Position numbers and translations under genes: made by a program
The notes under the pieces: model-generated
The model's database searches: none
What the model was told of the DNA's origin: nothing
Seen by the model: only the letters and a program-made list of their open reading frames with translations
Origin: a virus
Taxonomy: Duplodnaviria > Caudoviricetes
DNA: 61,095 bases
IMG/VR virus record: IMGVR_UViG_3300048881_000441
Coordinates: 1-61,095 of that record
Strand: one strand, 5' to 3'
In this document: in pieces, positions 1-61,095 of the stretch
Position numbering within the stretch: position 1 is the stretch's first letter
Layout of the letters: each line of letters starts with the position of its first letter

Positions 1-3000
1 ACATAAAATATAGGATCGGCACTAGCACTCACAAAGAATAAACTAGCCGATGGTGCTGCCGAAGTAGCCAGTGTTGCATTTGTTCCAAGAGCTATCTTTC
101 CCTGGTTACCATCAATGACAGCTACTGTACCACTCTCCAACTTTCCAGGACTCAAATCCCATCCAGCAAGTCTAGCTTTATTTGCCGTAATTAATATTGA
201 AGCATTTGCCTCACTTCCCGATACAGTTCCAGATCCACTAAATACAGCAAATCCATAAGGACTATCTACAGTTCCATCATTCAATGGAAGTTTTCCAAGT
301 ACAAGTTTAGGTTCGGCTTCATTAATGCTTCCTGTCCATATTGTCAATGCTTGTGTAGTAGAACTTAATCTTACACTACCAAATGTATTATCACTCTTTA
401 TTGATCCAGGACTCAAATCCCAACCAGCAAGTCTTGCTTTATTTGCCGTAATTAATACTGAAGCATTTGCTTCACTTCCTGATACTGTTCCAGAACCGCT
501 AAAAACAGCAAATCCATAAGGACTATCTACTGTTCCATCGTTTAGTGGAAGCTTCCCTAATACGAGTTTTGGCTCAGCTTCATTCATACTACCTGTCCAA
601 ATAGTGAGTGATTGTGAAACTGAACTTAGTCTTACACTGCCACCTGTATTATTACTCTGTATATTACCTGGAACTAAATTCCATCCAGCAATCATATTAT
701 CACCAGACCCAAGTTCAACTAAGCGATTTTCACTTCCAGTTCCAACCCCATCAAATATTTTTAATCCGTAATGTGGATTAGCATCTATCAAACCTAACCA
801 AACTCGTTCATTAGAACCATCAGTAGTTATAATTTTTCCTGACTTATCTAGTGTTAAATTTCCTCCTGTTAATGTTTCATCGTTGATACTCCAGCCAGCA
901 ATAAGACCCTCAGTTGCATTAATTCCGCCCTCTAAATAAACACTTCCTGATGCCCACATTCCAAAACCACTCAGTGTACCACTACTTCCAAAAGCAGCAT
1001 TTGCTGTAGTTATCCCAGCTAAATTACCTGTTCTCACTGCAACATTTGTAGCAGACCCTGAAACACTGAGGCCATTAACAATATCCATATATGGACCATT
1101 TGCTGATGATGCATCTAGTAATATACTTCCACCGCTTATTTTAACTACAGTGCCGCCCACTGTTAAATTATCTATATCACCCTCTATATTATCAACTGTG
1201 TACCTTGTGACACCTGACTGGGGAGTATCAGCAGTAACTGCTGCAATATCAAATTTTACACTATTGATAGTACCTGAGCCGGTTATATCAGCAGACTTGA
1301 ACCATAGACGATCATCGGCAATAAATGTCGCAGACTTCTCATCAATAATATAAACGTAATTTGATGCACTGACTGATCCGGATATGACACCACTATCGCT
1401 AATATAGAGATAACCATTCGTAGCCTTAACAGTCCCCTTCTGAAAAATATGTGTCTGAAGAGTATTGCGGACTGTGATATTATCTATCTCAAGATGAGAG
1501 CCTCCATTAGTTGTATCATAATCTATTCTCCACCCTGTTCCCATTATTCCGGAGATGAATGAATTATAAATAGTATCGCCGGTTCCATCTAATATGATGT
1601 CCTCGCTGAATGTAGCATCTCCAGTAAAGTTTCCAGTTGTACCTGAGATTGCACCTCCAGTATAACTTGTTCCAATAATTGCGCCAGTAGATGTAATTGC
1701 ACCAGAGCCGATGGTTTGACCAGTTGCTGTAATAGCGCCAGTAGTAGTTAGTCCAACGCCGGTAAGTAGTCCAGTAGAAGTAATTGCACCAGAGCCGATT
1801 GTTTGATCAGTTGCTGTGATAGCACCAGTAGTAGTTAGTCCAACACTGGTGACTAATCCGGTTGCTGTTACTGTACCGATTCCCAATGAAGCCATGCTTG
1901 ACATAGCAGTGCTACCATCTCCAACAATATCTCCATTTGCGTTTATGTCACCAGATACTGTTAAGTCATCATCAATTTGAGCATCATCTGTTGAGTAAAG
2001 ATGTTCTGCTTGAACAGTACCACTAGCAGTTATATCATCTGTTGAAGTTATTTGTTCTGCTTGAACTGTTCCGGTTGCTGTTACTGAACCAATTCCCAAT
2101 GAAGCCATAGATGAAATAGCAGTGCTACCATCTCCAGCAATATTTCCATTTGCGTTTATGTCGCCACTAAATGTAACAAGGCGTTTGTATTCAACCTCAG
2201 GTTTGGCATATACAGTGGTATCAGTAGTATAAACTGAGCTTATGGTCATAGCTTCCATATTGGCTCTATCAACCGTACCAGCACCCAACCACCTTACGCG
2301 AACTGTGCATACGTTCTGCGTTGTTGATCGATGGACGAGTGGAACATAATACTTAAAATTTGCTGAATCAAAAGACCATTCACCAATAGCAAAATGGTCA
2401 GCAGCTGTGCCAAGTACTTCAGAATACCTTGATTCATTAGTGTAAAAAGCACCATTATAAAGCCCTACTCCAAATGTCTTAGTAACTACCCCCGGAGCAT
2501 TGGCGTGCCAATAAGAACTCGCTATTGAAATCTCACACGTTCCCCAAAAAGCTCCGCTTACTGGTAATTCAATATTTGCTTTTTGATGGTCGTCAGTTTC
2601 AGCTCCTCCTAAAAAGGTAAAGGTAAAACTTTTTTCAGCTGAATAGACACCTCCAATAGTTCCTGTTGAAGCAATATTCCCACTAAATGTACCTGCGTCT
2701 GCAGTAAGTGTTCCTGTAAGAGTAGGACTTGCAGACAATACGACATTACCTGTCCCTGTTGAAGTTGTTACACCTGTTCCGCCTCTGGCTACTGATAAGG
2801 TTCCAGTTGTTCCAGCTACTATTGGTAGACCAGTTGCGTCTGCTAACGCAAATGCAGGTGTGGCATCTGAGCCGCCGAGTGATAATTGTATTCCACCGTA
2901 AGACACTGTGCTGTTTGATAATTTACTATTAGCAATTGAACCAGCCAACATGGCATTAGTAACCTCAGTTGAACCAATAGATATTGTTACATTACCTGTT

Positions 3001-6000
3001 GCTCCGCTTACATCGATGCCATTTCCCGCAACAGCTGTTGCTACATAATTTCCTGTTGTACCTGTGCCTAGTGTTATTTGTCCACCACCTGCTGCATTAG
3101 CATGAGTATGCGTCGCGTTTGCAAAACTTGCTATTGTTGGTGTTGTTAAAGTTTTATTTGTTAGTGTCTGTGATAATGTATCTAAGACAACATTGCCGTC
3201 TGCATTTGGTAATGTAATTGTTCTATCTGCAGTTGGATTTGTTACACCTAAATTTGTTTCAAAATCATCTGATGATTCGCCTTCAAATGTTACTGAACTG
3301 GTTACGACAAGTGTTGCAGTATTAACAAATGTCTGTGTTCCGGAAATGTCTATATTGGGAACTATTAATTTTTGTGTGCTTGGATTATACGTGAACACAC
3401 CTGTATCATCTAATAGCGCATTAGATCCATTATGATACGGTATAGCAAAATCAGTATTTGTAGAGCTATCATCTGTAACAGTTACAGCAGCTGCTAATGT
3501 TGCGTTTGCTGCAGTACCAGTAGTATTCTGATTCCAAGTTGGAACGGTCCCTAATTTTGAATAAGCAATGGCAGCATCAGATTTTACATCTGCATCGATA
3601 ATAACGCCGGCAGCTATTGTAGTTGCATTTCCTACAGAAGTTACATCTCCTGTCAAGTTAGCATTAGTAGTTACTGTGGCTGCATTACCAGTGGTACTTT
3701 GATTCCAGGTTGGAATTGATCCTAATTTAGAATAAGCAATTGCAGCATCAGATTTTACATCTGCATCGATAATAACACCGGCAGCTATTGTAGTTGCATT
3801 TCCTACTGAGGTAATGTCCCCAGTTAAATTAGCATTAGTAGTTACCGTACTTGCATTACCTGTTGTAGACTGATTAAATGTTGGCCACGTAAAAGTGCCT
3901 GTAGAAAAATCTCCAGACCCTGGAGTTCCCAATACTGGTGTTACTAATGTTGGTGAATTTGCAAATACTAATGCTCCAGTTCCAGTTTCATTCGTTACTG
4001 CTGATATTAAATTTGCTGAAGTTGGTGTTGCTAAAAATGTTGCTACACCACTCGCCAAGCCACTAACACCTGTTGATATTGGTAAGCCAGTTGCATCTGC
4101 TAATGCAAATGCTGGTGTTAGGTCTGAAGCACCTAATGCAACCGTAATTCCTCCAAAATTTACATTATCTGATGCTAATTTTGCAATTGGAATTTCATCA
4201 TTATCAACAGTGATATTTGAAAAATCTGTGTAATAAGTTCCCGTTTGTCCATCTAATAAATCTGCATCTAGTCCGCTTCCAGCGCCATCAACTGTTTTGA
4301 TTGCTGTTAGTATTTCAGCGGCAGTTTGATCTGCGGTTGCGCCGGATTCAACAGAATCTAATAAAGTTTCTTGAGCATCTGTCATTAATCTTTTGTTTGA
4401 TGCATCTGTAAAATTAGTAGTTGTAAATGTAGGTGTTGCTCCACTAACAACTGATTGGTTTAATGCTTTTACATCTGCGATACTTGTTAATTCACTATCC
4501 ATTAACGCGCCAGCATCTTCTACATTTGTTGCATCAGTTACGTCTGCACCTGCTTCAACTCCTGTAGTAGCACCAACTGTCAAATTTGCGGCCGTTCCAC
4601 TAATGTTTGTACCAACTAATGTACTTGGTGTTCCTAAATTTGGTGTTGTTAAAGTAATTCCAGCAAGTGTTAATGCAGCATTTGCTCTATTAAATGCAAT
4701 TGAAGTTGTCCCAATGTACATTGTATGCGCTGGTTGAAGTGCGGAATCTGCTGTTGATCCTTGTGTTGAAGTTGCGTATGCAGTTGCTGCCGTTATTGCG
4801 GCTGTGCCTAATCCTAAAGTTGTTCTTGCATTTGAATTAGCCACATCATCTATAAGTGATGCCCCAAATGTGGAGATTGTTGTACTTGCAGGAAGTGAGA
4901 GTGTCTTAATATCTGCATCTACTTCATCATCCATCAAAGCTCCTGCAGATCTGACATTATCTTCATCAGTTACGTCTGCGCTAGGTTCTATTGCGTATAG
5001 ATAATCAAACATCTCATCCGACATTACGCCCCAATTATCCGTATCAGCTAACGGTAGAACTGCATTAGTACCGTCACTTGAAATCACGTCTAACTTAGTT
5101 CCATTTCGGTTCACGCTTAAATTGGTGGTAACGTTATGATTTACGTCAGAGACTTTGGCATTGTTAACCTCATGCTCATCGAACATTTCATCAGACATTA
5201 CGCCCCAATTATCCGTATCAGCTAGTGGTAGAACTGCATTAGTACCATCACTTGAAACCACATCGATCTTTGTACTATCACGACTTACACTGAGGTTTGT
5301 TGTTACATTATGATTTACGTCAGAGACCTTAGCATTGTTAACCTCATGCTCATCAAACATCTCATCAGACATTACACCCCAATTATCCGTATCAGCTAAC
5401 GGTAGAACTGCATTAGTTCCATCACTTGAAACCACATCGATCTTTGCGCCGTTACGACTCACGCTGAGGTTAGTTGTTACATTGTGGTTTACATCTGAGA
5501 CTTTAAGGGTATTTGCTGCTACTGCGGTGTTATTAGCTACCTCAGTATCAAAATCACTAACAGCTGATGCGGCTATTTGTCCGCCAGTTGTAGAACCTGC
5601 ATGTGTATGATTTGCATTTTCCCAACCAGCTGCAGCAATAGATGGTGTTGTTAAAGTAATTCCAGCAAGTGTTAATGCAGCATTTGCTCTATTAAATGCA
5701 ATTGAAGTTGTGCCAACATACATTGTATGCGCTGGTTGAAGTGCGGAATCTGCTGTAGTTGTTGTCGATGTTAAAACAGCATCTCGTGTAAATATGTCTA
5801 CTCCGTCTACTGTGCCTGAAAGTATTATATTGCCAGCAAATGTAACGTGTTCATCATCCCCAATAGTAATCACTGTCTGATCTGCATTATCGTCTATTCC
5901 AGTAGATGTAAAACCTGTTAGCGTCCCAGTGCCAATTACATCATCCAATGTGTCGAATGGTAATATATGCGCGTGATTACCCCTTGCGTACTCATCTGTA

Positions 6001-9000
6001 TTACCTGCGAAAGCGTATGCTTCTACTGTGTTTGGATCAGCGTCATATGCTTGTAATTTTGGTGCTGCAAAACGGCCGAAAACTCCTGCACCTCCCATTG
6101 CAGATCTTCCTGTTACAGACTTTCCAAATGCCATCCCACCTTCATTAGAGCTTCTCATATCCATGCCAGCAGGCGTCATTTTTAAATATGAGTTTTCTGA
6201 TTGGTATAATAGGAAGCCTGTTTGTGAAATTTGTATTTTTGGCTGATCTTGAACTAATCTAAAATTATCAAAACTTAATTCTGTGTATGGGTACTTTGCG
6301 CTTTCTGGTTTGACATTTGCAGCGCTTCCTGTGACTGGTTCTGGAAGAAGACCTGCGCCTTTCATGTACTTGTATATAGGGTCTAATTTTAATTCTTCAT
6401 ACAGATCTTCTGATGTTTTAAATTCTATATCTGAATTTATTGAACCAGATAATACTATTCTTAACTTATGTGTGCTTTCAGGTAGCTGATTTGATGATTT
6501 TATTGATGTGTATCTTGTTGCTAAATCATATGCTCCAAATCCGTCAGATCCGGTGGATGCTGGTATAAATTGCTTCCACTCACTGTCCCCTGTTGACCAA
6601 TAATCTACCTTATACTTTTGAGACTCTAAGCCCCTATCATATCCGGCTCCTGCTAATGAGTGCGACATTTTGCCAACAAACGCAAATGAAATTACATTAC
6701 CGCCAACCCAAGTATTTGACGCTTGACTACTAGCACTTACTTCTTGTATTAGAGTATATTGATTTTCATCAATATCAGCTATTTTAGCTGCAGCATATGA
6801 AGCAGAAATACTAGCATCACTTGAACTAAGTGCTGCAATAGGTGCTAAATATCCGGGACGAACCACATCAAAAGTAGAATCTCCCACAAGTGCTTTATTA
6901 AATTGTGTAAAGTTGGCTCCTGTCCTCTTTGTTATAGAATGAGAAACAGGCCCAATAGCACTAAATGACCAGCTTACAATGTCTAGTGGTGAAGCACTTG
7001 TTCCAACATGATAACCATCAGATGAAAAGCTATTCAGTGGATCATCTTCAAAGCTATCATTCTTTGCCTCATCTGTCGCAGCCCCTATTTCATATAATGA
7101 TCCTGAAATAATTGAAACTACATCATTTTGGTACTGGTCACGTATAACAAATCCTGGTCCACCCGTCCCATCAGATTTTGCTAATCTATCTGCAAATATT
7201 TGAATATCTTTATTGGAAGATTCAATTGACGCAGATGTCATTGACCACCCACCAATAGTTCCTGCTGATGCTGTTATTTCACCAGCAGTTGAAACAAAGA
7301 AATTAGATGCAGATATTTCTCCACCGTCTAATTTAATAATTGGGACATTATTTGTGCCACCTGTAGCATGTAAAAGTAGCTCTCTAGAATTTCCCAATGA
7401 CATTGAAGCCTCTGGGCTAGACAATGTAAATCCGGATGATGAAATATTTAAATCAGTAACATCTATTTCTATGTCTGATCCGGCCAATGTAAAGGCATCA
7501 TTAACAAATGAAAGAAAGCTACTTGGATCACCTAATCTAAACTCTCCAGATGATGACATAAACACACCCGTCCCACCAGTCAATGTTGGTGTAGTGCCTA
7601 AAGCAACTGTCCCAATAGTAGAATTAATATCAAAATTATCTGTATCTAATATAAATGATGGTGCCGCAATTTCAACACCTGACCCAGATATTTTTGCAGC
7701 AGATGCTGTTATTTGACCACTTGATTTTAGTCTTAATTTATTGTTTGAAGATGCTATCTCTATAGAATCGATATCAAAATTAGCTATTGTTCCTGTAGTA
7801 TTAGCAGTTATAGTATTTGCTACAATGTCACCTGTAATATTTGCCGCAGATGCAGTAATCTGTCCTGCATGCGTCACACTAAATGCCGGTGTTCCACCTG
7901 TCCCTGCTGTGAAAGCATGAGCTTGTCCTGCTGGGTGCATTCCGACACCTGTTGATGTTAAGCCTGTACTTGCTACAGTAAAATTAGCTATGTTCCCTGC
8001 TGTAGTTGCAGTAATTGTGTTAGCTGTAATGTCACCTGTAATATTTGCTTCAGACGCAGTAATCTGTCCTGTCGGTGTTACTTGAAAATCAGAAGACGAT
8101 ATGAAAAATGAGCCATCTGACGCGCCATCTAAAAAGAATGACGTTCCTTGTTTTAATTGCGTCCCATTAATCTCAAATCCAGCTATTTTACCTGCTGACG
8201 CAGTCATTTCACCTGCTGAAGAGACCTGGAAATAAGATGATGATATTATATAGGCACCAGCTGGTTCAAGCTTGACAATATTATTATCATCAACAATACT
8301 AGTTGCTGATATTGACCAACCTGCTATGCCTCCTCCAATAATATCGCCGCCAACTGTAGTACCACCGGAAACATAAATGTCAGAAGCTGATACATCTCCT
8401 TTTGCAGATACATTAAAATTTGAGGCAGATATAAATAAGTCATTATTAGTTGCTGATGCACTTATAAAAAAAGAATCTGTGTAAAGAGCATCATCTGATA
8501 TGTTGAATGCAGCTATTTTTCCTCCCGTAAATAACACATTAGAACCAGTAATATCTCCTGATGCTTTAACATTAAATGGGGCACTTCCTGACGCAGCTAA
8601 TGATGTAGCACCAGCAAAAAATCTTGTATCCCCTGCTGATGATAATCCAGTATACGTTGGATCTGTAAAATAGTGTAATGTATTTGGTGCTATTGTCCAA
8701 TTTCCTATATACCCCTCAGATGAAGTTAGCACACCTTCTATTTTTGCACCACTTGCAAATAATTGGCCACTTGAAGATATTGCAAAATCTGTGCCAAACC
8801 TTACATAATAACTTCCGGGGGTGAAATCTATATAATATCCGTCTAAAGGATTGCTATCAGGGCCCGCATCTGATTTATATAGAGCTGCTCCGTCTGCATC
8901 TAATGTAGCATTAGAACCACTTAATTTGCCCTCAATAATTTGCCAATCACCGATATATCCTTCTGTTGCTGTGACAGATCCTGACATAATAACATCACCA

Positions 9001-11291
9001 GCGGGTGTAAGATGAAAAGCTGAAGAGCTTATTTCTATATTACCACCTGAACCAGATATAAATTGTGCATTGGTGGATCCGACAAAAAATGCGTCTGCAA
9101 TAACTTCAAATCTTGATGGATTAGTGCCAAATCTAAAACTACCAGACTCGCCAACCAATTCCAAACCAACACCAGAATAGTCATCACCAGAGTCTGGTAA
9201 TACTGACCCACTATATATCATAAAGCCAGTATTTGAATTATCTTGACTAGCAGATGTGAATCCTTGATATTTTACTGATCTTATAAACCCAGATGCTATT
9301 GCACCAGACCCCCCTGTTTCCGGAATTGTTGAATTTACGCCGCCAAATTGTATTCCGGCGCCAATTGAATCACCGCCAACGTATACAGAACCACCAATTA
9401 AATTATCGTTACCTAAAATATTCATATTTTCACCATCAAACTTTACGCCATCAGGATTGTCAGGTAGGGAAGTAATAACTGTTTGTGATTTATTATTGTT
9501 TATATCATAAAATTCAAAAGCAAAATCCAAATAATCTGGTCTTGTTTGCAATGGGGGTACAGGTGCAATTAATCTAATGTATTCTGGAGAAAAATTTGTA
9601 TCAGAATTTGGTTTTACAGATATTTCAGATACTGACCAGTATCCACCTGTAAATCTTAATTGTAAAACTGCTGTTCCATCGGAGTCTGGTGTAAATACAG
9701 TTTCGTATTGAGGACTTGCTGCTCCCATAACATTACCAGCAGAATTATTATGGGTAATCATACCGATAGCTCTTCCGTAACCTTGTCCAGCAAAAATATT
9801 ATTTTGTGACATACCAAATGCAGATCCGGACATATGTGCTACTGCTTTAATTGTATTTTGTTGGCCCTCAGTATTGTCAGCAACTAATTTTATTCTTAGC
9901 TTATACTCTGTATCTGCTATAAAGTCTAACTTAAATGCATCTTTTAATTGTAACTTAATCCATTCTTCATCATCATCTGAAATTAGGTCAACATTTGATC
10001 CTGACATAAAAATTGAATCTGTTAAATACTCATTTGAAGAGTACGTTTGAACAGTAGTGGCAGATTCTACGCCAAACTTACCACCTGTTGCTGTCCAATA
10101 CGTTGTTGCTACTGTATCAGAATTAAAGAACCCTATACGAGATGTTCCTGTTATTGATAGCGGATCAAGTAACAGCTCTGGCGATTCTACGGGTGTATCT
10201 ATTATTTTTGACCAGTTACCAAATGGGCCATTATTCTTTACATAGCCAGCTATTCTGTGTACATCTCCAGAAAAATTTCTTAATTTAGATAATCTAATAT
10301 CTGCAAATGACTTAAAATTTATGCTGCTAGTATCATACTCATGAAATTTTGGCCAATTAACTTTATAGCTACTTGGTCCTAATTCTGCTATACGATAAAA
10401 ACCACTTCCTGAATCATAAACACCATAAGGCTTCTGTACTTCTATTGTTTTTTTGTTAACAACATTTGAAATTCTAGATGTATATTTGGGTATAACAGTG
10501 CTACTTCCTGTAGAGAATGATAAATTTACATTCGGTGCGTCAATTGTAATAGCACCCCCAACAATAGATGAAGAAAAATCAGCATCAGCTATTGTAATAG
10601 TATATCGCGGATCTGTTGAGTCATACTCTTCATAATTTCCCATTGGATTAAAACCGTAAACCTGATCTGCATAGGTTTGTACCTCTTGATAGTTATCACC
10701 ATCGATAGAAAAATTAGATCCTTCTGTATTCTGCACAGGTGTGCCAATAATAGTTCCAACAGTTTGTTCATTTGAGCCTGTTGTTGATGCTGCCAGGGAT
10801 ACCTGACCTTTGATAATTTCAAAAACTTGTAATCTTGGTCGCTTAAAAAATCTTATCGGTCTATCATTCGGTATACTCTTATTAATTGTAATAGTTCTAG
10901 TATACTTTACATTATAAGTTCCTCTCCATTGATCAGGTATATTTTCATCAACTTTATCTGGATCTAATTCTCCTAATATTGTAAGTGTTGCAGCACCAGC
11001 AGCTGTATCTTTGTATACTTCTATACCAACCCTTACTCCGCCACTCTCTGAATAATTGTAAACTGGTTCTATATATACTGGGTATCCTAAGCTATCTACT
11101 AACTCAATTTTTAGTATAACACCATCAAGTAATGCAGGAGATCCCATTATTAACATTGAAGACTTTCCCATTGGCAGCTCAAGTGGTAGATCTGTTATAT
11201 TAAAATACTTAGATAATAGTCCTTCTTCAGTTATAAATGATTGAATTTCATCTAAATCTTGTAAGAACGCTATTTTTTGTAGTTTGGCCAT
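1..11291 (-). CDS. Giant tail/tail-fibre structural protein, >3760 aa, runs off the left edge
   Basis: ATG at 11291 (MAKLQKIAFLQDLDEIQSF...) with GGAG and ATATTTAT upstream; the same frame still reads ...AAPSASLFFVSASADPIFY at positions 3-60. The ORF track reports no ORF in this frame, as expected if there is no stop inside the window. G/S/T/A-rich with IAGW/IANF beta-repeats and in-frame tandem repeats. Confidence 0.85.
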   Translation of the reverse strand, partial: MAKLQKIAFLQDLDEIQSFITEEGLLSKYFNITDLPLELPMGKSSMLIMGSPALLDGVILKIELVDSLGYPVYIEPVYNYSESGGVRVGIEVYKDTAAGAATLTILGELDPDKVDENIPDQWRGTYNVKYTRTITINKSIPNDRPIRFFKRPRLQVFEIIKGQVSLAASTTGSNEQTVGTIIGTPVQNTEGSNFSIDGDNYQEVQTYADQVYGFNPMGNYEEYDSTDPRYTITIADADFSSSIVGGAITIDAPNVNLSFSTGSSTVIPKYTSRISNVVNKKTIEVQKPYGVYDSGSGFYRIAELGPSSYKVNWPKFHEYDTSSINFKSFADIRLSKLRNFSGDVHRIAGYVKNNGPFGNWSKIIDTPVESPELLLDPLSITGTSRIGFFNSDTVATTYWTATGGKFGVESATTVQTYSSNEYLTDSIFMSGSNVDLISDDDEEWIKLQLKDAFKLDFIADTEYKLRIKLVADNTEGQQNTIKAVAHMSGSAFGMSQNNIFAGQGYGRAIGMITHNNSAGNVMGAASPQYETVFTPDSDGTAVLQLRFTGGYWSVSEISVKPNSDTNFSPEYIRLIAPVPPLQTRPDYLDFAFEFYDINNNKSQTVITSLPDNPDGVKFDGENMNILGNDNLIGGSVYVGGDSIGAGIQFGGVNSTIPETGGSGAIASGFIRSVKYQGFTSASQDNSNTGFMIYSGSVLPDSGDDYSGVGLELVGESGSFRFGTNPSRFEVIADAFFVGSTNAQFISGSGGNIEISSSAFHLTPAGDVIMSGSVTATEGYIGDWQIIEGKLSGSNATLDADGAALYKSDAGPDSNPLDGYYIDFTPGSYYVRFGTDFAISSSGQLFASGAKIEGVLTSSEGYIGNWTIAPNTLHYFTDPTYTGLSSAGDTRFFAGATSLAASGSAPFNVKASGDITGSNVLFTGGKIAAFNISDDALYTDSFFISASATNNDLFISASNFNVSAKGDVSASDIYVSGGTTVGGDIIGGGIAGWSISATSIVDDNNIVKLEPAGAYIISSSYFQVSSAGEMTASAGKIAGFEINGTQLKQGTSFFLDGASDGSFFISSSDFQVTPTGQITASEANITGDITANTITATTAGNIANFTVASTGLTSTGVGMHPAGQAHAFTAGTGGTPAFSVTHAGQITASAANITGDIVANTITANTTGTIANFDIDSIEIASSNNKLRLKSSGQITASAAKISGSGVEIAAPSFILDTDNFDINSTIGTVALGTTPTLTGGTGVFMSSSGEFRLGDPSSFLSFVNDAFTLAGSDIEIDVTDLNISSSGFTLSSPEASMSLGNSRELLLHATGGTNNVPIIKLDGGEISASNFFVSTAGEITASAGTIGGWSMTSASIESSNKDIQIFADRLAKSDGTGGPGFVIRDQYQNDVVSIISGSLYEIGAATDEAKNDSFEDDPLNSFSSDGYHVGTSASPLDIVSWSFSAIGPVSHSITKRTGANFTQFNKALVGDSTFDVVRPGYLAPIAALSSSDASISASYAAAKIADIDENQYTLIQEVSASSQASNTWVGGNVISFAFVGKMSHSLAGAGYDRGLESQKYKVDYWSTGDSEWKQFIPASTGSDGFGAYDLATRYTSIKSSNQLPESTHKLRIVLSGSINSDIEFKTSEDLYEELKLDPIYKYMKGAGLLPEPVTGSAANVKPESAKYPYTELSFDNFRLVQDQPKIQISQTGFLLYQSENSYLKMTPAGMDMRSSNEGGMAFGKSVTGRSAMGGAGVFGRFAAPKLQAYDADPNTVEAYAFAGNTDEYARGNHAHILPFDTLDDVIGTGTLTGFTSTGIDDNADQTVITIGDDEHVTFAGNIILSGTVDGVDIFTRDAVLTSTTTTADSALQPAHTMYVGTTSIAFNRANAALTLAGITLTTPSIAAAGWENANHTHAGSTTGGQIAASAVSDFDTEVANNTAVAANTLKVSDVNHNVTTNLSVSRNGAKIDVVSSDGTNAVLPLADTDNWGVMSDEMFDEHEVNNAKVSDVNHNVTTNLSVSRDSTKIDVVSSDGTNAVLPLADTDNWGVMSDEMFDEHEVNNAKVSDVNHNVTTNLSVNRNGTKLDVISSDGTNAVLPLADTDNWGVMSDEMFDYLYAIEPSADVTDEDNVRSAGALMDDEVDADIKTLSLPASTTISTFGASLIDDVANSNARTTLGLGTAAITAATAYATSTQGSTADSALQPAHTMYIGTTSIAFNRANAALTLAGITLTTPNLGTPSTLVGTNISGTAANLTVGATTGVEAGADVTDATNVEDAGALMDSELTSIADVKALNQSVVSGATPTFTTTNFTDASNKRLMTDAQETLLDSVESGATADQTAAEILTAIKTVDGAGSGLDADLLDGQTGTYYTDFSNITVDNDEIPIAKLASDNVNFGGITVALGASDLTPAFALADATGLPISTGVSGLASGVATFLATPTSANLISAVTNETGTGALVFANSPTLVTPVLGTPGSGDFSTGTFTWPTFNQSTTGNASTVTTNANLTGDITSVGNATTIAAGVIIDADVKSDAAIAYSKLGSIPTWNQSTTGNAATVTTNANLTGDVTSVGNATTIAAGVIIDADVKSDAAIAYSKLGTVPTWNQNTTGTAANATLAAAVTVTDDSSTNTDFAIPYHNGSNALLDDTGVFTYNPSTQKLIVPNIDISGTQTFVNTATLVVTSSVTFEGESSDDFETNLGVTNPTADRTITLPNADGNVVLDTLSQTLTNKTLTTPTIASFANATHTHANAAGGGQITLGTGTTGNYVATAVAGNGIDVSGATGNVTISIGSTEVTNAMLAGSIANSKLSNSTVSYGGIQLSLGGSDATPAFALADATGLPIVAGTTGTLSVARGGTGVTTSTGTGNVVLSASPTLTGTLTADAGTFSGNIASTGTIGGVYSAEKSFTFTFLGGAETDDHQKANIELPVSGAFWGTCEISIASSYWHANAPGVVTKTFGVGLYNGAFYTNESRYSEVLGTAADHFAIGEWSFDSANFKYYVPLVHRSTTQNVCTVRVRWLGAGTVDRANMEAMTISSVYTTDTTVYAKPEVEYKRLVTFSGDINANGNIAGDGSTAISSMASLGIGSVTATGTVQAEQITSTDDITASGTVQAEHLYSTDDAQIDDDLTVSGDINANGDIVGDGSTAMSSMASLGIGTVTATGLVTSVGLTTTGAITATDQTIGSGAITSTGLLTGVGLTTTGAITATGQTIGSGAITSTGAIIGTSYTGGAISGTTGNFTGDATFSEDIILDGTGDTIYNSFISGIMGTGWRIDYDTTNGGSHLEIDNITVRNTLQTHIFQKGTVKATNGYLYISDSGVISGSVSASNYVYIIDEKSATFIADDRLWFKSADITGSGTINSVKFDIAAVTADTPQSGVTRYTVDNIEGDIDNLTVGGTVVKISGGSILLDASSANGPYMDIVNGLSVSGSATNVAVRTGNLAGITTANAAFGSSGTLSGFGMWASGSVYLEGGINATEGLIAGWSINDETLTGGNLTLDKSGKIITTDGSNERVWLGLIDANPHYGLKIFDGVGTGSENRLVELGSGDNMIAGWNLVPGNIQSNNTGGSVRLSSVSQSLTIWTGSMNEAEPKLVLGKLPLNDGTVDSPYGFAVFSGSGTVSGSEANASVLITANKARLAGWDLSPGSIKSDNTFGSVRLSSTTQALTIWTGSINEAEPKLVLGKLPLNDGTVDSPYGFAVFSGSGTVSGSEANASILITANKARLAGWDLSPGKLESGTVAVIDGNQGKIALGTNATLATSAAPSASLFFVSASADPIFY
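145..690 (-). repeat. In-frame 261-nt (87 aa) tandem repeat, ~2.1 copies
   Basis: ctcaaatcc(c)a.ccagcaagt at 151 and 412, degenerate copy at 673; unit contains LAGWDLSPG...LVLGKLPLNDGTVDSPYGFAVFSGSG. Confidence 0.9.
1685..2165 (-). repeat. Short in-frame repeat pairs (87-nt and 213-nt offsets)
   Basis: gtaattgcaccagagccgat at 1693 and 1780; ccggttgctgttactg...gaagccat at 1858 and 2071. Confidence 0.8.
3530..3880 (-). repeat. In-frame 171-nt (57 aa) tandem repeat x2
   Basis: Unit WNQSTTGNAATVTTNANLTGDVTSVGNATTIAAGVIIDADVKSDAAIAYSKLG; anchors at 3531 and 3702. Confidence 0.9.
4641..5755 (-). repeat. Dispersed near-identical ~112-nt duplication (4641-4753 and 5643-5755)
   Basis: tggtgttgttaaagtaattccagcaagtgttaatgcagcatttgctctattaaatgcaattgaagttgt... 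occurs twice, 1002 nt apart and in frame, about 3 mismatches. Confidence 0.9.
5005..5510 (-). repeat. In-frame 174-nt (58 aa) tandem repeat x3
   Basis: acattac.ccccaattatccgtatcagcta at 5021, 5195, 5369; unit KVSDVNHNVTTNLSVSRDSTKIDVVSSDGTNAVLPLADTDNWGVMSDEMFDEHEVNN. Confidence 0.92.
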
Positions 11292-11308
11292 AGAATAACT
11301 CCGTGTAG

Positions 11309-11316
11309 ATAAATAT
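11309..11316 (-). promoter_or_regulatory. Putative late promoter motif ATATTTAT (giant tail gene)
   Basis: Same 8-mer found 16-47 nt upstream of seven starts in short intergenic gaps. Confidence 0.6.
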
Positions 11317-11377
11317 TTCACAGTGTAGATTGCAATCCAAATATTTAACTAAGTTATATAAAAAGTATATAATGCTT

Positions 11378-11385
11378 ATATTTAT
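11378..11385 (+). promoter_or_regulatory. Putative late promoter motif ATATTTAT (RHH gene)
   Basis: Motif on the plus strand ~16 nt before ATG 11401, followed by AAAAGGTG. Confidence 0.5.
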
Positions 11386-11400
11386 TTAAAAAGGTGCTAT

Positions 11401-11580
11401 ATGAAAAGAGCTAGAATGTGTGTCTATTTGGATGTTGAATTATCTAAATGGATAAAAGATAATGCCATCGTCAACTATAGAAGTTTTTCTTCATTCCTTA
11501 ACAAGCTAATGCTTGATTATAAGAGTGGAATGGAATTAAATAGTAATGTTAAAATACTTAAAAGCGAGACTAGAAAATAA
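11401..11580 (+). CDS. Ribbon-helix-helix (Arc/CopG/MetJ-like) DNA-binding protein, 59 aa
   Basis: MKRARMCVYLDVELSKWIKDNAIVNYRSFSSFLNKLMLDYKSGMELNSNVKILKSETRK*: alternating beta strand, helix, RSxS turn, helix. RBS AAGGTG. Below the ORF-track cutoff. Confidence 0.7.
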   Translation: MKRARMCVYLDVELSKWIKDNAIVNYRSFSSFLNKLMLDYKSGMELNSNVKILKSETRK

Positions 11581-14500
11581 TCTTACTATGATTGTTTTCT
11601 TGTTTTATCTCAAGTAGAATATCTGTGAAATCACGCATTGTGTCAATATGTGATATTATAAGAGAGAATTGGTAGATATTCTTTAAATATTGGAATAGTT
11701 GATACAAAGAATTAAGATTATCTGAATCCATTGTTCCCCATCCCTCATCGATAGCTATAAAATTAGGTCTTGGAAGATTTGATATATTGGTTAAAGCAAT
11801 TCTAATGGCTAATCCTGAAATAAATTTTTCCATACCTGATGCCATTTCTAATGCCCACGATTTATCATTATCGTAAGCAATATAATTGTTTATATTTTTT
11901 CCGTCCATATCAAAGATAATTTGGAAATCTACAATTTGTGATAGTATATTGTTAACCTCTAATTCAACCTTAGTTAAAACCTTAGATATTAAATCATAAC
12001 TTACACCATTTTTATCTACAGCCATTAAATAGTATTTGTATGCTTCATATTTCTCTTCAAGATCCTTGACTCTATTAATAACCTGTACTATCTCTTGCTT
12101 TTTCGTTTCTAAAGCTGATTTTTTGCCAACATATTGATGAATATCATTTACTACTGCTTTTAATTCAGTCTCGACAATTGATTCAGATGATTTTTGATCA
12201 TTTATCTTTAATTGTACTCTATCATTATGCTTAATATCTTTTTGGTAACCTTTGCTTCTTTTAATCTCATTTTTTATAGAGGTAATGTATGACTCAGTAC
12301 TTTTAATAGCATCATTAATATCTTTTGTTCTAATCTCATACTGCTCAAAATACTTCTTATTATTTTCTAATTCTTTTGTTAAATCTAAAAATTCGCTATA
12401 AGACTTCGGTACGTCCTCATTAATTTGTATTTTATTCTCTAGTGTTTTTAATTTTGCAACTGTTGATGTTGCTCTTGTCTTATCCTGTTCTAGATCTGCT
12501 TTTGTTTTTATTGCATCTTTAACAAATACATTATTCATACAATACGAACATCCTGGATCATAATCCAAATTTCCCAGCTTATCTATTTTATCTAATTTAT
12601 TTCTTACTTCAATCTTTAGATTATCTATTGCCCTTTTTGCCTCATCCCTTTGAGATACAATTAACTCATATTCAACTGTTCTATTTTCAATATCCTTGTA
12701 TTTTTCTGATTTAATTCTATTAGCGAGGATTTCATCATTTCTTCTTGTTTCACTTAGTTCATCTTTTGTATTATTAAGTCTTTTTAATAATTCTACTTTT
12801 TTTCCTTCCTCTAGCTGCTGATTATCTTCTAACTCTTTTAGATCCTTAATTGTAGCATCAATGGGTTTCATTGTTCCCATTAAATCTAAAGTTTTATTCT
12901 TATATTTGTCTCGATCAATTTCTTTTTTGCTTTGAGAATCTTCAAGCTTTGTTATGACTTCTTTTACTAGATCTAGTTCAGTTTCAATATCACTTATTTG
13001 CTGATCATAATCTATATCTAAAAAATTCTTTAGCATTGACTGTAATCCACTAGATTCTTCTCTTGCTAGTTTGTATAATTGGTCAAAAATAGATAAGCCT
13101 AAAAATTTTCCTAATATCTCTTTCTTTTCAGTTTGATTTTGTTCTAGAAATATAGAAGAATTCCCTTGTGCTGAAAAACTGGTCATTATAAAGTCATCAT
13201 ATGTGCCGATCAATTTCCTAATATTTTTATTAGTTGAATTTCTTTGATCACCATTTAATGATACTTTCTTTCCATCTTCTAATCTGTAAAAATCAACATC
13301 TACACGAGTAGAACCATGCCTTAAAATTTTTCCGACACGCTTAATAACATATGAATCATTACCAACATCAAATTCTAACTCACAGCTAAAGTTTGATTTA
13401 GAATGGTTCATCACATTTTCTGCTTTATAAGCTCTTGTTGACTTATCAAATAAGCAATATGTTAATGAATCTAAAACACTTGACTTACCGCTTGCATTGG
13501 GACTAAATAAACCAGCAATTCCATTACATCTTTCAAAATTAATTACATTATTCTCACCGTAAGAAAACATATTACTGAATGTGAACTTCTTTGGTTTCCA
13601 GCTAATATTTCTAGAAATTTCTTCACCCACTATAGAACTACTAAGCTCTTTATTAATTTTCTTTACCTTTTCAATAATTTCTTCGCTAGCTGTTGTATTA
13701 TTTATTAAATATTGTTCTATTAATCCATTCTGGACATCAGGATCAAATACATCGCCGAAATCAACTATAGATGAGTTGCCTGTATCAACCCTATACTCAT
13801 CTTCTCGTACTATTGATACCTCTTTGATATTATGCCTATGCTTGATTATTGTTAATGCTTTTTTCAAATCAGAACTAGATGTATTCTTTACTTTAATTCT
13901 CAATCTAGCTTTACTTGGCAAATCATCAACTTTTGGAACAAGTCCGTCCTCTATGTGAAGTGTATAGTAACCGTACTCATTTTCAATTTCTTTATGTGTA
14001 AATTTTCTTTTCTTAATATCCCAAACAGATACACCATGCCCTTTTAAAGTCTCCCCGTGGTTTTGCTGTACTAGCGATCCACAATATCTTACAACTGGTT
14101 TTTTTATTTTCCCTGGTTTATATTCTTGCATTGTTTGCATCTTATGAATATCACCCAACATAACCATATCATAGCCATCAAAATCTTTTAGTTTAACAGC
14201 ACTGGGAAGATAGAATCCTAAATCAGTTTGCGATTTGTCTACTGTTCCATGATATAACAATATTTTTGTATTTGCATTTATTGTAGCAGGATCTGGTAAA
14301 TTTGATTCGTCATCTCTAACTTCTAAAACAGCAAAACCAACATCTCCTATATAGTATACTCCTGATTCATTTAAATAATGTAAGTTTTCATTTTTAATAT
14401 TCTCTACTATTGGCTGAAGAACATCTAATCGTGATGGGTTGTTCAAATTACAATCATGATTTCCTGCAATCAATAATGTGGGACATAATTCAGATAATCG

Positions 14501-14728
14501 TTTAAATAATCTAGAAAGTTGATCAACTAATTCGGGTGACATATCAGTTTTGCTATGTGCTATATCACCACCAATGTAAACTATGGCATTTTCTGTATCT
14601 TTTTTTATAAATTCATATAAATTTTCAAATACCTTTTCAAACTCTTTATGACGTTGTAAATTTCTAATTTGTATATCTGAAATATGGTATATCTTTTTTA
14701 GAGTTCTAAATTTAGTTTTTATTTTCAT
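11570..14728 (-). CDS. Fused Mre11/SbcD nuclease - Rad50/SbcC ATPase (T4 gp47+gp46-like)
   Basis: Phosphoesterase motifs HISDIQ, GGDIAH, GNHD, YHG, GDIH; Walker A PNASGKSS, Q-loop SAQG, zinc hook CSYC in a coiled coil, signature ASGMEK, Walker B IAIDEG, ISH. Confidence 0.93.
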   Translation of the reverse strand: MKIKTKFRTLKKIYHISDIQIRNLQRHKEFEKVFENLYEFIKKDTENAIVYIGGDIAHSKTDMSPELVDQLSRLFKRLSELCPTLLIAGNHDCNLNNPSRLDVLQPIVENIKNENLHYLNESGVYYIGDVGFAVLEVRDDESNLPDPATINANTKILLYHGTVDKSQTDLGFYLPSAVKLKDFDGYDMVMLGDIHKMQTMQEYKPGKIKKPVVRYCGSLVQQNHGETLKGHGVSVWDIKKRKFTHKEIENEYGYYTLHIEDGLVPKVDDLPSKARLRIKVKNTSSSDLKKALTIIKHRHNIKEVSIVREDEYRVDTGNSSIVDFGDVFDPDVQNGLIEQYLINNTTASEEIIEKVKKINKELSSSIVGEEISRNISWKPKKFTFSNMFSYGENNVINFERCNGIAGLFSPNASGKSSVLDSLTYCLFDKSTRAYKAENVMNHSKSNFSCELEFDVGNDSYVIKRVGKILRHGSTRVDVDFYRLEDGKKVSLNGDQRNSTNKNIRKLIGTYDDFIMTSFSAQGNSSIFLEQNQTEKKEILGKFLGLSIFDQLYKLAREESSGLQSMLKNFLDIDYDQQISDIETELDLVKEVITKLEDSQSKKEIDRDKYKNKTLDLMGTMKPIDATIKDLKELEDNQQLEEGKKVELLKRLNNTKDELSETRRNDEILANRIKSEKYKDIENRTVEYELIVSQRDEAKRAIDNLKIEVRNKLDKIDKLGNLDYDPGCSYCMNNVFVKDAIKTKADLEQDKTRATSTVAKLKTLENKIQINEDVPKSYSEFLDLTKELENNKKYFEQYEIRTKDINDAIKSTESYITSIKNEIKRSKGYQKDIKHNDRVQLKINDQKSSESIVETELKAVVNDIHQYVGKKSALETKKQEIVQVINRVKDLEEKYEAYKYYLMAVDKNGVSYDLISKVLTKVELEVNNILSQIVDFQIIFDMDGKNINNYIAYDNDKSWALEMASGMEKFISGLAIRIALTNISNLPRPNFIAIDEGWGTMDSDNLNSLYQLFQYLKNIYQFSLIISHIDTMRDFTDILLEIKQENNHSKIIF

Positions 14729-15642
14729 ATAATACTCTGTATTATTAGATCATAATCTGTTATTGCAGATTTTTTAGCTAATGCATGCTGCATATTTTTA
14801 AAACCAACATCAGAAGGATCACCTTCTTTTAATTTAACACAAGAAACATTTAAGTTCCACTTTAATAATTTTTTAGATATTTTTGTCATCATTTCACTAG
14901 CATCAGCATCTAATGATAAAATAACTTCAGGAACTTTGTTAGATACTAATTTTGCTAGTAAAGAATCCTGTATTGTTTTCCCTAAAAGAGGTATTGCATT
15001 TCGTTTTATTGTAATTGCATCAAAAACACCTTCACATAATATGACAGGCATATTCCAGTTAATATAAAGTTCAAATATAACTGTATCTTTGGGCGCGGGT
15101 GGATTTTTATATTTTAGTTTTGAATTATAGAAAGACCTTGCAATAAAATAATTTAAATTTCCATAGCTATCATATGAGGGTATAATAATTCTTCCTCCGT
15201 ACTCACCATCAATACAATATCCTATATTATATTTTATCATATCAGCATTTGTAATTTTTCTGTTATGTAGGTAATGTAATGCTTGACGACGAGAGATGCT
15301 ATTAGTCTTTACTGAAGTGGCTATGAATTCTTTAGGCAGCTGTACTATTTTGTGTAATTCTTTTTGATTAGCTGAATATCTACTAGTATTCTTAAAGATC
15401 TGACTTAGTTCTGAGAAAACTGCTTTTGATGCTTTTAGTTTTTTAGCAAGAGAAAATACAGATTTCCCTTTAGCATCACATACCCAACAATGCCACTGTT
15501 GAGTTACTACATTTACTTGTAACTTTTTCTTATGATGATCACAAAATGGACAATAATAAACTATTTCATCACGTCCGCCATCAGAGCCTTGACTATTAAA
15601 TGCTGTGTTTAGTATACTAAGTAATCTTTGTTTTATTTCCAT
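14725..15642 (-). CDS. DNA primase (zinc-binding + TOPRIM)
   Basis: CPFC...WHCWVC zinc domain; GRIIIP, ARS; TOPRIM CEGVFDA, LDAD, DPSD. Confidence 0.9.
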   Translation of the reverse strand: MEIKQRLLSILNTAFNSQGSDGGRDEIVYYCPFCDHHKKKLQVNVVTQQWHCWVCDAKGKSVFSLAKKLKASKAVFSELSQIFKNTSRYSANQKELHKIVQLPKEFIATSVKTNSISRRQALHYLHNRKITNADMIKYNIGYCIDGEYGGRIIIPSYDSYGNLNYFIARSFYNSKLKYKNPPAPKDTVIFELYINWNMPVILCEGVFDAITIKRNAIPLLGKTIQDSLLAKLVSNKVPEVILSLDADASEMMTKISKKLLKWNLNVSCVKLKEGDPSDVGFKNMQHALAKKSAITDYDLIIQSII

Positions 15643-15973
15643 CTAGTAAGTCTAAAAAATCTGTGATTTCTACAGTAGCATAGATTTTTGATTTGTTTCT
15701 TTTGAATATTAGCAAAGGTGTCAATCCTTCACAATTATTTTCAGCCTGTTCTAAGCTTTTCCATATATTAAGTGCTTCTTGATTTTTACATTCAATTGCA
15801 AATGGAAATACCTTTCTAGCTGAGGGGGATAGTTGAACATCCATTCCATGTTCACCCATTGTAGTTGATTTAAAATCTCCTTCTTCTAAAACTGAAGAAT
15901 ATTTTTCTTGTAAAAGTTTTGTAACTTTATTTTGTAACCGTTTACCTTTAGCTTTAGCGCTTCTTGGTCTCAT
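15617..15973 (-). CDS. PD-(D/E)XK nuclease, Holliday-junction resolvase-like
   Basis: KAKGKRLQ...GEHGMDV...AIECKNQE...PLLIFKRN pattern. Confidence 0.75.
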   Translation of the reverse strand: MRPRSAKAKGKRLQNKVTKLLQEKYSSVLEEGDFKSTTMGEHGMDVQLSPSARKVFPFAIECKNQEALNIWKSLEQAENNCEGLTPLLIFKRNKSKIYATVEITDFLDLLDGNKTKIT

Positions 15974-16000
15974 TTAGTTTTAAACCTTAAGTTTAAGTTG

Positions 16001-16135
16001 TTATAAGAAGTTTTTATTTTTCTTCTTATTAGCTTTAGCTATATTAGTAGTTTTAAACATAATATGCTTGTTCAGAAGGAACACTAATGCCACTATTACC
16101 AGTGTCCATCTTACAATAGCTAAAACCTCGTACAT
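16001..16135 (-). CDS. Small single-TM protein, 44 aa
   Basis: MYEVLAIVRWTLVIVALVFLLNKHIMFKTTNIAKANKKKNKNFL* fills the gap between two genes; no clear RBS. Confidence 0.45.
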   Translation of the reverse strand: MYEVLAIVRWTLVIVALVFLLNKHIMFKTTNIAKANKKKNKNFL

Positions 16136-16156
16136 GTACAGATATATATATACTGT

Positions 16157-16999
16157 CTAATTTAGAAAAGGTTGTATTTTTTTCATATATTTTTTAGAAT
16201 TTTTCTCAGCATACTTTTCTGCTTGCTTTTCAAATGGATTGTCCCAGTAGAAATCCTTACCCTTATCAACCATATTTTGTCCTGCTATAGTATAAGTCTC
16301 TTCATAGCCATCAGCACCTAATTTTTTTCTCATTAATGCATGATCACATTCATGCAAAATAGATTCTACAAAATCTTCTATAGAATCCTGTTGTGGATTA
16401 ATTGTTATTGTATCAGAAATCCACTCATAATCTGCCTTATTGTTTGATCGATCTATTTCTACTTTAGATTTTAATCCATGCATTTTAATTATTGCCTTTG
16501 TTACATCTATCATAACACCTTTTTTCATTTTAAAACCCTCTGTAATAAATGACTCTTTATAGTCTTTAATTTTAACCGGCATATTAAATCCAAGTGCAAT
16601 ACCCATCATCATTCTACTATTACCTGACATTAGATACATATCACTATTTTTATCACGTATCACTAGCGCAGGCGGTAGATTTTTACGATTAACAAAACCA
16701 TCTAGCAATCGTTTCCAATCTCTCCCGTAATGTTTCATTAACTTAATACATGCAGATAATCTTAATCCCTTAGAGCTATAACCTAATATCTCACCAATAT
16801 CAGTATTTTTTATTTTTACTAATTCATTAGCAGATAATATTTCAACTTTTGAATCCTTAATAAAAGATGTTATATCTTCTTCATTGGAAAATAATTTTGG
16901 TGCTGCTTCTAAAGTGCGGTCGTTATCAAAGTACTCATCATGTTCTGAATCAATCTCTTCATCAGAATATTCTCTGTAATACTTGTAATTACTTAGCAC
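16157..16999 (-). CDS. Two-domain protein: ParB/Srx-like domain + zincin HExxH domain
   Basis: LPPALVIRD...YLMSGNSRM (ParB-N-like); ILHECDH...NPFEKQA (HExxH plus downstream E); joined by ESFITE. Confidence 0.65.
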   Translation of the reverse strand: MLSNYKYYREYSDEEIDSEHDEYFDNDRTLEAAPKLFSNEEDITSFIKDSKVEILSANELVKIKNTDIGEILGYSSKGLRLSACIKLMKHYGRDWKRLLDGFVNRKNLPPALVIRDKNSDMYLMSGNSRMMMGIALGFNMPVKIKDYKESFITEGFKMKKGVMIDVTKAIIKMHGLKSKVEIDRSNNKADYEWISDTITINPQQDSIEDFVESILHECDHALMRKKLGADGYEETYTIAGQNMVDKGKDFYWDNPFEKQAEKYAEKNSKKYMKKIQPFLN

Positions 17000-17180
17000 C
17001 TTTAAATTTGCTAAAGAAGCCTTTTTTCTTCTTTTTGCCTTTTTTAATCTTCTTCTTCTTACTTTTTTTCTTTTTCTTTATTTCTTCCATTCCAGCTTTA
17101 TCGCTATACTCCATAGCGGGTGCTGGTGTAACAGATAGAAATATAAAAGCAGAGAGTAGTACTTTAAGTAGATTTTTCAT
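16989..17180 (-). CDS. Signal-peptide-bearing lysine-rich peptide
   Basis: Hydrophobic N-terminus ending PAPA, then a poly-Lys tract; RBS AAGGAG. Confidence 0.7.
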   Translation of the reverse strand: MKNLLKVLLSAFIFLSVTPAPAMEYSDKAGMEEIKKKKKSKKKKIKKGKKKKKGFFSKFKGAK

Positions 17181-17395
17181 TATAGTATCTCCTTCATTTT
17201 CTTATCAATGGCACCTATTATGCCACTAAAATCTTTATATGCTTTTTTAATTACCCCAGGTTTCTGTTTTTTGATACCTTGAAGTAGTCGTTTAAAATTT
17301 GTAACCATGTTGCTTCCATATATTTGTAATAATACATAAGCACGCTCGTCATCATCCATTTCGCGAAGCTTTTGTATTGCTTCAGATCTTTTCAT
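17180..17395 (-). CDS. Hypothetical protein
   Basis: Coupled to both neighbours by stop/start overlaps. Confidence 0.7.
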   Translation of the reverse strand: MKRSEAIQKLREMDDDERAYVLLQIYGSNMVTNFKRLLQGIKKQKPGVIKKAYKDFSGIIGAIDKKMKEIL

Positions 17396-18051
17396 TATCT
17401 ATCTTTATAATAATCTTCGAAATCTTTTAAGGCACTCCGCATATCAAACTTTTGTGTTTGTGTATTGATATTCTTTTTAATTGCATAAAGAAAAGCAACA
17501 CGCAAACCTGGAGCATTAAAACTGGACATCATGCGATTAATATTATCAACAGCATTTGAAACTCCCTCAATAGTATTTCTTAATGGCTTTCTAAGTTTTT
17601 TAGCTGTCTTCATATCAGCATCAGCAACACCATCTTCCTCTTCCATTCTCAAAATGTTCCTTTTAAGCTCAGCTTTAATGCGATCCCGTATTGCAGATCT
17701 AAATTTACTTTCCTTCATTTTAATTTCCTCTGTCATGCCAATTAAACGATATTTTTCAAGAGTGCTCACCACTTCGTCATCAGTTATTGATAAGTCTTGT
17801 GATAATGATTGAATAATCTCATAACCTCTAGCACCTGCCTTTTTAGCACGTTTTATCATGCCCTTTAGTTGTGATTTTGATAATTTGATCCCGGGCTTAG
17901 GAAGCGCTTCATCTACAGATTCATTTGCTTTTTTTATTAATTTTGCAATTTTAAGAAGTGTTTCTTTATCTTTTTTAGAGATCATATCAAGTTGTCGATC
18001 TTTTGCAATTGTTTGTAATGCTTTTTCGTATGCTGCTGTAGATTCTAACAT
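17395..18051 (-). CDS. Modular putative head-internal protein
   Basis: ANESVDE linker; Lys/Glu-rich helical modules. Confidence 0.6.
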   Translation of the reverse strand: MLESTAAYEKALQTIAKDRQLDMISKKDKETLLKIAKLIKKANESVDEALPKPGIKLSKSQLKGMIKRAKKAGARGYEIIQSLSQDLSITDDEVVSTLEKYRLIGMTEEIKMKESKFRSAIRDRIKAELKRNILRMEEEDGVADADMKTAKKLRKPLRNTIEGVSNAVDNINRMMSSFNAPGLRVAFLYAIKKNINTQTQKFDMRSALKDFEDYYKDR

Positions 18052-18053
18052 TA

Positions 18054-18473
18054 TTATCTCACCTTCTTTAATAATTTGTCTACTGCCATAAGCAGCTTCT
18101 TTGACATTTTAGGATTCTCAAAAGCATCATCAGCTTCATTAGAATAGACAGCATCTATTAAATAATTTACATCTTGCTTTGCGTGATTTAAATGACTTAT
18201 GAGAGGTGAAGCAACTTCTTTTACAGATTCATTTGCAGCTTGAAGTGCTGCTTTTACTTTAGGATCATTAGATAAACCTTTTTTAATTTTATCAATAAGC
18301 TTGACGGCTTTTGTCATATTACCAGCGTGTTTCTCAGCCAGTCCAATTGCATACTTAATCATATTTTTAGAAAAGCCTTCATTAGTTACAAAAGCTTTAG
18401 CAGGATGATAATCAGAGATATGACCCTTCTGTTTTTTACTATACAAATGCGTATAAAATTCTTTTAATATCAT
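18054..18473 (-). CDS. Modular putative head-internal protein
   Basis: MILKEF start; VTNE and ANESVKE linkers. Confidence 0.6.
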   Translation of the reverse strand: MILKEFYTHLYSKKQKGHISDYHPAKAFVTNEGFSKNMIKYAIGLAEKHAGNMTKAVKLIDKIKKGLSNDPKVKAALQAANESVKEVASPLISHLNHAKQDVNYLIDAVYSNEADDAFENPKMSKKLLMAVDKLLKKVR

Positions 18474-19006
18474 GACTTTAATTTTTCATATTTTTTAAAT
18501 TTTGTTAAAACTTCAAGTGGCTTTTTCCACATGTGGATGAATCCATTGAACGTACCCTGACCTACATCTTTTCTAATTGCCAGAGCCCAAGCTTTTTTAT
18601 TTTTATCAGGAATAGGCTTTATTTTCTTTATCTCTTTTACAAAAGTTTGATAAGAATCTATAAAAGCGCCAAGATTAAGATCAGCTTCACCGTGTTCCTC
18701 TCCACCAAAATCCTTGTAAGGATCTAATTCTTCTTTGCGTAATTTGGATTTAAATTTTACTATGTCTCTGACTAAGTATCTCATTCCATAATGTTTTCTT
18801 TCACCGGGGCTTAATCTTTTATTGCTTCGTTTGGCCTGATTTTTAGCTTCATCTTCTGAATCGAATGAATATCTTATTGGCAAACCATCTACAGCCCATC
18901 CTCTTCCACGCGAACCAATGCTACCACCCTTCAATACTACAGCCCATTGTTTTTTTATATCGGGCTCATTTTGATATTCTGTTAATAAATCTTTTAATTT
19001 GATCAT
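18470..19006 (-). CDS. Putative head-internal protein (start revised to MIKLKDLLTE)
   Basis: ATG at 19006 lies just after the upstream stop, has GGAG upstream and gives the shared MIKLKD N-terminus. Confidence 0.65.
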   Translation of the reverse strand: MIKLKDLLTEYQNEPDIKKQWAVVLKGGSIGSRGRGWAVDGLPIRYSFDSEDEAKNQAKRSNKRLSPGERKHYGMRYLVRDIVKFKSKLRKEELDPYKDFGGEEHGEADLNLGAFIDSYQTFVKEIKKIKPIPDKNKKAWALAIRKDVGQGTFNGFIHMWKKPLEVLTKFKKYEKLKS

Positions 19007-19008
19007 AT

Positions 19009-19581
19009 CTAGCTCCAGTGTCTCATAATCCACGCATGAATTTCTTTTGCTTCTTTATCAGACAATGCTCTAAATACTTCTTCCAATACTTTTTTCTCAG
19101 ATCCAAGTTGATCAATAAGTTCATCCATCCAACCTAATCTTTTATTTACGCCTTCTTTTATGGTGCCTTCTATGGCTTGACCAGATTTTATTTTATTTAC
19201 CATTGATACTATTTTTCCTGGTTCAATATCTAATGCATCTATTATACCGGCTAAAACTGCCATTTTTCTTTTACGATTTAGGCCTGTTTGCTCTAAGGCA
19301 TCGACAAACTTTTCCATAAATCTCTTTACATTTCCAGGTAACGAAGTTCCACCTTCATTTACGGATTCGGATTTCCATCCTTTTTTATCTGCCATTTTTT
19401 GCAGCTTAATCCAAGAATCACGAAACTGACCTTTCATTTTACTCCATTGGGTTGGATCGGTTTTCTCTATGTATTTAAAAAATCTCCACACACCTTCCCA
19501 ATTAGGTTCTACATTAATAGTTCTAGCTTCATTTAGCTTCTTTATGATAATGTGTTTTGCTCTTTTAAAAGTATTATTCAC
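19009..19581 (-). CDS. Modular putative head-internal protein
   Basis: KLNE, SESVNE and EGTIKE linkers separate ~50-67 aa modules. Confidence 0.6.
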   Translation of the reverse strand: MNNTFKRAKHIIIKKLNEARTINVEPNWEGVWRFFKYIEKTDPTQWSKMKGQFRDSWIKLQKMADKKGWKSESVNEGGTSLPGNVKRFMEKFVDALEQTGLNRKRKMAVLAGIIDALDIEPGKIVSMVNKIKSGQAIEGTIKEGVNKRLGWMDELIDQLGSEKKVLEEVFRALSDKEAKEIHAWIMRHWS

Positions 19582-19594
19582 TATATAATCTCAA

Positions 19595-19867
19595 TTAAGT
19601 TACGTTTAACTTTTGAATTTCTTCTTTAGCTATACCCTTAATAATGCCTCTAAGCTTATTGAGTTTTGACTCCTTAGCATCATCACCTTTATAATTCTTT
19701 TCTATATAATTAAAAAATTCTTTTTTCTTATCAGTGTCAAGTTCAGCAGGAGACTTTGCATCAAACTTAGCTAATGCGTCTTTAAAGAATTTTTGATATT
19801 CCTCTGCACCACCCTCTGCGATGTTAGTAACAATATGCTTTATGATTGCTTCGTTATAATAGGACAT
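19595..19867 (-). CDS. Putative head/prohead core-associated protein
   Basis: YQKFFKDALAKFDAKSPAELDTDKKKEFFNYIEKNY resembles (from recall) a segment of T4-like phage head-region proteins; own ATATTTAT motif and GGAG RBS. Confidence 0.5.
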   Translation of the reverse strand: MSYYNEAIIKHIVTNIAEGGAEEYQKFFKDALAKFDAKSPAELDTDKKKEFFNYIEKNYKGDDAKESKLNKLRGIIKGIAKEEIQKLNVT

Positions 19868-19887
19868 ACTATAATCTCCATTTTCTT

Positions 19888-19895
19888 ATAAATAT
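19888..19895 (-). promoter_or_regulatory. Putative late promoter motif ATATTTAT
   Basis: ~21 nt upstream of ATG 19867. Confidence 0.6.
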
Positions 19896-19916
19896 CACGA
19901 TATTAAAAATATATGC

Positions 19917-20243
19917 TTAATCATCAGCGTGTTCTAACAATTTCGTATCATCTTCTGCATTATTGAACCAAAAATCAATTACCTTAGCAAATGAACCAAC
20001 AAATCCACCTAACATCAATAATAAAATTTCTTTCCAGCCACCCTGTACATCAACTCCATTGCTCATAAAATAAATCATAAGTGCAAGAATAACTGCAAAT
20101 AAAGCGACAACAACAATACTAATATACCATTTTCTTGCTTGCCTAAATTTAATAATCCCAAGCAAATCTAAATTAATTTCGTGTTTCCTGTCCTCATGTG
20201 AAGATCCTTCTTTCATCTTTGATACTACTTTATCTATAGCCAT
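19917..20243 (-). CDS. Two-TM holin-like membrane protein
   Basis: Two hydrophobic helices; ILLLMLGGFVGSFAKVIDFWF followed by a charged tail. Confidence 0.55.
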   Translation of the reverse strand: MAIDKVVSKMKEGSSHEDRKHEINLDLLGIIKFRQARKWYISIVVVALFAVILALMIYFMSNGVDVQGGWKEILLLMLGGFVGSFAKVIDFWFNNAEDDTKLLEHADD

Positions 20244-20521
20244 TATTTGTCTCCTACGTAATCACTATCATATACATAACCAAACCAGCCACCGTAACCT
20301 CTATCAACATCGCGGGTCAAATCTTCCCAATCCTTAAACGTATTATAGAGTGACGGCTCACTTGAACTTGGATTATGTGTTTTCTTAAACATTGCATTTA
20401 ATTTTTTCATCCTCTTGACAACATCATCGGCCATCGCTTCCATTTTTTTGACATCACTTTTTTTCGCAACATCTTCTGTCAATGGCTTAATGTTTCCTGA
20501 TAAAAAGGTTTTTAATTTCAT
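20243..20521 (-). CDS. Putative head-internal protein
   Basis: MKLKTFL...PLTE N-terminal motif. Confidence 0.55.
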   Translation of the reverse strand: MKLKTFLSGNIKPLTEDVAKKSDVKKMEAMADDVVKRMKKLNAMFKKTHNPSSSEPSLYNTFKDWEDLTRDVDRGYGGWFGYVYDSDYVGDK

Positions 20522-21456
20522 TTCAATTCTCTCTCGGCATATGGAATTGCGCTGGGTTGCCAGATATAATCTTTACCATCTTTCCAACCAATCATCTCTC
20601 CGGACATACCATTAATAATATCGTATTTTGGTGTCTTGCCGGCCAGTATCTCTTTCATACTTTTTGCTATAGCTGCTTTAAGTTCTTTTTTTGTTTTAGC
20701 GTGGACTTCATTACCGCGTACTATATCTTCATTTATGGATTCATAATATCGTGGTACTCCAATCATATCATACATAATACCCGCTATATCATAAAGACCC
20801 TTTATCAATTTAATAGTTTCTTTAGCATCTTCTTTTTTTGCTGCTATTTGTAATTTTTTTACTACCTTATCCAAATGTTTCAATCCTTCTGATATTTTTT
20901 TAAATCCCGCATCGTTTAAATCTCCGAATGCTTCATTTACGGATTCTTCTGTAACAAGACTAATCATTTTTTTAATTGGAAGTTTTTCAAGTTTCTTTCG
21001 ATTAGATACACTTGAATTTCCATAGTCTAAAATTGCTCTAGCAGTTTGAGGATTTATTTTTACTCCATCCATATTTTTAGCTCCTGACCTTGAAACACTT
21101 ATTAAAAATGTTTTCAATTGTCCCCAAGAAATAGCTTCATTTACGGATTCTGCCCACGGAGCATTTCTAATTATTGCTTTCATCCACTCTATTATCTTAC
21201 TTTGTTTATCAAGTCGCCCAATATTCACAGATTTATTGCCAGCGTGATAAAATACACTGCCATACTTGTCAACACTCATTGAGAGCGTTGCATTTTTAGT
21301 TTTAAATTCTCCGGACCAAATTTCATTATGACCTTTTTTAGTAGCCTTGAAACTCTTTACTCGTAAGCCAGCTTTTTTCCACATCTGCATAAGCCCAGCA
21401 TTAATTTTTAAATCCTGATTTGGAGTTAATTCTTTGGCTTCTTTTGTATTATTCAT
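20518..21456 (-). CDS. Four-module putative polyprotein (107/68/68/69 aa) with ES(V/I)NE linkers
   Basis: Linkers end at residues 107, 175 and 243; modules show no mutual similarity. Confidence 0.65.
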   Translation of the reverse strand: MNNTKEAKELTPNQDLKINAGLMQMWKKAGLRVKSFKATKKGHNEIWSGEFKTKNATLSMSVDKYGSVFYHAGNKSVNIGRLDKQSKIIEWMKAIIRNAPWAESVNEAISWGQLKTFLISVSRSGAKNMDGVKINPQTARAILDYGNSSVSNRKKLEKLPIKKMISLVTEESVNEAFGDLNDAGFKKISEGLKHLDKVVKKLQIAAKKEDAKETIKLIKGLYDIAGIMYDMIGVPRYYESINEDIVRGNEVHAKTKKELKAAIAKSMKEILAGKTPKYDIINGMSGEMIGWKDGKDYIWQPSAIPYAERELK

Positions 21457-21878
21457 TTTAATTTTATGCCTGCTTTTTTAAGATGTGAGTGTATTCCTAA
21501 CATCCAACTTCTAAATACAGCATCCATATCGGCTTTGCCATCATACTTATTCATAATTTTGAATATATCATTATTAACTTTATTTAAAGCCCTAAACATA
21601 TCATTGTCAGGACTCTCTTCTATTGTTTCATCTAAAGCTGCATTACTCTGGTGCCCTTTATTCCAGCTACTCATTAATCCTATAAACGGAATAACTTGTT
21701 TTTTAAAATTCTTTAAAATTATTTTTTCATCTACTTTTTCACCGCTTATCTCAGTAGCAGACTTAGCTACATCCATCGTTGCATTTGCAAACTTTTTATA
21801 CTCACCATAAAACTTCTCGTAAGCTTCGCTATAATCTCTTTTTTTACCTTCTTTCATTATATCTTTTAATTTTATCAT
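21453..21878 (-). CDS. Putative head-internal protein
   Basis: MIKLKDIMKE N-terminus; LDETIEE linker. Confidence 0.6.
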   Translation of the reverse strand: MIKLKDIMKEGKKRDYSEAYEKFYGEYKKFANATMDVAKSATEISGEKVDEKIILKNFKKQVIPFIGLMSSWNKGHQSNAALDETIEESPDNDMFRALNKVNNDIFKIMNKYDGKADMDAVFRSWMLGIHSHLKKAGIKLK

Positions 21879-22300
21879 CTCGCTACCTGTTTTACTTTTT
21901 CAATTGAACGACCAGCAAAATAAGCTGCATATACAGTCATTAATAAAGTTTGATATACAGGTACATATGCTGCACCTATTGTGAAAGCTTCCCCACCTAT
22001 TTGTAGGTTACCATCAAAAATACTTAATACAGTAAACACAGCAGTCAAGAAAATTAATGTTAGCGGCCTGATATTTTTACTCAGCCAACTTCCGTGTTTC
22101 ATATCAGCTTCCCATCTTGCAGATACTTGAGCTTGAGCAGCTTGTTCTGCTTCAGCTAATATTTTTGTAATTCTTTCTTTAGCTTCTGCTTTTTCTTCAC
22201 CTGAAGTATGTAAATTATCAATAATTCCACCCACGTCTTTTAAAGTATCTCCTCCCAATAAACTTCCGGCAGCGCTAGTTAATGTACTTAGTAATCCCAT
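21875..22300 (-). CDS. GTA-type 3TM holin-like protein
   Basis: LHTSGEEKAEAK...VSARWEADM...SWLSKNIRPL, TM helices and YFAGRSIEK match my recollection of the GTA_holin_3TM family. Confidence 0.75.
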   Translation of the reverse strand: MGLLSTLTSAAGSLLGGDTLKDVGGIIDNLHTSGEEKAEAKERITKILAEAEQAAQAQVSARWEADMKHGSWLSKNIRPLTLIFLTAVFTVLSIFDGNLQIGGEAFTIGAAYVPVYQTLLMTVYAAYFAGRSIEKVKQVAR

Positions 22301-22311
22301 AACTTATCTCC

Positions 22312-22647
22312 TTAATACTCAAAACCAAAGGGTTCAGAATTGCTTCCACCCTTTATTGCATACCACACATCTTTAATTCTGTAGTACCAAAATTTATCTG
22401 TTTCTAAAATCCAAAACTCACCCTTGGGTGTATTGAACGATTTATTGGGTCCAAATTTAACTGTCATTGGTGCACCATCATCCCACATCTTTTTAGTTAT
22501 TTGTCCCTTGACATTTGAACCATCACCTGTAGCTTTATAAATACGTGACCCAGGATAATCTCCTTTCAAGCTTTCTAACCCTTCTGGCACGCCCTCTTTT
22601 AATACTGACTCAGCTAGCATGCCTATATTATCTCTTAGCTTAATCAT
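22312..22647 (-). CDS. Putative head-internal protein
   Basis: MIKLRD...AESVLKE N-terminus. Confidence 0.6.
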   Translation of the reverse strand: MIKLRDNIGMLAESVLKEGVPEGLESLKGDYPGSRIYKATGDGSNVKGQITKKMWDDGAPMTVKFGPNKSFNTPKGEFWILETDKFWYYRIKDVWYAIKGGSNSEPFGFEY

Positions 22648-22648
22648 C

Positions 22649-22936
22649 TTATTTAGGATTCTGCACGGGGTCTGGATAGAATCTGTCCAATTCGTCCCAC
22701 CATTCTTTAAAAGCTTTTAGTGCGTTCCTATCACCGTGTTGTTTAATTGCCATGTGTGCCCCTTGTAGTGCATCATGTAACTTATCATAAGCCTTATCTA
22801 AGTCTGAGGCTTCGTTTATTTCACCTTCTTTTAATTTTTTATAATCATTAAGGGTTGGCAATTTATCACCAAACTTTCTATTTCCCCAATATTTTGTAGT
22901 GAATGATTCTTTAAGTAAATCTTTCAATTTTATCAT
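22649..22936 (-). CDS. Putative head-internal protein
   Basis: MIKLKDLLKE N-terminus; EGEINE linker. Confidence 0.6.
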   Translation of the reverse strand: MIKLKDLLKESFTTKYWGNRKFGDKLPTLNDYKKLKEGEINEASDLDKAYDKLHDALQGAHMAIKQHGDRNALKAFKEWWDELDRFYPDPVQNPK

Positions 22937-23307
22937 TAGAATACGTCTCCTGCTATACCTGCATCAATTGCTTTTTTAATATCTTTTGGTGTTATATCGA
23001 TCATACCGTCCATATCTGCTTTCCAAATATCTGCCTTATCACCGTTAATAAATAACGCAATAGAAGGAAAATTTCTCAATCTTAATTTTTTACAAATCTT
23101 TTTAGTATTTTCAGACATAGCTTTTATTATAATTGCTTCTTCATGACCGGAAACACTTTCAACATACTCCATGCCATCGCTTTCTGCCCATTTAGATGTA
23201 AATACAACTATAACCACACCATCACTAATTTTTTCTTTAAAACTCTTATCATTAACCTGCCCAAATAAGACACCTAACAATAATAGAGGCAAAATTATCT
23301 TTTTCAT
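22936..23307 (-). CDS. Exported thioredoxin-fold protein lacking CxxC
   Basis: Signal peptide; VNDKSFKEKI..GVVIVVFTSKW, ...LRLRNFPSIALFING (cis-Pro loop); WAESD replaces WCxxC. Confidence 0.75.
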   Translation of the reverse strand: MKKIILPLLLLGVLFGQVNDKSFKEKISDGVVIVVFTSKWAESDGMEYVESVSGHEEAIIIKAMSENTKKICKKLRLRNFPSIALFINGDKADIWKADMDGMIDITPKDIKKAIDAGIAGDVF

Positions 23308-23316
23308 AACTAACTC

Positions 23317-23913
23317 CTATTTGTCCTTTTTACTTTTTTCAATCGAACGAATTTCTTTAGACATCTCTTTAATGGTTTCTTTCATTTCATCTATTGCATC
23401 ATACGCATCATCCATATCTTCTTGCAAAGAACCGACCTGATCTTTATATTGTTCAAAAGAACGCGGCCAGTTATATCCCTCTGGTCGTGATGGATATTCT
23501 TGTTGATATAAACTTTCTAAACTTGGCAGTTCTTTTGCTTCTTGTATTTCTGCTTGTAATGCATACCACATTCCAATCAATGAAGCAAGACCAGTACCAG
23601 CTGCTACCATAGTTTGAACTGATAGTGTGAATTTAGTATCCAATATTTTATCTTCGCTTAATTCAATTGGTTCTTTTGGGCCTTCTATTTTTTCAACAAT
23701 TGCATCATGATGTACTTCGTGACCATTCTCTTCAGTGCTTCTCATTATAACTTCTGTTATATCATCAATTGTACAAAACTGTTTAGCTACAAGTATCTCT
23801 CCAAGTGTTCGTTTATCCCCCTTGATTTGATCTTGTAGGGCTACATTCAATTGTCTCTTTGTGATTATGTCTTCATCACAAAGCATTTTTCCTATTTTGA
23901 TATCACCGTTCAA
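23317..23913 (-). CDS. MshEN-like domain + TM helix + coiled coil
   Basis: KIGKMLCDEDIITKRQLNVALQDQ and TLGEILVAKQFCTIDDITEVI follow RLGxxLLxxGLLxxxxLxxxLxxQ; TTG start with GGAG RBS. Confidence 0.7.
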   Translation of the reverse strand: MNGDIKIGKMLCDEDIITKRQLNVALQDQIKGDKRTLGEILVAKQFCTIDDITEVIMRSTEENGHEVHHDAIVEKIEGPKEPIELSEDKILDTKFTLSVQTMVAAGTGLASLIGMWYALQAEIQEAKELPSLESLYQQEYPSRPEGYNWPRSFEQYKDQVGSLQEDMDDAYDAIDEMKETIKEMSKEIRSIEKSKKDK

Positions 23914-24062
23914 CGTTTACTCCCGTAAAAATTATTAGTTATATTATTACCTTTTTTTGCTAACCACTTTTTATGTTGTATAGCAGTTCTACCTTCTTCT
24001 GACCACTTCTTATTTAATGCAGCCCGTTTTCGTTTTCTGTCTTTTGCTGCTTTACTGGGCAT
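23910..24062 (-). CDS. Small basic protein, 50 aa
   Basis: MPSKAAKDRKRKRAALNKKWSEEGRTAIQHKKWLAKKGNNITNNFYGSKR*; AAGGA RBS; TGA overlaps the next TTG start. Confidence 0.7.
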   Translation of the reverse strand: MPSKAAKDRKRKRAALNKKWSEEGRTAIQHKKWLAKKGNNITNNFYGSKR

Positions 24063-24076
24063 TAATATTTCCTTTC

Positions 24077-25363
24077 CTAAAATCCTACGAATTGATAGTT
24101 AAGTCCAAATTTAAAATCATAAGCTGGCCGTTCCCAATAATATAAATATTTACCTTCTGCAAATACGCCTAAATTGTCTTGTATTTTTACACCAAATATG
24201 GCACCTAAATCATAATCATTCCAAGCCATTAGCATTGGCTCCATAAACATAAATTCATGCGGCTCCTTATTTTCGTTTAAATGTTTTTCATATGCTGCTC
24301 CATTATGATATGAATATTTATCATGTCCGTAATGATAGGGAAGATAATTACCCCAAGCATGCATCCACCAATTTTCTGCATAATAATACCAGTCAACTCC
24401 TAATACTAATGATGTTTCTTTCTGAAATCCAATATTCTTTTGTACATCTTTAATATAATCTTCTAACATTCCAGGAAAATGGTACACAAAAAACTCTCTG
24501 TCGGTATATGCGAATACATTACCATCAGCATCTCTCCATAACCAATCATGTCCCCAATACTCACCTTGACCATTCCAAAAAGGACCTTCTCCTTCAACTG
24601 GTACCCACTCACCATTTCTGTATTCTAATAGTTCGGTATGAATCCAATTTCCATCTTCATCAATAGCATTCACATCACCCCATTGGTTATCATCAACACC
24701 AAAAGCATCCTCAGCAAAATCCCACCATGAACCTCTATACCATGTGGTATCCAATATCATAGCATCAAATCCATATACTGGATGTTGTCTATGTTTAGCA
24801 CCAATACTGAAATTGACTTTGTTTCCTAATGCTTCAGGCGTCCATTTAAATCTCAAATCACCTTGACCATAATTAATATCTTCCAATCCTAATTCTGTCC
24901 AGCCAAGCTTTGCAATGAACCAATTACCAACATATCTTATCCAATATTCTTGATTTAAATACTCATTTCCCCATTGGCGCCCTTGAGACCATTTAATTAA
25001 ATATTCGTAACCCTTAACAGGTCCAAATGTTGCCATCTCATTTGTTGCTTGCTCAGAACCATCATACCAAGTACCACCATTTCCTGCGTTCTTAACACCT
25101 CGTTTTGGCTCATATTTAAACCTACCAATTTTTCTCAATCCAAATGATTTTTGAAAATCGGGTTTTAATTCCCCATCAGTTCTTTCAACTTCTAAATCAC
25201 CAGTAGACAATCCCCCAACGATAGCAAATTTATCATCTTGATATCTTGGTGCATTTAAGCTAAAGCTAGCATATGCTGTAGAATATTTAAAAAACTTCCA
25301 AATTTCTGTTTCTGCAAACAAAGATGAGGTTAGTAGTAACCCAATACACATTTTCTTTAACAT
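24077..25363 (-). CDS. Predicted outer-membrane beta-barrel protein
   Basis: Signal peptide (SSLFA); aromatic/Gly-rich amphipathic strands; ends DFKFGLNYQFVGF with a terminal Phe. Confidence 0.65.
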   Translation of the reverse strand: MLKKMCIGLLLTSSLFAETEIWKFFKYSTAYASFSLNAPRYQDDKFAIVGGLSTGDLEVERTDGELKPDFQKSFGLRKIGRFKYEPKRGVKNAGNGGTWYDGSEQATNEMATFGPVKGYEYLIKWSQGRQWGNEYLNQEYWIRYVGNWFIAKLGWTELGLEDINYGQGDLRFKWTPEALGNKVNFSIGAKHRQHPVYGFDAMILDTTWYRGSWWDFAEDAFGVDDNQWGDVNAIDEDGNWIHTELLEYRNGEWVPVEGEGPFWNGQGEYWGHDWLWRDADGNVFAYTDREFFVYHFPGMLEDYIKDVQKNIGFQKETSLVLGVDWYYYAENWWMHAWGNYLPYHYGHDKYSYHNGAAYEKHLNENKEPHEFMFMEPMLMAWNDYDLGAIFGVKIQDNLGVFAEGKYLYYWERPAYDFKFGLNYQFVGF

Positions 25364-25381
25364 CTGTTTTCTCCTATTATA

Positions 25382-26452
25382 TTAAATATCAAATCTTATT
25401 ACAAAAGATAAGGCTAACTCAGGATCGTTTCTAATTGGTCTAGAAGTTTTTGCAATAGCTAATAGATCTCCAAAATCATTATATAAGCCTACTGTTGTAA
25501 TGTATGGTGCAAAAAAAGAATGTGTAACCATATTATCAGCCGCAGGTGCTGAAGTGTATCCTGATGTTTTGTAAGCAAACTCAGCGGGTGCCAAAATTTG
25601 TCGTAATACATCTATATCGTGTGCTGAAGATGAAGGTATTGTTATGCTACCACTTCTCTCCTTTGTAGCACTTATATTCATTGTTCCATTATATCTTTCA
25701 CTTGGAATTATACATGTATATTCATGTTCATAAATTGTTCTTGTTGAATCAAACTTTAATTTCCAACCAGTACCTCCAGACCCACCTGCTACATTTGTGT
25801 AACGACTACCTGTTGTAGAAATCATAATTAAACCATGATCATATGAGACTACACCAAGTGCAGAACCTGATCCATCTGCAGTCGGTGTACCAGAATTAAA
25901 TTCTGTTTCGTATGCTGAATCATATAAGTTTCCGTAACCATCGTCTTTAACTACTATAGCAGAACCAAAAGAGTAATCTGTAAGCTCAATTGAACCAGAC
26001 ATTACTCCTTCACCAAAAATTTTCTGAGGTATACTAATAACATTAACATCATTATAAATTTTTCTTAAACCTAGTTCTTCATAAGACCCTGACCCAGATG
26101 TTGCTGGATGCCCAAATGGAATATGATTTGAATCTAAAACATGTTGTGGCTGAGGTGCATTATATAATCTATTATCTGAATGTGCAAATTCAAAGAAATT
26201 TAATTTTATTTGTCTGTATAACGGTTCTTTATAAACTTTAATAACTTCACCTTTAGAATTGGTGAATGTATTGACTGGTGATGTTGCTGTGCTAAATCCT
26301 GGATTCCCTATCATACTACCAGTAGTTGCATGCAAAGGCATAATATCTAAGTCTGTAGAAGTATCTACACCACCATAATACTGTACTGAAAATTGTTTAT
26401 GTACTTCGTAAGGTGTTACTGCTTTATCTTGTTGTCTAATTGGTGTGAACAT
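25382..26452 (-). CDS. Tail/baseplate structural protein (paralogue of 26514-27536)
   Basis: C-terminal YITTVGLYNDFGDLLAIAKTSRPI; lies in the structural cluster. Confidence 0.65.
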   Translation of the reverse strand: MFTPIRQQDKAVTPYEVHKQFSVQYYGGVDTSTDLDIMPLHATTGSMIGNPGFSTATSPVNTFTNSKGEVIKVYKEPLYRQIKLNFFEFAHSDNRLYNAPQPQHVLDSNHIPFGHPATSGSGSYEELGLRKIYNDVNVISIPQKIFGEGVMSGSIELTDYSFGSAIVVKDDGYGNLYDSAYETEFNSGTPTADGSGSALGVVSYDHGLIMISTTGSRYTNVAGGSGGTGWKLKFDSTRTIYEHEYTCIIPSERYNGTMNISATKERSGSITIPSSSAHDIDVLRQILAPAEFAYKTSGYTSAPAADNMVTHSFFAPYITTVGLYNDFGDLLAIAKTSRPIRNDPELALSFVIRFDI

Positions 26453-26470
26453 ACGTATCCCATGTTTACA

Positions 26471-26478
26471 ATAAATAT
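26471..26478 (-). promoter_or_regulatory. Putative late promoter motif ATATTTAT
   Basis: ~19 nt upstream of ATG 26452. Confidence 0.6.
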
Positions 26479-26513
26479 TCTACAACAATTAAAATAAAAT
26501 GGTAACCTTTGAA

Positions 26514-27536
26514 TTAGAAGTCTAATCTTACTTTAATTAATGCTTCTCTACTAGATGATTTTAATATTGGTCTAGAAAGTTTAGCAACTGCTAACAATTC
26601 ATTGGCACCGTTGTAAAGACCAACTGTAGAAATATAAGATTGTGGATCAGTTCGAAATGAAGGTACTGTTAATGTATTATCTGATGATGTAAAGTACGTA
26701 GGATTCTGACTATGATTATACATGTCATGATGAACTCTACAGAAATAATGTGTAGATCTTATTGATTCTTCCCTTCTAGATGAGAAATAAGATCCTTCCT
26801 GTATAGCTCGAACAAACCTCGCTGAATTATTATCATCAGCATTAGTACTGACAGCATAGCCACTTAAAAAAGTTGCCCCACCTAATGCAGTAGCATCAAG
26901 TATAACTACTCCTGATTCTGGATAAAACTTACCGAATGAATTGTTACCAATGCCCGCTGGTGATGTTGCAGTACCAGAAGCAATAGAGCCAGAAATTACA
27001 TTAAATTCTCTTGTTGTGCTTTTAACTGTAGGATCACTTGTTGCACCACTGTTATCAATAAGTTTTAGAAAACCAAAAGCTGAGCCAGATAAATGTAGTT
27101 CCCAATTACCTGGATCCATTTTTTCTTTAAGTCGACCACGATTTATAGAAATTGCGAATATTTCTTGTGATGATGTAACTCCTGCATCACCATCTAATTG
27201 AAAGTATTCTGTATTTTGTGGTAATAATAAATTTCTAAATTGTCTATAAATTGCTTTTGATGCTGCATAATCTGCGTCGCCAGTTTTTGAACCGGATCCT
27301 GCGTAGTTACCGTAAGCAGCAGAAAATTGTACAGAAGCAGTAGCATCTGTGCCAACAGCTCCTTGATAGACATCTAAATAATACTGTCCTGTGCTTCCGC
27401 TCTGAACAGAAGATGTATGAAAACTAGTTAGTGTTCCGACTCCGCCTGACCACATCCCTGAAGACACAATGCTTATCTGACTTGTGATCTTGTCATTTTC
27501 TTCGATTGATGTAAATATACCTTGTTGTGTTGCCAT
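26514..27536 (-). CDS. Tail/baseplate structural protein
   Basis: C-terminal YISTVGLYNGANELLAVAKLSRPI...VRLDF, like the C-half of tail-collar/fibre (DUF3751-type) domains. Confidence 0.65.
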   Translation of the reverse strand: MATQQGIFTSIEENDKITSQISIVSSGMWSGGVGTLTSFHTSSVQSGSTGQYYLDVYQGAVGTDATASVQFSAAYGNYAGSGSKTGDADYAASKAIYRQFRNLLLPQNTEYFQLDGDAGVTSSQEIFAISINRGRLKEKMDPGNWELHLSGSAFGFLKLIDNSGATSDPTVKSTTREFNVISGSIASGTATSPAGIGNNSFGKFYPESGVVILDATALGGATFLSGYAVSTNADDNNSARFVRAIQEGSYFSSRREESIRSTHYFCRVHHDMYNHSQNPTYFTSSDNTLTVPSFRTDPQSYISTVGLYNGANELLAVAKLSRPILKSSSREALIKVRLDF

Positions 27537-27557
27537 TCTAAGCTCTCCTATTCGCTA

Positions 27558-27565
27558 ATAAATAT
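27558..27565 (-). promoter_or_regulatory. Putative late promoter motif ATATTTAT
   Basis: ~22 nt upstream of ATG 27536. Confidence 0.6.
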
Positions 27566-27592
27566 TACCGAATTTAGTTTTTATTTTATATC

Positions 27593-27904
27593 TTATTTCG
27601 GATTTACTGTGACCTTAACTTCTTTTGTCACCCCAGAATTTATACCAGTTATTTTTATTGTTACTTCTTGTGCAGTTGCAACATATTTTGATACCAATGT
27701 CACAGCATTACCTGTAATAGTTTGTGGACTTCCAATTGGTTTACCTAATCCTGGCTTTTTTGGTTTCCTAATAAAGGGCACATTTGGTTTTTTGCTTATT
27801 AGTCCAGGCGTTTTTCTTGCTTTTCTTTTCGCATTTGATATTAGAGCATCTGTATTTTTCTTAGATTTTGAAGATTTTCCAGATCGATTTTTTGTTTTTG
27901 GCAT
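27593..27904 (-). CDS. Basic protein carrying the C-terminal domain of a split tail protein
   Basis: QTITGNAVTL...IKITGINSGVTKEVKVTV aligns with the C-terminus of 28733-29389; in frame with the upstream ORF. Confidence 0.6.
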   Translation of the reverse strand: MPKTKNRSGKSSKSKKNTDALISNAKRKARKTPGLISKKPNVPFIRKPKKPGLGKPIGSPQTITGNAVTLVSKYVATAQEVTIKITGINSGVTKEVKVTVNPK

Positions 27905-27913
27905 TATGTATCC

Positions 27914-28720
27914 TTACTTCTTACCAGATGATTTATCATCTGTATCTATACCAGATGATTTATTATCTGTATCTAATAATAGTTTTCCTCTCCAGATAGA
28001 ATAATTAAAGTTTTGGTATTGAGTATTTGCCCATTGTCCATGTGCTGTAACGTTATAGCCTTTACCACCTGCCTTAATTGATTCAATTAAATATTCACCA
28101 TTATTTTCTGGCCAGTAATTTGATTGTACTCGTATTACATCCTCTGGCATCGCATCAAAAACTGTATCTAGTTGAAATACAACTTTGTTATTTGGAAGCA
28201 TGGTACCAAAAAGACCTTTAGCTCCTCCAGGCACAATTAAATTAGGATCATCAATAGGGGAGTCAGTTCCATCATCAGATGCAGATGCCTTATAGGCACC
28301 AACAAATAATTCTACATATAAATCATCTGAAAGTTCGAATATGTAATCTTCAACCTCACCTCCCATTCCTGCAGTACTTGGTGCTATATAAATAGATGCA
28401 TTCTCACCCGATAACGAAATCGTTTTAGGGATACTTGCGTCCATAGTAGGTGTTTCTTTTGTTCCTGGCGGAAGTGTGATTAATTTATATTGTAATGCAA
28501 TATCTGCTTTTTGTGATGCTTCTAAAATTGGCATATTTTCTATTTGTATGCCATAATAATTTGGCCCATTAGAATTAGATTCATTATATAATCTATAATC
28601 AATTTCATCATCACCTAACGCAAATTTTTCAATATCAAAGGAGTTAGAGGATAATCTCTCTCTTCCCTTGTTTGTTAAAATTGCATCAACAATCAAAGTA
28701 GATCTATCTAAAAATGCCAT
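27914..28720 (-). CDS. Tail/baseplate protein (N-terminal paralogue of 28733-29389)
   Basis: MAFLDRSTLIVDAILTNKGRERL...KFALGDDEIDY...PILE. Confidence 0.65.
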   Translation of the reverse strand: MAFLDRSTLIVDAILTNKGRERLSSNSFDIEKFALGDDEIDYRLYNESNSNGPNYYGIQIENMPILEASQKADIALQYKLITLPPGTKETPTMDASIPKTISLSGENASIYIAPSTAGMGGEVEDYIFELSDDLYVELFVGAYKASASDDGTDSPIDDPNLIVPGGAKGLFGTMLPNNKVVFQLDTVFDAMPEDVIRVQSNYWPENNGEYLIESIKAGGKGYNVTAHGQWANTQYQNFNYSIWRGKLLLDTDNKSSGIDTDDKSSGKK

Positions 28721-28732
28721 TAATTATTTCCC

Positions 28733-29389
28733 TTATGATGCGACATAATCCACAGTTACAGTAATAGCTCTTGTAGCGCCGTATGTTAATCCTGTAATAA
28801 TAATTGTTGTTGTAGCACCTGATTGTGATTCCAAAATTGGTTTTGCTTTTAAATTACATGTATTACCATATACCGTTTGGCTCATGTTTTGAACTGTAGT
28901 TCCGTAGTCAACACTAGAAGGTGATGCATTACCATCTGCAGTTAGATATGCAATTGAAGAATTTAAAATTGTAAAAGAGTATCCATCTTCATCAACGGTA
29001 GCATTACCTGGGAGATTTTTTGAATTTGGGGTAATATCATTTCCACTTCCGGCTGATAGACTAGTATTATTCCATACAACCTTAATAGTATCTTGAATGT
29101 TATCGATACTTGACATTTTATTAGTCCCAGACTCTCTTGTCACCAATTTATATCTCATAGTAGTATTTGCGTTTGCTGTTGGCTCTAGCAATGGGAGTGA
29201 TTCTATTATTTTGCCATAATAATCAGTTCCCAATGGATTTGTTTCATTCCAAAGCGAATAATCTACTTCATCATCTGCAAGAGCAAATTTTGAAATATTA
29301 AATTCGTTTGTACCACGAGCTAACAATTCACGACCCTTCTTTGTTAGCACTGCATCTAAAACTGTCGTAGCATTATTTAGATATCCCAT
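28733..29389 (-). CDS. Tail/baseplate structural protein
   Basis: MGYLNNATTVLDAVLTKKGRELLA...KFALADDEVDY, like the N-half of tail-collar/fibre domains. Confidence 0.65.
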   Translation of the reverse strand: MGYLNNATTVLDAVLTKKGRELLARGTNEFNISKFALADDEVDYSLWNETNPLGTDYYGKIIESLPLLEPTANANTTMRYKLVTRESGTNKMSSIDNIQDTIKVVWNNTSLSAGSGNDITPNSKNLPGNATVDEDGYSFTILNSSIAYLTADGNASPSSVDYGTTVQNMSQTVYGNTCNLKAKPILESQSGATTTIIITGLTYGATRAITVTVDYVAS

Positions 29390-29435
29390 TTTTTCTTCTC
29401 CATGTTTTTGTAATATTTATAGAACATTTCATCTA

Positions 29436-29443
29436 ATAAATAT
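29436..29443 (-). promoter_or_regulatory. Putative late promoter motif ATATTTAT
   Basis: In the gap ~47 nt upstream of ATG 29389. Confidence 0.5.
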
Positions 29444-29456
29444 ACTAAAATTTAGT

Positions 29457-32400
29457 TTATTCCCCACTCAAATCGACAGTTAAATTACTATTGCCACCTT
29501 TTTTATCAACTGTGACTGAGTATGGATTTGTTTCATATATTTCTACTGCCTGAAAAACACCGTCGGGTGATTTAGCTCCATCATTTTTACATCCTTCATA
29601 TGCTAATCTAAAAAGACCTGTATGACTATTATAAACAGATTCATATTCGCTTGCAACTAGCGATGATGAATATGCTAGACCTAATGATGCGCTTAATGAT
29701 GAAGAATAAAAAGGTATTGTCTCTTGATTAAACGATGATTTTTTAGAACCAGTAACCATAGGTTGAAAATTTTCAAAGAATACAGCAGCTCCCCCACCCA
29801 TATAAACTTTAGAATCAATATAGTCACGAGCTTCTGATAGCGGATCATCAAGTGGATCTTTGTTAAGTCCTTTTAATGTGGGCATATAAGTCATTGGCCC
29901 AAGTTCTGAATTAAATTTTTGGGTTTCATATTCATCTCTACTTGACTTGATTAAACCAGCTGATTGTAATGCTATCGTTGCATAATCATGTTGTGATGAT
30001 GTTATTTTGCTCTCAAGTGAAGTATCATAAACTACACCAGTTCTAAATTCGTAAGAACTTTCAAATATTGGGACAACTGATGCAGTTGCTGATGAATAAT
30101 TATTTAAACCGGTGGGCTCTGGGTATATTGCATTAATTTCTGCTGTTTTTGCTATATCTGTAAATATAGGGGGCGCGCCCATAACAACTTTTGGTCTTTC
30201 TAAAAGATGTGATTCTATTAATAAGCCAATATTCTTTTTAGCACGAGCCGGTGATAATTTTCTTATATGATCAAAAAGACTAAGATCATAATATTTTATT
30301 AATTTAATATAATCCCAAAAGCTTGATTGTGTTGTCCATTTTTTCCAATATGTGTCTGTGATTCCATCTAATTTTCCGTGGGTATACCGGTCCTCGTACA
30401 TATCTCGCGGATCTCCAAGATACGATCCAAAATCTAGATCAGCTAATGATAACATGATGTCTTCATTAATAACGTCAGTTGGCGCAAAGAATATTCCCAG
30501 CTTATTAGAATCTAATCCTGCATTATCAAATGAACTTATTTCTACTCTTTCTGTTGGACTTAGTTGTGCTGGTGCACCATCTTGTGTTTTTAGTTGAGCA
30601 CTTTCAAGTCTTATTTTATTAGCTTGAGAGCCAAACCCTATTTTTGGTACAAATGCTTTTTGTCTATCTGAAACATTACTAAAATTAATCTCATCTGCAA
30701 AACCAGAACCTGTAACATATATTTGTCCATCTGTGAATGTGTAATCTCTTAATCCTTTTGGGCTAGAATTTAAATTAATATAATCGTCCATAGATAATCT
30801 AAAACTTAAGTCATAGTATGATGAGCTAGGATTATTTCCATTGACTGCTTTTGGAGCAGCAACATGATTCCAAAATGCATCTTCCTTAAGTGGTGTTGAC
30901 CAATATCTAAATTCCATCATAGATCCACTAAATTGTTCACCTATACTACCATCTGCATTTCCACCAAGATACCATCTATTCGCTGTAGCACTACCTGTTG
31001 TGTACCATCCTGATAATGTACTTCCTGATACTGTCATACTTCCTGATTCTTTTATTTTAATTCGATCCATTCCGGCATCGTAATATCCAAGAAACATATC
31101 AAAACTTTGTGTAGTAGCAGACAAATCATTATCAAAGTATTGATCAGTATAACTATCATCCATGGAGCCTGTTCGTCTTCTAACCATTAATGACCAGTAC
31201 TCGTTATTATAAATTCCCTGATCAGTAATACTCATACTTTGCACACTGTCAGATCCGCTTACAAAAAAGTTAATTTGACCCTTGCCATCAATAGCCTGAT
31301 CAGCAGGCCCTAGCACTGCTGTAGCAATTGCACCACTGCCATCAGGAATATTCTGATGTATTGTTATTGTGGGTACGCTAGTGTAACCAAAACCACCATT
31401 TGTCACAATAATTCCTGTAATTCTACCATTTGTAGGATTTACAGTCGGCGTTCCCGTGGCTCCTGTTCCTCCTCCACCAGAAAATGTTACCCAAGTTTCT
31501 AATGGCAAATAATCTGATCCTACCGCGTCCATAGTCACACTACTTATAGGAGACCCAACTGTTGTCTTAAGATAAATTGCCGCCTCTGTTTTGCCACTGT
31601 TATCAAGTTTATTTGCTAAAATTTGATTTGATTCTTTGGCAACTTTAAATCTCATTTCAATAGTATCAGGTGCTTTTTCTTTTGATGTATGATACCACGG
31701 CACTTGAATAGATTGTCCTCCCTTAAAATCTAATGCCTTAGTAAATTTCTTTTTAATTTCAAAATCAGGTTTACCTGTTGGTCTTGGCCCACCGTATTCT
31801 TGAATTCTTAATATTGATGTTGGAATACCGTATGCTGCAATCAATGATTTTAAACTTTGTTTTGTTCCTTTTGACTTGAGCATATAAGGCATTGTTGCTA
31901 ATATTCTATTCCATATTTCTCGCGTTACATCTTTCTGAGATTTTTTAGTATATCTAATATTATAAATTCCCGTTCTAGAACCTGATTCTGCTAAACCTAA
32001 GTGATATTGGGGAAGCGACACAAGATCTCTACCTTCTATCATATTAAAACCAAGAGACTTTGCTACTGGCTCAACTAGCGCTTGTGATATTCCTTTTGTT
32101 ACATCTTCACTTCTATCGTGTACATCTGACAATGCTTTTATATGCGTCCAAATAATATCATAATGGTGTCCCATCATATCCATAAAATGTAGAAACTCTA
32201 TATTTTCCTTATCAGTATTGATATGCTCTGGTAAAAGATTGACTAATCTATTTCTATTATTTCTGTCATAAAGACGTGCTTTTGCAATTGAACTATCATA
32301 CCATGTTATGAATGCTGAACTAGTAACAGAGTATAACTTATAAGGATTTGTTAGTGTGCCATCTCCGGAGCTTTTAGGAAAAGTATTTGCATAAAATTCC

Positions 32401-35400
32401 CCCATTGAACTTGTAATATAAGTAGAACTTTGAAAGTACATGTAGTTTTCAAAATCATCAAACTCATTAATTACTTTTCTAGTTGAAGTTTCCCACTTAA
32501 TTACTTCTGTACCAGATGCACTTACTGCAGTACCCGCTACATTACCCAAATATCCTGTTGTAGTACCTGTCCCACACAACGATGCACTATTTGTTGTATA
32601 CTGCTCAATATTAGTAATTTTTGTTTTAAAATTATTTATTCTCTTTTCTATAGAACTAAAATGAATAAAGTTTTCATATTGTGAATAATCTATATTAATT
32701 TTGGCATCCTCTAAGCTTCCACTTAAAATTCTATCTTCTAATTTATTCTTCACACCTTTTTCATTTCCAATTAAGTCTGTATGCGATTTATATGCTGTTG
32801 ATCTATCTCTTATTGGTATATTTACGTCTGTCCAGTTTGGCTGTCTTAAAACTGTATCAGGAAGTTTTTCTTCAATAAAAGGATTGAGATCAATTTTTTC
32901 TCTAAGAGTGGGTGTGACTTCCTCAGCAATAAAAACTGTGTCTAATGGAGTAATCCCTGCATCAAGGGGTTTCATCAATTTGTATGCTATGCTTCCTGGG
33001 TATACTTCAGATTTTGTTGGTTTAAAATTTACTATTAATGATTTTGAATGATCATTAGTTATTAAATATGTGTATAAATTATCGGCATCTTTTGATCGAT
33101 ATCGGACAAAGTAATCATCAAAAATAGCTGTTTGTAAATTTATTGCATCTGGGCCAGTCATCACAGCACCAATCTCATTTCCATATTCTTCGTACGTTTT
33201 ATTAAGAACTAATTTTTTCTGTGTTTCAGAATCATTTTGAACATCTAATATTTTTCCTTCATATCTTGCATAAATATTATCAGAACCGCTAGGTTTTGTT
33301 ATATAGTCCACTGAAAATCCTGTGCTAAATGAAGAGTACTTATTTATACTGTAGCTTGATTCAATACCTCCTTGCTCAGCTGATGCTTCAGCATATGTTT
33401 TATCAACTTGAATTCTATTTTCATCAAAGATGTTTGTTATTGTAAATTCTAAATTATCTAATACTGCATTTTCCTGAACTTCCGGACGGAGCAATGATGA
33501 CTTTATAATTGTGATTTCAAACTGATCAACCCAAATTGTTCCAAAGCTGCCATAGTGTCCTCTAGTTTCTATAAAAACATTCATGTCTAGTGCAAAAAAA
33601 TCTGTAATTTCAATTTCAAAACCAACCTTTTCCCATTGATTATATTCTTCGCATATAGGATGATATATTGCTGACGGGCCGCTATTTAGTGCCTCTGTTC
33701 TATAAGACCTTTTATACAGCGTAACATTATCGCCTTCAACTTCATACTGAGTTGCCCAATCAATTGATCCTCCATCACTAATTGTTACCCAATCAGCTAG
33801 TTCTCTACTCCATTTAAAAATACCATCACTAGAAATATTTGTATTTGTTGGGTAGTCATCATAAGAAGGATACCAATCCTCACTTATTAAAAGTGTCCTA
33901 CCGCCTACGACTCCTTTTGTCCTAAAAGCATTTGGACTCATATCATCTTCACCTGGCCACTGTGCTGCTTCTAATCTGGCAGTTGTCCAATATCCTCCAA
34001 ACTCATGGACCCTCACAAAATACCACTTGAACGCTTCAGATTCAGATAGCGTTCCTTCGTCGGTAGTATACCAGCCACCATATCCAACTGCACTGGATCC
34101 TTCGTAACCATAAGTTTGAAGAAAATCAGTAGCAAGCTCTGTCCCCCATTGGTCACCAACTGGCTCTAAATGAGTCGGCATTCTATTTATAAATCCGCCA
34201 GAAGTTGAATAGTCTTCATAAAATACCCCAAAATCATCCTCACCGCCATAGTATAAATGAAATGCATTATCTTCTTCCCATACATCAGAATCAGTGACAG
34301 CTAAAGGATCGGGCGGAGCAAGGTCCATCGATGTCCAGTGATTTAATCCTACCCATAATCCTTTTCTTCCGCCTTGCTCAAAATCAATAGGATCAGATTT
34401 TTGCATCCAACTAATTTTTATTTTATCTCCTGAACGAACGCCATAAGATCCTAATGAGCCAATACCGGACATACCATCTCTAGGATTGTCAATTGAATGA
34501 ATCCCTAAGTTTCTATGCGCGTAAACTGATTTATTAGCAAGTATATCTTCACTTGGCATTTCTCTCCCAAATGCATTACCAGCTGCCCTTCTTGCTGAAA
34601 CAATTTGATCAAAAATATAATCTTGATAATTTAAATCTGGAAAGCACATTGCTACACCACCATTAACACCTTTTCCTGCACGCCATTGTGCATGATAACC
34701 AACATCTGCTGTGCCAACATACCAACCTGACCAGGATAAGCTCGAAATTCCACTTCCCCATCGTCTAATACCCATATCATTTGTAGTTCTTATTGATTGT
34801 GCATTTAATGCCTCATCCGGAAATGGATACAATAATGGATCGCCGCCGGCGTCTCTTTTTAATTGTGAGTATTCATACGCAGCAAGAAGTTCGCCACCTT
34901 GTGTTGTATTACCAGCTGGGCCATTTGCAGCAATCATATCCCATTCATAAATATTTTCAGTATCAATTTCTGATATTGTGAAAGCAGATGACAAGTCTAA
35001 AACAGGGTGTGCTTTATTTATAGTAAGTTTACCACCAAGCATCAATGGTGTAAATGCATCCCCATCTGTTAACTCACCTATAATTATTTTTCCATCCGGG
35101 TCATCAAATTTTAATATAGTATCTACTGCTTGTTCTACAGTTAATTCATCACCACTTCCTGCTCTATGAAATGGTGTTACAACAGTTCCTGCTTCTAATT
35201 GAGCACCTGCTGCCAAGATAGAGTGAACGTTTACATTACTCATATCAAATGGATCCCATATACCGTTTGGCTCCCATATAATTCTCATCATCATTTTCTG
35301 ACTCAAGTTTGTATCTGATAGAGTGAATGTAAAACTTTGTCTTTCCCACTCACCTGTCATTAAAAACCACGGAGAATATTTAGTTGTACCAGACCGCCCC

Positions 35401-36788
35401 CACGGGTCTGTATGTGCTTGAAATCTTAATAACTCTCCTGCTGCACCTTTTAAATAACAACTATACGTCATTGTAAATTCTTCTGCTATTACTCCAGGAG
35501 GTAGTGCAAAATATGGGATTGTTTGAAAATTCATATTACCATGCACTGCGGATGATTGTGCTAACGGAGTACTTTCACTATAAGCACCACCACCCTCTGT
35601 CCTTAGAGTATTTAAGTATGTTGTGTCATTATTTATAGGATTTTGAAATGTTGCTTTAATTGCAAACTGTCCGGATGGATTTGGCTCTAGCACGCTCTCA
35701 AGTCTAAGTGCCTTCTTATCATCAACTTCTACAGGGTTGCCACTAAAAACTATTACTCCATCATTTGGCCAATTGCCACCACTTCTCCAACCAAATAACG
35801 AATCCATTGTCCTACCATGAAGCAAATTAGGGGTTAGTTGAAAAATATCTGTTGACGGCTCAAATGTTTCTACGTCTCTGATCTCATCAATTATTCTTTT
35901 GCCTATGAAATAAGCATTGTTAATTCTAATAGTGCCGTTCATAAAAGTCATTGGCATATTTTTTCCAGTGGCAAATGAAAGCATATTAGAATTTGCTTGG
36001 CCAAATACTGCATTTGGTGCTGGATCTTCATCTGGAAACCAATTTATACAATTATATGCTGCAACTCTAAAATCTTCTAAATATGATTCATCATCAATAA
36101 ATGCGGGGGAAAGAATAACTTCAGTTCTGTCGCCGGAAATAGATTGTAAAATAAACTTATTCTCTTTGACAAATAACTTTTCTCCTTCAGCTGTACCTGA
36201 CTCTATATCATCTTGAGAAGCATAAAAATATTTATTAGGCGCTTGTTCATAGTTGCCATTAAATATTTTATCATTTTCATTTACTAATATCGGAAAAGGA
36301 CTACCCGCTTGCAATCTTAGAAAATCAAACTTAACTGAAAATCTACCTCTTCTAAAACCAAGCTCACGTAGCATATTACCTGCATTTATTTTTATAATAG
36401 CAGGACTACCTGGCATATCTGTAGAAGTGAATGAATTAATTTTATCATTCGTAAAATATTTAGATGAAATTAATCCACCATCATTACCGTATACACATAC
36501 TCTAATTAAGTCCCCATTATCTGCACCAAACGCGACGTCAGGCCATTTAATAGAGCTATATGGTTCATTTTTTAATTGGTCGTAAAACTTAACATCTCTA
36601 AATGGTGCATAATCAAGAGTATCTGGTAATCTTATAAGATTGTAAATCTTCTCAGGTATATCTACATCTCTATTTAACTTTTGATCTACTAAGCTATAAT
36701 TTAAATTTATATCTATCGCGTCAAGTTTTGAGATTGACGGGGCTGATAATGTTTCATCTTCATTAATATATGATGTGTTGGCTGCCAT
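29457..36788 (-). CDS. Giant baseplate wedge/tail protein, 2443 aa
   Basis: NRLVNLLPEHI...MMGHHYD...KSKGTKQSLKSLIAAYG (P2 gpI-like wedge segment); LamG-like WYLGG...FSGSMMEFRYW; CBM-like segments (GEWERQSFTFT...AQLEAG). Confidence 0.75.
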   Translation of the reverse strand: MAANTSYINEDETLSAPSISKLDAIDINLNYSLVDQKLNRDVDIPEKIYNLIRLPDTLDYAPFRDVKFYDQLKNEPYSSIKWPDVAFGADNGDLIRVCVYGNDGGLISSKYFTNDKINSFTSTDMPGSPAIIKINAGNMLRELGFRRGRFSVKFDFLRLQAGSPFPILVNENDKIFNGNYEQAPNKYFYASQDDIESGTAEGEKLFVKENKFILQSISGDRTEVILSPAFIDDESYLEDFRVAAYNCINWFPDEDPAPNAVFGQANSNMLSFATGKNMPMTFMNGTIRINNAYFIGKRIIDEIRDVETFEPSTDIFQLTPNLLHGRTMDSLFGWRSGGNWPNDGVIVFSGNPVEVDDKKALRLESVLEPNPSGQFAIKATFQNPINNDTTYLNTLRTEGGGAYSESTPLAQSSAVHGNMNFQTIPYFALPPGVIAEEFTMTYSCYLKGAAGELLRFQAHTDPWGRSGTTKYSPWFLMTGEWERQSFTFTLSDTNLSQKMMMRIIWEPNGIWDPFDMSNVNVHSILAAGAQLEAGTVVTPFHRAGSGDELTVEQAVDTILKFDDPDGKIIIGELTDGDAFTPLMLGGKLTINKAHPVLDLSSAFTISEIDTENIYEWDMIAANGPAGNTTQGGELLAAYEYSQLKRDAGGDPLLYPFPDEALNAQSIRTTNDMGIRRWGSGISSLSWSGWYVGTADVGYHAQWRAGKGVNGGVAMCFPDLNYQDYIFDQIVSARRAAGNAFGREMPSEDILANKSVYAHRNLGIHSIDNPRDGMSGIGSLGSYGVRSGDKIKISWMQKSDPIDFEQGGRKGLWVGLNHWTSMDLAPPDPLAVTDSDVWEEDNAFHLYYGGEDDFGVFYEDYSTSGGFINRMPTHLEPVGDQWGTELATDFLQTYGYEGSSAVGYGGWYTTDEGTLSESEAFKWYFVRVHEFGGYWTTARLEAAQWPGEDDMSPNAFRTKGVVGGRTLLISEDWYPSYDDYPTNTNISSDGIFKWSRELADWVTISDGGSIDWATQYEVEGDNVTLYKRSYRTEALNSGPSAIYHPICEEYNQWEKVGFEIEITDFFALDMNVFIETRGHYGSFGTIWVDQFEITIIKSSLLRPEVQENAVLDNLEFTITNIFDENRIQVDKTYAEASAEQGGIESSYSINKYSSFSTGFSVDYITKPSGSDNIYARYEGKILDVQNDSETQKKLVLNKTYEEYGNEIGAVMTGPDAINLQTAIFDDYFVRYRSKDADNLYTYLITNDHSKSLIVNFKPTKSEVYPGSIAYKLMKPLDAGITPLDTVFIAEEVTPTLREKIDLNPFIEEKLPDTVLRQPNWTDVNIPIRDRSTAYKSHTDLIGNEKGVKNKLEDRILSGSLEDAKINIDYSQYENFIHFSSIEKRINNFKTKITNIEQYTTNSASLCGTGTTTGYLGNVAGTAVSASGTEVIKWETSTRKVINEFDDFENYMYFQSSTYITSSMGEFYANTFPKSSGDGTLTNPYKLYSVTSSAFITWYDSSIAKARLYDRNNRNRLVNLLPEHINTDKENIEFLHFMDMMGHHYDIIWTHIKALSDVHDRSEDVTKGISQALVEPVAKSLGFNMIEGRDLVSLPQYHLGLAESGSRTGIYNIRYTKKSQKDVTREIWNRILATMPYMLKSKGTKQSLKSLIAAYGIPTSILRIQEYGGPRPTGKPDFEIKKKFTKALDFKGGQSIQVPWYHTSKEKAPDTIEMRFKVAKESNQILANKLDNSGKTEAAIYLKTTVGSPISSVTMDAVGSDYLPLETWVTFSGGGGTGATGTPTVNPTNGRITGIIVTNGGFGYTSVPTITIHQNIPDGSGAIATAVLGPADQAIDGKGQINFFVSGSDSVQSMSITDQGIYNNEYWSLMVRRRTGSMDDSYTDQYFDNDLSATTQSFDMFLGYYDAGMDRIKIKESGSMTVSGSTLSGWYTTGSATANRWYLGGNADGSIGEQFSGSMMEFRYWSTPLKEDAFWNHVAAPKAVNGNNPSSSYYDLSFRLSMDDYINLNSSPKGLRDYTFTDGQIYVTGSGFADEINFSNVSDRQKAFVPKIGFGSQANKIRLESAQLKTQDGAPAQLSPTERVEISSFDNAGLDSNKLGIFFAPTDVINEDIMLSLADLDFGSYLGDPRDMYEDRYTHGKLDGITDTYWKKWTTQSSFWDYIKLIKYYDLSLFDHIRKLSPARAKKNIGLLIESHLLERPKVVMGAPPIFTDIAKTAEINAIYPEPTGLNNYSSATASVVPIFESSYEFRTGVVYDTSLESKITSSQHDYATIALQSAGLIKSSRDEYETQKFNSELGPMTYMPTLKGLNKDPLDDPLSEARDYIDSKVYMGGGAAVFFENFQPMVTGSKKSSFNQETIPFYSSSLSASLGLAYSSSLVASEYESVYNSHTGLFRLAYEGCKNDGAKSPDGVFQAVEIYETNPYSVTVDKKGGNSNLTVDLSGE

Positions 36789-36790
36789 GT

Positions 36791-37090
36791 TTAAAACTCT
36801 TTAAAATCTCTATCAAAAATATCTTTCGTTTTTATTTTTGTACGGTACCTCCTTCTGTACAATTCAACGTGTAGTTTTTGATTTGGGTTAGCGTGTGATG
36901 TACCATCAGAAATCTTTTCGTATAATTGAATTACATTAGCAGAATTTCTAAGTGTATCCCAAAATTTCCCTCCACGATTGCGAAAAGCTTCGTCAGTATC
37001 ATCAAAGTTTTGATTATACTTAACTTCATCTCGTGCTGACAAAGATGTGTAATGTTCATTTGATTCCAATTCTTTTTTTGAATAAGGCAT
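36791..37090 (-). CDS. Hypothetical virion-cluster protein
   Basis: Coupled ORF inside the baseplate operon. Confidence 0.7.
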   Translation of the reverse strand: MPYSKKELESNEHYTSLSARDEVKYNQNFDDTDEAFRNRGGKFWDTLRNSANVIQLYEKISDGTSHANPNQKLHVELYRRRYRTKIKTKDIFDRDFKEF

Positions 37091-38187
37091 TATCTTACAA
37101 CCTTAAATTGATGTCGACCATCATAATATTGTACTGTTTTATTTATACCTGATCCTGATTCAATTTTAAATTCTATTCTATAAAATCTTTCAGGTTGTAT
37201 ACCTGCTGTTCTTAATTTAAAATAATTTCCGCTAGCATCACAACTTAGTTTAGATCCTGAATCATAAGGCACTATTACATCTTCTGTTTTATCATCTATT
37301 ATAGAATAAAATGATGACGCGCTTGGTAAAGTATTGACTGCCAAATACTCTGATGTTGCTGAATAAGTCTTAGCAGGATACTTTTCTCTTCCTTTAACTC
37401 TGATATTTGTTAACGTACCAACCTTGTATTCATGATTAAAATTTTCTAAACTAATTTTAAGTTGATCAAGTTGTGCAGATGTAAGAGATGTTAGTGATCC
37501 TGTATTCCATGTTGAATCATCCCAAACTGCTTCTAATTTTGGAGGAAATACTGTATGAGTATCAGAAGAAAAGAATTTATACATCCCATAATCTATGCTG
37601 CTAGTTTCTTCAGTACTATCTCTTTTAATAAGAAAGCCATCATTACTTATGCTTCCGCTTATCCAACTATTAACAATTCCCGTCACATCAAATCTTGGAT
37701 CAAACGATTTATTTTTATCAAAAGTATATGAGCTGGAGCTAGCTTCATACCAAGTACCGCCCAAATGAGCATCAACAGTTGCCCACTTAGATTCTGTGCT
37801 AGCTGTTCTATATTTCCATGACACACCATCTTGAGTTTGCGGAACATTGATCAATTTACCTGTTCCTTCTGACCAACTTTGAGATACTGCATTAGCATAT
37901 ATTGTTGTTGGATCTTTTACTTCAGTAGCGCCTGCATCATATAAATTCAAATAAAATTTTACATCAGACCCTATTTCTCCATTTACAACAGACTTAGAAA
38001 TCTCTGTTAATGGAAATTGAATTAATGCTCTGCATATTGATTTAAATTGTGTAGAGTCGTCTTTAAATGTTTTTCCAACTTCAAGTATCTCATCTTTCCC
38101 TTGGTTCTTTAAACTGTCAGTGCCGCTAATGTCACTTCCTCTTAACAGCGTTGCATCTTTATCAGCAAAAATATAATAATGGGCCAT
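37090..38187 (-). CDS. Structural beta-sandwich protein (DNRLRE-like pattern)
   Basis: DKDATL...RALIQF...SWSEG...FDVTGIVNSWI...NDGFLIK...FFSSD...PKLE. Confidence 0.6.
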   Translation of the reverse strand: MAHYYIFADKDATLLRGSDISGTDSLKNQGKDEILEVGKTFKDDSTQFKSICRALIQFPLTEISKSVVNGEIGSDVKFYLNLYDAGATEVKDPTTIYANAVSQSWSEGTGKLINVPQTQDGVSWKYRTASTESKWATVDAHLGGTWYEASSSSYTFDKNKSFDPRFDVTGIVNSWISGSISNDGFLIKRDSTEETSSIDYGMYKFFSSDTHTVFPPKLEAVWDDSTWNTGSLTSLTSAQLDQLKISLENFNHEYKVGTLTNIRVKGREKYPAKTYSATSEYLAVNTLPSASSFYSIIDDKTEDVIVPYDSGSKLSCDASGNYFKLRTAGIQPERFYRIEFKIESGSGINKTVQYYDGRHQFKVVR

Positions 38188-40184
38188 TAATAATCTCCCA
38201 AAACTTTACCAACAATATCTATATTTGGAAACCTAACTTCAAATATAGAAGGATCAAGAGATGGATAAAGAATATCTTTAGAAGTTGCAGCTTTAACATT
38301 ATAGATATTTCCTGAATAGCCGTTTTCTTTTTTAAATTTATTTGTAATAACAATCGTATCCTTATCAGGATTGTCATCAATTGGCGGAACTACATTATTA
38401 ACACCTTCAACCAATGATATTTGATATGCGATGTCTTGTAAAATAATTGGCTGATTTACTTGCCATCTATCTATATCAAAATAATCTTTAACTTTTTGTA
38501 TGCACTTCAATAGTATTTCATTTTTGTTATGACCCTTTTTGACATACAACGAAAATCTAACACCTAAGTTAATAACATAAGCATCCTTAATATTGATCGC
38601 ATCTGTTAAGATTCTATACGGCCCAAGATAAGATTTTATATTTCGCTTTGTTGCTTCATTTACTTGAGTTAGTTTTTTGTTATGATCGTATCCTAAAACA
38701 TAAAAATTAAGTGCCATCGGATTTTTCACACGGCCAGCTTCCCCCACAAGATCTGCTATAGAAACTTCTCCTCCTAACTTTTCTAATGTTGGCATATCAA
38801 TGATGCCATCTTGAATTATACCTTGACCAACTTCTAATTGATCATCTTGAGTAATATAAACTTTTTGAATATTACCATACTTAGCAGGTAAATTATAAAT
38901 TCTAGTAATATAATCTTCTTTTGAAACAGCTCTATTTTGTGCTTGAAAATATTGTTTTGTATTTTCTTTTATTTCTATTAATGTTTCTTCACCTCTTCCA
39001 CCTGTTGCAGGAATAGAATTTGTCACAGCAAGAGAAGCTTCTGTTTCTCCTAGTAATCCTGCGTCTAAGCCTGATGCGGCTACTGTTTTATCAACGCCTG
39101 ACAATGATGTTATTGATCCAGCAGGTACGTTTGCTTCTACTCCCCCACCATAAGAATATTGTATTGTTAGTGTTGTATTAGAAGGTGCTGTGCCATAAAC
39201 AGATGTATTTAAAAAATTTGATGGATCCAAAGCTGCTGCATTATTTAAGTAATTTGTATTTGTAAAACTACTTCCAACCTGTGATGGATTTGGAATTATT
39301 TCTTCATCTGTAGAATTTGATGTTCCAGACCCAAATTGTAATTGTGTTTTTCCCTCTATTGTAATTCTTGTTTTAAATCTATTATTTGTTCTAGTTTGTT
39401 TAAGCAAGTATGGAGTGGTATCATTATATCCAGCTAAATTAGGATCATTTGTAGCAGTATTTGCTATACTCTCAAATATCAAATCTTGTGCTAATGATTC
39501 AACTTCATGCCACTTATTGCCATTTGAATCTATTACGGAAATAACTTCTAACACTCCCTTATTAGATAATGAAATTCTATCATATGCCTTTGCAGTAGAA
39601 AATGCGAATTGCTCTGTAGTTATTGTGCCACTTACAGCTCTTACTGATTTTTTCAAAAGAAATTTTGTAGGAGAGCTATCATTAATGTCATATATCTCAA
39701 TAGTTGTAGGATCTAAAGAACTAGAAAATGCAAAATTAATTTGATCTAAAGTTCTAAAAGTCTTTGAATACTGACTAGATTCTACAAGGCTTCCTGCATT
39801 GATTGTGTATGCATAATCATAATTTGGTTTTGCACCATCACCTGTGCCCGTAGCAGGCACTGTTTGAAAAAAATCTAATTTTGTAGTTGATGGTGTAGCA
39901 ATTGTTGGCTTATACCCGTATGATTGTGCAATATCATATATTGTTTTCTTCTCTTCTGCGTATGCAAGAAGTGATTCTCTAAATTGTTCATCAACATAAA
40001 ATGATAAAACATCACCAACATATGATGCCATTTCTATAAACATCATTCCAGGAGATGCTTCATTAAAATCAGCATATGAATTTGGAAAATATGCCTTAGC
40101 ATACTCTACTAAGTCTGATTTGAAATTATTAAAATTTTTATTTAAATAATTAACTTGTTTTGGCTGTAATTTTGTGCTTGCCAT
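38187..40184 (-). CDS. Baseplate wedge subunit (T4 gp6 / baseplate J-like)
   Basis: YLNKNFNNFKSDL...DFNEASPGMMFIE...ATGGRGEET...QNRAVSKEDY. Confidence 0.88.
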   Translation of the reverse strand: MASTKLQPKQVNYLNKNFNNFKSDLVEYAKAYFPNSYADFNEASPGMMFIEMASYVGDVLSFYVDEQFRESLLAYAEEKKTIYDIAQSYGYKPTIATPSTTKLDFFQTVPATGTGDGAKPNYDYAYTINAGSLVESSQYSKTFRTLDQINFAFSSSLDPTTIEIYDINDSSPTKFLLKKSVRAVSGTITTEQFAFSTAKAYDRISLSNKGVLEVISVIDSNGNKWHEVESLAQDLIFESIANTATNDPNLAGYNDTTPYLLKQTRTNNRFKTRITIEGKTQLQFGSGTSNSTDEEIIPNPSQVGSSFTNTNYLNNAAALDPSNFLNTSVYGTAPSNTTLTIQYSYGGGVEANVPAGSITSLSGVDKTVAASGLDAGLLGETEASLAVTNSIPATGGRGEETLIEIKENTKQYFQAQNRAVSKEDYITRIYNLPAKYGNIQKVYITQDDQLEVGQGIIQDGIIDMPTLEKLGGEVSIADLVGEAGRVKNPMALNFYVLGYDHNKKLTQVNEATKRNIKSYLGPYRILTDAINIKDAYVINLGVRFSLYVKKGHNKNEILLKCIQKVKDYFDIDRWQVNQPIILQDIAYQISLVEGVNNVVPPIDDNPDKDTIVITNKFKKENGYSGNIYNVKAATSKDILYPSLDPSIFEVRFPNIDIVGKVLGDY

Positions 40185-40185
40185 T

Positions 40186-40623
40186 TTATACTGTGTTCCT
40201 TGCTATGCGTAAAGAAATTGAGTCTGTTGAATTGTGACTATTTTCGATTTCATACGATAATGATATATGCAAATAATTGTTGTCTTCTTGTGCATCGATA
40301 ATTAAATTAATAATGTGTACGTGGGGTAACCATATTGATACTGCATCATTAATCTCTCCTGCTAATTTTTCCTCTAGAGAAGGATCAAAATTCTCAAATA
40401 ATAAATTAAAAATATTGCTTCCAAATTCTGGCTGCCCTAATCTTTCGCCTTTGACTGTCAAAAGTAAATTTTTTAAATTTGTTTTTGTTTGCTCAAGTAT
40501 AGTTGATGAAGATGCAAAGAAACCATCTTTAGAATTCCGTATTGGAAATACAATTCCAATTTTAGAATCCGGATCCCTGTCTCTTGCTCTAGATGACGCA
40601 GTTCTTGGATTTTCCAGTGCCAT
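40186..40623 (-). CDS. Baseplate wedge protein gp25/GPW family
   Basis: NLKNLLLTVKGERLGQPEFGSNIFNLLFE...WLP. Confidence 0.92.
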   Translation of the reverse strand: MALENPRTASSRARDRDPDSKIGIVFPIRNSKDGFFASSSTILEQTKTNLKNLLLTVKGERLGQPEFGSNIFNLLFENFDPSLEEKLAGEINDAVSIWLPHVHIINLIIDAQEDNNYLHISLSYEIENSHNSTDSISLRIARNTV

Positions 40624-41099
40624 TATACAATTTTACCTTTACCGCTGTTTTTACTTAATTGTGAAGTCATTTCATTTGTAACTGGTTGAAATGATCCACC
40701 AAGCTGAGTTGCTCTTGCCCTTGTAGTTAAATATCTTTGTCCTGAATTAGTGACAATAATTCCAATTTCCAAACTATTTTCAAGATCGTTTATTAATATA
40801 GTTTTTTCTTCGATCGATATATTAGAATTAAATAGATCTTGTAAAGTACTAATTAGCGGTGCAAAAGAATTTTGTTCCATTAGCGGAACAGAAGATAAAC
40901 CTCCACCATCACCACCGCCCATAACAACATCAGCTTGTGATACATAGTCATGAAAGTCTTTAGCTTCTCTTTGAGCCTGCTCAACATTCTGTTTCATTTC
41001 TTGAATCTTGGGCTTTGTTTTAAGAAATTTATTTTTAGCTGTGTGCTCGTTTTTTCTATTAGCTATATTTCTTGCAAGTCTACTAACTTCTAGTGCCAT
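40623..41099 (-). CDS. Hypothetical protein
   Basis: Coupled ORF in the baseplate operon. Confidence 0.65.
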   Translation of the reverse strand: MALEVSRLARNIANRKNEHTAKNKFLKTKPKIQEMKQNVEQAQREAKDFHDYVSQADVVMGGGDGGGLSSVPLMEQNSFAPLISTLQDLFNSNISIEEKTILINDLENSLEIGIIVTNSGQRYLTTRARATQLGGSFQPVTNEMTSQLSKNSGKGKIV

Positions 41100-41523
41100 G
41101 TTTCCTCTCTATTGCTTTTACTACTTTTGCTGAATGTCCACTAAAAGCTTTTTTTAAAAACTCCGGTGTATCAGAAGAAAACGTTCGTTCCGCTCCGGTA
41201 GCAGCTGTTTCTAATACTGCTTTTTGTTCATAGAATTTCTCTGGTGAATCAATTGCGCCGCCACCCATAGTAGGATATGCCTCAAACTCTTCACCTGTAG
41301 ATATTCCGCCTTTCGTTTCATTTAAAATTTTATTTAAAACTGGATCCTTAGCAAGTTGTTGATTGTTTGGTTCGTTGCCAGTGTAATGATCAGCTGCATC
41401 AGCTTCTGATATTACTGCTGGATTTCTCATTTCCTCAATAACAATATTGATTTGTTTGGCAACTTCTTTTTCTACCATTTCTTTTACCACCTTTTTAAGT
41501 GCCATTATTGTATTTGCTTTCAT
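41083..41523 (-). CDS. Hypothetical protein
   Basis: RBS GAGG; LKKVVKEMVEKEV...LNKILNETK. Confidence 0.7.
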   Translation of the reverse strand: MKANTIMALKKVVKEMVEKEVAKQINIVIEEMRNPAVISEADAADHYTGNEPNNQQLAKDPVLNKILNETKGGISTGEEFEAYPTMGGGAIDSPEKFYEQKAVLETAATGAERTFSSDTPEFLKKAFSGHSAKVVKAIERKHGTRS

Positions 41524-41547
41524 TTGTGTGACCTCTTTTTTTCCTTA

Positions 41548-43071
41548 TTAACTATAATTTGCTGTTTTTGTAAAATCATCTAGCTCAGTTAGACATTCAC
41601 TTAAATCGAGAATTTGTGAGTCTAGCATTGCATCAATTTGATCTTCATTTAAATCTGCATTATCAGAATTTCCCATGCCACCTTCTCCACCAACAGACCA
41701 ATCTCCTTCATTTGCATCGTATGGTATTACTGCAGGAGCTGTTAATGTTGAACCTCCTGGTCCTATTGCTTGACCGCTACTAAGTTCATCACCAGCATTT
41801 AAAGCCATAGCTGGAGGAAAATAATCATTTCCCATATCAGGGAATCCAAGATCCGGAGCTAAGTTAGCGTCTAAATTTGGTAGTCCACCTCCACTACCGG
41901 AGCCATCACCACCGGAGCCACTACCATCACCGCCGGCATTACTAGCATCTCCCAAATCTCCTAATCGTCTATCTACATAAACTCCACCTAATGCCTCACA
42001 CTCTTCTTTATTTAAACCAGCTGCTGCTCCTCGATTCATTGCACATTGTGAGATAATTTTTTGCAATAAAGCAATCAATTGTGGTAGTATTTTTGATGCG
42101 TCAGTCATACTTTTAACAGCCATTTCAATTAATGCAGGAATCCCCATTATCATTTGGAGTGCCAGTAATAAGACTTGCACTGCCTTTAATGGAGCAAATA
42201 ACCACATTAAAAGTTTTAGTGCCTTCTTCATTTTTTTAATTATCTTAGAAATTTTAGCCATAACAGCATTAATTCTAGCAATTGCTGCTACAACTCTTTG
42301 CATTATTTCTATCAGTTTAGAAACATCAGGTAATAATTCGCAGGCTTTATCAGGATCCATGTCTACTAATGCTACTAAATTTTGTGTCTTTGCAATAAAT
42401 TTTCCTGTAAGTTGCATGAGCTCATTTATTCTTTTCTGAATATCCACCCACCAAGACATATCAAGACCAGGAATATCTAATTCTAAGTCTAATTCATCTA
42501 ACATATCTTCTAATCTAGTTTGTCCTGGTGGGGATGTACCTGCTAACTCTTGCAAACTACAGTAAGCATCATCATCATCTTCGCCACTTGGGGAAACAAC
42601 TGCACCATCACTTGATACAGAAGAATTTGTATCGCTTACTGTGTACGGTGCATACTTCTCTTGGCCGGTCCCATCTGTTATTTTCCCATTTATAATGAGA
42701 TCGCCTACTTTTAATTCTGTTCCAGGTGCGTATACTCTTGCCTCAGCGCCCATCCCTTGATGAATAACATCAACACCCTCAGCATTTGCTGTAAAGCCGT
42801 CTTCTACTACAAAATCCCCCGGGCCTAATACTGTGCCTATAGGAAACATTTGCTCCATATTTAAGTCTATACCAAATACTTGTGCTGCTACTTGATTTTG
42901 TGCCAATTCAGCATCTGATAAACTTGTACCGGAGCCTGTGCCATCAGATCCTGCCCATGTGCCACCAGTTTTTGTTGCTGATCCGCCGGTAATCTGATCA
43001 CCCATCAATAAACTAGAATCTGCTTGAAGGTGTCTTTTAATTGTTGTAATATTTTTACAGTCTAGTGGCAT
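41548..43071 (-). CDS. Hypothetical structural protein with long amphipathic/hydrophobic helices and acidic Gly-rich flanks
   Basis: 507-aa ORF coupled to the gp5-like gene. Confidence 0.65.
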   Translation of the reverse strand: MPLDCKNITTIKRHLQADSSLLMGDQITGGSATKTGGTWAGSDGTGSGTSLSDAELAQNQVAAQVFGIDLNMEQMFPIGTVLGPGDFVVEDGFTANAEGVDVIHQGMGAEARVYAPGTELKVGDLIINGKITDGTGQEKYAPYTVSDTNSSVSSDGAVVSPSGEDDDDAYCSLQELAGTSPPGQTRLEDMLDELDLELDIPGLDMSWWVDIQKRINELMQLTGKFIAKTQNLVALVDMDPDKACELLPDVSKLIEIMQRVVAAIARINAVMAKISKIIKKMKKALKLLMWLFAPLKAVQVLLLALQMIMGIPALIEMAVKSMTDASKILPQLIALLQKIISQCAMNRGAAAGLNKEECEALGGVYVDRRLGDLGDASNAGGDGSGSGGDGSGSGGGLPNLDANLAPDLGFPDMGNDYFPPAMALNAGDELSSGQAIGPGGSTLTAPAVIPYDANEGDWSVGGEGGMGNSDNADLNEDQIDAMLDSQILDLSECLTELDDFTKTANYS

Positions 43072-44309
43072 TATAATTCAGGTCTCACTTTTTGAGATAC
43101 TTTAATATTCTTACTTAATAGTAGATTCCCAATACTTTCTTTTGTTGTAGCTGATGTCCATCCGCCTAACTTATTACCTGCAGCCATTGCCGCTGGCAAC
43201 ACCACAACACCTCCAACGTTACCAATACCGGTAAGGCTCCCTAAATCTTTTGCTAAGTTATCTAATCTTTCAATTAGTTGGGATAGAAAAGTTACTAAAC
43301 TCTCACCTAATACTGCTGATTGTAAATTATCATTATTAGTATCTCCTAACTTTACCATTTCACCAATAATATTTGTATTTAATTTAGAAATAATATTCAC
43401 TGTATTACCTGAAAATATATCTATTTGACCTGTAGTCGTACTTTCTTTTGTATTAAATATTATTCTATCAGAATCAAGAATAATTGCAGCTGCTCCAGCT
43501 GTTGTCCAATTAGTTATATTATCAACCTTTGGTGTAACTTTAAACTTAATATCTTCAGATCTTGTCATATAAAGTGATGCTTTATCAGTATCAATATCTT
43601 CTACTCTTGTTGATCCATCCGGGATTTCTGTGGTTGGCTTTGATTCATGAGAAATTCTCATTTTAATTACAGCATTGTTCGCGCTTAGTTCCTTGCTACC
43701 TCTTGCAGCACTTGTATGATAGTCCATCCCCAATCTTATTGACTGATCATTTCTACCATTTAGCGCCCAATCTCCTGGATATTGTGTGACCGGTCTTGGA
43801 TTTTTTTGATAATCAAATCCCCCAAGATAATCAAAAACAGCATCTTCATTAACTTTCTGCGGTGTACTTCCATCCTTTTCAAATCCTGCCATTATATTAT
43901 GATTTATGCTATTACTAAAATTTAGTGGCTGAAAATAAAAAGTTTTGCCACCATAATTAATAATATTTACCATCTCTCCAACAATAGGATATGATCTAAC
44001 TTGCGCATCTAAAGGTCTAATCCAACTATTTGCAGGTGACTGTGGAAATCCTACTTCTGGTAATGCTACCTTAATACAACCAATATGGCTAACATCCTTA
44101 CCCTCAAGATCATCTTCATTATAAATTACTTGTGTAACAGACGCTATTATTGTTTGTAATGAAACCATTGCTGCTTCATCAATGAAATGTTGCACAATTG
44201 CTTTTACTCTGAGTTCAGTTGCACCTCTATCAGTTAGTTGCATCGTGCTGTTCGAGTCCGTATTTGCCTTAACTAAAACAACACCGGAGGTGTTTAATGC
44301 ATCGGTCAT
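43071..44309 (-). CDS. Baseplate hub/central spike (gp5/gpV-like)
   Basis: OB-fold-like IGCIKV...YPIVGEMV; GDWALNGRNDQSIRLG; VKLG...AVLGESL. Confidence 0.65.
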   Translation of the reverse strand: MTDALNTSGVVLVKANTDSNSTMQLTDRGATELRVKAIVQHFIDEAAMVSLQTIIASVTQVIYNEDDLEGKDVSHIGCIKVALPEVGFPQSPANSWIRPLDAQVRSYPIVGEMVNIINYGGKTFYFQPLNFSNSINHNIMAGFEKDGSTPQKVNEDAVFDYLGGFDYQKNPRPVTQYPGDWALNGRNDQSIRLGMDYHTSAARGSKELSANNAVIKMRISHESKPTTEIPDGSTRVEDIDTDKASLYMTRSEDIKFKVTPKVDNITNWTTAGAAAIILDSDRIIFNTKESTTTGQIDIFSGNTVNIISKLNTNIIGEMVKLGDTNNDNLQSAVLGESLVTFLSQLIERLDNLAKDLGSLTGIGNVGGVVVLPAAMAAGNKLGGWTSATTKESIGNLLLSKNIKVSQKVRPEL

Positions 44310-44333
44310 AATCTAGCTCCTGACGATATTATA

Positions 44334-44708
44334 TTATGTTATGTTTAAATTAATGTCGTCTACTTCTTTTTGTAAATCTTTTGTAGCTTCTTCCAATTTA
44401 CCAATGATTTGTTCTTTTTCTACATCAGATAAACCAAACTCACCATCTGAAGATTTTGACTCCATTTGAATAACCCTTTGAACAACTGCTGCTAACTTAA
44501 CTAGTACTTCATCATTCCGTATGTTTGCTTCCATATAATCACTAATCATAGGAAATAATTGCATAGCAGAATTTGGGTCTTTAATATAAGTCATCAATTC
44601 CTGTATCAAAGTTTCAATTTGAATCTTATTTCGGTTGGAATTGTGGTCGATCTTCTTAAAAAGATCAGCTAGGGAAGTTCCCTTAAATAATTCATAATCA
44701 GCAGACAT
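44334..44708 (-). CDS. Hypothetical helical protein
   Basis: AAGGA RBS and ATATTTAT motif upstream. Confidence 0.7.
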   Translation of the reverse strand: MSADYELFKGTSLADLFKKIDHNSNRNKIQIETLIQELMTYIKDPNSAMQLFPMISDYMEANIRNDEVLVKLAAVVQRVIQMESKSSDGEFGLSDVEKEQIIGKLEEATKDLQKEVDDINLNIT

Positions 44709-44725
44709 AAAAACATCCTTTGATT

Positions 44726-44733
44726 ATAAATAT
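44726..44733 (-). promoter_or_regulatory. Putative late promoter motif ATATTTAT
   Basis: ~18 nt upstream of ATG 44708, at the head of the baseplate operon. Confidence 0.6.
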
Positions 44734-44739
44734 AGAGAA

Positions 44740-45462
44740 CTATGAGTTTAATCGTTTAGGATTGGATAAAATAAATATATCACCTTCTTCATCCCATTTT
44801 CCCCATAAATTTTTATAATGGCTCCTCATAACATTTAAAACTCTTGTTATGTGTTGAGTTTGATAACCGGAGATTTCTCTAAGTAAAATGTATAGTGCTT
44901 TTTTGTTAAAAATTTCAATGGAGCCTACACGACTCATCAACTCTATAATAGAAAGTGCAATTGTAACATCACGTTCTTTTTTAAAAATAATATTAAGATT
45001 TTCTTCCCAATAGTTAACAACGGCATCAAAGAAAGCTTTTTGTTCAGACCTTTCTACAGTTCCATCATCATAAGCTGTATTTTTTACATCCTTGTGTTTG
45101 AGATCTAAAACATCATTATGTGTTTTCATCTTTTTATAATTGTTGTTATTATGACAGATCAACCAATTTTTAACAACAACACTAAAGTAACTAAATGCTT
45201 TTCCTTTGCCTTGTTGATACTTCCCTAATCTGGTTATCATAAACGAAATTACTTCATGTTTTACATCTTCTAAGGGAATATCGAAATAATAAAACTTAAA
45301 TGTATGAATTATATTTTCTACTAATTTTTCAAAAGGTTTGCGTAGATGCTCATTATAAATTTGATTTTTTACTCTATGATCATTAGTATCGTTGTAAGCA
45401 ATGATAGCTTCTTCAGTGTCTAATGTAAAGTACATTCTTGTTTGTGACTTTTTCTTTGGCAT
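44740..45462 (-). CDS. Phage sigma factor (T4 gp55-like, region 2)
   Basis: KLVENII...EDVKHEVISF...KYQQGKGKAFSYFSVVVKN. Confidence 0.7.
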   Translation of the reverse strand: MPKKKSQTRMYFTLDTEEAIIAYNDTNDHRVKNQIYNEHLRKPFEKLVENIIHTFKFYYFDIPLEDVKHEVISFMITRLGKYQQGKGKAFSYFSVVVKNWLICHNNNNYKKMKTHNDVLDLKHKDVKNTAYDDGTVERSEQKAFFDAVVNYWEENLNIIFKKERDVTIALSIIELMSRVGSIEIFNKKALYILLREISGYQTQHITRVLNVMRSHYKNLWGKWDEEGDIFILSNPKRLNS

Positions 45463-45465
45463 TTT

Positions 45466-45726
45466 TTATTCCTCTGCTATAGTATCTAATTTATTTAAAG
45501 TTTCATGTAATGCTTTGAATATCGAGCCAACTTCATCATCAGATTCAAAAGCCCCTATTGTATCTAAATTTTTCATATCCTGAAGTACATCTTGTATTTG
45601 AAGATATGTTGCGTCAACCCACTGTTCTAATCTATCTGTCTTAGTATACAAATTATAAATTGTATAAATCATTACAATATCGATTACACAAAATAATACA
45701 AACAATGCTATGTGTATTTCTATCAT
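45466..45726 (-). CDS. Membrane-anchored hypothetical protein
   Basis: N-terminal TM; GAFESDDEVG. Confidence 0.7.
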   Translation of the reverse strand: MIEIHIALFVLFCVIDIVMIYTIYNLYTKTDRLEQWVDATYLQIQDVLQDMKNLDTIGAFESDDEVGSIFKALHETLNKLDTIAEE

Positions 45727-46487
45727 TTGAATAGATCCTTTAGCTTGTCTGTGTCTAAATCTTTTATTAACTCTTCCTCTTTAGTTTTCCCCTTCATATA
45801 TTTGGGGAAATCAATTCGCGAATCACCTGATAGCATAAATCTCTCCTTTTCTTGTCGTGCAGCAGAATTATCTGCAAATGATATTATAAGAGGTAGATTT
45901 GTCTTCATTGCTTTCCACTCTGCACCTTCCATATAATAAGATTTATTTGCTTCTGCATAAAGGCCATCAGCTAATCTAAGACCTAAATACTCTGATTCTG
46001 ACATTTCTATTCCAAACTTATTAAGGAGCCAAATCGCTCTATCAGTTACTGTCATGTAATGAATTGCAGGATTGTGTACATAATATTGTTGCAACTTTTT
46101 TGCACGCCACTCATCAGTATTTGTAATATAATAGTCTTCATCCATATTTCCTATCTTGCCCAAATCATGAAATAAAGCTGCGAATACTACAGACTCTTCT
46201 GTAATATCGTCAACATACATTTCTTGAGACTTGAATAATTCATAATAAGATTTTGACCATTGTATTATGTTTAGGACATGTGCAACATAACCACCTGGAA
46301 AAGCATTATGAAACCAACCTGTTCCTGAAGCAGGTGCTAGAATCATTCTATCTTTAAAGTGCTCATGTAACTCTTTTATTTTTTCTAATCTTTCACCATC
46401 AAATGTTTTATCAATGGTGCTTTGTAACTCATCCCAGTTTATACTGATCTGTTCTGCAGTTAATCTCATGCATTCTCCTGTGCCCAT
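45723..46487 (-). CDS. HD-domain phosphohydrolase (YhaM-like HD core); start probably MRLTAEQ at 46469
   Basis: APAS...HNAFPGGYVAHV...ALFHDLGK...AD. Confidence 0.85.
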   Translation of the reverse strand: MGTGECMRLTAEQISINWDELQSTIDKTFDGERLEKIKELHEHFKDRMILAPASGTGWFHNAFPGGYVAHVLNIIQWSKSYYELFKSQEMYVDDITEESVVFAALFHDLGKIGNMDEDYYITNTDEWRAKKLQQYYVHNPAIHYMTVTDRAIWLLNKFGIEMSESEYLGLRLADGLYAEANKSYYMEGAEWKAMKTNLPLIISFADNSAARQEKERFMLSGDSRIDFPKYMKGKTKEEELIKDLDTDKLKDLFK

Positions 46488-46981
46488 GGCATCTTAATAA
46501 TATTACAGCCTTCAAATTTATAAGGCTTGACATGTGTGGATTCTAAAATGTCAACTACATTAACAAATTTAGAATTCATAGTATCACGAACCTGATAAAT
46601 ACCATCTTTCTTGTCAGCCCCCTTAAGTAAAATATAGTCGCCGTAATCGAATGGTCCACCCCAACGTTTCAAGAGATTTCTAGAAAGTGCAACAAATTTA
46701 TATTGTGATGCCCTCTCTACTCTAATCCTTGTTCCGTCTGCTGTGATATCGGGTGTTCTATCTGTTTGCGGCCAAATTGGTTGATACATAGTAACGTCTA
46801 CTTCAATTCCATATTGGTAGAATTCATCTAGTTGATTTCGTAGTTCCTGTTTTTCATGAACTAGCGTTTCATAATAATTATGATAGATCGTTTTGTGTTT
46901 GTCCATAAAATAAGTAGATACGTAACCATTGATTATAGTTATTGTAATGACTGATAGAATATACTTGTTTAGATTTCGCAT
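46466..46981 (-). CDS. Membrane-anchored 3D/RlpA-like peptidoglycan-acting protein (start revised)
   Basis: VTMY...TDRTPDITADG...VALSR...YGD...VRDTM...VDIL; ATG 46981 has AAGGAG and a promoter motif upstream. Confidence 0.8.
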   Translation of the reverse strand: MRNLNKYILSVITITIINGYVSTYFMDKHKTIYHNYYETLVHEKQELRNQLDEFYQYGIEVDVTMYQPIWPQTDRTPDITADGTRIRVERASQYKFVALSRNLLKRWGGPFDYGDYILLKGADKKDGIYQVRDTMNSKFVNVVDILESTHVKPYKFEGCNIIKMPWAQENA

Positions 46982-47001
46982 GGCGTGCTCCTTGTTTATG
47001 A

Positions 47002-47036
47002 TAGAATCTAATAACATTTTAGTATACGCGTAAAGG
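47002..47036 (-). promoter_or_regulatory. Sigma70-like promoter CCTTTACG-N18-TAGATTCTA
   Basis: One of three copies (also ~53607-53641 and ~59272-59305). Confidence 0.6.
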
Positions 47037-47064
47037 TTTTTTTTATTTATTTTCATATTTTTTG

Positions 47065-47496
47065 TGGACCCGGGGAGATTCGAACTCCCGTCCGGCTTGC
47101 CATCAGCAATGAGTCGTTACAGCTTAGTTAGCTTCCATCGGTAGCAACTAACAAACAACCATGTGGATTTCTTTTGCAGAACATATCCTTTAACTGGCTT
47201 TTAGTTATACTCCAAATCACCAATGAGTTTGTGTTCAACTTATTTTATAACCGGGTGTTGAACAACCCAGTAACTTATGCCGCGTAGGAATAAGTTGGTT
47301 GGTAAGCCAGACCTGTATCTAGTACAGGAGCAGTACTGACATTAGCTGGTACATCATACTCAGCCATATGCCAATCTATTACCAACCCGTCTAGCGAATT
47401 ATCGCCATATTGGTTAGTGAACCTTTTGTCTCGAGTCTTGTTCAAACTCTGCTGCACTCAATTGTCAAAAAACACCCGTCGATACCGAGCGGGCCC
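47065..47496 (-). ncRNA. ssrA: tmRNA
   Basis: 5' GGGCCCG pairs with 3' CGGGTCC-A with a G3.U wobble; GGTATCGAC loop; T-arm GGGAGTTCGAATCTCCC; TGAGT/ACTCA and GCAGC/GCTGT helices; internal frame ending YAA-stop at 47275. Confidence 0.93.
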
Positions 47497-47503
47497 ATTT
47501 CTT

Positions 47504-47644
47504 TTAGTCGCCCCAATTCTCAGACCACTGGTCTATATCTTCTTCTGCGGCTCTTAAATCTTGTAATAATAAATCAACAGCATCCCAATCTTTATCTTCG
47601 TATGCTGCCTCTAGTCTCATAATAATTTCTTCAAGTGAAAGCAT
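47504..47644 (-). CDS. Small acidic hypothetical protein (start revised to MLSLEE)
   Basis: AGGAGG RBS just upstream of this ATG. Confidence 0.6.
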   Translation of the reverse strand: MLSLEEIIMRLEAAYEDKDWDAVDLLLQDLRAAEEDIDQWSENWGD

Positions 47645-47755
47645 ATGATTTGCCCCTCCTATTATATTTGACACTAAATATGGATAAGGTACTAAATTTA
47701 TTCTAGTTACTGTTGTACTTTTTGGGCTTGCTTCCCAAGGTAATATAACTTTCAT

Positions 47756-48013
47756 TTATGCTTCTGCTAATTGATAACTTAATTTAATGTTTTGATTTTT
47801 ATGTTTTGGTGCTTTAGTCAATGCATAATCATATATTAATGCAATAAAAACCTCTTCTGCTGTTTCATCAACAGACAACTCTTCGCCACCAGTTAAAGCA
47901 TCAAACATCGCTCTATTGGTTTGATAAAAATATTTTACTTCAAAACACAGTGATTCCCAATCAAGTATCGAAGGTTCACCCACAATATTATTTTCTAGTA
48001 TAGATGGTCTCAT
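47756..48013 (-). CDS. Hypothetical protein
   Basis: ORF in a tightly packed run. Confidence 0.65.
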   Translation of the reverse strand: MRPSILENNIVGEPSILDWESLCFEVKYFYQTNRAMFDALTGGEELSVDETAEEVFIALIYDYALTKAPKHKNQNIKLSYQLAEA

Positions 48014-48017
48014 GAGC

Positions 48018-48230
48018 TTATTTATTTTCCATTGAATCTAAAATATCTTGCATAGCAGTCCTATTATCTTCTGATTGTTTAACTTTTGCTTTTCTAATTT
48101 TTGTTATTCCTTTACCATTTATTGTTGGCATGCCGTGATCATCAACTCCAATACTTTTTACAGTAATTTTTTTATTTTTCCACTTACCAGTAAGTATCTC
48201 ATCACCAATATTAATATCTAATTTTATCAT
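48018..48230 (-). CDS. Small beta-rich hypothetical protein
   Basis: IGDEILTGKWKNKKITVKSIGVDDHGMPTING; ATGA overlap. Confidence 0.7.
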   Translation of the reverse strand: MIKLDINIGDEILTGKWKNKKITVKSIGVDDHGMPTINGKGITKIRKAKVKQSEDNRTAMQDILDSMENK

Positions 48231-48583
48231 TTCGCCATCCTATACATTTTTTCAGTATTTTTTTTTAATTCGTCAAGTTCTACATCCATACCTTTAAGTG
48301 TATCCTTGAGGTTACCAACTGGAATTCGTTTTGAAACAAAAGCCATTCTTTTCTTATCTTCTTTTTTAGATCCAAAGATAAATGAAGCAACAGGAAAATC
48401 TACTTGCTCAAATTCTAATTGATCATACCACGCCTCTGCTTTTCCAGATCCATACCCTAAAATTCTGGTGTCACCCCCAGGCAACCAACCAGTATCTGGT
48501 TCACCCGCATCTGCGTTGTATGAGCTTGGATTATTTGACACTTCAAAAAGGTTCTTCATGTTATTAAATATCTTCATCTTCAT
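48227..48583 (-). CDS. Hypothetical protein
   Basis: ORF in a packed run. Confidence 0.65.
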   Translation of the reverse strand: MKMKIFNNMKNLFEVSNNPSSYNADAGEPDTGWLPGGDTRILGYGSGKAEAWYDQLEFEQVDFPVASFIFGSKKEDKKRMAFVSKRIPVGNLKDTLKGMDVELDELKKNTEKMYRMAK

Positions 48584-48818
48584 TTAGTAACTCAATTGCT
48601 TCTTTACTCTCAGGTACTGTATCAGACATTTTCATAATTTTTAATTTTTCTTCTTCTAACTTTGCAATCCATTCAGATAATAGATCGATAATTTTATTCT
48701 TTGTTACATCATGATCATCATTATCTAATATTCTATCAACCCACTTTTTGTACATTGTTAAATAGCCAGATAACCACATAGCTATTTCTTGTCTTTCTTC
48801 GGGCCACGATTTTCTCAT
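48564..48818 (-). CDS. Hypothetical protein
   Basis: GGAG RBS. Confidence 0.7.
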   Translation of the reverse strand: MRKSWPEERQEIAMWLSGYLTMYKKWVDRILDNDDHDVTKNKIIDLLSEWIAKLEEEKLKIMKMSDTVPESKEAIELLNEDEDI

Positions 48819-48830
48819 TTAACTCTCCGA

Positions 48831-49265
48831 TTATTTCTTAAAAAGAAAAAATATTTTATACTTTAATTTTCTCATTATAAACATCATACTAATAAATACA
48901 CTTAAAATTTTATCTAAAACTATATTTTTTGAAGTGTATTCTATTGTGTTAGTGATCTCACAGCCTTCTTTTGTTTTCACAATATTGTATCTATTAGTCC
49001 AAAACTTTATGCCAAAAGGCAAATTATTCTCATTAATTACATGGAAATAATATAAGGAATCAGTTGAATTACACATCGCAATTTTAAAATGATATGTTTT
49101 AAAAAACCATGTGTACACACTAATTGTTGCTCTTCTTCTTATACCCTTAAACTTAAGTATACCGCATCCAAAAGGTAAAAGCTTATTCATAAGTTTACAA
49201 TCGCTGTCAAGAAATGCAGCTTTAATAACGTCCATCGGTTTATTAATTGAAACTTTAAATTCCAT
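48831..49265 (-). CDS. SRPBCC/START-like protein (tentative)
   Basis: VSINKPMDVI...LPFGIKFWTNRYNI...GCEITNTIEY plus a C-terminal helix. Confidence 0.5.
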   Translation of the reverse strand: MEFKVSINKPMDVIKAAFLDSDCKLMNKLLPFGCGILKFKGIRRRATISVYTWFFKTYHFKIAMCNSTDSLYYFHVINENNLPFGIKFWTNRYNIVKTKEGCEITNTIEYTSKNIVLDKILSVFISMMFIMRKLKYKIFFLFKK

Positions 49266-49266
49266 T

Positions 49267-49545
49267 TTATGCTACTTCAGCTTCTAGTTCGCAGTTTAAA
49301 TGATTTGTTCCTGATCCAATATAATCAAAATCTACTTCAAAAGTATTCTCTCCGCAGATTCCACATTCCCACTTCTCACTATTGAGCCACTCATCTTCAT
49401 CCGCTTCATCATACTCAGTATAACAACCCCTAGACTTTAGTGCAGCTACAATAAGATTTGTTATAGTTTCTCTTGCAGCTGATGAAGCTAAATTAATTTG
49501 ATCATTAGCAATATCACTAAGTACACCTTTTATTATATTTTTCAT
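49267..49545 (-). CDS. Hypothetical protein with CxxC...HxxC zinc motif
   Basis: WECGICG...HLNC. Confidence 0.65.
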   Translation of the reverse strand: MKNIIKGVLSDIANDQINLASSAARETITNLIVAALKSRGCYTEYDEADEDEWLNSEKWECGICGENTFEVDFDYIGSGTNHLNCELEAEVA

Positions 49546-49658
49546 TTTCCTTGACCTCGACTGGGTTTTTTAAATCTCTTGCTGCCAACTCTGGTACTAA
49601 ATTTTGTTCCTCTTCCGGAACCTTGGCGCGTCTTCTTTCCTTTTCCTACTTTGTACAT
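49542..49658 (-). CDS. Small basic protein, 38 aa
   Basis: MYKVGKGKKTRQGSGRGTKFSTRVGSKRFKKPSRGQGK*; TAAGGT RBS; overlaps both neighbours (TAATG, ATGA). Confidence 0.75.
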   Translation of the reverse strand: MYKVGKGKKTRQGSGRGTKFSTRVGSKRFKKPSRGQGK

Positions 49659-50098
49659 TATATTACCTTATCCCATGTTAATTTTTTTCTTTTTATATAC
49701 GCTTTTTTAGTTAACTTATCTTCATTGGTATTCCATACTGCCTTACTTAATAGTTCATTTAGTGGCTTATCCTCTTCACCAAATCTTGCATCGCTTTCCC
49801 ATAATACATATAGTGTTGTATTAAGTGATGCTGCTATTTCCTTCAATGTCAAATAGTCTTCTGTCAAGTTTACATCAGCATAAAGAACCTTTCCTACTAG
49901 CGGCATAAAAATATTAGAATTGTATACTACTAGATCTTCAACATGATTATTACTATAATCTAATTTTGATCCCAACATTCGTCCATCATACCAATCATAT
50001 GCAGCAAAATGCTTTTGTATTTCTATGACATTTGTAGCAGGTGCAAAGTCACTTGGATATACGCCTTCTAATTTAATAGTTTCAAATTTCATTTCCAT
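49658..50098 (-). CDS. Hypothetical protein, paralogue of 51196-51645
   Basis: Shared YPSDF, GRM, GKV, NLTEDY, LYVLWE, RFG, KAVWNT. Confidence 0.8.
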   Translation of the reverse strand: MEMKFETIKLEGVYPSDFAPATNVIEIQKHFAAYDWYDGRMLGSKLDYSNNHVEDLVVYNSNIFMPLVGKVLYADVNLTEDYLTLKEIAASLNTTLYVLWESDARFGEEDKPLNELLSKAVWNTNEDKLTKKAYIKRKKLTWDKVI

Positions 50099-50277
50099 TC
50101 TCCTTTTGCATATTTTATTAAGTCTTCTTGCTCTTCATGAAGACCATCAATTGTATTTAGATTTAAGTACCAGCTGCCACTAGTAGCTATGTAAGCTAAT
50201 ATTAATTCAGATAATTTATCATTTGGCACGTCAGTATTTCTCCACTCAGCCAAGATTTTTGTTAACAGCTTTTTCAT
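50089..50277 (-). CDS. Hypothetical protein
   Basis: ATGA-coupled. Confidence 0.6.
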   Translation of the reverse strand: MKKLLTKILAEWRNTDVPNDKLSELILAYIATSGSWYLNLNTIDGLHEEQEDLIKYAKGEWK

Positions 50278-50474
50278 TTTTCCTTCCTATGTTTTCCAAT
50301 ATTAAAAATTTTATCCCATCTATCTGACCACTCTTCTGAAGAAATCCCCATTCTTGGAACGTCTCCTTTGCCAGCATCAGATTTATCATGGAAAACTGAT
50401 TTGCTTTTTGGTTTTTCTTTTTTAGATTTTTTTGTCTTCTCTTTTTTATTCATCATCTTTTTCATAATGACCAT
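50274..50474 (-). CDS. Small basic hypothetical protein
   Basis: AGKGDVPR...RWDKIF motif. Confidence 0.6.
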   Translation of the reverse strand: MVIMKKMMNKKEKTKKSKKEKPKSKSVFHDKSDAGKGDVPRMGISSEEWSDRWDKIFNIGKHRKEK

Positions 50475-50718
50475 CTGGCCCTATATAATAATCACTATCA
50501 TCTTCTTCATTAACCAATTTTAATTTTACTTCAGATTGTAAATCTATAAATTGTAGTTGAGTAATTTCACCGATCTTTTTTTGTTTTTTATCTTTAGCAT
50601 CCCAACCTAAATTTTCAACTACACTATACGTAATTTCTGGGATTACTCTTTTCTTATTTAAATCTAGCGGTTCGTCCATTTTACTTTCAATCCCACAAAT
50701 TAAATAAGTGCTTTCCAA
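50446..50718 (-). CDS. Hypothetical protein (start probably MDEPL)
   Basis: ORF in a packed run. Confidence 0.55.
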   Translation of the reverse strand: MESTYLICGIESKMDEPLDLNKKRVIPEITYSVVENLGWDAKDKKQKKIGEITQLQFIDLQSEVKLKLVNEEDDSDYYIGPDGHYEKDDE

Positions 50719-51199
50719 TCAATTCAAATGAACGCTGAGAACTCTTTTTTAACTTTTTTAGTGATTCTTTATCTTCGTAATCGTAATCTTGAATTTTCTT
50801 TGCACATTCCAATCCGAATATAATTACATTCAATATATGTTCCCACCTTTGTTCTGCTAATCTATCTGCCTCATCAGTTGAATTTCCATCTTTATCAACT
50901 CCATCTTTCTTTCTAAACATTGATGCCGGCGTGCCGTGTTTATTGTTTTTCAATCTTTCTAACATTGGAATCAGATTATCTACTAACCAAGTATCAATAG
51001 ACCAAGCTGACCTATCAGACCAACCTCTACTTCCACGTTGATAAAACCATTTTGCTTCAGATGGGAAATCTTTAATGGCTTGAATGAATCTTTGAAATGG
51101 TATTGCAAAGTATTTATTATACCATTTTGCATTCTCTTTATCCCAGCTTGCAAATACTTCTTCTGTTAGTTCAAATGTTTCGTGTTCTTTATTTTTCAT
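50687..51199 (-). CDS. Hypothetical phage protein
   Basis: WFYQRGSRGWSD..WSID...HGTP...FELIGKHLFNLWD. Confidence 0.75.
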   Translation of the reverse strand: MKNKEHETFELTEEVFASWDKENAKWYNKYFAIPFQRFIQAIKDFPSEAKWFYQRGSRGWSDRSAWSIDTWLVDNLIPMLERLKNNKHGTPASMFRKKDGVDKDGNSTDEADRLAEQRWEHILNVIIFGLECAKKIQDYDYEDKESLKKLKKSSQRSFELIGKHLFNLWD

Positions 51200-51645
51200 T
51201 TTCTTCTTTTATTTTTATACCATTCTTTAGTTGGTTTAAGTTCATCCGTATTCCATACTGCCTTTTTAATCAACTCATCAATTGATTTATTCTCATCTCC
51301 AAATCTTCCATCCATTTCCCATAATACATACAATGTTGAGTTCAAAGATTGCGCGATGTCTTTCAATACTAAATAATCTTCAGTAAGATTTAAATCACCA
51401 TACCATACTTTACCATAACCTGGCATCAATACATTAGCATTGAATACTATTAATTCATCTGGATGTTGACTTCTATATCCCGTTTTACTACCGCCTATCA
51501 TTCTACCTTTATGAAAACTATATGCATCAAAATATTGATGTACTTCTTGTACTGATACTGATGGTTTAAAATCACTTGGGTACTCACCAGTTAATTTTAT
51601 TGTTTTGTCAATCATGTTATCGGACCTCCTACATATACTACCCAT
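51196..51645 (-). CDS. Hypothetical protein, paralogue of 49658-50098 (start probably MIDKT at 51615)
   Basis: See paralogue; AGGAGG RBS upstream of 51615. Confidence 0.8.
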   Translation of the reverse strand: MGSICRRSDNMIDKTIKLTGEYPSDFKPSVSVQEVHQYFDAYSFHKGRMIGGSKTGYRSQHPDELIVFNANVLMPGYGKVWYGDLNLTEDYLVLKDIAQSLNSTLYVLWEMDGRFGDENKSIDELIKKAVWNTDELKPTKEWYKNKRRK

Positions 51646-52283
51646 TTACCACTATCTAAAAGTGGTTTGGCTTTTTTGTATTTAATTTCTTTGTAATCTT
51701 TACCATCTGTGATACCAACGAATTCATTTCTTCCGTATGTTTTTTTAGTTACTATTGGTTTTGGCTTATTCTCTCTATCCATAATAGTCATGCCGCTTAA
51801 ATGATCTATTTCATGTTGAATACAAATGGCTTCTAGCAATCTTTGTTCCTGATCTTGCTTTGTATTTTCTTGTTCCCATGATCCCCTGCTTTCTTCACTA
51901 CTTTCCTCTCCACTAAAATACCAACCGCTTTCTTCTTGTTCAGTTTGTATTATTACATTTTTATATCGTTTGGTATGTATACCTTTCTTTGGGAAAGATA
52001 GACAGCCCTCAAAATAAGGAATCTCATCCCATTGTTCTGTAACAACAGGATTGATTAAAATAAGTGGTTCCCGAACATTAACAACAGCAACAGCAGCATC
52101 GATCCCAACTTGATTAGCAGCAAGACCAATGCCATCTTTTCTCTTAGCAAGGATTTTGAATAAATCTTTTGCGATATGTAAGCCTTCATCTACAGACACC
52201 TTTCTTAGTTTCTTATTTATGACTGGATTATTTTCTTTGAAACAATCTATTATATCATGTTGATGATATGAAAATCTAGTCAA
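51612..52283 (-). CDS. def: Peptide deformylase
   Basis: All three motifs: GIGLAANQVG, EGCLS, QHEIDHLSG. Confidence 0.96.
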   Translation of the reverse strand: MTRFSYHQHDIIDCFKENNPVINKKLRKVSVDEGLHIAKDLFKILAKRKDGIGLAANQVGIDAAVAVVNVREPLILINPVVTEQWDEIPYFEGCLSFPKKGIHTKRYKNVIIQTEQEESGWYFSGEESSEESRGSWEQENTKQDQEQRLLEAICIQHEIDHLSGMTIMDRENKPKPIVTKKTYGRNEFVGITDGKDYKEIKYKKAKPLLDSGKWVVYVGGPIT

Positions 52284-52470
52284 GTGTTTTCACCTCTTTC
52301 AAAGTGCCTAAGTGGGCACCTATTTTTTCAATATATTTTATAGCATCTGCTAAATTTTCAGCGAGAAATGTGTAACCTTGATCGGTTGTCCATCTTTTGT
52401 AATGGTTGAATTGATTAACTTTCTTTTTTGCTTTAGACAATATGAATCTCCTTTTTAAGTTCTTCTGCAT
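52276..52470 (-). CDS. Hypothetical protein
   Basis: Fills the gap before def; start uncertain. Confidence 0.5.
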   Translation of the reverse strand: MQKNLKRRFILSKAKKKVNQFNHYKRWTTDQGYTFLAENLADAIKYIEKIGAHLGTLKEVKTLD

Positions 52471-52789
52471 ACTCTATTGTATTTTCAGTTCCACCCTTCC
52501 TATCAGGTGCCACGAATGCGTAAAGTACATCCACATTCTCTGCAATTTTTTTATTTCTCGCATAATATGCCTTTGTAAACTCATATCGTGGACTACCACT
52601 TTTTGGAAGATCAGGAAGATATTCAACTATTTTTAAACCTTGCAATTTAGCATGATCTGTCGCCCACTTGTCAGGACCTTTGCATCCACCTGATATAACA
52701 ACTGTATCTTTGGGAAATGATTCTACTAGTTCCCAAATCTTCCAGTAATCTTCTCTACGACGACTTCCTACTATTCCTATGGATCTCAT
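52433..52789 (-). CDS. SLOG-superfamily (DprA/YspA-like) protein
   Basis: IGIVGSR...VISGGCKGPD...YARNKKI...GGTENTI. Confidence 0.85.
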   Translation of the reverse strand: MRSIGIVGSRRREDYWKIWELVESFPKDTVVISGGCKGPDKWATDHAKLQGLKIVEYLPDLPKSGSPRYEFTKAYYARNKKIAENVDVLYAFVAPDRKGGTENTIEYAEELKKEIHIV

Positions 52790-52958
52790 GTATGTAACCT
52801 TTTTCTTTGTCCTCTTTTAAACTCTTCAATCCGTATATTTTATCATAACAGCTTAAACATAGCTGTCCAGCACCTTCAACATAGCCTATTCTAAAATCTA
52901 TGTGATCTTCTTTATTATACAGTGATTCAGTTTCACAACTTACACATTTGTCTTTCAT
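52755..52958 (-). CDS. Small zinc-finger protein
   Basis: CVSC...YVEGAGQLCLSC. Confidence 0.75.
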   Translation of the reverse strand: MKDKCVSCETESLYNKEDHIDFRIGYVEGAGQLCLSCYDKIYGLKSLKEDKEKGYIHEIHRNSRKSS

Positions 52959-53449
52959 TTTCCAACCTTATGATCTAAAAAATCTTTTTGTTTTTTGATC
53001 GCCTTCTTTATTTCTTTCTTTTCAGCTGCAATACTTAATAGCTTTTTTTGTTCTGCTAATGATTTCTTTTCTTTGTTAGCTCTTTGTTTTGCTTTAATTG
53101 CATCAACGTCTGTAATTGGTTTGCTGCCTTTCAATTCTAGCTGCTCCACACCTTTGTGGTAGACGTTTCCCGTCTCATCTACAAATTCCTTCATCCACCT
53201 CCACCCACGAGGTTTCGAAGATGATGTAGAAGTCTTACCTGATGTACTAAATAATTTTAGTTTTTCTTTCTCACTCAATAAATTAATAGACATCTTTGTA
53301 AGACAATGTGAACAAACTACACCCAAGCTATCAGAATCCACATGCTCACTATGGCCGCAACCAATTGTGCTGCACATTGTCATTACCAATGTGGAACCAT
53401 CTGCAGGATTAAAATCCCTTTTTGATTTAACTGATCTTTTTCTTCCCAT
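52955..53449 (-). CDS. Zinc-ribbon hypothetical protein with basic tail
   Basis: CSTIGC...CSHC; KPRGWRWMKEFVD. Confidence 0.75.
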   Translation of the reverse strand: MGRKRSVKSKRDFNPADGSTLVMTMCSTIGCGHSEHVDSDSLGVVCSHCLTKMSINLLSEKEKLKLFSTSGKTSTSSSKPRGWRWMKEFVDETGNVYHKGVEQLELKGSKPITDVDAIKAKQRANKEKKSLAEQKKLLSIAAEKKEIKKAIKKQKDFLDHKVGK

Positions 53450-53591
53450 AAACTATTAATTCTAAATTTTTAATTAATATTGCTAAAGCTACTGTAACAA
53501 TGCAATCTTCATAAGGTAGTGCTAACGGATAATAGAAGTTCCATAAAACAACTAATAAAAACCATACAATCCAAATTAAAAATTTCCTCAT
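53427..53591 (-). CDS. Small two-TM protein, 54 aa
   Basis: MRKFLIWIVWFLLVVLWNFYYPLALPYEDCIVTVALAILIKNLELIVYGKKKIS*, directly behind a promoter motif. Confidence 0.65.
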   Translation of the reverse strand: MRKFLIWIVWFLLVVLWNFYYPLALPYEDCIVTVALAILIKNLELIVYGKKKIS

Positions 53592-53606
53592 TTTTTATTT
53601 CCATAT

Positions 53607-53641
53607 TAGAATCTAACACTAATTACCTATACATGTAAAGG
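53607..53641 (-). promoter_or_regulatory. Sigma70-like promoter CCTTTACA-N18-TAGATTCTA with A-tract
   Basis: Repeated motif; TG extended -10; poly-A upstream. Confidence 0.6.
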
Positions 53642-53666
53642 TTTTTTTTTATTTATTTTAACATTT

Positions 53667-54539
53667 TCAATCTACGCTAACTCCACCCTTTTCTAATTCA
53701 CTTAATTTTTCACTCATTTCTGCAGCTTTTTTAGGCTTCTTATCCTTATAAATCTCCCACCATTGCCTTCCTTCTATTTTATCTAAATCAGCTACGTTTG
53801 CCTCTTTCCAGTCTCCCGATTTTTCTTCCTTTTTTCCTGTTCCAAGATCAAATGCCATATTTGCAGCAATAACTAATGAGACTGCTAATGGATCAAATAC
53901 AAATATTAATATGAATATGAACCATTTCACAACTGTATCTATTTCAGTATTAAACATTCTGGCCAAATAAATAGCAGGGCCAACATCAACACCAGTATCT
54001 ACTAATTTTGTTTTCAATTCACCCATCTCTTGCTTTATATCTAATATTTGCTTATTTAGTATTGTAATTTGAGGTTGATAATCTTCCCTTAATTTCTTTT
54101 TTGCAGTTCTAAAATTATCTGGTAACTCTGATATTGCAGCTTCTAATTCCGTCTTTAAAAATATTTTATCTTCCTGCAATTGTTCTAACTGATCTGTTTT
54201 AAATACTAATATTGTAGATTGCTTTTCAAACTCAGTTGTTGCACCTTGATATGCATTAGATAGGTAGCCAAAGATACCAGCTGACGTGATTAATACAAGA
54301 ACAATAGTGCCGATGATTAAATAGTTCTTCAAAAATATAGGAACCCTGTCCCAGTATCTGTAAAGAAAAGATGCTGATACTAGTTTTGCAAATTCAAGAC
54401 TTCCAGCCATAATAACTACAGACATTTGTGCACCGGCGAATAGTTTTGATAAACCAAAAACTGAAAAGAATGCAGCGCTAAAAGCAACTAACCCAGCACT
54501 TAATGCAATTATATAAGGAAAAAGTTTATTATTATTCAT
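53667..54539 (-). CDS. Multi-TM membrane protein with coiled-coil loop
   Basis: Three N-terminal TMs (LEFAKL, TSAGIFGYLS), coiled coil, VGPAIYLA...FVFDPLAV. Confidence 0.8.
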   Translation of the reverse strand: MNNNKLFPYIIALSAGLVAFSAAFFSVFGLSKLFAGAQMSVVIMAGSLEFAKLVSASFLYRYWDRVPIFLKNYLIIGTIVLVLITSAGIFGYLSNAYQGATTEFEKQSTILVFKTDQLEQLQEDKIFLKTELEAAISELPDNFRTAKKKLREDYQPQITILNKQILDIKQEMGELKTKLVDTGVDVGPAIYLARMFNTEIDTVVKWFIFILIFVFDPLAVSLVIAANMAFDLGTGKKEEKSGDWKEANVADLDKIEGRQWWEIYKDKKPKKAAEMSEKLSELEKGGVSVD

Positions 54540-54543
54540 AACA

Positions 54544-54726
54544 TTAAATATCTGTATATTCAGCAGTAATTATCTTATTACAAAAGTAAAAATCACCACT
54601 ATTTTTCAATACATTATCACAATTCCATTTTTGTTTCCAAAATTCAATACCCTTTTCTTCAACTGAAGAGACTTTCATCATACCTTTTAAAATGTACTTA
54701 TCACCGCCAACACTAATTATTTTCAC
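54544..54726 (-). CDS. Hypothetical protein
   Basis: Short ORF in a packed run. Confidence 0.6.
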   Translation of the reverse strand: MKIISVGGDKYILKGMMKVSSVEEKGIEFWKQKWNCDNVLKNSGDFYFCNKIITAEYTDI

Positions 54727-54901
54727 TTAAATATTTTTTGAATAAAGTATCAATATCTTTTTTTGATGGATTTGTGCTTTGTTTTTTAAAAGCTTCCTTA
54801 CGTGATGTATAAGTTAGCGGAACATCAGCTAATGATGGAGGTCTACCCCATTCATCACACATTATTGTTTGATTCAACCATTGTTTTTTTGTTAGTGGCA
54901 T
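54713..54901 (-). CDS. Hypothetical protein
   Basis: AAGGAGG RBS; DEWGRPPSLADVPL. Confidence 0.7.
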   Translation of the reverse strand: MPLTKKQWLNQTIMCDEWGRPPSLADVPLTYTSRKEAFKKQSTNPSKKDIDTLFKKYLSENN

Positions 54902-54918
54902 GTTTGCCTCCTTGTATA

Positions 54919-54998
54919 AAATAAGGGCTCTTTCGTTTTTAAGTCGTTATATAGTGGAGACTAAAAATCGGTTGAGCATAAGCTCCGAACCCTTATTT
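54919..54998 (-). ncRNA. Candidate structured RNA (three-way junction)
   Basis: P1 AAAUAAGGGUUC/GAGCCCUUAUUU, P2 GAGC-UUAU-GCUC, P3 CG(A)UUUUUAGUC/GACU(U)AAAAACG. Confidence 0.5.
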
Positions 54999-55018
54999 CA
55001 TTTATTTTGTAACCTTTA

Positions 55019-55501
55019 TTATGCGATCTTTACGAAGGTTCTCTTCGGTTTCTCAGGTTCTAATTTTGGAATGTCAATTGACAAAATGCCATCTTTAAAC
55101 TTGGCTTTAATATTATCACCATCTAAAGATTCGCCCAATGTAAACCTACGTTCGAAAGCTGAATGCTTGAGTTCCTTACGAATCACAATTGCATTTTCTT
55201 CCATAGCTCTTCCTATGGCGCCATGTTTTGTACCTTTGATTGTCAATACACCGTCTTCTACATCAACTGTAAGATCTTCTTTTGAAATACCTGGAATTTC
55301 GGCAACGACACCAACTGATTCATCATGTTCGTATACGTTGACCTTTGGATACGCAGAACCTTCAAAAGGTTTAACACCAACTTCACTCATAAAATCTGGG
55401 AAGTTATTTTCAAATAACGTATCAAACATACGATCGAATGGGGTTAAAAAGTTCTCTCTTGATATTGTTGGATAACCTTGTTTTCTGACTACTAAGCTCA
55501 T
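55019..55501 (-). CDS. hsp20: Small heat-shock protein (Hsp20/alpha-crystallin)
   Basis: PKVNVYE...AEIPG...DGVLTIKG...FERRFTL...AKFKDGILSIDIPK. Confidence 0.95.
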   Translation of the reverse strand: MSLVVRKQGYPTISRENFLTPFDRMFDTLFENNFPDFMSEVGVKPFEGSAYPKVNVYEHDESVGVVAEIPGISKEDLTVDVEDGVLTIKGTKHGAIGRAMEENAIVIRKELKHSAFERRFTLGESLDGDNIKAKFKDGILSIDIPKLEPEKPKRTFVKIA

Positions 55502-55577
55502 TTTATTTCTCCTTTATTGTTATTCTATGAACTAACTTATGAGTACCCATCTAATATGGCGTACTCTAATACTATAC

Positions 55578-55639
55578 TGAAAAAACCGTGCCAAAGCTCT
55601 TTTAATGACAAAGTGACATAGCTCTTTGACAATATGTCA
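55578..55639 (-). promoter_or_regulatory. Sigma54-like -24/-12 element with upstream TGTCA/TGACA boxes
   Basis: TTGGCACGGTTTTTTCA (one mismatch to YTGGCACGNNNNTTGCW) at 55578-55594; TGTCA-N3-TGTCA at 55606-55618; TGACA-N3-TGTCA at 55627-55639. Confidence 0.6.
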
Positions 55640-55641
55640 TA

Positions 55642-55926
55642 CTATCTAAGCTCTATTTTAAAGTGATGTGCAATTGATTTAATGGACTTATCCCATTTAT
55701 TATTATTTAATTTATCTAGAAGTACTAATGCTTCTGCTCTTGTTATTGGTTTTTCTATATACTCAGCTTGCCATCGAATAGAAGGAGTATCACTCTTAGC
55801 ACATTCCTCTAGTACTTTAACAACATCTTTGTATGCTAAATATGTAGTTAGATTTGCAGACACACCGCTAGCTTGTCCAGCTAACAAAATGAATTGTGTG
55901 TAACCTGATAAATGTTCATACTTCAT
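55642..55926 (-). CDS. Hypothetical protein
   Basis: AAGGA RBS. Confidence 0.65.
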   Translation of the reverse strand: MKYEHLSGYTQFILLAGQASGVSANLTTYLAYKDVVKVLEECAKSDTPSIRWQAEYIEKPITRAEALVLLDKLNNNKWDKSIKSIAHHFKIELR

Positions 55927-55937
55927 TTATTATTCCT

Positions 55938-56294
55938 TTACTTATAAGAGAGGTTTGAAAATTGTAACATAATAATTGCAACAGCTAATACGAGTGATAT
56001 ACCTGTATGCCATCCTGGGAGTTCATCTAAAATACCCCACGTCATGATCCCAAATATCATTGTACCAAAACCAAAACCTATCATCCTAACATTCCATACA
56101 GCACCAAAATGTTCAAATGATAAGTGCGCTGATTTCCATAATAGCCAGCCAATTGGAATTCCCAATATAATAACTACCCAATCTTTTGATAGCCATTCCT
56201 GCCACTGACCAGTCATAAACTGTCCTTGAATCTGAAACCATGCTATGATATTTGCCACAAGCAACATTAAAAACATTTGTACTATTAAACTCAT
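55938..56294 (-). CDS. Small 4-TM membrane protein (DMT/SMR-like size and topology)
   Basis: 118 aa with four hydrophobic helices. Confidence 0.6.
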   Translation of the reverse strand: MSLIVQMFLMLLVANIIAWFQIQGQFMTGQWQEWLSKDWVVIILGIPIGWLLWKSAHLSFEHFGAVWNVRMIGFGFGTMIFGIMTWGILDELPGWHTGISLVLAVAIIMLQFSNLSYK

Positions 56295-56557
56295 ATACCT
56301 AATAATTCCTCTTCATCAATTTCTTCCATTTCTTTCTGAGTACGGCCATTACCGAACTCTGTATTATACGGATAATTTTGTTCATCATCTTTTACATCCA
56401 ATGCACCTTTAAGAATCATTGTTTGTTTTGTTCGTTCTTTGACATTATTCTCCCATTCAACAGCATGTCCTGTAAATCTATAGGTTAAGTAATTTGTTAC
56501 TGCTTTTAATAAGTCTATTATGTAATGCATCAATTGCCTGGGTTGTTCAATTTTCAT
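56291..56557 (-). CDS. Hypothetical protein
   Basis: ATGA-coupled on both sides. Confidence 0.65.
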   Translation of the reverse strand: MKIEQPRQLMHYIIDLLKAVTNYLTYRFTGHAVEWENNVKERTKQTMILKGALDVKDDEQNYPYNTEFGNGRTQKEMEEIDEEELLGI

Positions 56558-57159
56558 TGTAAACTTATTTCAATTCCTATCTTACCCTTATAAAATTCTT
56601 TACCTTGAAGTTTAGTCACTTCACCAAGATTGTATAAACGAATCTTATCTGTTAGTTTCCAAGATATTTTAAATTTATCCTCATACTCAAAAGTATCTTT
56701 AGTTGTTCTACCTTCCTCATCTGGCGGTAAGTATCCGTCAAATGTAATTTCTACTTCAATCTTATCATCTTTGTATTTCTTCTTCTTGCTAAATCCAACT
56801 GATATGAAGGTTTCAAAATTCTTACTGAATACATTATCATCAGTATTACGACTAGTAAAACCATAAGTTAAATTCTTGTATGTGTTTCGCCAATCAACTT
56901 TAAGATATCTAATCTCTTGACTATTTTTATTCATGTATTCTGGTTTAAAATAAACGCTAGCTACATCGAGTTTTAACCAAATTAAATCATCAAGATACTT
57001 TTTGCCAAGCTCTCTTTCCCACTGTCGATTTATATAATAGTTATCGTGGTTTATTCCTATGCTAATTTCATAATCATCTGGATTAGGTTGTACGTTTGGT
57101 GTTCTTATGGCAAAAGAACTAAATAACATTACGCCTGTTAATAAACTATCTAATATCAT
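56554..57159 (-). CDS. Exported beta-rich protein, possible small outer-membrane barrel
   Basis: Hydrophobic N-terminus; alternating strands; ends YKGKIGIEISLQ. Confidence 0.55.
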   Translation of the reverse strand: MILDSLLTGVMLFSSFAIRTPNVQPNPDDYEISIGINHDNYYINRQWERELGKKYLDDLIWLKLDVASVYFKPEYMNKNSQEIRYLKVDWRNTYKNLTYGFTSRNTDDNVFSKNFETFISVGFSKKKKYKDDKIEVEITFDGYLPPDEEGRTTKDTFEYEDKFKISWKLTDKIRLYNLGEVTKLQGKEFYKGKIGIEISLQ

Positions 57160-57321
57160 TTACTTTCTCCGTACTGATTTTCTTTTTGCTTTAACTTTTT
57201 TTGGTACTTTTTTTATCTGTTCTCTACGTTCGCTACCTGATCTTTTTTGAACGCCTATAGCAGTACCAATAAAGTATGTTACATCTTTGATTGCCTTCAT
57301 GAACTTATTTATACTCATCAT
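57160..57321 (-). CDS. Small basic protein, 53 aa
   Basis: MMSINKFMKAIKDVTYFIGTAIGVQKRSGSERREQIKKVPKKVKAKRKSVRRK*; GAGGTG RBS. Confidence 0.65.
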   Translation of the reverse strand: MMSINKFMKAIKDVTYFIGTAIGVQKRSGSERREQIKKVPKKVKAKRKSVRRK

Positions 57322-57378
57322 ACACCTCTTTTATATATACATATATATCCTATTAAAATGTCTTATTTCTAATTTTTA

Positions 57379-58716
57379 TCATACCATTCTAATACCATCT
57401 TCCCATACTGCTTTACAAACAGGAAATCTAAGAGAGTATTTACCTGTCTTGTCCTGTGATTCCTCGAAGTACTGAACGGTGATTTCCTTGCCAACAATTC
57501 TTTCTGGATAGTCAAAGTATCTAGCCCTTTGAGCCAATGAGAATCCTGAGCCAACTGACACAACATTACCCTTGTGTTTAATAATGACGTTTGTCATTGT
57601 CTCAATTGTAGTTTCTAGTCCTGTTTCAGAATCAATAATCCGGAATGGACCGAACTCTATATCTTCTACTACGTATTCCTCATCGTGCATCTTCTTAACT
57701 TTAAGCAGATCGTTGGATCTTTTCCCTTTATATCCTGTATCCTTACGAAGCATTATACCTTCCCAACCATTTTGATCTGCAAATTCTAGCATATCAACAA
57801 CTTCTTGTTCACTGCTAATCTTCTCCATGCTACATAGTTCAATTGGAAAATCCTTATCCCACAGGGGAGTACCAAGACTCCACTGAAGATCAGCTAATCG
57901 CTCTGTTAGTATTCTTGTACTTTCCTGTGCATCAAATTCTGATACTGTTAAACAATCAAATATTTTTAATACCGGGTTTTCTATCGTGTGATTCTTACGT
58001 CGAACTTCTTTAATAACAGACTGGAAATCTTCATCCCCATTCTTATCAACAATACATAGCTCACCATCAAATACTATATCTTTTTTAGTAATAGCATAAG
58101 GTAGCAATGCATCCCTAATCTTATCTAATGTAAAAAATTCTTTACCTTGCCGTGAGAAGAACTTTATATCACCCTCTATAATTGTGCATATGACCCTTAC
58201 TCCGTCTAGTTTTCTTGACCAGTACCAATCATCGTTATCCCAATCAATTTTATGTGCATGATCCTCATACTTTGAAGCTAGTGCAACATCAAATGTTGGA
58301 ATCAACCCAGGCATTACCCTGTTAATTAGTTTAGTGTCAACACGTGCTTTAAGGCTACGTTCTAATATAAGTTCTACTAACCAATGATACTCTTTAGGAA
58401 GGCAAGATATGTAACCATTGACAGTCCCAATTGCGTCATGACCTGTTATGCTTCTTCCTTTAAGCATATCCAGTAATGTGAAAATATCTCCTGTGTAGTC
58501 ACGTATTATGTCAGACCTTTTCTTAATATTTTTCCATGACACATAATACTGAAAGTAGGGATTGTACATATAATGTAATAGTGCCTTTAGTTCAGTATTG
58601 TTTTTGACAGGCTCTAAACATTCAATCTTGTCAAGAGTAGAATTTGATGTCTGGAGATTGATAACCAGCTCCATCATATCATCATAAAATGGGGCATCTG
58701 AATGTTGTGATTTCAT
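57379..58716 (-). CDS. lig: ATP-dependent DNA ligase
   Basis: KLDGVR, FSRQGK, FDGEL, IFD, EGIMLR, KRSNDLLKVK, VGSGF, SLRFP. Confidence 0.96.
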   Translation of the reverse strand: MKSQHSDAPFYDDMMELVINLQTSNSTLDKIECLEPVKNNTELKALLHYMYNPYFQYYVSWKNIKKRSDIIRDYTGDIFTLLDMLKGRSITGHDAIGTVNGYISCLPKEYHWLVELILERSLKARVDTKLINRVMPGLIPTFDVALASKYEDHAHKIDWDNDDWYWSRKLDGVRVICTIIEGDIKFFSRQGKEFFTLDKIRDALLPYAITKKDIVFDGELCIVDKNGDEDFQSVIKEVRRKNHTIENPVLKIFDCLTVSEFDAQESTRILTERLADLQWSLGTPLWDKDFPIELCSMEKISSEQEVVDMLEFADQNGWEGIMLRKDTGYKGKRSNDLLKVKKMHDEEYVVEDIEFGPFRIIDSETGLETTIETMTNVIIKHKGNVVSVGSGFSLAQRARYFDYPERIVGKEITVQYFEESQDKTGKYSLRFPVCKAVWEDGIRMV

Positions 58717-58717
58717 A

Positions 58718-58975
58718 CTAATCTAAGAACGTATCTTCTACTTCCATGTCATTATACTCTATGCTATCGTTGTCATTACTCAAACCAAATCCTATATCAT
58801 GATTGTTAGTTAAGTAACCAACATAATCATCATCGCCTAATGCTGAATCAGAATTAGTAGTAGTCCAATTAGATTTTGGAGCTTTCTCCCCAATTGTAAT
58901 TTCAACTGTACCACCATCATTTTGCATATCTAACAATGCCTGCATAGCAGCAGTTTTTTTCTTACCCTTAGTCAT
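58718..58975 (-). CDS. Acidic hypothetical protein
   Basis: AGGAG RBS. Confidence 0.65.
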   Translation of the reverse strand: MTKGKKKTAAMQALLDMQNDGGTVEITIGEKAPKSNWTTTNSDSALGDDDYVGYLTNNHDIGFGLSNDNDSIEYNDMEVEDTFLD

Positions 58976-58977
58976 TA

Positions 58978-59244
58978 TTACACGCTCCTTAACATTGTTG
59001 AAGGAACGTTATAACGCATGGCACCGTCTAAAATATCGATTTCGATATATTTCTTTTTCACTTTAAAAACCACGCCCGGTTGGACTTTCCCTGTTCTAGA
59101 ATCTGTAAATTCCACTTTGTCACCTTTAGTAAAATTCAATACTGCGTTAGTACGCAATGTTTCAATACGCTGATTGATCAATGTGGTTAACATGCCAATT
59201 TCTTCCATGTTCATTATGTTGATTTGTTTTAATATGTTATTCAA
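58978..59244 (-). CDS. Small SH3/KOW-like protein
   Basis: FTKGDKVEF...GVVFKVKKKYIEI...YNVP; TTG start, GAGG RBS. Confidence 0.65.
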   Translation of the reverse strand: MNNILKQINIMNMEEIGMLTTLINQRIETLRTNAVLNFTKGDKVEFTDSRTGKVQPGVVFKVKKKYIEIDILDGAMRYNVPSTMLRSV

Positions 59245-59271
59245 TGTAACCTCTTTTGTTGTTGTTGTTAT

Positions 59272-59305
59272 TAGAATCTAAGCCTTTTTCGCTTAAGATG
59301 AAAGG
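59272..59305 (-). promoter_or_regulatory. Sigma70-like promoter CCTTTCAT-N17-TAGATTCTA
   Basis: Third copy of the motif. Confidence 0.55.
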
Positions 59306-59306
59306 A

Positions 59307-59471
59307 CTATTTTAACTTATTTTCATATAATTCTAAGTAACTTTTAAAACGCTTAACTATAGATTTAGTTATCATTTTACGTGCAATTGCAGACTCCCAC
59401 TTTGCTGTCTGGTGAGCTGCTAAAGCTGAGTCTAGCAATTCAGTTAATTTATCTAAATGTATTTGTTTCAT
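59307..59471 (-). CDS. Hypothetical protein (start revised to MKQIHL)
   Basis: ATG overlaps the TGA of the upstream small ORF. Confidence 0.55.
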   Translation of the reverse strand: MKQIHLDKLTELLDSALAAHQTAKWESAIARKMITKSIVKRFKSYLELYENKLK

Positions 59472-59623
59472 AGAAAAAATATTATGCACACTATTACCCA
59501 GACTAGAATAGACCACCACTTGGGTAAGTAAGATTTATTACTCTTCATTTGTGACTTTAGTAATCCCTTCTTTTCTAATGACATGCCATGAATCCAATTT
59601 TCTGGTTTGATATATTTCTTCAT
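59468..59623 (-). CDS. Small C-terminally anchored membrane protein, 51 aa
   Basis: MKKYIKPENWIHGMSLEKKGLLKSQMKSNKSYLPKWWSILVWVIVCIIFFL*; TAATG and ATGA coupling. Confidence 0.6.
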   Translation of the reverse strand: MKKYIKPENWIHGMSLEKKGLLKSQMKSNKSYLPKWWSILVWVIVCIIFFL

Positions 59624-60336
59624 TACCAATCAAAACCTTTTGATGTAGGCACACTCTTTTCAACTGGTACTGGGTCTTTAAATTCTATACTATTTATCCA
59701 ATTAGCTCCTAACCATGTTGTTACTATATATTTATCATTAGATATTGGTTTCTTTGCATAATGAACCCATGGCCATCCACATGGAAAACAAGCAAATGTT
59801 CCGGCTTTAGGTTTAAATTTAATATCACTTAATGGAAAAACTAATTCTCCACCTTCTTCTACATCATTTAAATAATAACTTGCAACCATAAGTCTATGAC
59901 AAGTATTTCTATTATAATTTTCTTCTGTATGCCATCCCTCATAATGACCAACACCTTTATCATATTTTTGAACATTCCAACTTGGATAATGTGTTCCTTC
60001 ATCCCCCCATATATGTAAATGAGAAAACCCTTCGCTGTTACCAGTACCATCACTCAATGGGTCTTGTGGAAATTTTAACATATGTTCATTCTGCATATCA
60101 TTAGACCGCAACGCAAGTTCCGCGGCTAAAGCTTCTAAATGTTGGTCATCATGCCCAATCAAATTTAAATCCATTGAATTTTTCATCTTATAATTCTTAC
60201 CACTAAGAGTCCTACCACTCTTAGTAATACCTTTTTTATTATATTCTTCAAAGGAATTTATAATATCGTCACATATATCTAATGGTAACGCATCTGGAAA
60301 TATTCCAATTGTATCTTTAAAATATTCTAATTTCAT
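59623..60336 (-). CDS. 2OG-Fe(II) oxygenase
   Basis: VQKY...WHTE...YLNDVEEGGEL...FP...HYA...KYIVTTW. Confidence 0.9.
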   Translation of the reverse strand: MKLEYFKDTIGIFPDALPLDICDDIINSFEEYNKKGITKSGRTLSGKNYKMKNSMDLNLIGHDDQHLEALAAELALRSNDMQNEHMLKFPQDPLSDGTGNSEGFSHLHIWGDEGTHYPSWNVQKYDKGVGHYEGWHTEENYNRNTCHRLMVASYYLNDVEEGGELVFPLSDIKFKPKAGTFACFPCGWPWVHYAKKPISNDKYIVTTWLGANWINSIEFKDPVPVEKSVPTSKGFDW

Positions 60337-60340
60337 TTTG

Positions 60341-60508
60341 TCACCAACTCCATCCCATCATTATAAAGTGAAAATATAAATATCCACCTAAAAGCCAAAA
60401 TACTATTTTCCAATATTCACCCCGAACATCAGAGTGAGATACTCTTTTTTTAGTGTATAAATCTTCTTTCATTATTCTTTTGTCACCGTACCAATTTCTA
60501 GCCATCAT
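60341..60508 (-). CDS. Small membrane protein, 55 aa
   Basis: MMARNWYGDKRIMKEDLYTKKRVSHSDVRGEYWKIVFWLLGGYLYFHFIMMGWSW*; AAGGAG RBS. Confidence 0.65.
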   Translation of the reverse strand: MMARNWYGDKRIMKEDLYTKKRVSHSDVRGEYWKIVFWLLGGYLYFHFIMMGWSW

Positions 60509-60516
60509 ATACTCCT

Positions 60517-61095
60517 TTAATCTGGTAGGAAAATTATATCAGCGGCAGCATTTGTAGTTTCATTTGTGGACACCGGATAAACCGGGTATGCGCCCGTAGA
60601 AAAGGTGCCCATAGGTGAAACCCACTTTAAATCACCGCTTGGTTGAGTAGTACCATCTAATGTGCCTGCGTCCATATAACCATATGAGCGATTTGAAGTC
60701 CAACTATAATACGATATTCTATAGTATTCATCTGCAGATACCGAAAGGGGTGTACCAAAAACAGAATACTGGAAATCCCAATCTGAATTTAAACTCATAG
60801 CACTAAAGCTCCAGCTCCTAATCGAATCACCATTCCCTGTATCTACTTCATTCCATAGCAAGCCAGCAAAATCCTTGGTATTATTTCCCATACCAGCACC
60901 GATAATTTGGCCGTCTACAAGTACTTGAAATCTAGTGCCGCGGCCATGATAATAGGCAGTGTCATTGTACTGACCATCTGGTCCTGAGCCAAGACCAGAA
61001 AATCCAGAACCCTTTACAGTAACAGTTGATCCTCCAATACTTACATCTTGATCGTTGGGATTAAATAAAAATCGATACTTAGTTCGATCAGTTGT
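60517..61095 (-). CDS. C-terminal part of a Gly/Ser/aromatic-rich protein entering from the right edge
   Basis: Frame stays open from 61095 (TTDRTKYRFLFNPNDQ...) into the tracked ORF. Confidence 0.7.
   Translation of the reverse strand, partial: TTDRTKYRFLFNPNDQDVSIGGSTVTVKGSGFSGLGSGPDGQYNDTAYYHGRGTRFQVLVDGQIIGAGMGNNTKDFAGLLWNEVDTGNGDSIRSWSFSAMSLNSDWDFQYSVFGTPLSVSADEYYRISYYSWTSNRSYGYMDAGTLDGTTQPSGDLKWVSPMGTFSTGAYPVYPVSTNETTNAAADIIFLPD

Follow-up and report, generated by a model that had tools for sequence, protein, structure and literature searches.

The window, by which we mean the whole 61,095-nucleotide stretch of DNA that was analysed, is a 61-kb fragment (CheckV completeness 32%) from an uncultured marine T4-type myophage. 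A cluster of cargo genes occupies approximately 17.4-22.9 kb of the window on the minus strand. It is flanked by lysis-like and replication genes, and the head module is not its setting. The genes and their parts are listed below; L058 is, with L059, the closest relative of the window.

17395..18051, minus strand: two-part ORF, 218 aa; linker ESVDE at 17908-17922, Ser codon TCT
18054..18473, minus strand: two-part ORF, 139 aa; linker ESVKE at 18216-18230, Ser codon TCT
18470..19006, minus strand: single-cargo gene; leader MIKLKDLLTE at 18977-19006, body 18475-18976 replaced in L058
19009..19581, minus strand: two-module ORF, 190 aa; leader, 'ARTINVEPNWEG' module, ESVNE and a second module
19528-19542, minus strand: KKLNE, end of the leader of ORF 19009-19581
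19369-19527, minus strand: 'ARTINVEPNWEG' module of ORF 19009-19581, 53 aa
19353..19368, minus strand: exact 16-mer linker in ORF 19009-19581 (ESVNE codons at 19354-19368)
20518..21456, minus strand: polyprotein ORF, 312 aa; leader, four modules and stop codon
21439-21456, minus strand: leader of the 312-aa ORF, MNNTKE, 6 residues
21136-21438, minus strand: module 1 of the 312-aa ORF, 101 aa, ends in ESVNE
21135..21150, minus strand: linker 1, exact 16-mer (ESVNE and the first base of the next codon)
20932-21135, minus strand: module 2 of the 312-aa ORF, 68 aa
20931..20946, minus strand: linker 2, exact 16-mer, ESVNE; breakpoint relative to the closest relative
20728-20931, minus strand: module 3 of the 312-aa ORF, 68 aa
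20734..20929, minus strand: body of module 3, swapped in L058 for an unrelated 283-nt module
20727..20742, minus strand: linker 3, one-mismatch copy, ESINE; a contig diverges at 20723
20521-20727, minus strand: module 4 of the 312-aa ORF, 69 aa, followed by the stop codon
21453..21878, minus strand: leader gene with a two-module body; leader MIKLKDIMKE at 21849-21878
22312..22647, minus strand: gene with a longer leader, MIKLRDNIGMLAESVLKE
22649..22936, minus strand: gene with leader MIKLKDLLKE (22907-22936)

The linkers are copies of one short repeat. The 16-mer GAATCCGTAAATGAAG is present exactly at 19353-19368, 20931-20946 and 21135-21150, with one mismatch at 20727-20742 and with two mismatches at 17907-17922 and 18215-18230, in all cases on the minus strand. 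The copies at 20931 and 21135 are identical over 18 nt (AGAATCCGTAAATGAAGC). The motif search thus bears out the repeat as the initial annotation described it, including the longer identity and the imperfect copy. The six matches with up to two mismatches compare with 0.04 expected, and none of 100 shuffles reached six. All six are in frame and read E-S-(V/I)-x-E, three as ESVNE and one each as ESINE, ESVDE and ESVKE, and they are spread over four adjacent genes. The 16-mer holds stop codons in both remaining frames, as can be read from its sequence.

The linkers at 20727, 20931 and 21135 are 204 and 204 nt apart, as had been noted, and the modules of 68, 68 and 69 aa that they set off are unrelated. 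Indeed, the four modules of the 312-aa ORF have no mutual similarity beyond the linker (blastp, best E 0.64). The exact spacing was taken at first for an architecture; we find that it is not a design feature. Inter-linker modules of related loci range from 29 to 294 aa (median 75.5 in 138 unique modules), and none of 65 adjacent pairs elsewhere are of equal length, where a random pair would be equal with P = 0.013. A 204-nt periodicity is thereby ruled out as a rule, and the spacing is a coincidence.

The exact 16-mer is present in at least 126 IMG/VR stretches. Among the matches listed, the ESVNE frame is open for at least 60 codons in 125 of 128 unique contexts, and no copy was seen between genes. 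Searches of 50,697 phage records with positions 17000-22000 (megablast) and with the 312-aa polyprotein (tblastn) gave no match, and no cultured phage carrying these polyproteins was found there; one module alone matches small podovirus ORFs. The head modules of the two closest cultured phages, Flavobacterium phage immuto and Microcystis phage Mel-JY01, encode no ESVNE polyprotein, and the MIKLK(D/E) leader is absent from both phages. A full-text literature search, with a cover that lies outside subscription journals, found no publication on ESVNE-linked phage polyproteins and nothing for the leader string MIKLKD.

Several observations mark the modules as independent units. AlphaFold2 pLDDT falls below 50 at residues 1-6, 107-109, 159-180 and 237-249 of the 312-aa protein, which are the leader and all three linkers. 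HMMER matches span single modules (query residues 1-109, 102-167, 154-250 and 235-312), and 57 of the 60 matched proteins are phage polyproteins, each matching single modules. The other three (P0053, P0061 and P0062) are repeat proteins that have neither phage linkers nor leaders, and two of them look like eukaryotic leucine-rich-repeat proteins; they were judged spurious and left out of the relative count. The modules are small, with pI 8.2-9.9. At the thresholds used, PHROG, Pfam and PADLOC returned no family for any cargo gene. Foldseek found nothing in the PDB at E <= 0.001 (best 0.18), matches in BFVD are uncharacterised viral proteins only, and the ESM Atlas gave no usable feature match for the modules.

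Four neighbouring genes of the window start with a second conserved junction element, the leader MIKLKDLLxE of 10 residues. In the form M-I-K-L-K-(D/E)-(L/I)-(L/I/M)-x-E it is found on these four genes and on 40 unique ORFs in related loci, and the protein bodies behind it are mutually unrelated. Modules that one phage places behind a Met-leader come after ESVNE in another. For example, both body modules of gene 21453-21878, whose inner junction reads ...AALDE, are found behind ESVNE in other proteins. Leader and linker both end in hydrophobic-x-Glu. By this sequence evidence, leader and linker are evidently interchangeable before modules and are equivalent junction elements.

The initial annotation held that synonymous positions of the linker, including Ser TCC, are retained, and this is so. 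TCC makes up 4.3% of the 1511 Ser codons in minus-strand ORFs of the window, and with window codon usage the chance of ESVNE being spelled in exactly these codons is 0.84%. Linkers outside the seed selection (ESVKE, ESINE, ESVDE and others) use TCC in 34 of 56 cases, compared with 6.3% in the remainder of their ORFs (p = 6.5e-27); the identity is not due to codon bias. At position P3 of these non-seed linkers, 49 of the 52 Val/Ile codons are GTA or ATA, and linker variants (V to I, N to K/D) still hold TCC and third-position A. At loci fetched by the protein sequence of one module alone, the linker Ser is TCC in 16 of 21 cases and the exact 15-mer is present in 9 of 13 ESVNE. Among 191 linker Ser codons, TCG occurs four times and AGC once, and AGY accounts for only four, which points to descent and not convergence. 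Judged from its codons, the linker DNA is evidently homologous by descent and kept at silent positions. We had expected saturated silent sites in modules beside frozen linkers. This contrast is contradicted by one module family in which silent-site identity is 82-89% inside the module and 99% and 87% in its linkers. The module is near the linker level, so that silent-site freezing is not unique to the linker there, and the argument is instead based on the identity between linkers of unrelated modules.

Comparison of the window with L058/L059 locates exchanges directly. The sequences are 95-100% identical (99.2% over 16220-18474, 95.6% over 18977-20733 and 100% over 20930-22281), with two cassettes replaced, 18475-18976 and 20734-20929. 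The latter is bounded by linkers 2 and 3; identity to L058 is 100% through linker 2 and divergence follows directly after. In the other, the leader is kept and the body is changed, the swap starting just past MIKLKDLLxE. Thus, both replaced segments start or end at a linker or leader.

Logan contigs of four runs from four studies give the same picture; the parts that they do not cover were left uninterpreted. About 12 of 24 listed loose contig ends fall at linker or leader edges. Contigs diverge at 21156 by linker 1 (two runs), at 20931 by linker 2 (three runs), at 19350 and 19368 by linker 19353-19368, and at 18977 and 19008 by gene 18470-19006. In two runs, the end of that gene is fused in frame to ESVNE and module 2. 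Also, blastn matches of eight loci end at 18212-18220, the edge of the ESVKE linker. Mapping of HSP end points of the window genes was noisy and partly informative. No linker-to-linker deletion join was seen in the contigs of the four runs, and contigs cannot show rare events. The 'ARTINVEPNWEG' module is present at 24 loci (14 distinct) with many different neighbours, approximately 10 upstream and 9 downstream in the distinct loci, and with joins that are in every case direct at x-E. Across 28 junctions around it, the final Glu is the only invariant residue.

Breaks between relatives and between metagenome contigs thus fall on the repeats. Given this, and with codon bias excluded, we conclude that the linkers are joints of in-frame cassette exchange, as first proposed. 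The further proposal, that the repeats act as microhomology crossover points, keeps its original standing: crossover by microhomology may occur within the 15-16 nt of the linker, and selection for in-frame joins at domain borders would be expected to give the same breakpoint picture. Linker DNA is barely more alike when one flank is shared and has no clear flank asymmetry; the slight gain in likeness does not locate the crossover site.

The window, at 32% completeness, includes neither a protease gene nor a capsid gene. Of 10 related records searched, 4 have a Peptidase_S77 match above the Pfam cut-off, among them the sole complete one (216 kb), and the six records in which it was not found are fragments of 21-70% completeness. 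The baseplate protein of the complete relative is 54-61% identical to that of the window. In this genome, a 675-aa ESVNE polyprotein is encoded with the prohead protease gene on one side and the scaffold and capsid genes on the other. Genes for gp23-type capsid proteins are also present in related contigs. At about residue 60, the capsid protein of the complete relative has Q-(L/I)-I-(D/S)-E followed by A/N/S; Q-(L/I)-I-x-E is the predicted propeptide site, where T4-type propeptides end. According to the part of PMC9026906 that deals with it, residues 1-10 make up the capsid targeting sequence (CTS) of T4; residues 8 and 10 govern processing, and the cut is after Glu. The linker fits this rule of the T4 protease gp21 and is a putative cut site, consistent with the dual role, recombination and protease site, first suggested for it. 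The predicted sites in the capsid and scaffold proteins lack the E-S of the linker, which the protease rule thus leaves unexplained. The motif TATAAATA, which we take to be the T4 late promoter motif, occurs 15 times where 12.4 are expected and is not enriched.

On balance, we favour, with modest confidence, the explanation that the cluster is a head cargo system of cleavable, swappable cassettes similar to the internal proteins (IPs) of T4. T4 processes IPI-III and Alt and ejects them with its DNA. The cluster would encode small, mostly basic, mutually unrelated modules, each placed behind a leader or linker. The precursors may be loaded into the prohead core, where the head protease would cut after the Glu of every leader and linker; the freed modules would then be separate internal proteins that are ejected with the DNA. 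An anti-defence role of this cargo is plausible. Modules would be gained, lost and exchanged in frame at the linker, both between genes and between phages. Silent sites are most likely kept because exchange runs through the short shared linker DNA, and linkers that match the majority would have the most exchange partners.

A bolder form of this explanation is held tentatively, as a possibility that falls short of being probable. The linker may be a translated recombination joint by which a large ocean clade of T4-type phages pools injectable mini-proteins that are loaded into the head automatically and released by the head protease. The 15-nt linker would be the coding counterpart of an integron attachment site, so that a module flanked by majority linker DNA could be moved in frame into the polyprotein of any member. 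Silent positions would be frozen by frequency-dependent selection, because a match to the majority gives access to the pool. If so, one short element ties together delivery, processing and evolvability.

It is unlikely that the proteins remain uncleaved, with ESVNE an inherited inter-domain spacer and the modules cooperating in one chain. Such a chain would agree with the AlphaFold2 model, in which part of linker 1 lies in a helix (H102-124), and with the E-S residues that fall outside the protease rule at the capsid site. However, modules also stand alone behind Met-leaders ending in hydrophobic-x-Glu, and a final Glu that alone is invariant at the 28 junctions fits a cut site better than a spacer. 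The order and company of modules are nearly free, which argues against cooperating domains.

Quite unlikely, in our view, is cleavage in the cytoplasm by another host or phage protease, with release of early or accessory proteins that stay outside the head. The placement of the window cluster outside the head module is consistent with this, as is an HExxH ORF (16157-16999) at the downstream end of the cluster that could serve as the protease. This ORF has no family match, however, and was rejected as a general processing partner because it lies beside polyprotein loci in near-identical L058 alone among the fetched loci. The polyprotein of the complete relative, in contrast, sits between prohead protease and scaffold, and the 10-residue leader resembles the T4 CTS in its hydrophobic residue 8 and its Glu 10.

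The 16-mer could also be primarily a nucleic-acid signal (a homing or recombination target, an RNA processing site or a rare-codon pause that keeps the folding of modules apart), with the peptide secondary. We consider this improbable. The retained silent positions, including rare TCC, would be expected of such a signal, as would nonsynonymous variants that keep TCC and third-position A, and the stop codons in the other two frames fit it as well. However, 125 of 128 contexts place the motif in a single coding frame and none places it between genes (among the matches listed), no candidate enzyme travels with it, and KKLNE, FVVKE and RLKKE, with quite different DNA, serve the same module edge. 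A pause would allow other rare Ser codons, yet TCG and AGC are barely used. Finally, although the relatives are all metagenome assemblies, codon bias, chance or chimeric assembly across a shared repeat can hardly account for six matches where 0.04 are expected and a spelling that codon usage predicts at 0.84%, for identical architectures that recur in contigs of different samples (e.g., L219-L222), or for junction places shared by contigs of four runs from four studies, and assembler k-mers are commonly longer than the shared 16-18 nt.

T4, with its three or four internal proteins, is the classic example of a phage that injects proteins along with its DNA to overcome the defences of the host. 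Under the head cargo explanation, the cluster suggests that abundant ocean phages scale this idea up to dozens of unrelated mini-proteins, in cleavable chains with a fixed trading joint. Should both cleavage and packaging prove true, whole repertoires of injected proteins could be read straight from metagenomes by means of the leader and linker rule. The rule would also point to a large stock of possible anti-defence or takeover proteins with folds not yet known, and would supply a scheme, taken from nature, by which one gene fills a capsid with several proteins. The frozen silent sites are a rare, testable case of selection on DNA in a coding linker.

Several features of the cluster are shared with T4 IPI, IPII, IPIII and Alt, as these are treated in sections 2.5-2.6 of PMC9026906 and in parts of PMC3012670 and PMC5694885. 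These are a short leader (of 10 residues in the window and 10-19 in T4) ahead of small, unrelated and mostly basic proteins, a hydrophobic residue 8 and Glu 10 as processing determinants (here by motif fit), a cargo set that is highly variable between related phages, and a gp21-family protease (here found in related genomes). Unlike in T4, cargos appear to be strung into polyproteins of up to about ten modules in which the internal linker would repeat the cut site, unrelated modules from many phages share conserved linker DNA, and the leader sequence differs from that of T4. No homology of the cargo to T4 IPs was detected with PHROG, Pfam or PADLOC at the thresholds used; the resemblance is thus in design only. 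In the giant phages phiKZ, 201phi2-1 and SPN3US, many head and ejection proteins are substrates of a protease related to gp21, which cuts after Glu in a very short motif and at multiple sites per substrate (parts of PMC5694885 and PMC9026906). Those substrates lose propeptides, whereas a candidate chain of unrelated mature proteins joined by a DNA-conserved linker is not described in these parts of the two papers.

Exchange at conserved motifs has precedents in T-even and other T4-type phages. In the gp38 adhesin, glycine-rich motifs separate hypervariable segments inside one ORF and exchange occurs within or near the motifs, as described in part of PMC3157838. These motifs form the core of a single folded domain, whereas the linkers described here part independent units and look like cut sites. 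The PeSLs of T4-type phages flank variable genes in hyperplastic regions. They have been proposed, and partly shown, to be recombination sites for cassette insertion, deletion and replacement between close relatives (Arbiol et al. 2010, PMC2839356), in a paper that also ties such elements to the IP loci that vary among T-even phages. Like the linker, a PeSL is a short conserved sequence that bounds cassettes swapped between close relatives. PeSLs, as described there, are intergenic, approximately 100 bp long and consist of a promoter and stem-loop, whereas the linker is 15-16 nt, translated, within an ORF and frame-keeping. The stretch shared between copies, at 15-18 nt, is short for homologous exchange.

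The genes of this region encode unrelated modules joined in frame by a linker conserved as DNA. The linker is the five-residue sequence E-S-(V/I)-x-E, encoded by the 16-mer GAATCCGTAAATGAAG or near copies of it. We identified exact copies at 19353, 20931 and 21135 and near copies at 20727 (one mismatch) and at 17907 and 18215 (two mismatches each). The first four of these had been reported in the initial annotation, and the motif count in the window bears them out. Six matches were observed versus 0.04 expected, and 0 of 100 shuffles gave six. All are in frame and read ESVNE (three copies), ESINE, ESVDE and ESVKE; they are carried by four adjacent ORFs.

Selected ORFs of the window (the minus strand carries nearly all genes)
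20518-21456, minus: polyprotein ORF with in-frame 16-mer copies; 6-residue leader, then modules of 101, 68, 68 and 69 residues
19009-19581, minus: linker-bearing ORF, in-frame 16-mer copy
18054-18473, minus: linker-bearing ORF, in-frame 16-mer copy
17395-18051, minus: linker-bearing ORF, in-frame 16-mer copy
16157-16999, minus: HExxH ORF of 280 aa, motif HECDH; downstream end of the cargo cluster
3-11321, minus: giant ORF of at least 3773 aa, runs off the contig end; no Pfam family above threshold
29457-36788, minus: giant ORF of 2443 aa, adjoins the baseplate genes; no Pfam family above threshold

Outside the linker ORFs of the window, ES(V/I/L)xE is no more frequent than background: the 2443-aa ORF and an SbcC-like ORF have one each, and two lie in antisense frames. 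Every copy of the linker DNA, including that at 21135-21150, has a stop in both other frames (TAA in +1, TGA in +2), so an out-of-frame join of modules would end at the next linker.

The four modules of the polyprotein are mutually unrelated, as previously noted for the last three; blastp alignments are limited to the linker. Module pI ranges from 8.2 to 9.9. The AlphaFold2 model, for which 49 aligned sequences were the input, has a mean pLDDT of 73.5 and is confident for module 1 (85-97). Values fall below 50 at residues 1-6, 107-109, 151-153, 159-180 and 237-249. Apart from 151-153, these stretches coincide with the leader and linkers 1-3; thus, in the model, the modules look like separate folding units. 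A HMMER search with the polyprotein against 1.84 billion representatives gave 60 matches, three of which were set aside as spurious (repeat proteins). The 57 kept align to single modules (query 1-109, 102-167, 154-250 and 235-312), which occupy varied positions within proteins 75-630 aa long. Module 4 (20521-20727, ending ...YAERELK) is C-terminal in every carrier protein of the HMMER set (P0009-P0051). It was also found as a stand-alone protein of 87-103 aa with other leaders in front. Repeated weak matches to module 3 (AFGDLNDAGFKKISEGLKH...; P0053, P0062) look like eukaryotic leucine-rich-repeat NLR proteins and were judged to be chance resemblance.

That such a chain of folding units persists as an uncleaved multi-domain protein is unlikely, and a gp21-type prohead protease is encoded in the clade. 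The window, which is the entire contig of this genome (61,095 bp; G+C 34%; 32% complete by CheckV), has no head genes in its 61 kb. Its baseplate protein is 54-61% identical to the counterpart in a complete 216-kb relative, and, among cultured phages, Microcystis phage Mel-JY01 and Flavobacterium phage immuto come closest both for this protein and for the relative's protease. Peptidase_S77, the family of T4 gp21, scored above cut-off in four of ten related records, the complete one included; the six records without it are 21-70% complete. The Gp23 capsid family was identified in four of five records. In the complete genome, the protease gene is followed by small genes and then by a 675-aa polyprotein that contains ESVKE once and ESVNE four times; after these come, in order, a leader gene, an S21-like gene and the genes for an acidic scaffold-like protein and the capsid protein. 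Near residue 60, the capsid proteins have the motif Q-(L/I)-I-(D/S)-E with A, N or S directly after it.

The S21-like (ribosomal protein) gene lies between the prohead protease and scaffold genes in both the 216-kb relative (L002 5805-5999) and Mel-JY01 (L238 8149-8376; annotated RpsU). The first module of the 675-aa polyprotein (L002 2023-2240) has homologues, at 45-55% identity, among the small hypothetical ORFs in T7-like cyanopodoviruses (P-SSP7, P-SSP2, S-RIP1 and others; records H16-H37). Therefore, some modules are shared beyond T4-type phages.

We propose that the polyprotein precursors enter the prohead, that the gp21-type protease would cut after each junction Glu, that the basic modules would remain with the DNA and be ejected together with it, and that modules would be exchanged through the short shared linker DNA. 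As a whole, this chain stands at a little better than even. Cleavage of the polyprotein with modules that are not packaged is distinctly unlikely. One paper reportedly treats anti-restriction roles of injected phage proteins.

The proposed cut sites include the N-terminal leader. The start M-I-K-L-(K/R)-D-... opens four genes of the window (starts 22936, 22647, 21878 and 19006), three of which have the 10-residue form MIKLKD(L/I)(L/M)(K/T)E; it also opens 40 unique ORFs in the fetched flanks, where other leader types occur too. The same modules follow the leader in one phage and ESVNE in another, which argues that leader and linker, both ending in hydrophobic-x-Glu, are equivalent junctions. 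Acidic scaffold-like ORFs (L130-L133) start with MD(D/E)LLK(E/D)A...KAVRE, and DLLKE is present in three of the four relatives examined (compare the leader MIKLKDLLKE). The cargo leader may be a mimic of the N-terminus of the scaffold itself. Two other minus-strand genes are interspersed among those with leaders and linkers (21875-22300 and 22936-23307): one of the holin family (phrog_3427, E 6e-27) and one thioredoxin-like, the product of which has an N-terminus resembling a signal peptide.

Codon bias, which the initial annotation had proposed to test, is not the explanation for linker identity. TCC accounts for 4.3% of 1511 Ser codons in the minus-strand ORFs of the window, and the probability of the exact spelling of ESVNE given codon usage is 0.84%. 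Because loci fetched by the exact 16-mer are biased by construction for codon counts, two less biased samples were used. One consists of variant linkers from the same ORFs (ESVKE, ESINE, ESVDE and others), beyond the reach of seed selection; they have TCC in 34 of 56 cases, versus 6.3% outside the linkers of these ORFs (p = 6.5e-27). At their P3, GTA and ATA make up 49 of 52 Val/Ile codons; in the background, GTT and ATT are equally common. Among loci retrieved via the protein sequence of one module alone (24 loci, 14 distinct), 16 of the 21 ES-type linkers use TCC, and 9 of 13 ESVNE have the exact 15-mer. Ser is hardly ever encoded by AGY (4 of 191), which points to linkers as copies of one ancestral DNA piece rather than convergent peptides. 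In a control, the 53-aa module family of ORF 19009-19581, codons are 82-89% identical where the residue is the same, and the flanking linkers 99% and 87%. Since module codons are nearly as alike as linker codons, the simple form of the silent-site argument is weakened; it draws its strength from linkers that are identical between unrelated modules rather than from a difference to the adjacent module. That the 16-mer is primarily a nucleic-acid signal is very improbable.

The 53-aa module opens with 12 residues (ARTINVEPNWEG; window 19492-19527; loci L212-L235) that are invariant in 15 sequences, the module bodies of which drop to 47% identity. This start is also nearly invariant as DNA (AGA, ACT and ATT, each 15/15).

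Modules recombine freely at leader and linker. The closest relative, a 46.6-kb contig (L058/L059), matches the window at 99.2% identity over 16220-18474, at 95.6% over 18977-20733 and at 100% over 20930-22281, and two segments are replaced. In the first, a 283-nt module of unrelated sequence takes the place of module 3 (window 20734-20929); the two contigs agree perfectly up to the end of linker 2 (20931), diverge immediately past it and agree again a few codons beyond the next linker. In the second, the body of gene 18470-19006 is exchanged and the leader retained. The steps in identity shift at the swap sites as well. We also compared Logan contigs (four runs from four studies) to window 18300-21600. 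Contigs diverge at 19350, 19368, 19534, 20723, 20931 (three runs), 21156 (two runs), 18977 and 19008 (two runs), and approximately 12 of 24 loose ends among those listed (65 further exist) fall at linker or leader edges. Many breakpoints thus lie at the repeats, as had been predicted. In two runs, a contig fuses the end of gene 18470-19006 to ESVNE and module 2; the fusion passes through nine letters and keeps the frame. These contigs showed no deletion join from one linker to another. The HExxH ORF, for which PHROG, Pfam and PADLOC gave no match, was ruled out as a general companion of polyprotein loci; of the loci fetched, the near-identical L058 alone has it.

The exact 16-mer is present in at least 126 IMG/VR stretches. 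Among the matches listed, the ESVNE frame is open for at least 60 codons in 125 of 128 unique contexts, and many loci have two to five copies. Artefact or chance has a very small probability. Inter-linker modules range from 29 to 294 aa (median 75.5; 138 unique modules), and none of 65 adjacent pairs is equal in length. Therefore, the 204/204-nt spacing, earlier taken as architecture, is a coincidence of two modules within the modal size class. The 53-aa module, in 14 distinct loci, has approximately 10 different upstream and 9 different downstream neighbours, always joined right at its edges. Upstream of it, the junctions read ESVNE, ESVKE, ESINE, EWVNE, KKLNE, DGFDE, KKMKE, FVVKE and RLKKE, with the final Glu as sole invariant residue; one is a Met-leader, MVKLKESVKE.

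In T4, the capsid targeting sequence (CTS) is the first 10 residues of internal protein IPIII, residues 8 and 10 govern processing, and cleavage comes after Glu; the internal proteins of T-even phages vary, and the CTS alone is conserved (PMC9026906, PMC3012670, PMC5694885). The design is the same here, although T4 has single cargos and no homology to the window proteins. PeSL cassettes are likewise exchange joints, but are intergenic and ~100 bp (PMC2839356). The gp38 glycine-rich motifs are likewise conserved within an ORF with exchange, but inside one domain (PMC3157838). No mention of either the linker or the leader was found in the searched literature (subscription journals lie outside its coverage). 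We conclude that this is a real and widespread version of the T4 internal-protein system, apparently unpublished. Modules are exchanged at its junctions; the polyproteins would be cleaved there and the modules packaged. The stretch 18300-21600 is present wholly or largely in runs X1-X24 (hydrothermal vent and marine metagenomes, 20 studies), and at least half of its sampled words were found in nine runs.
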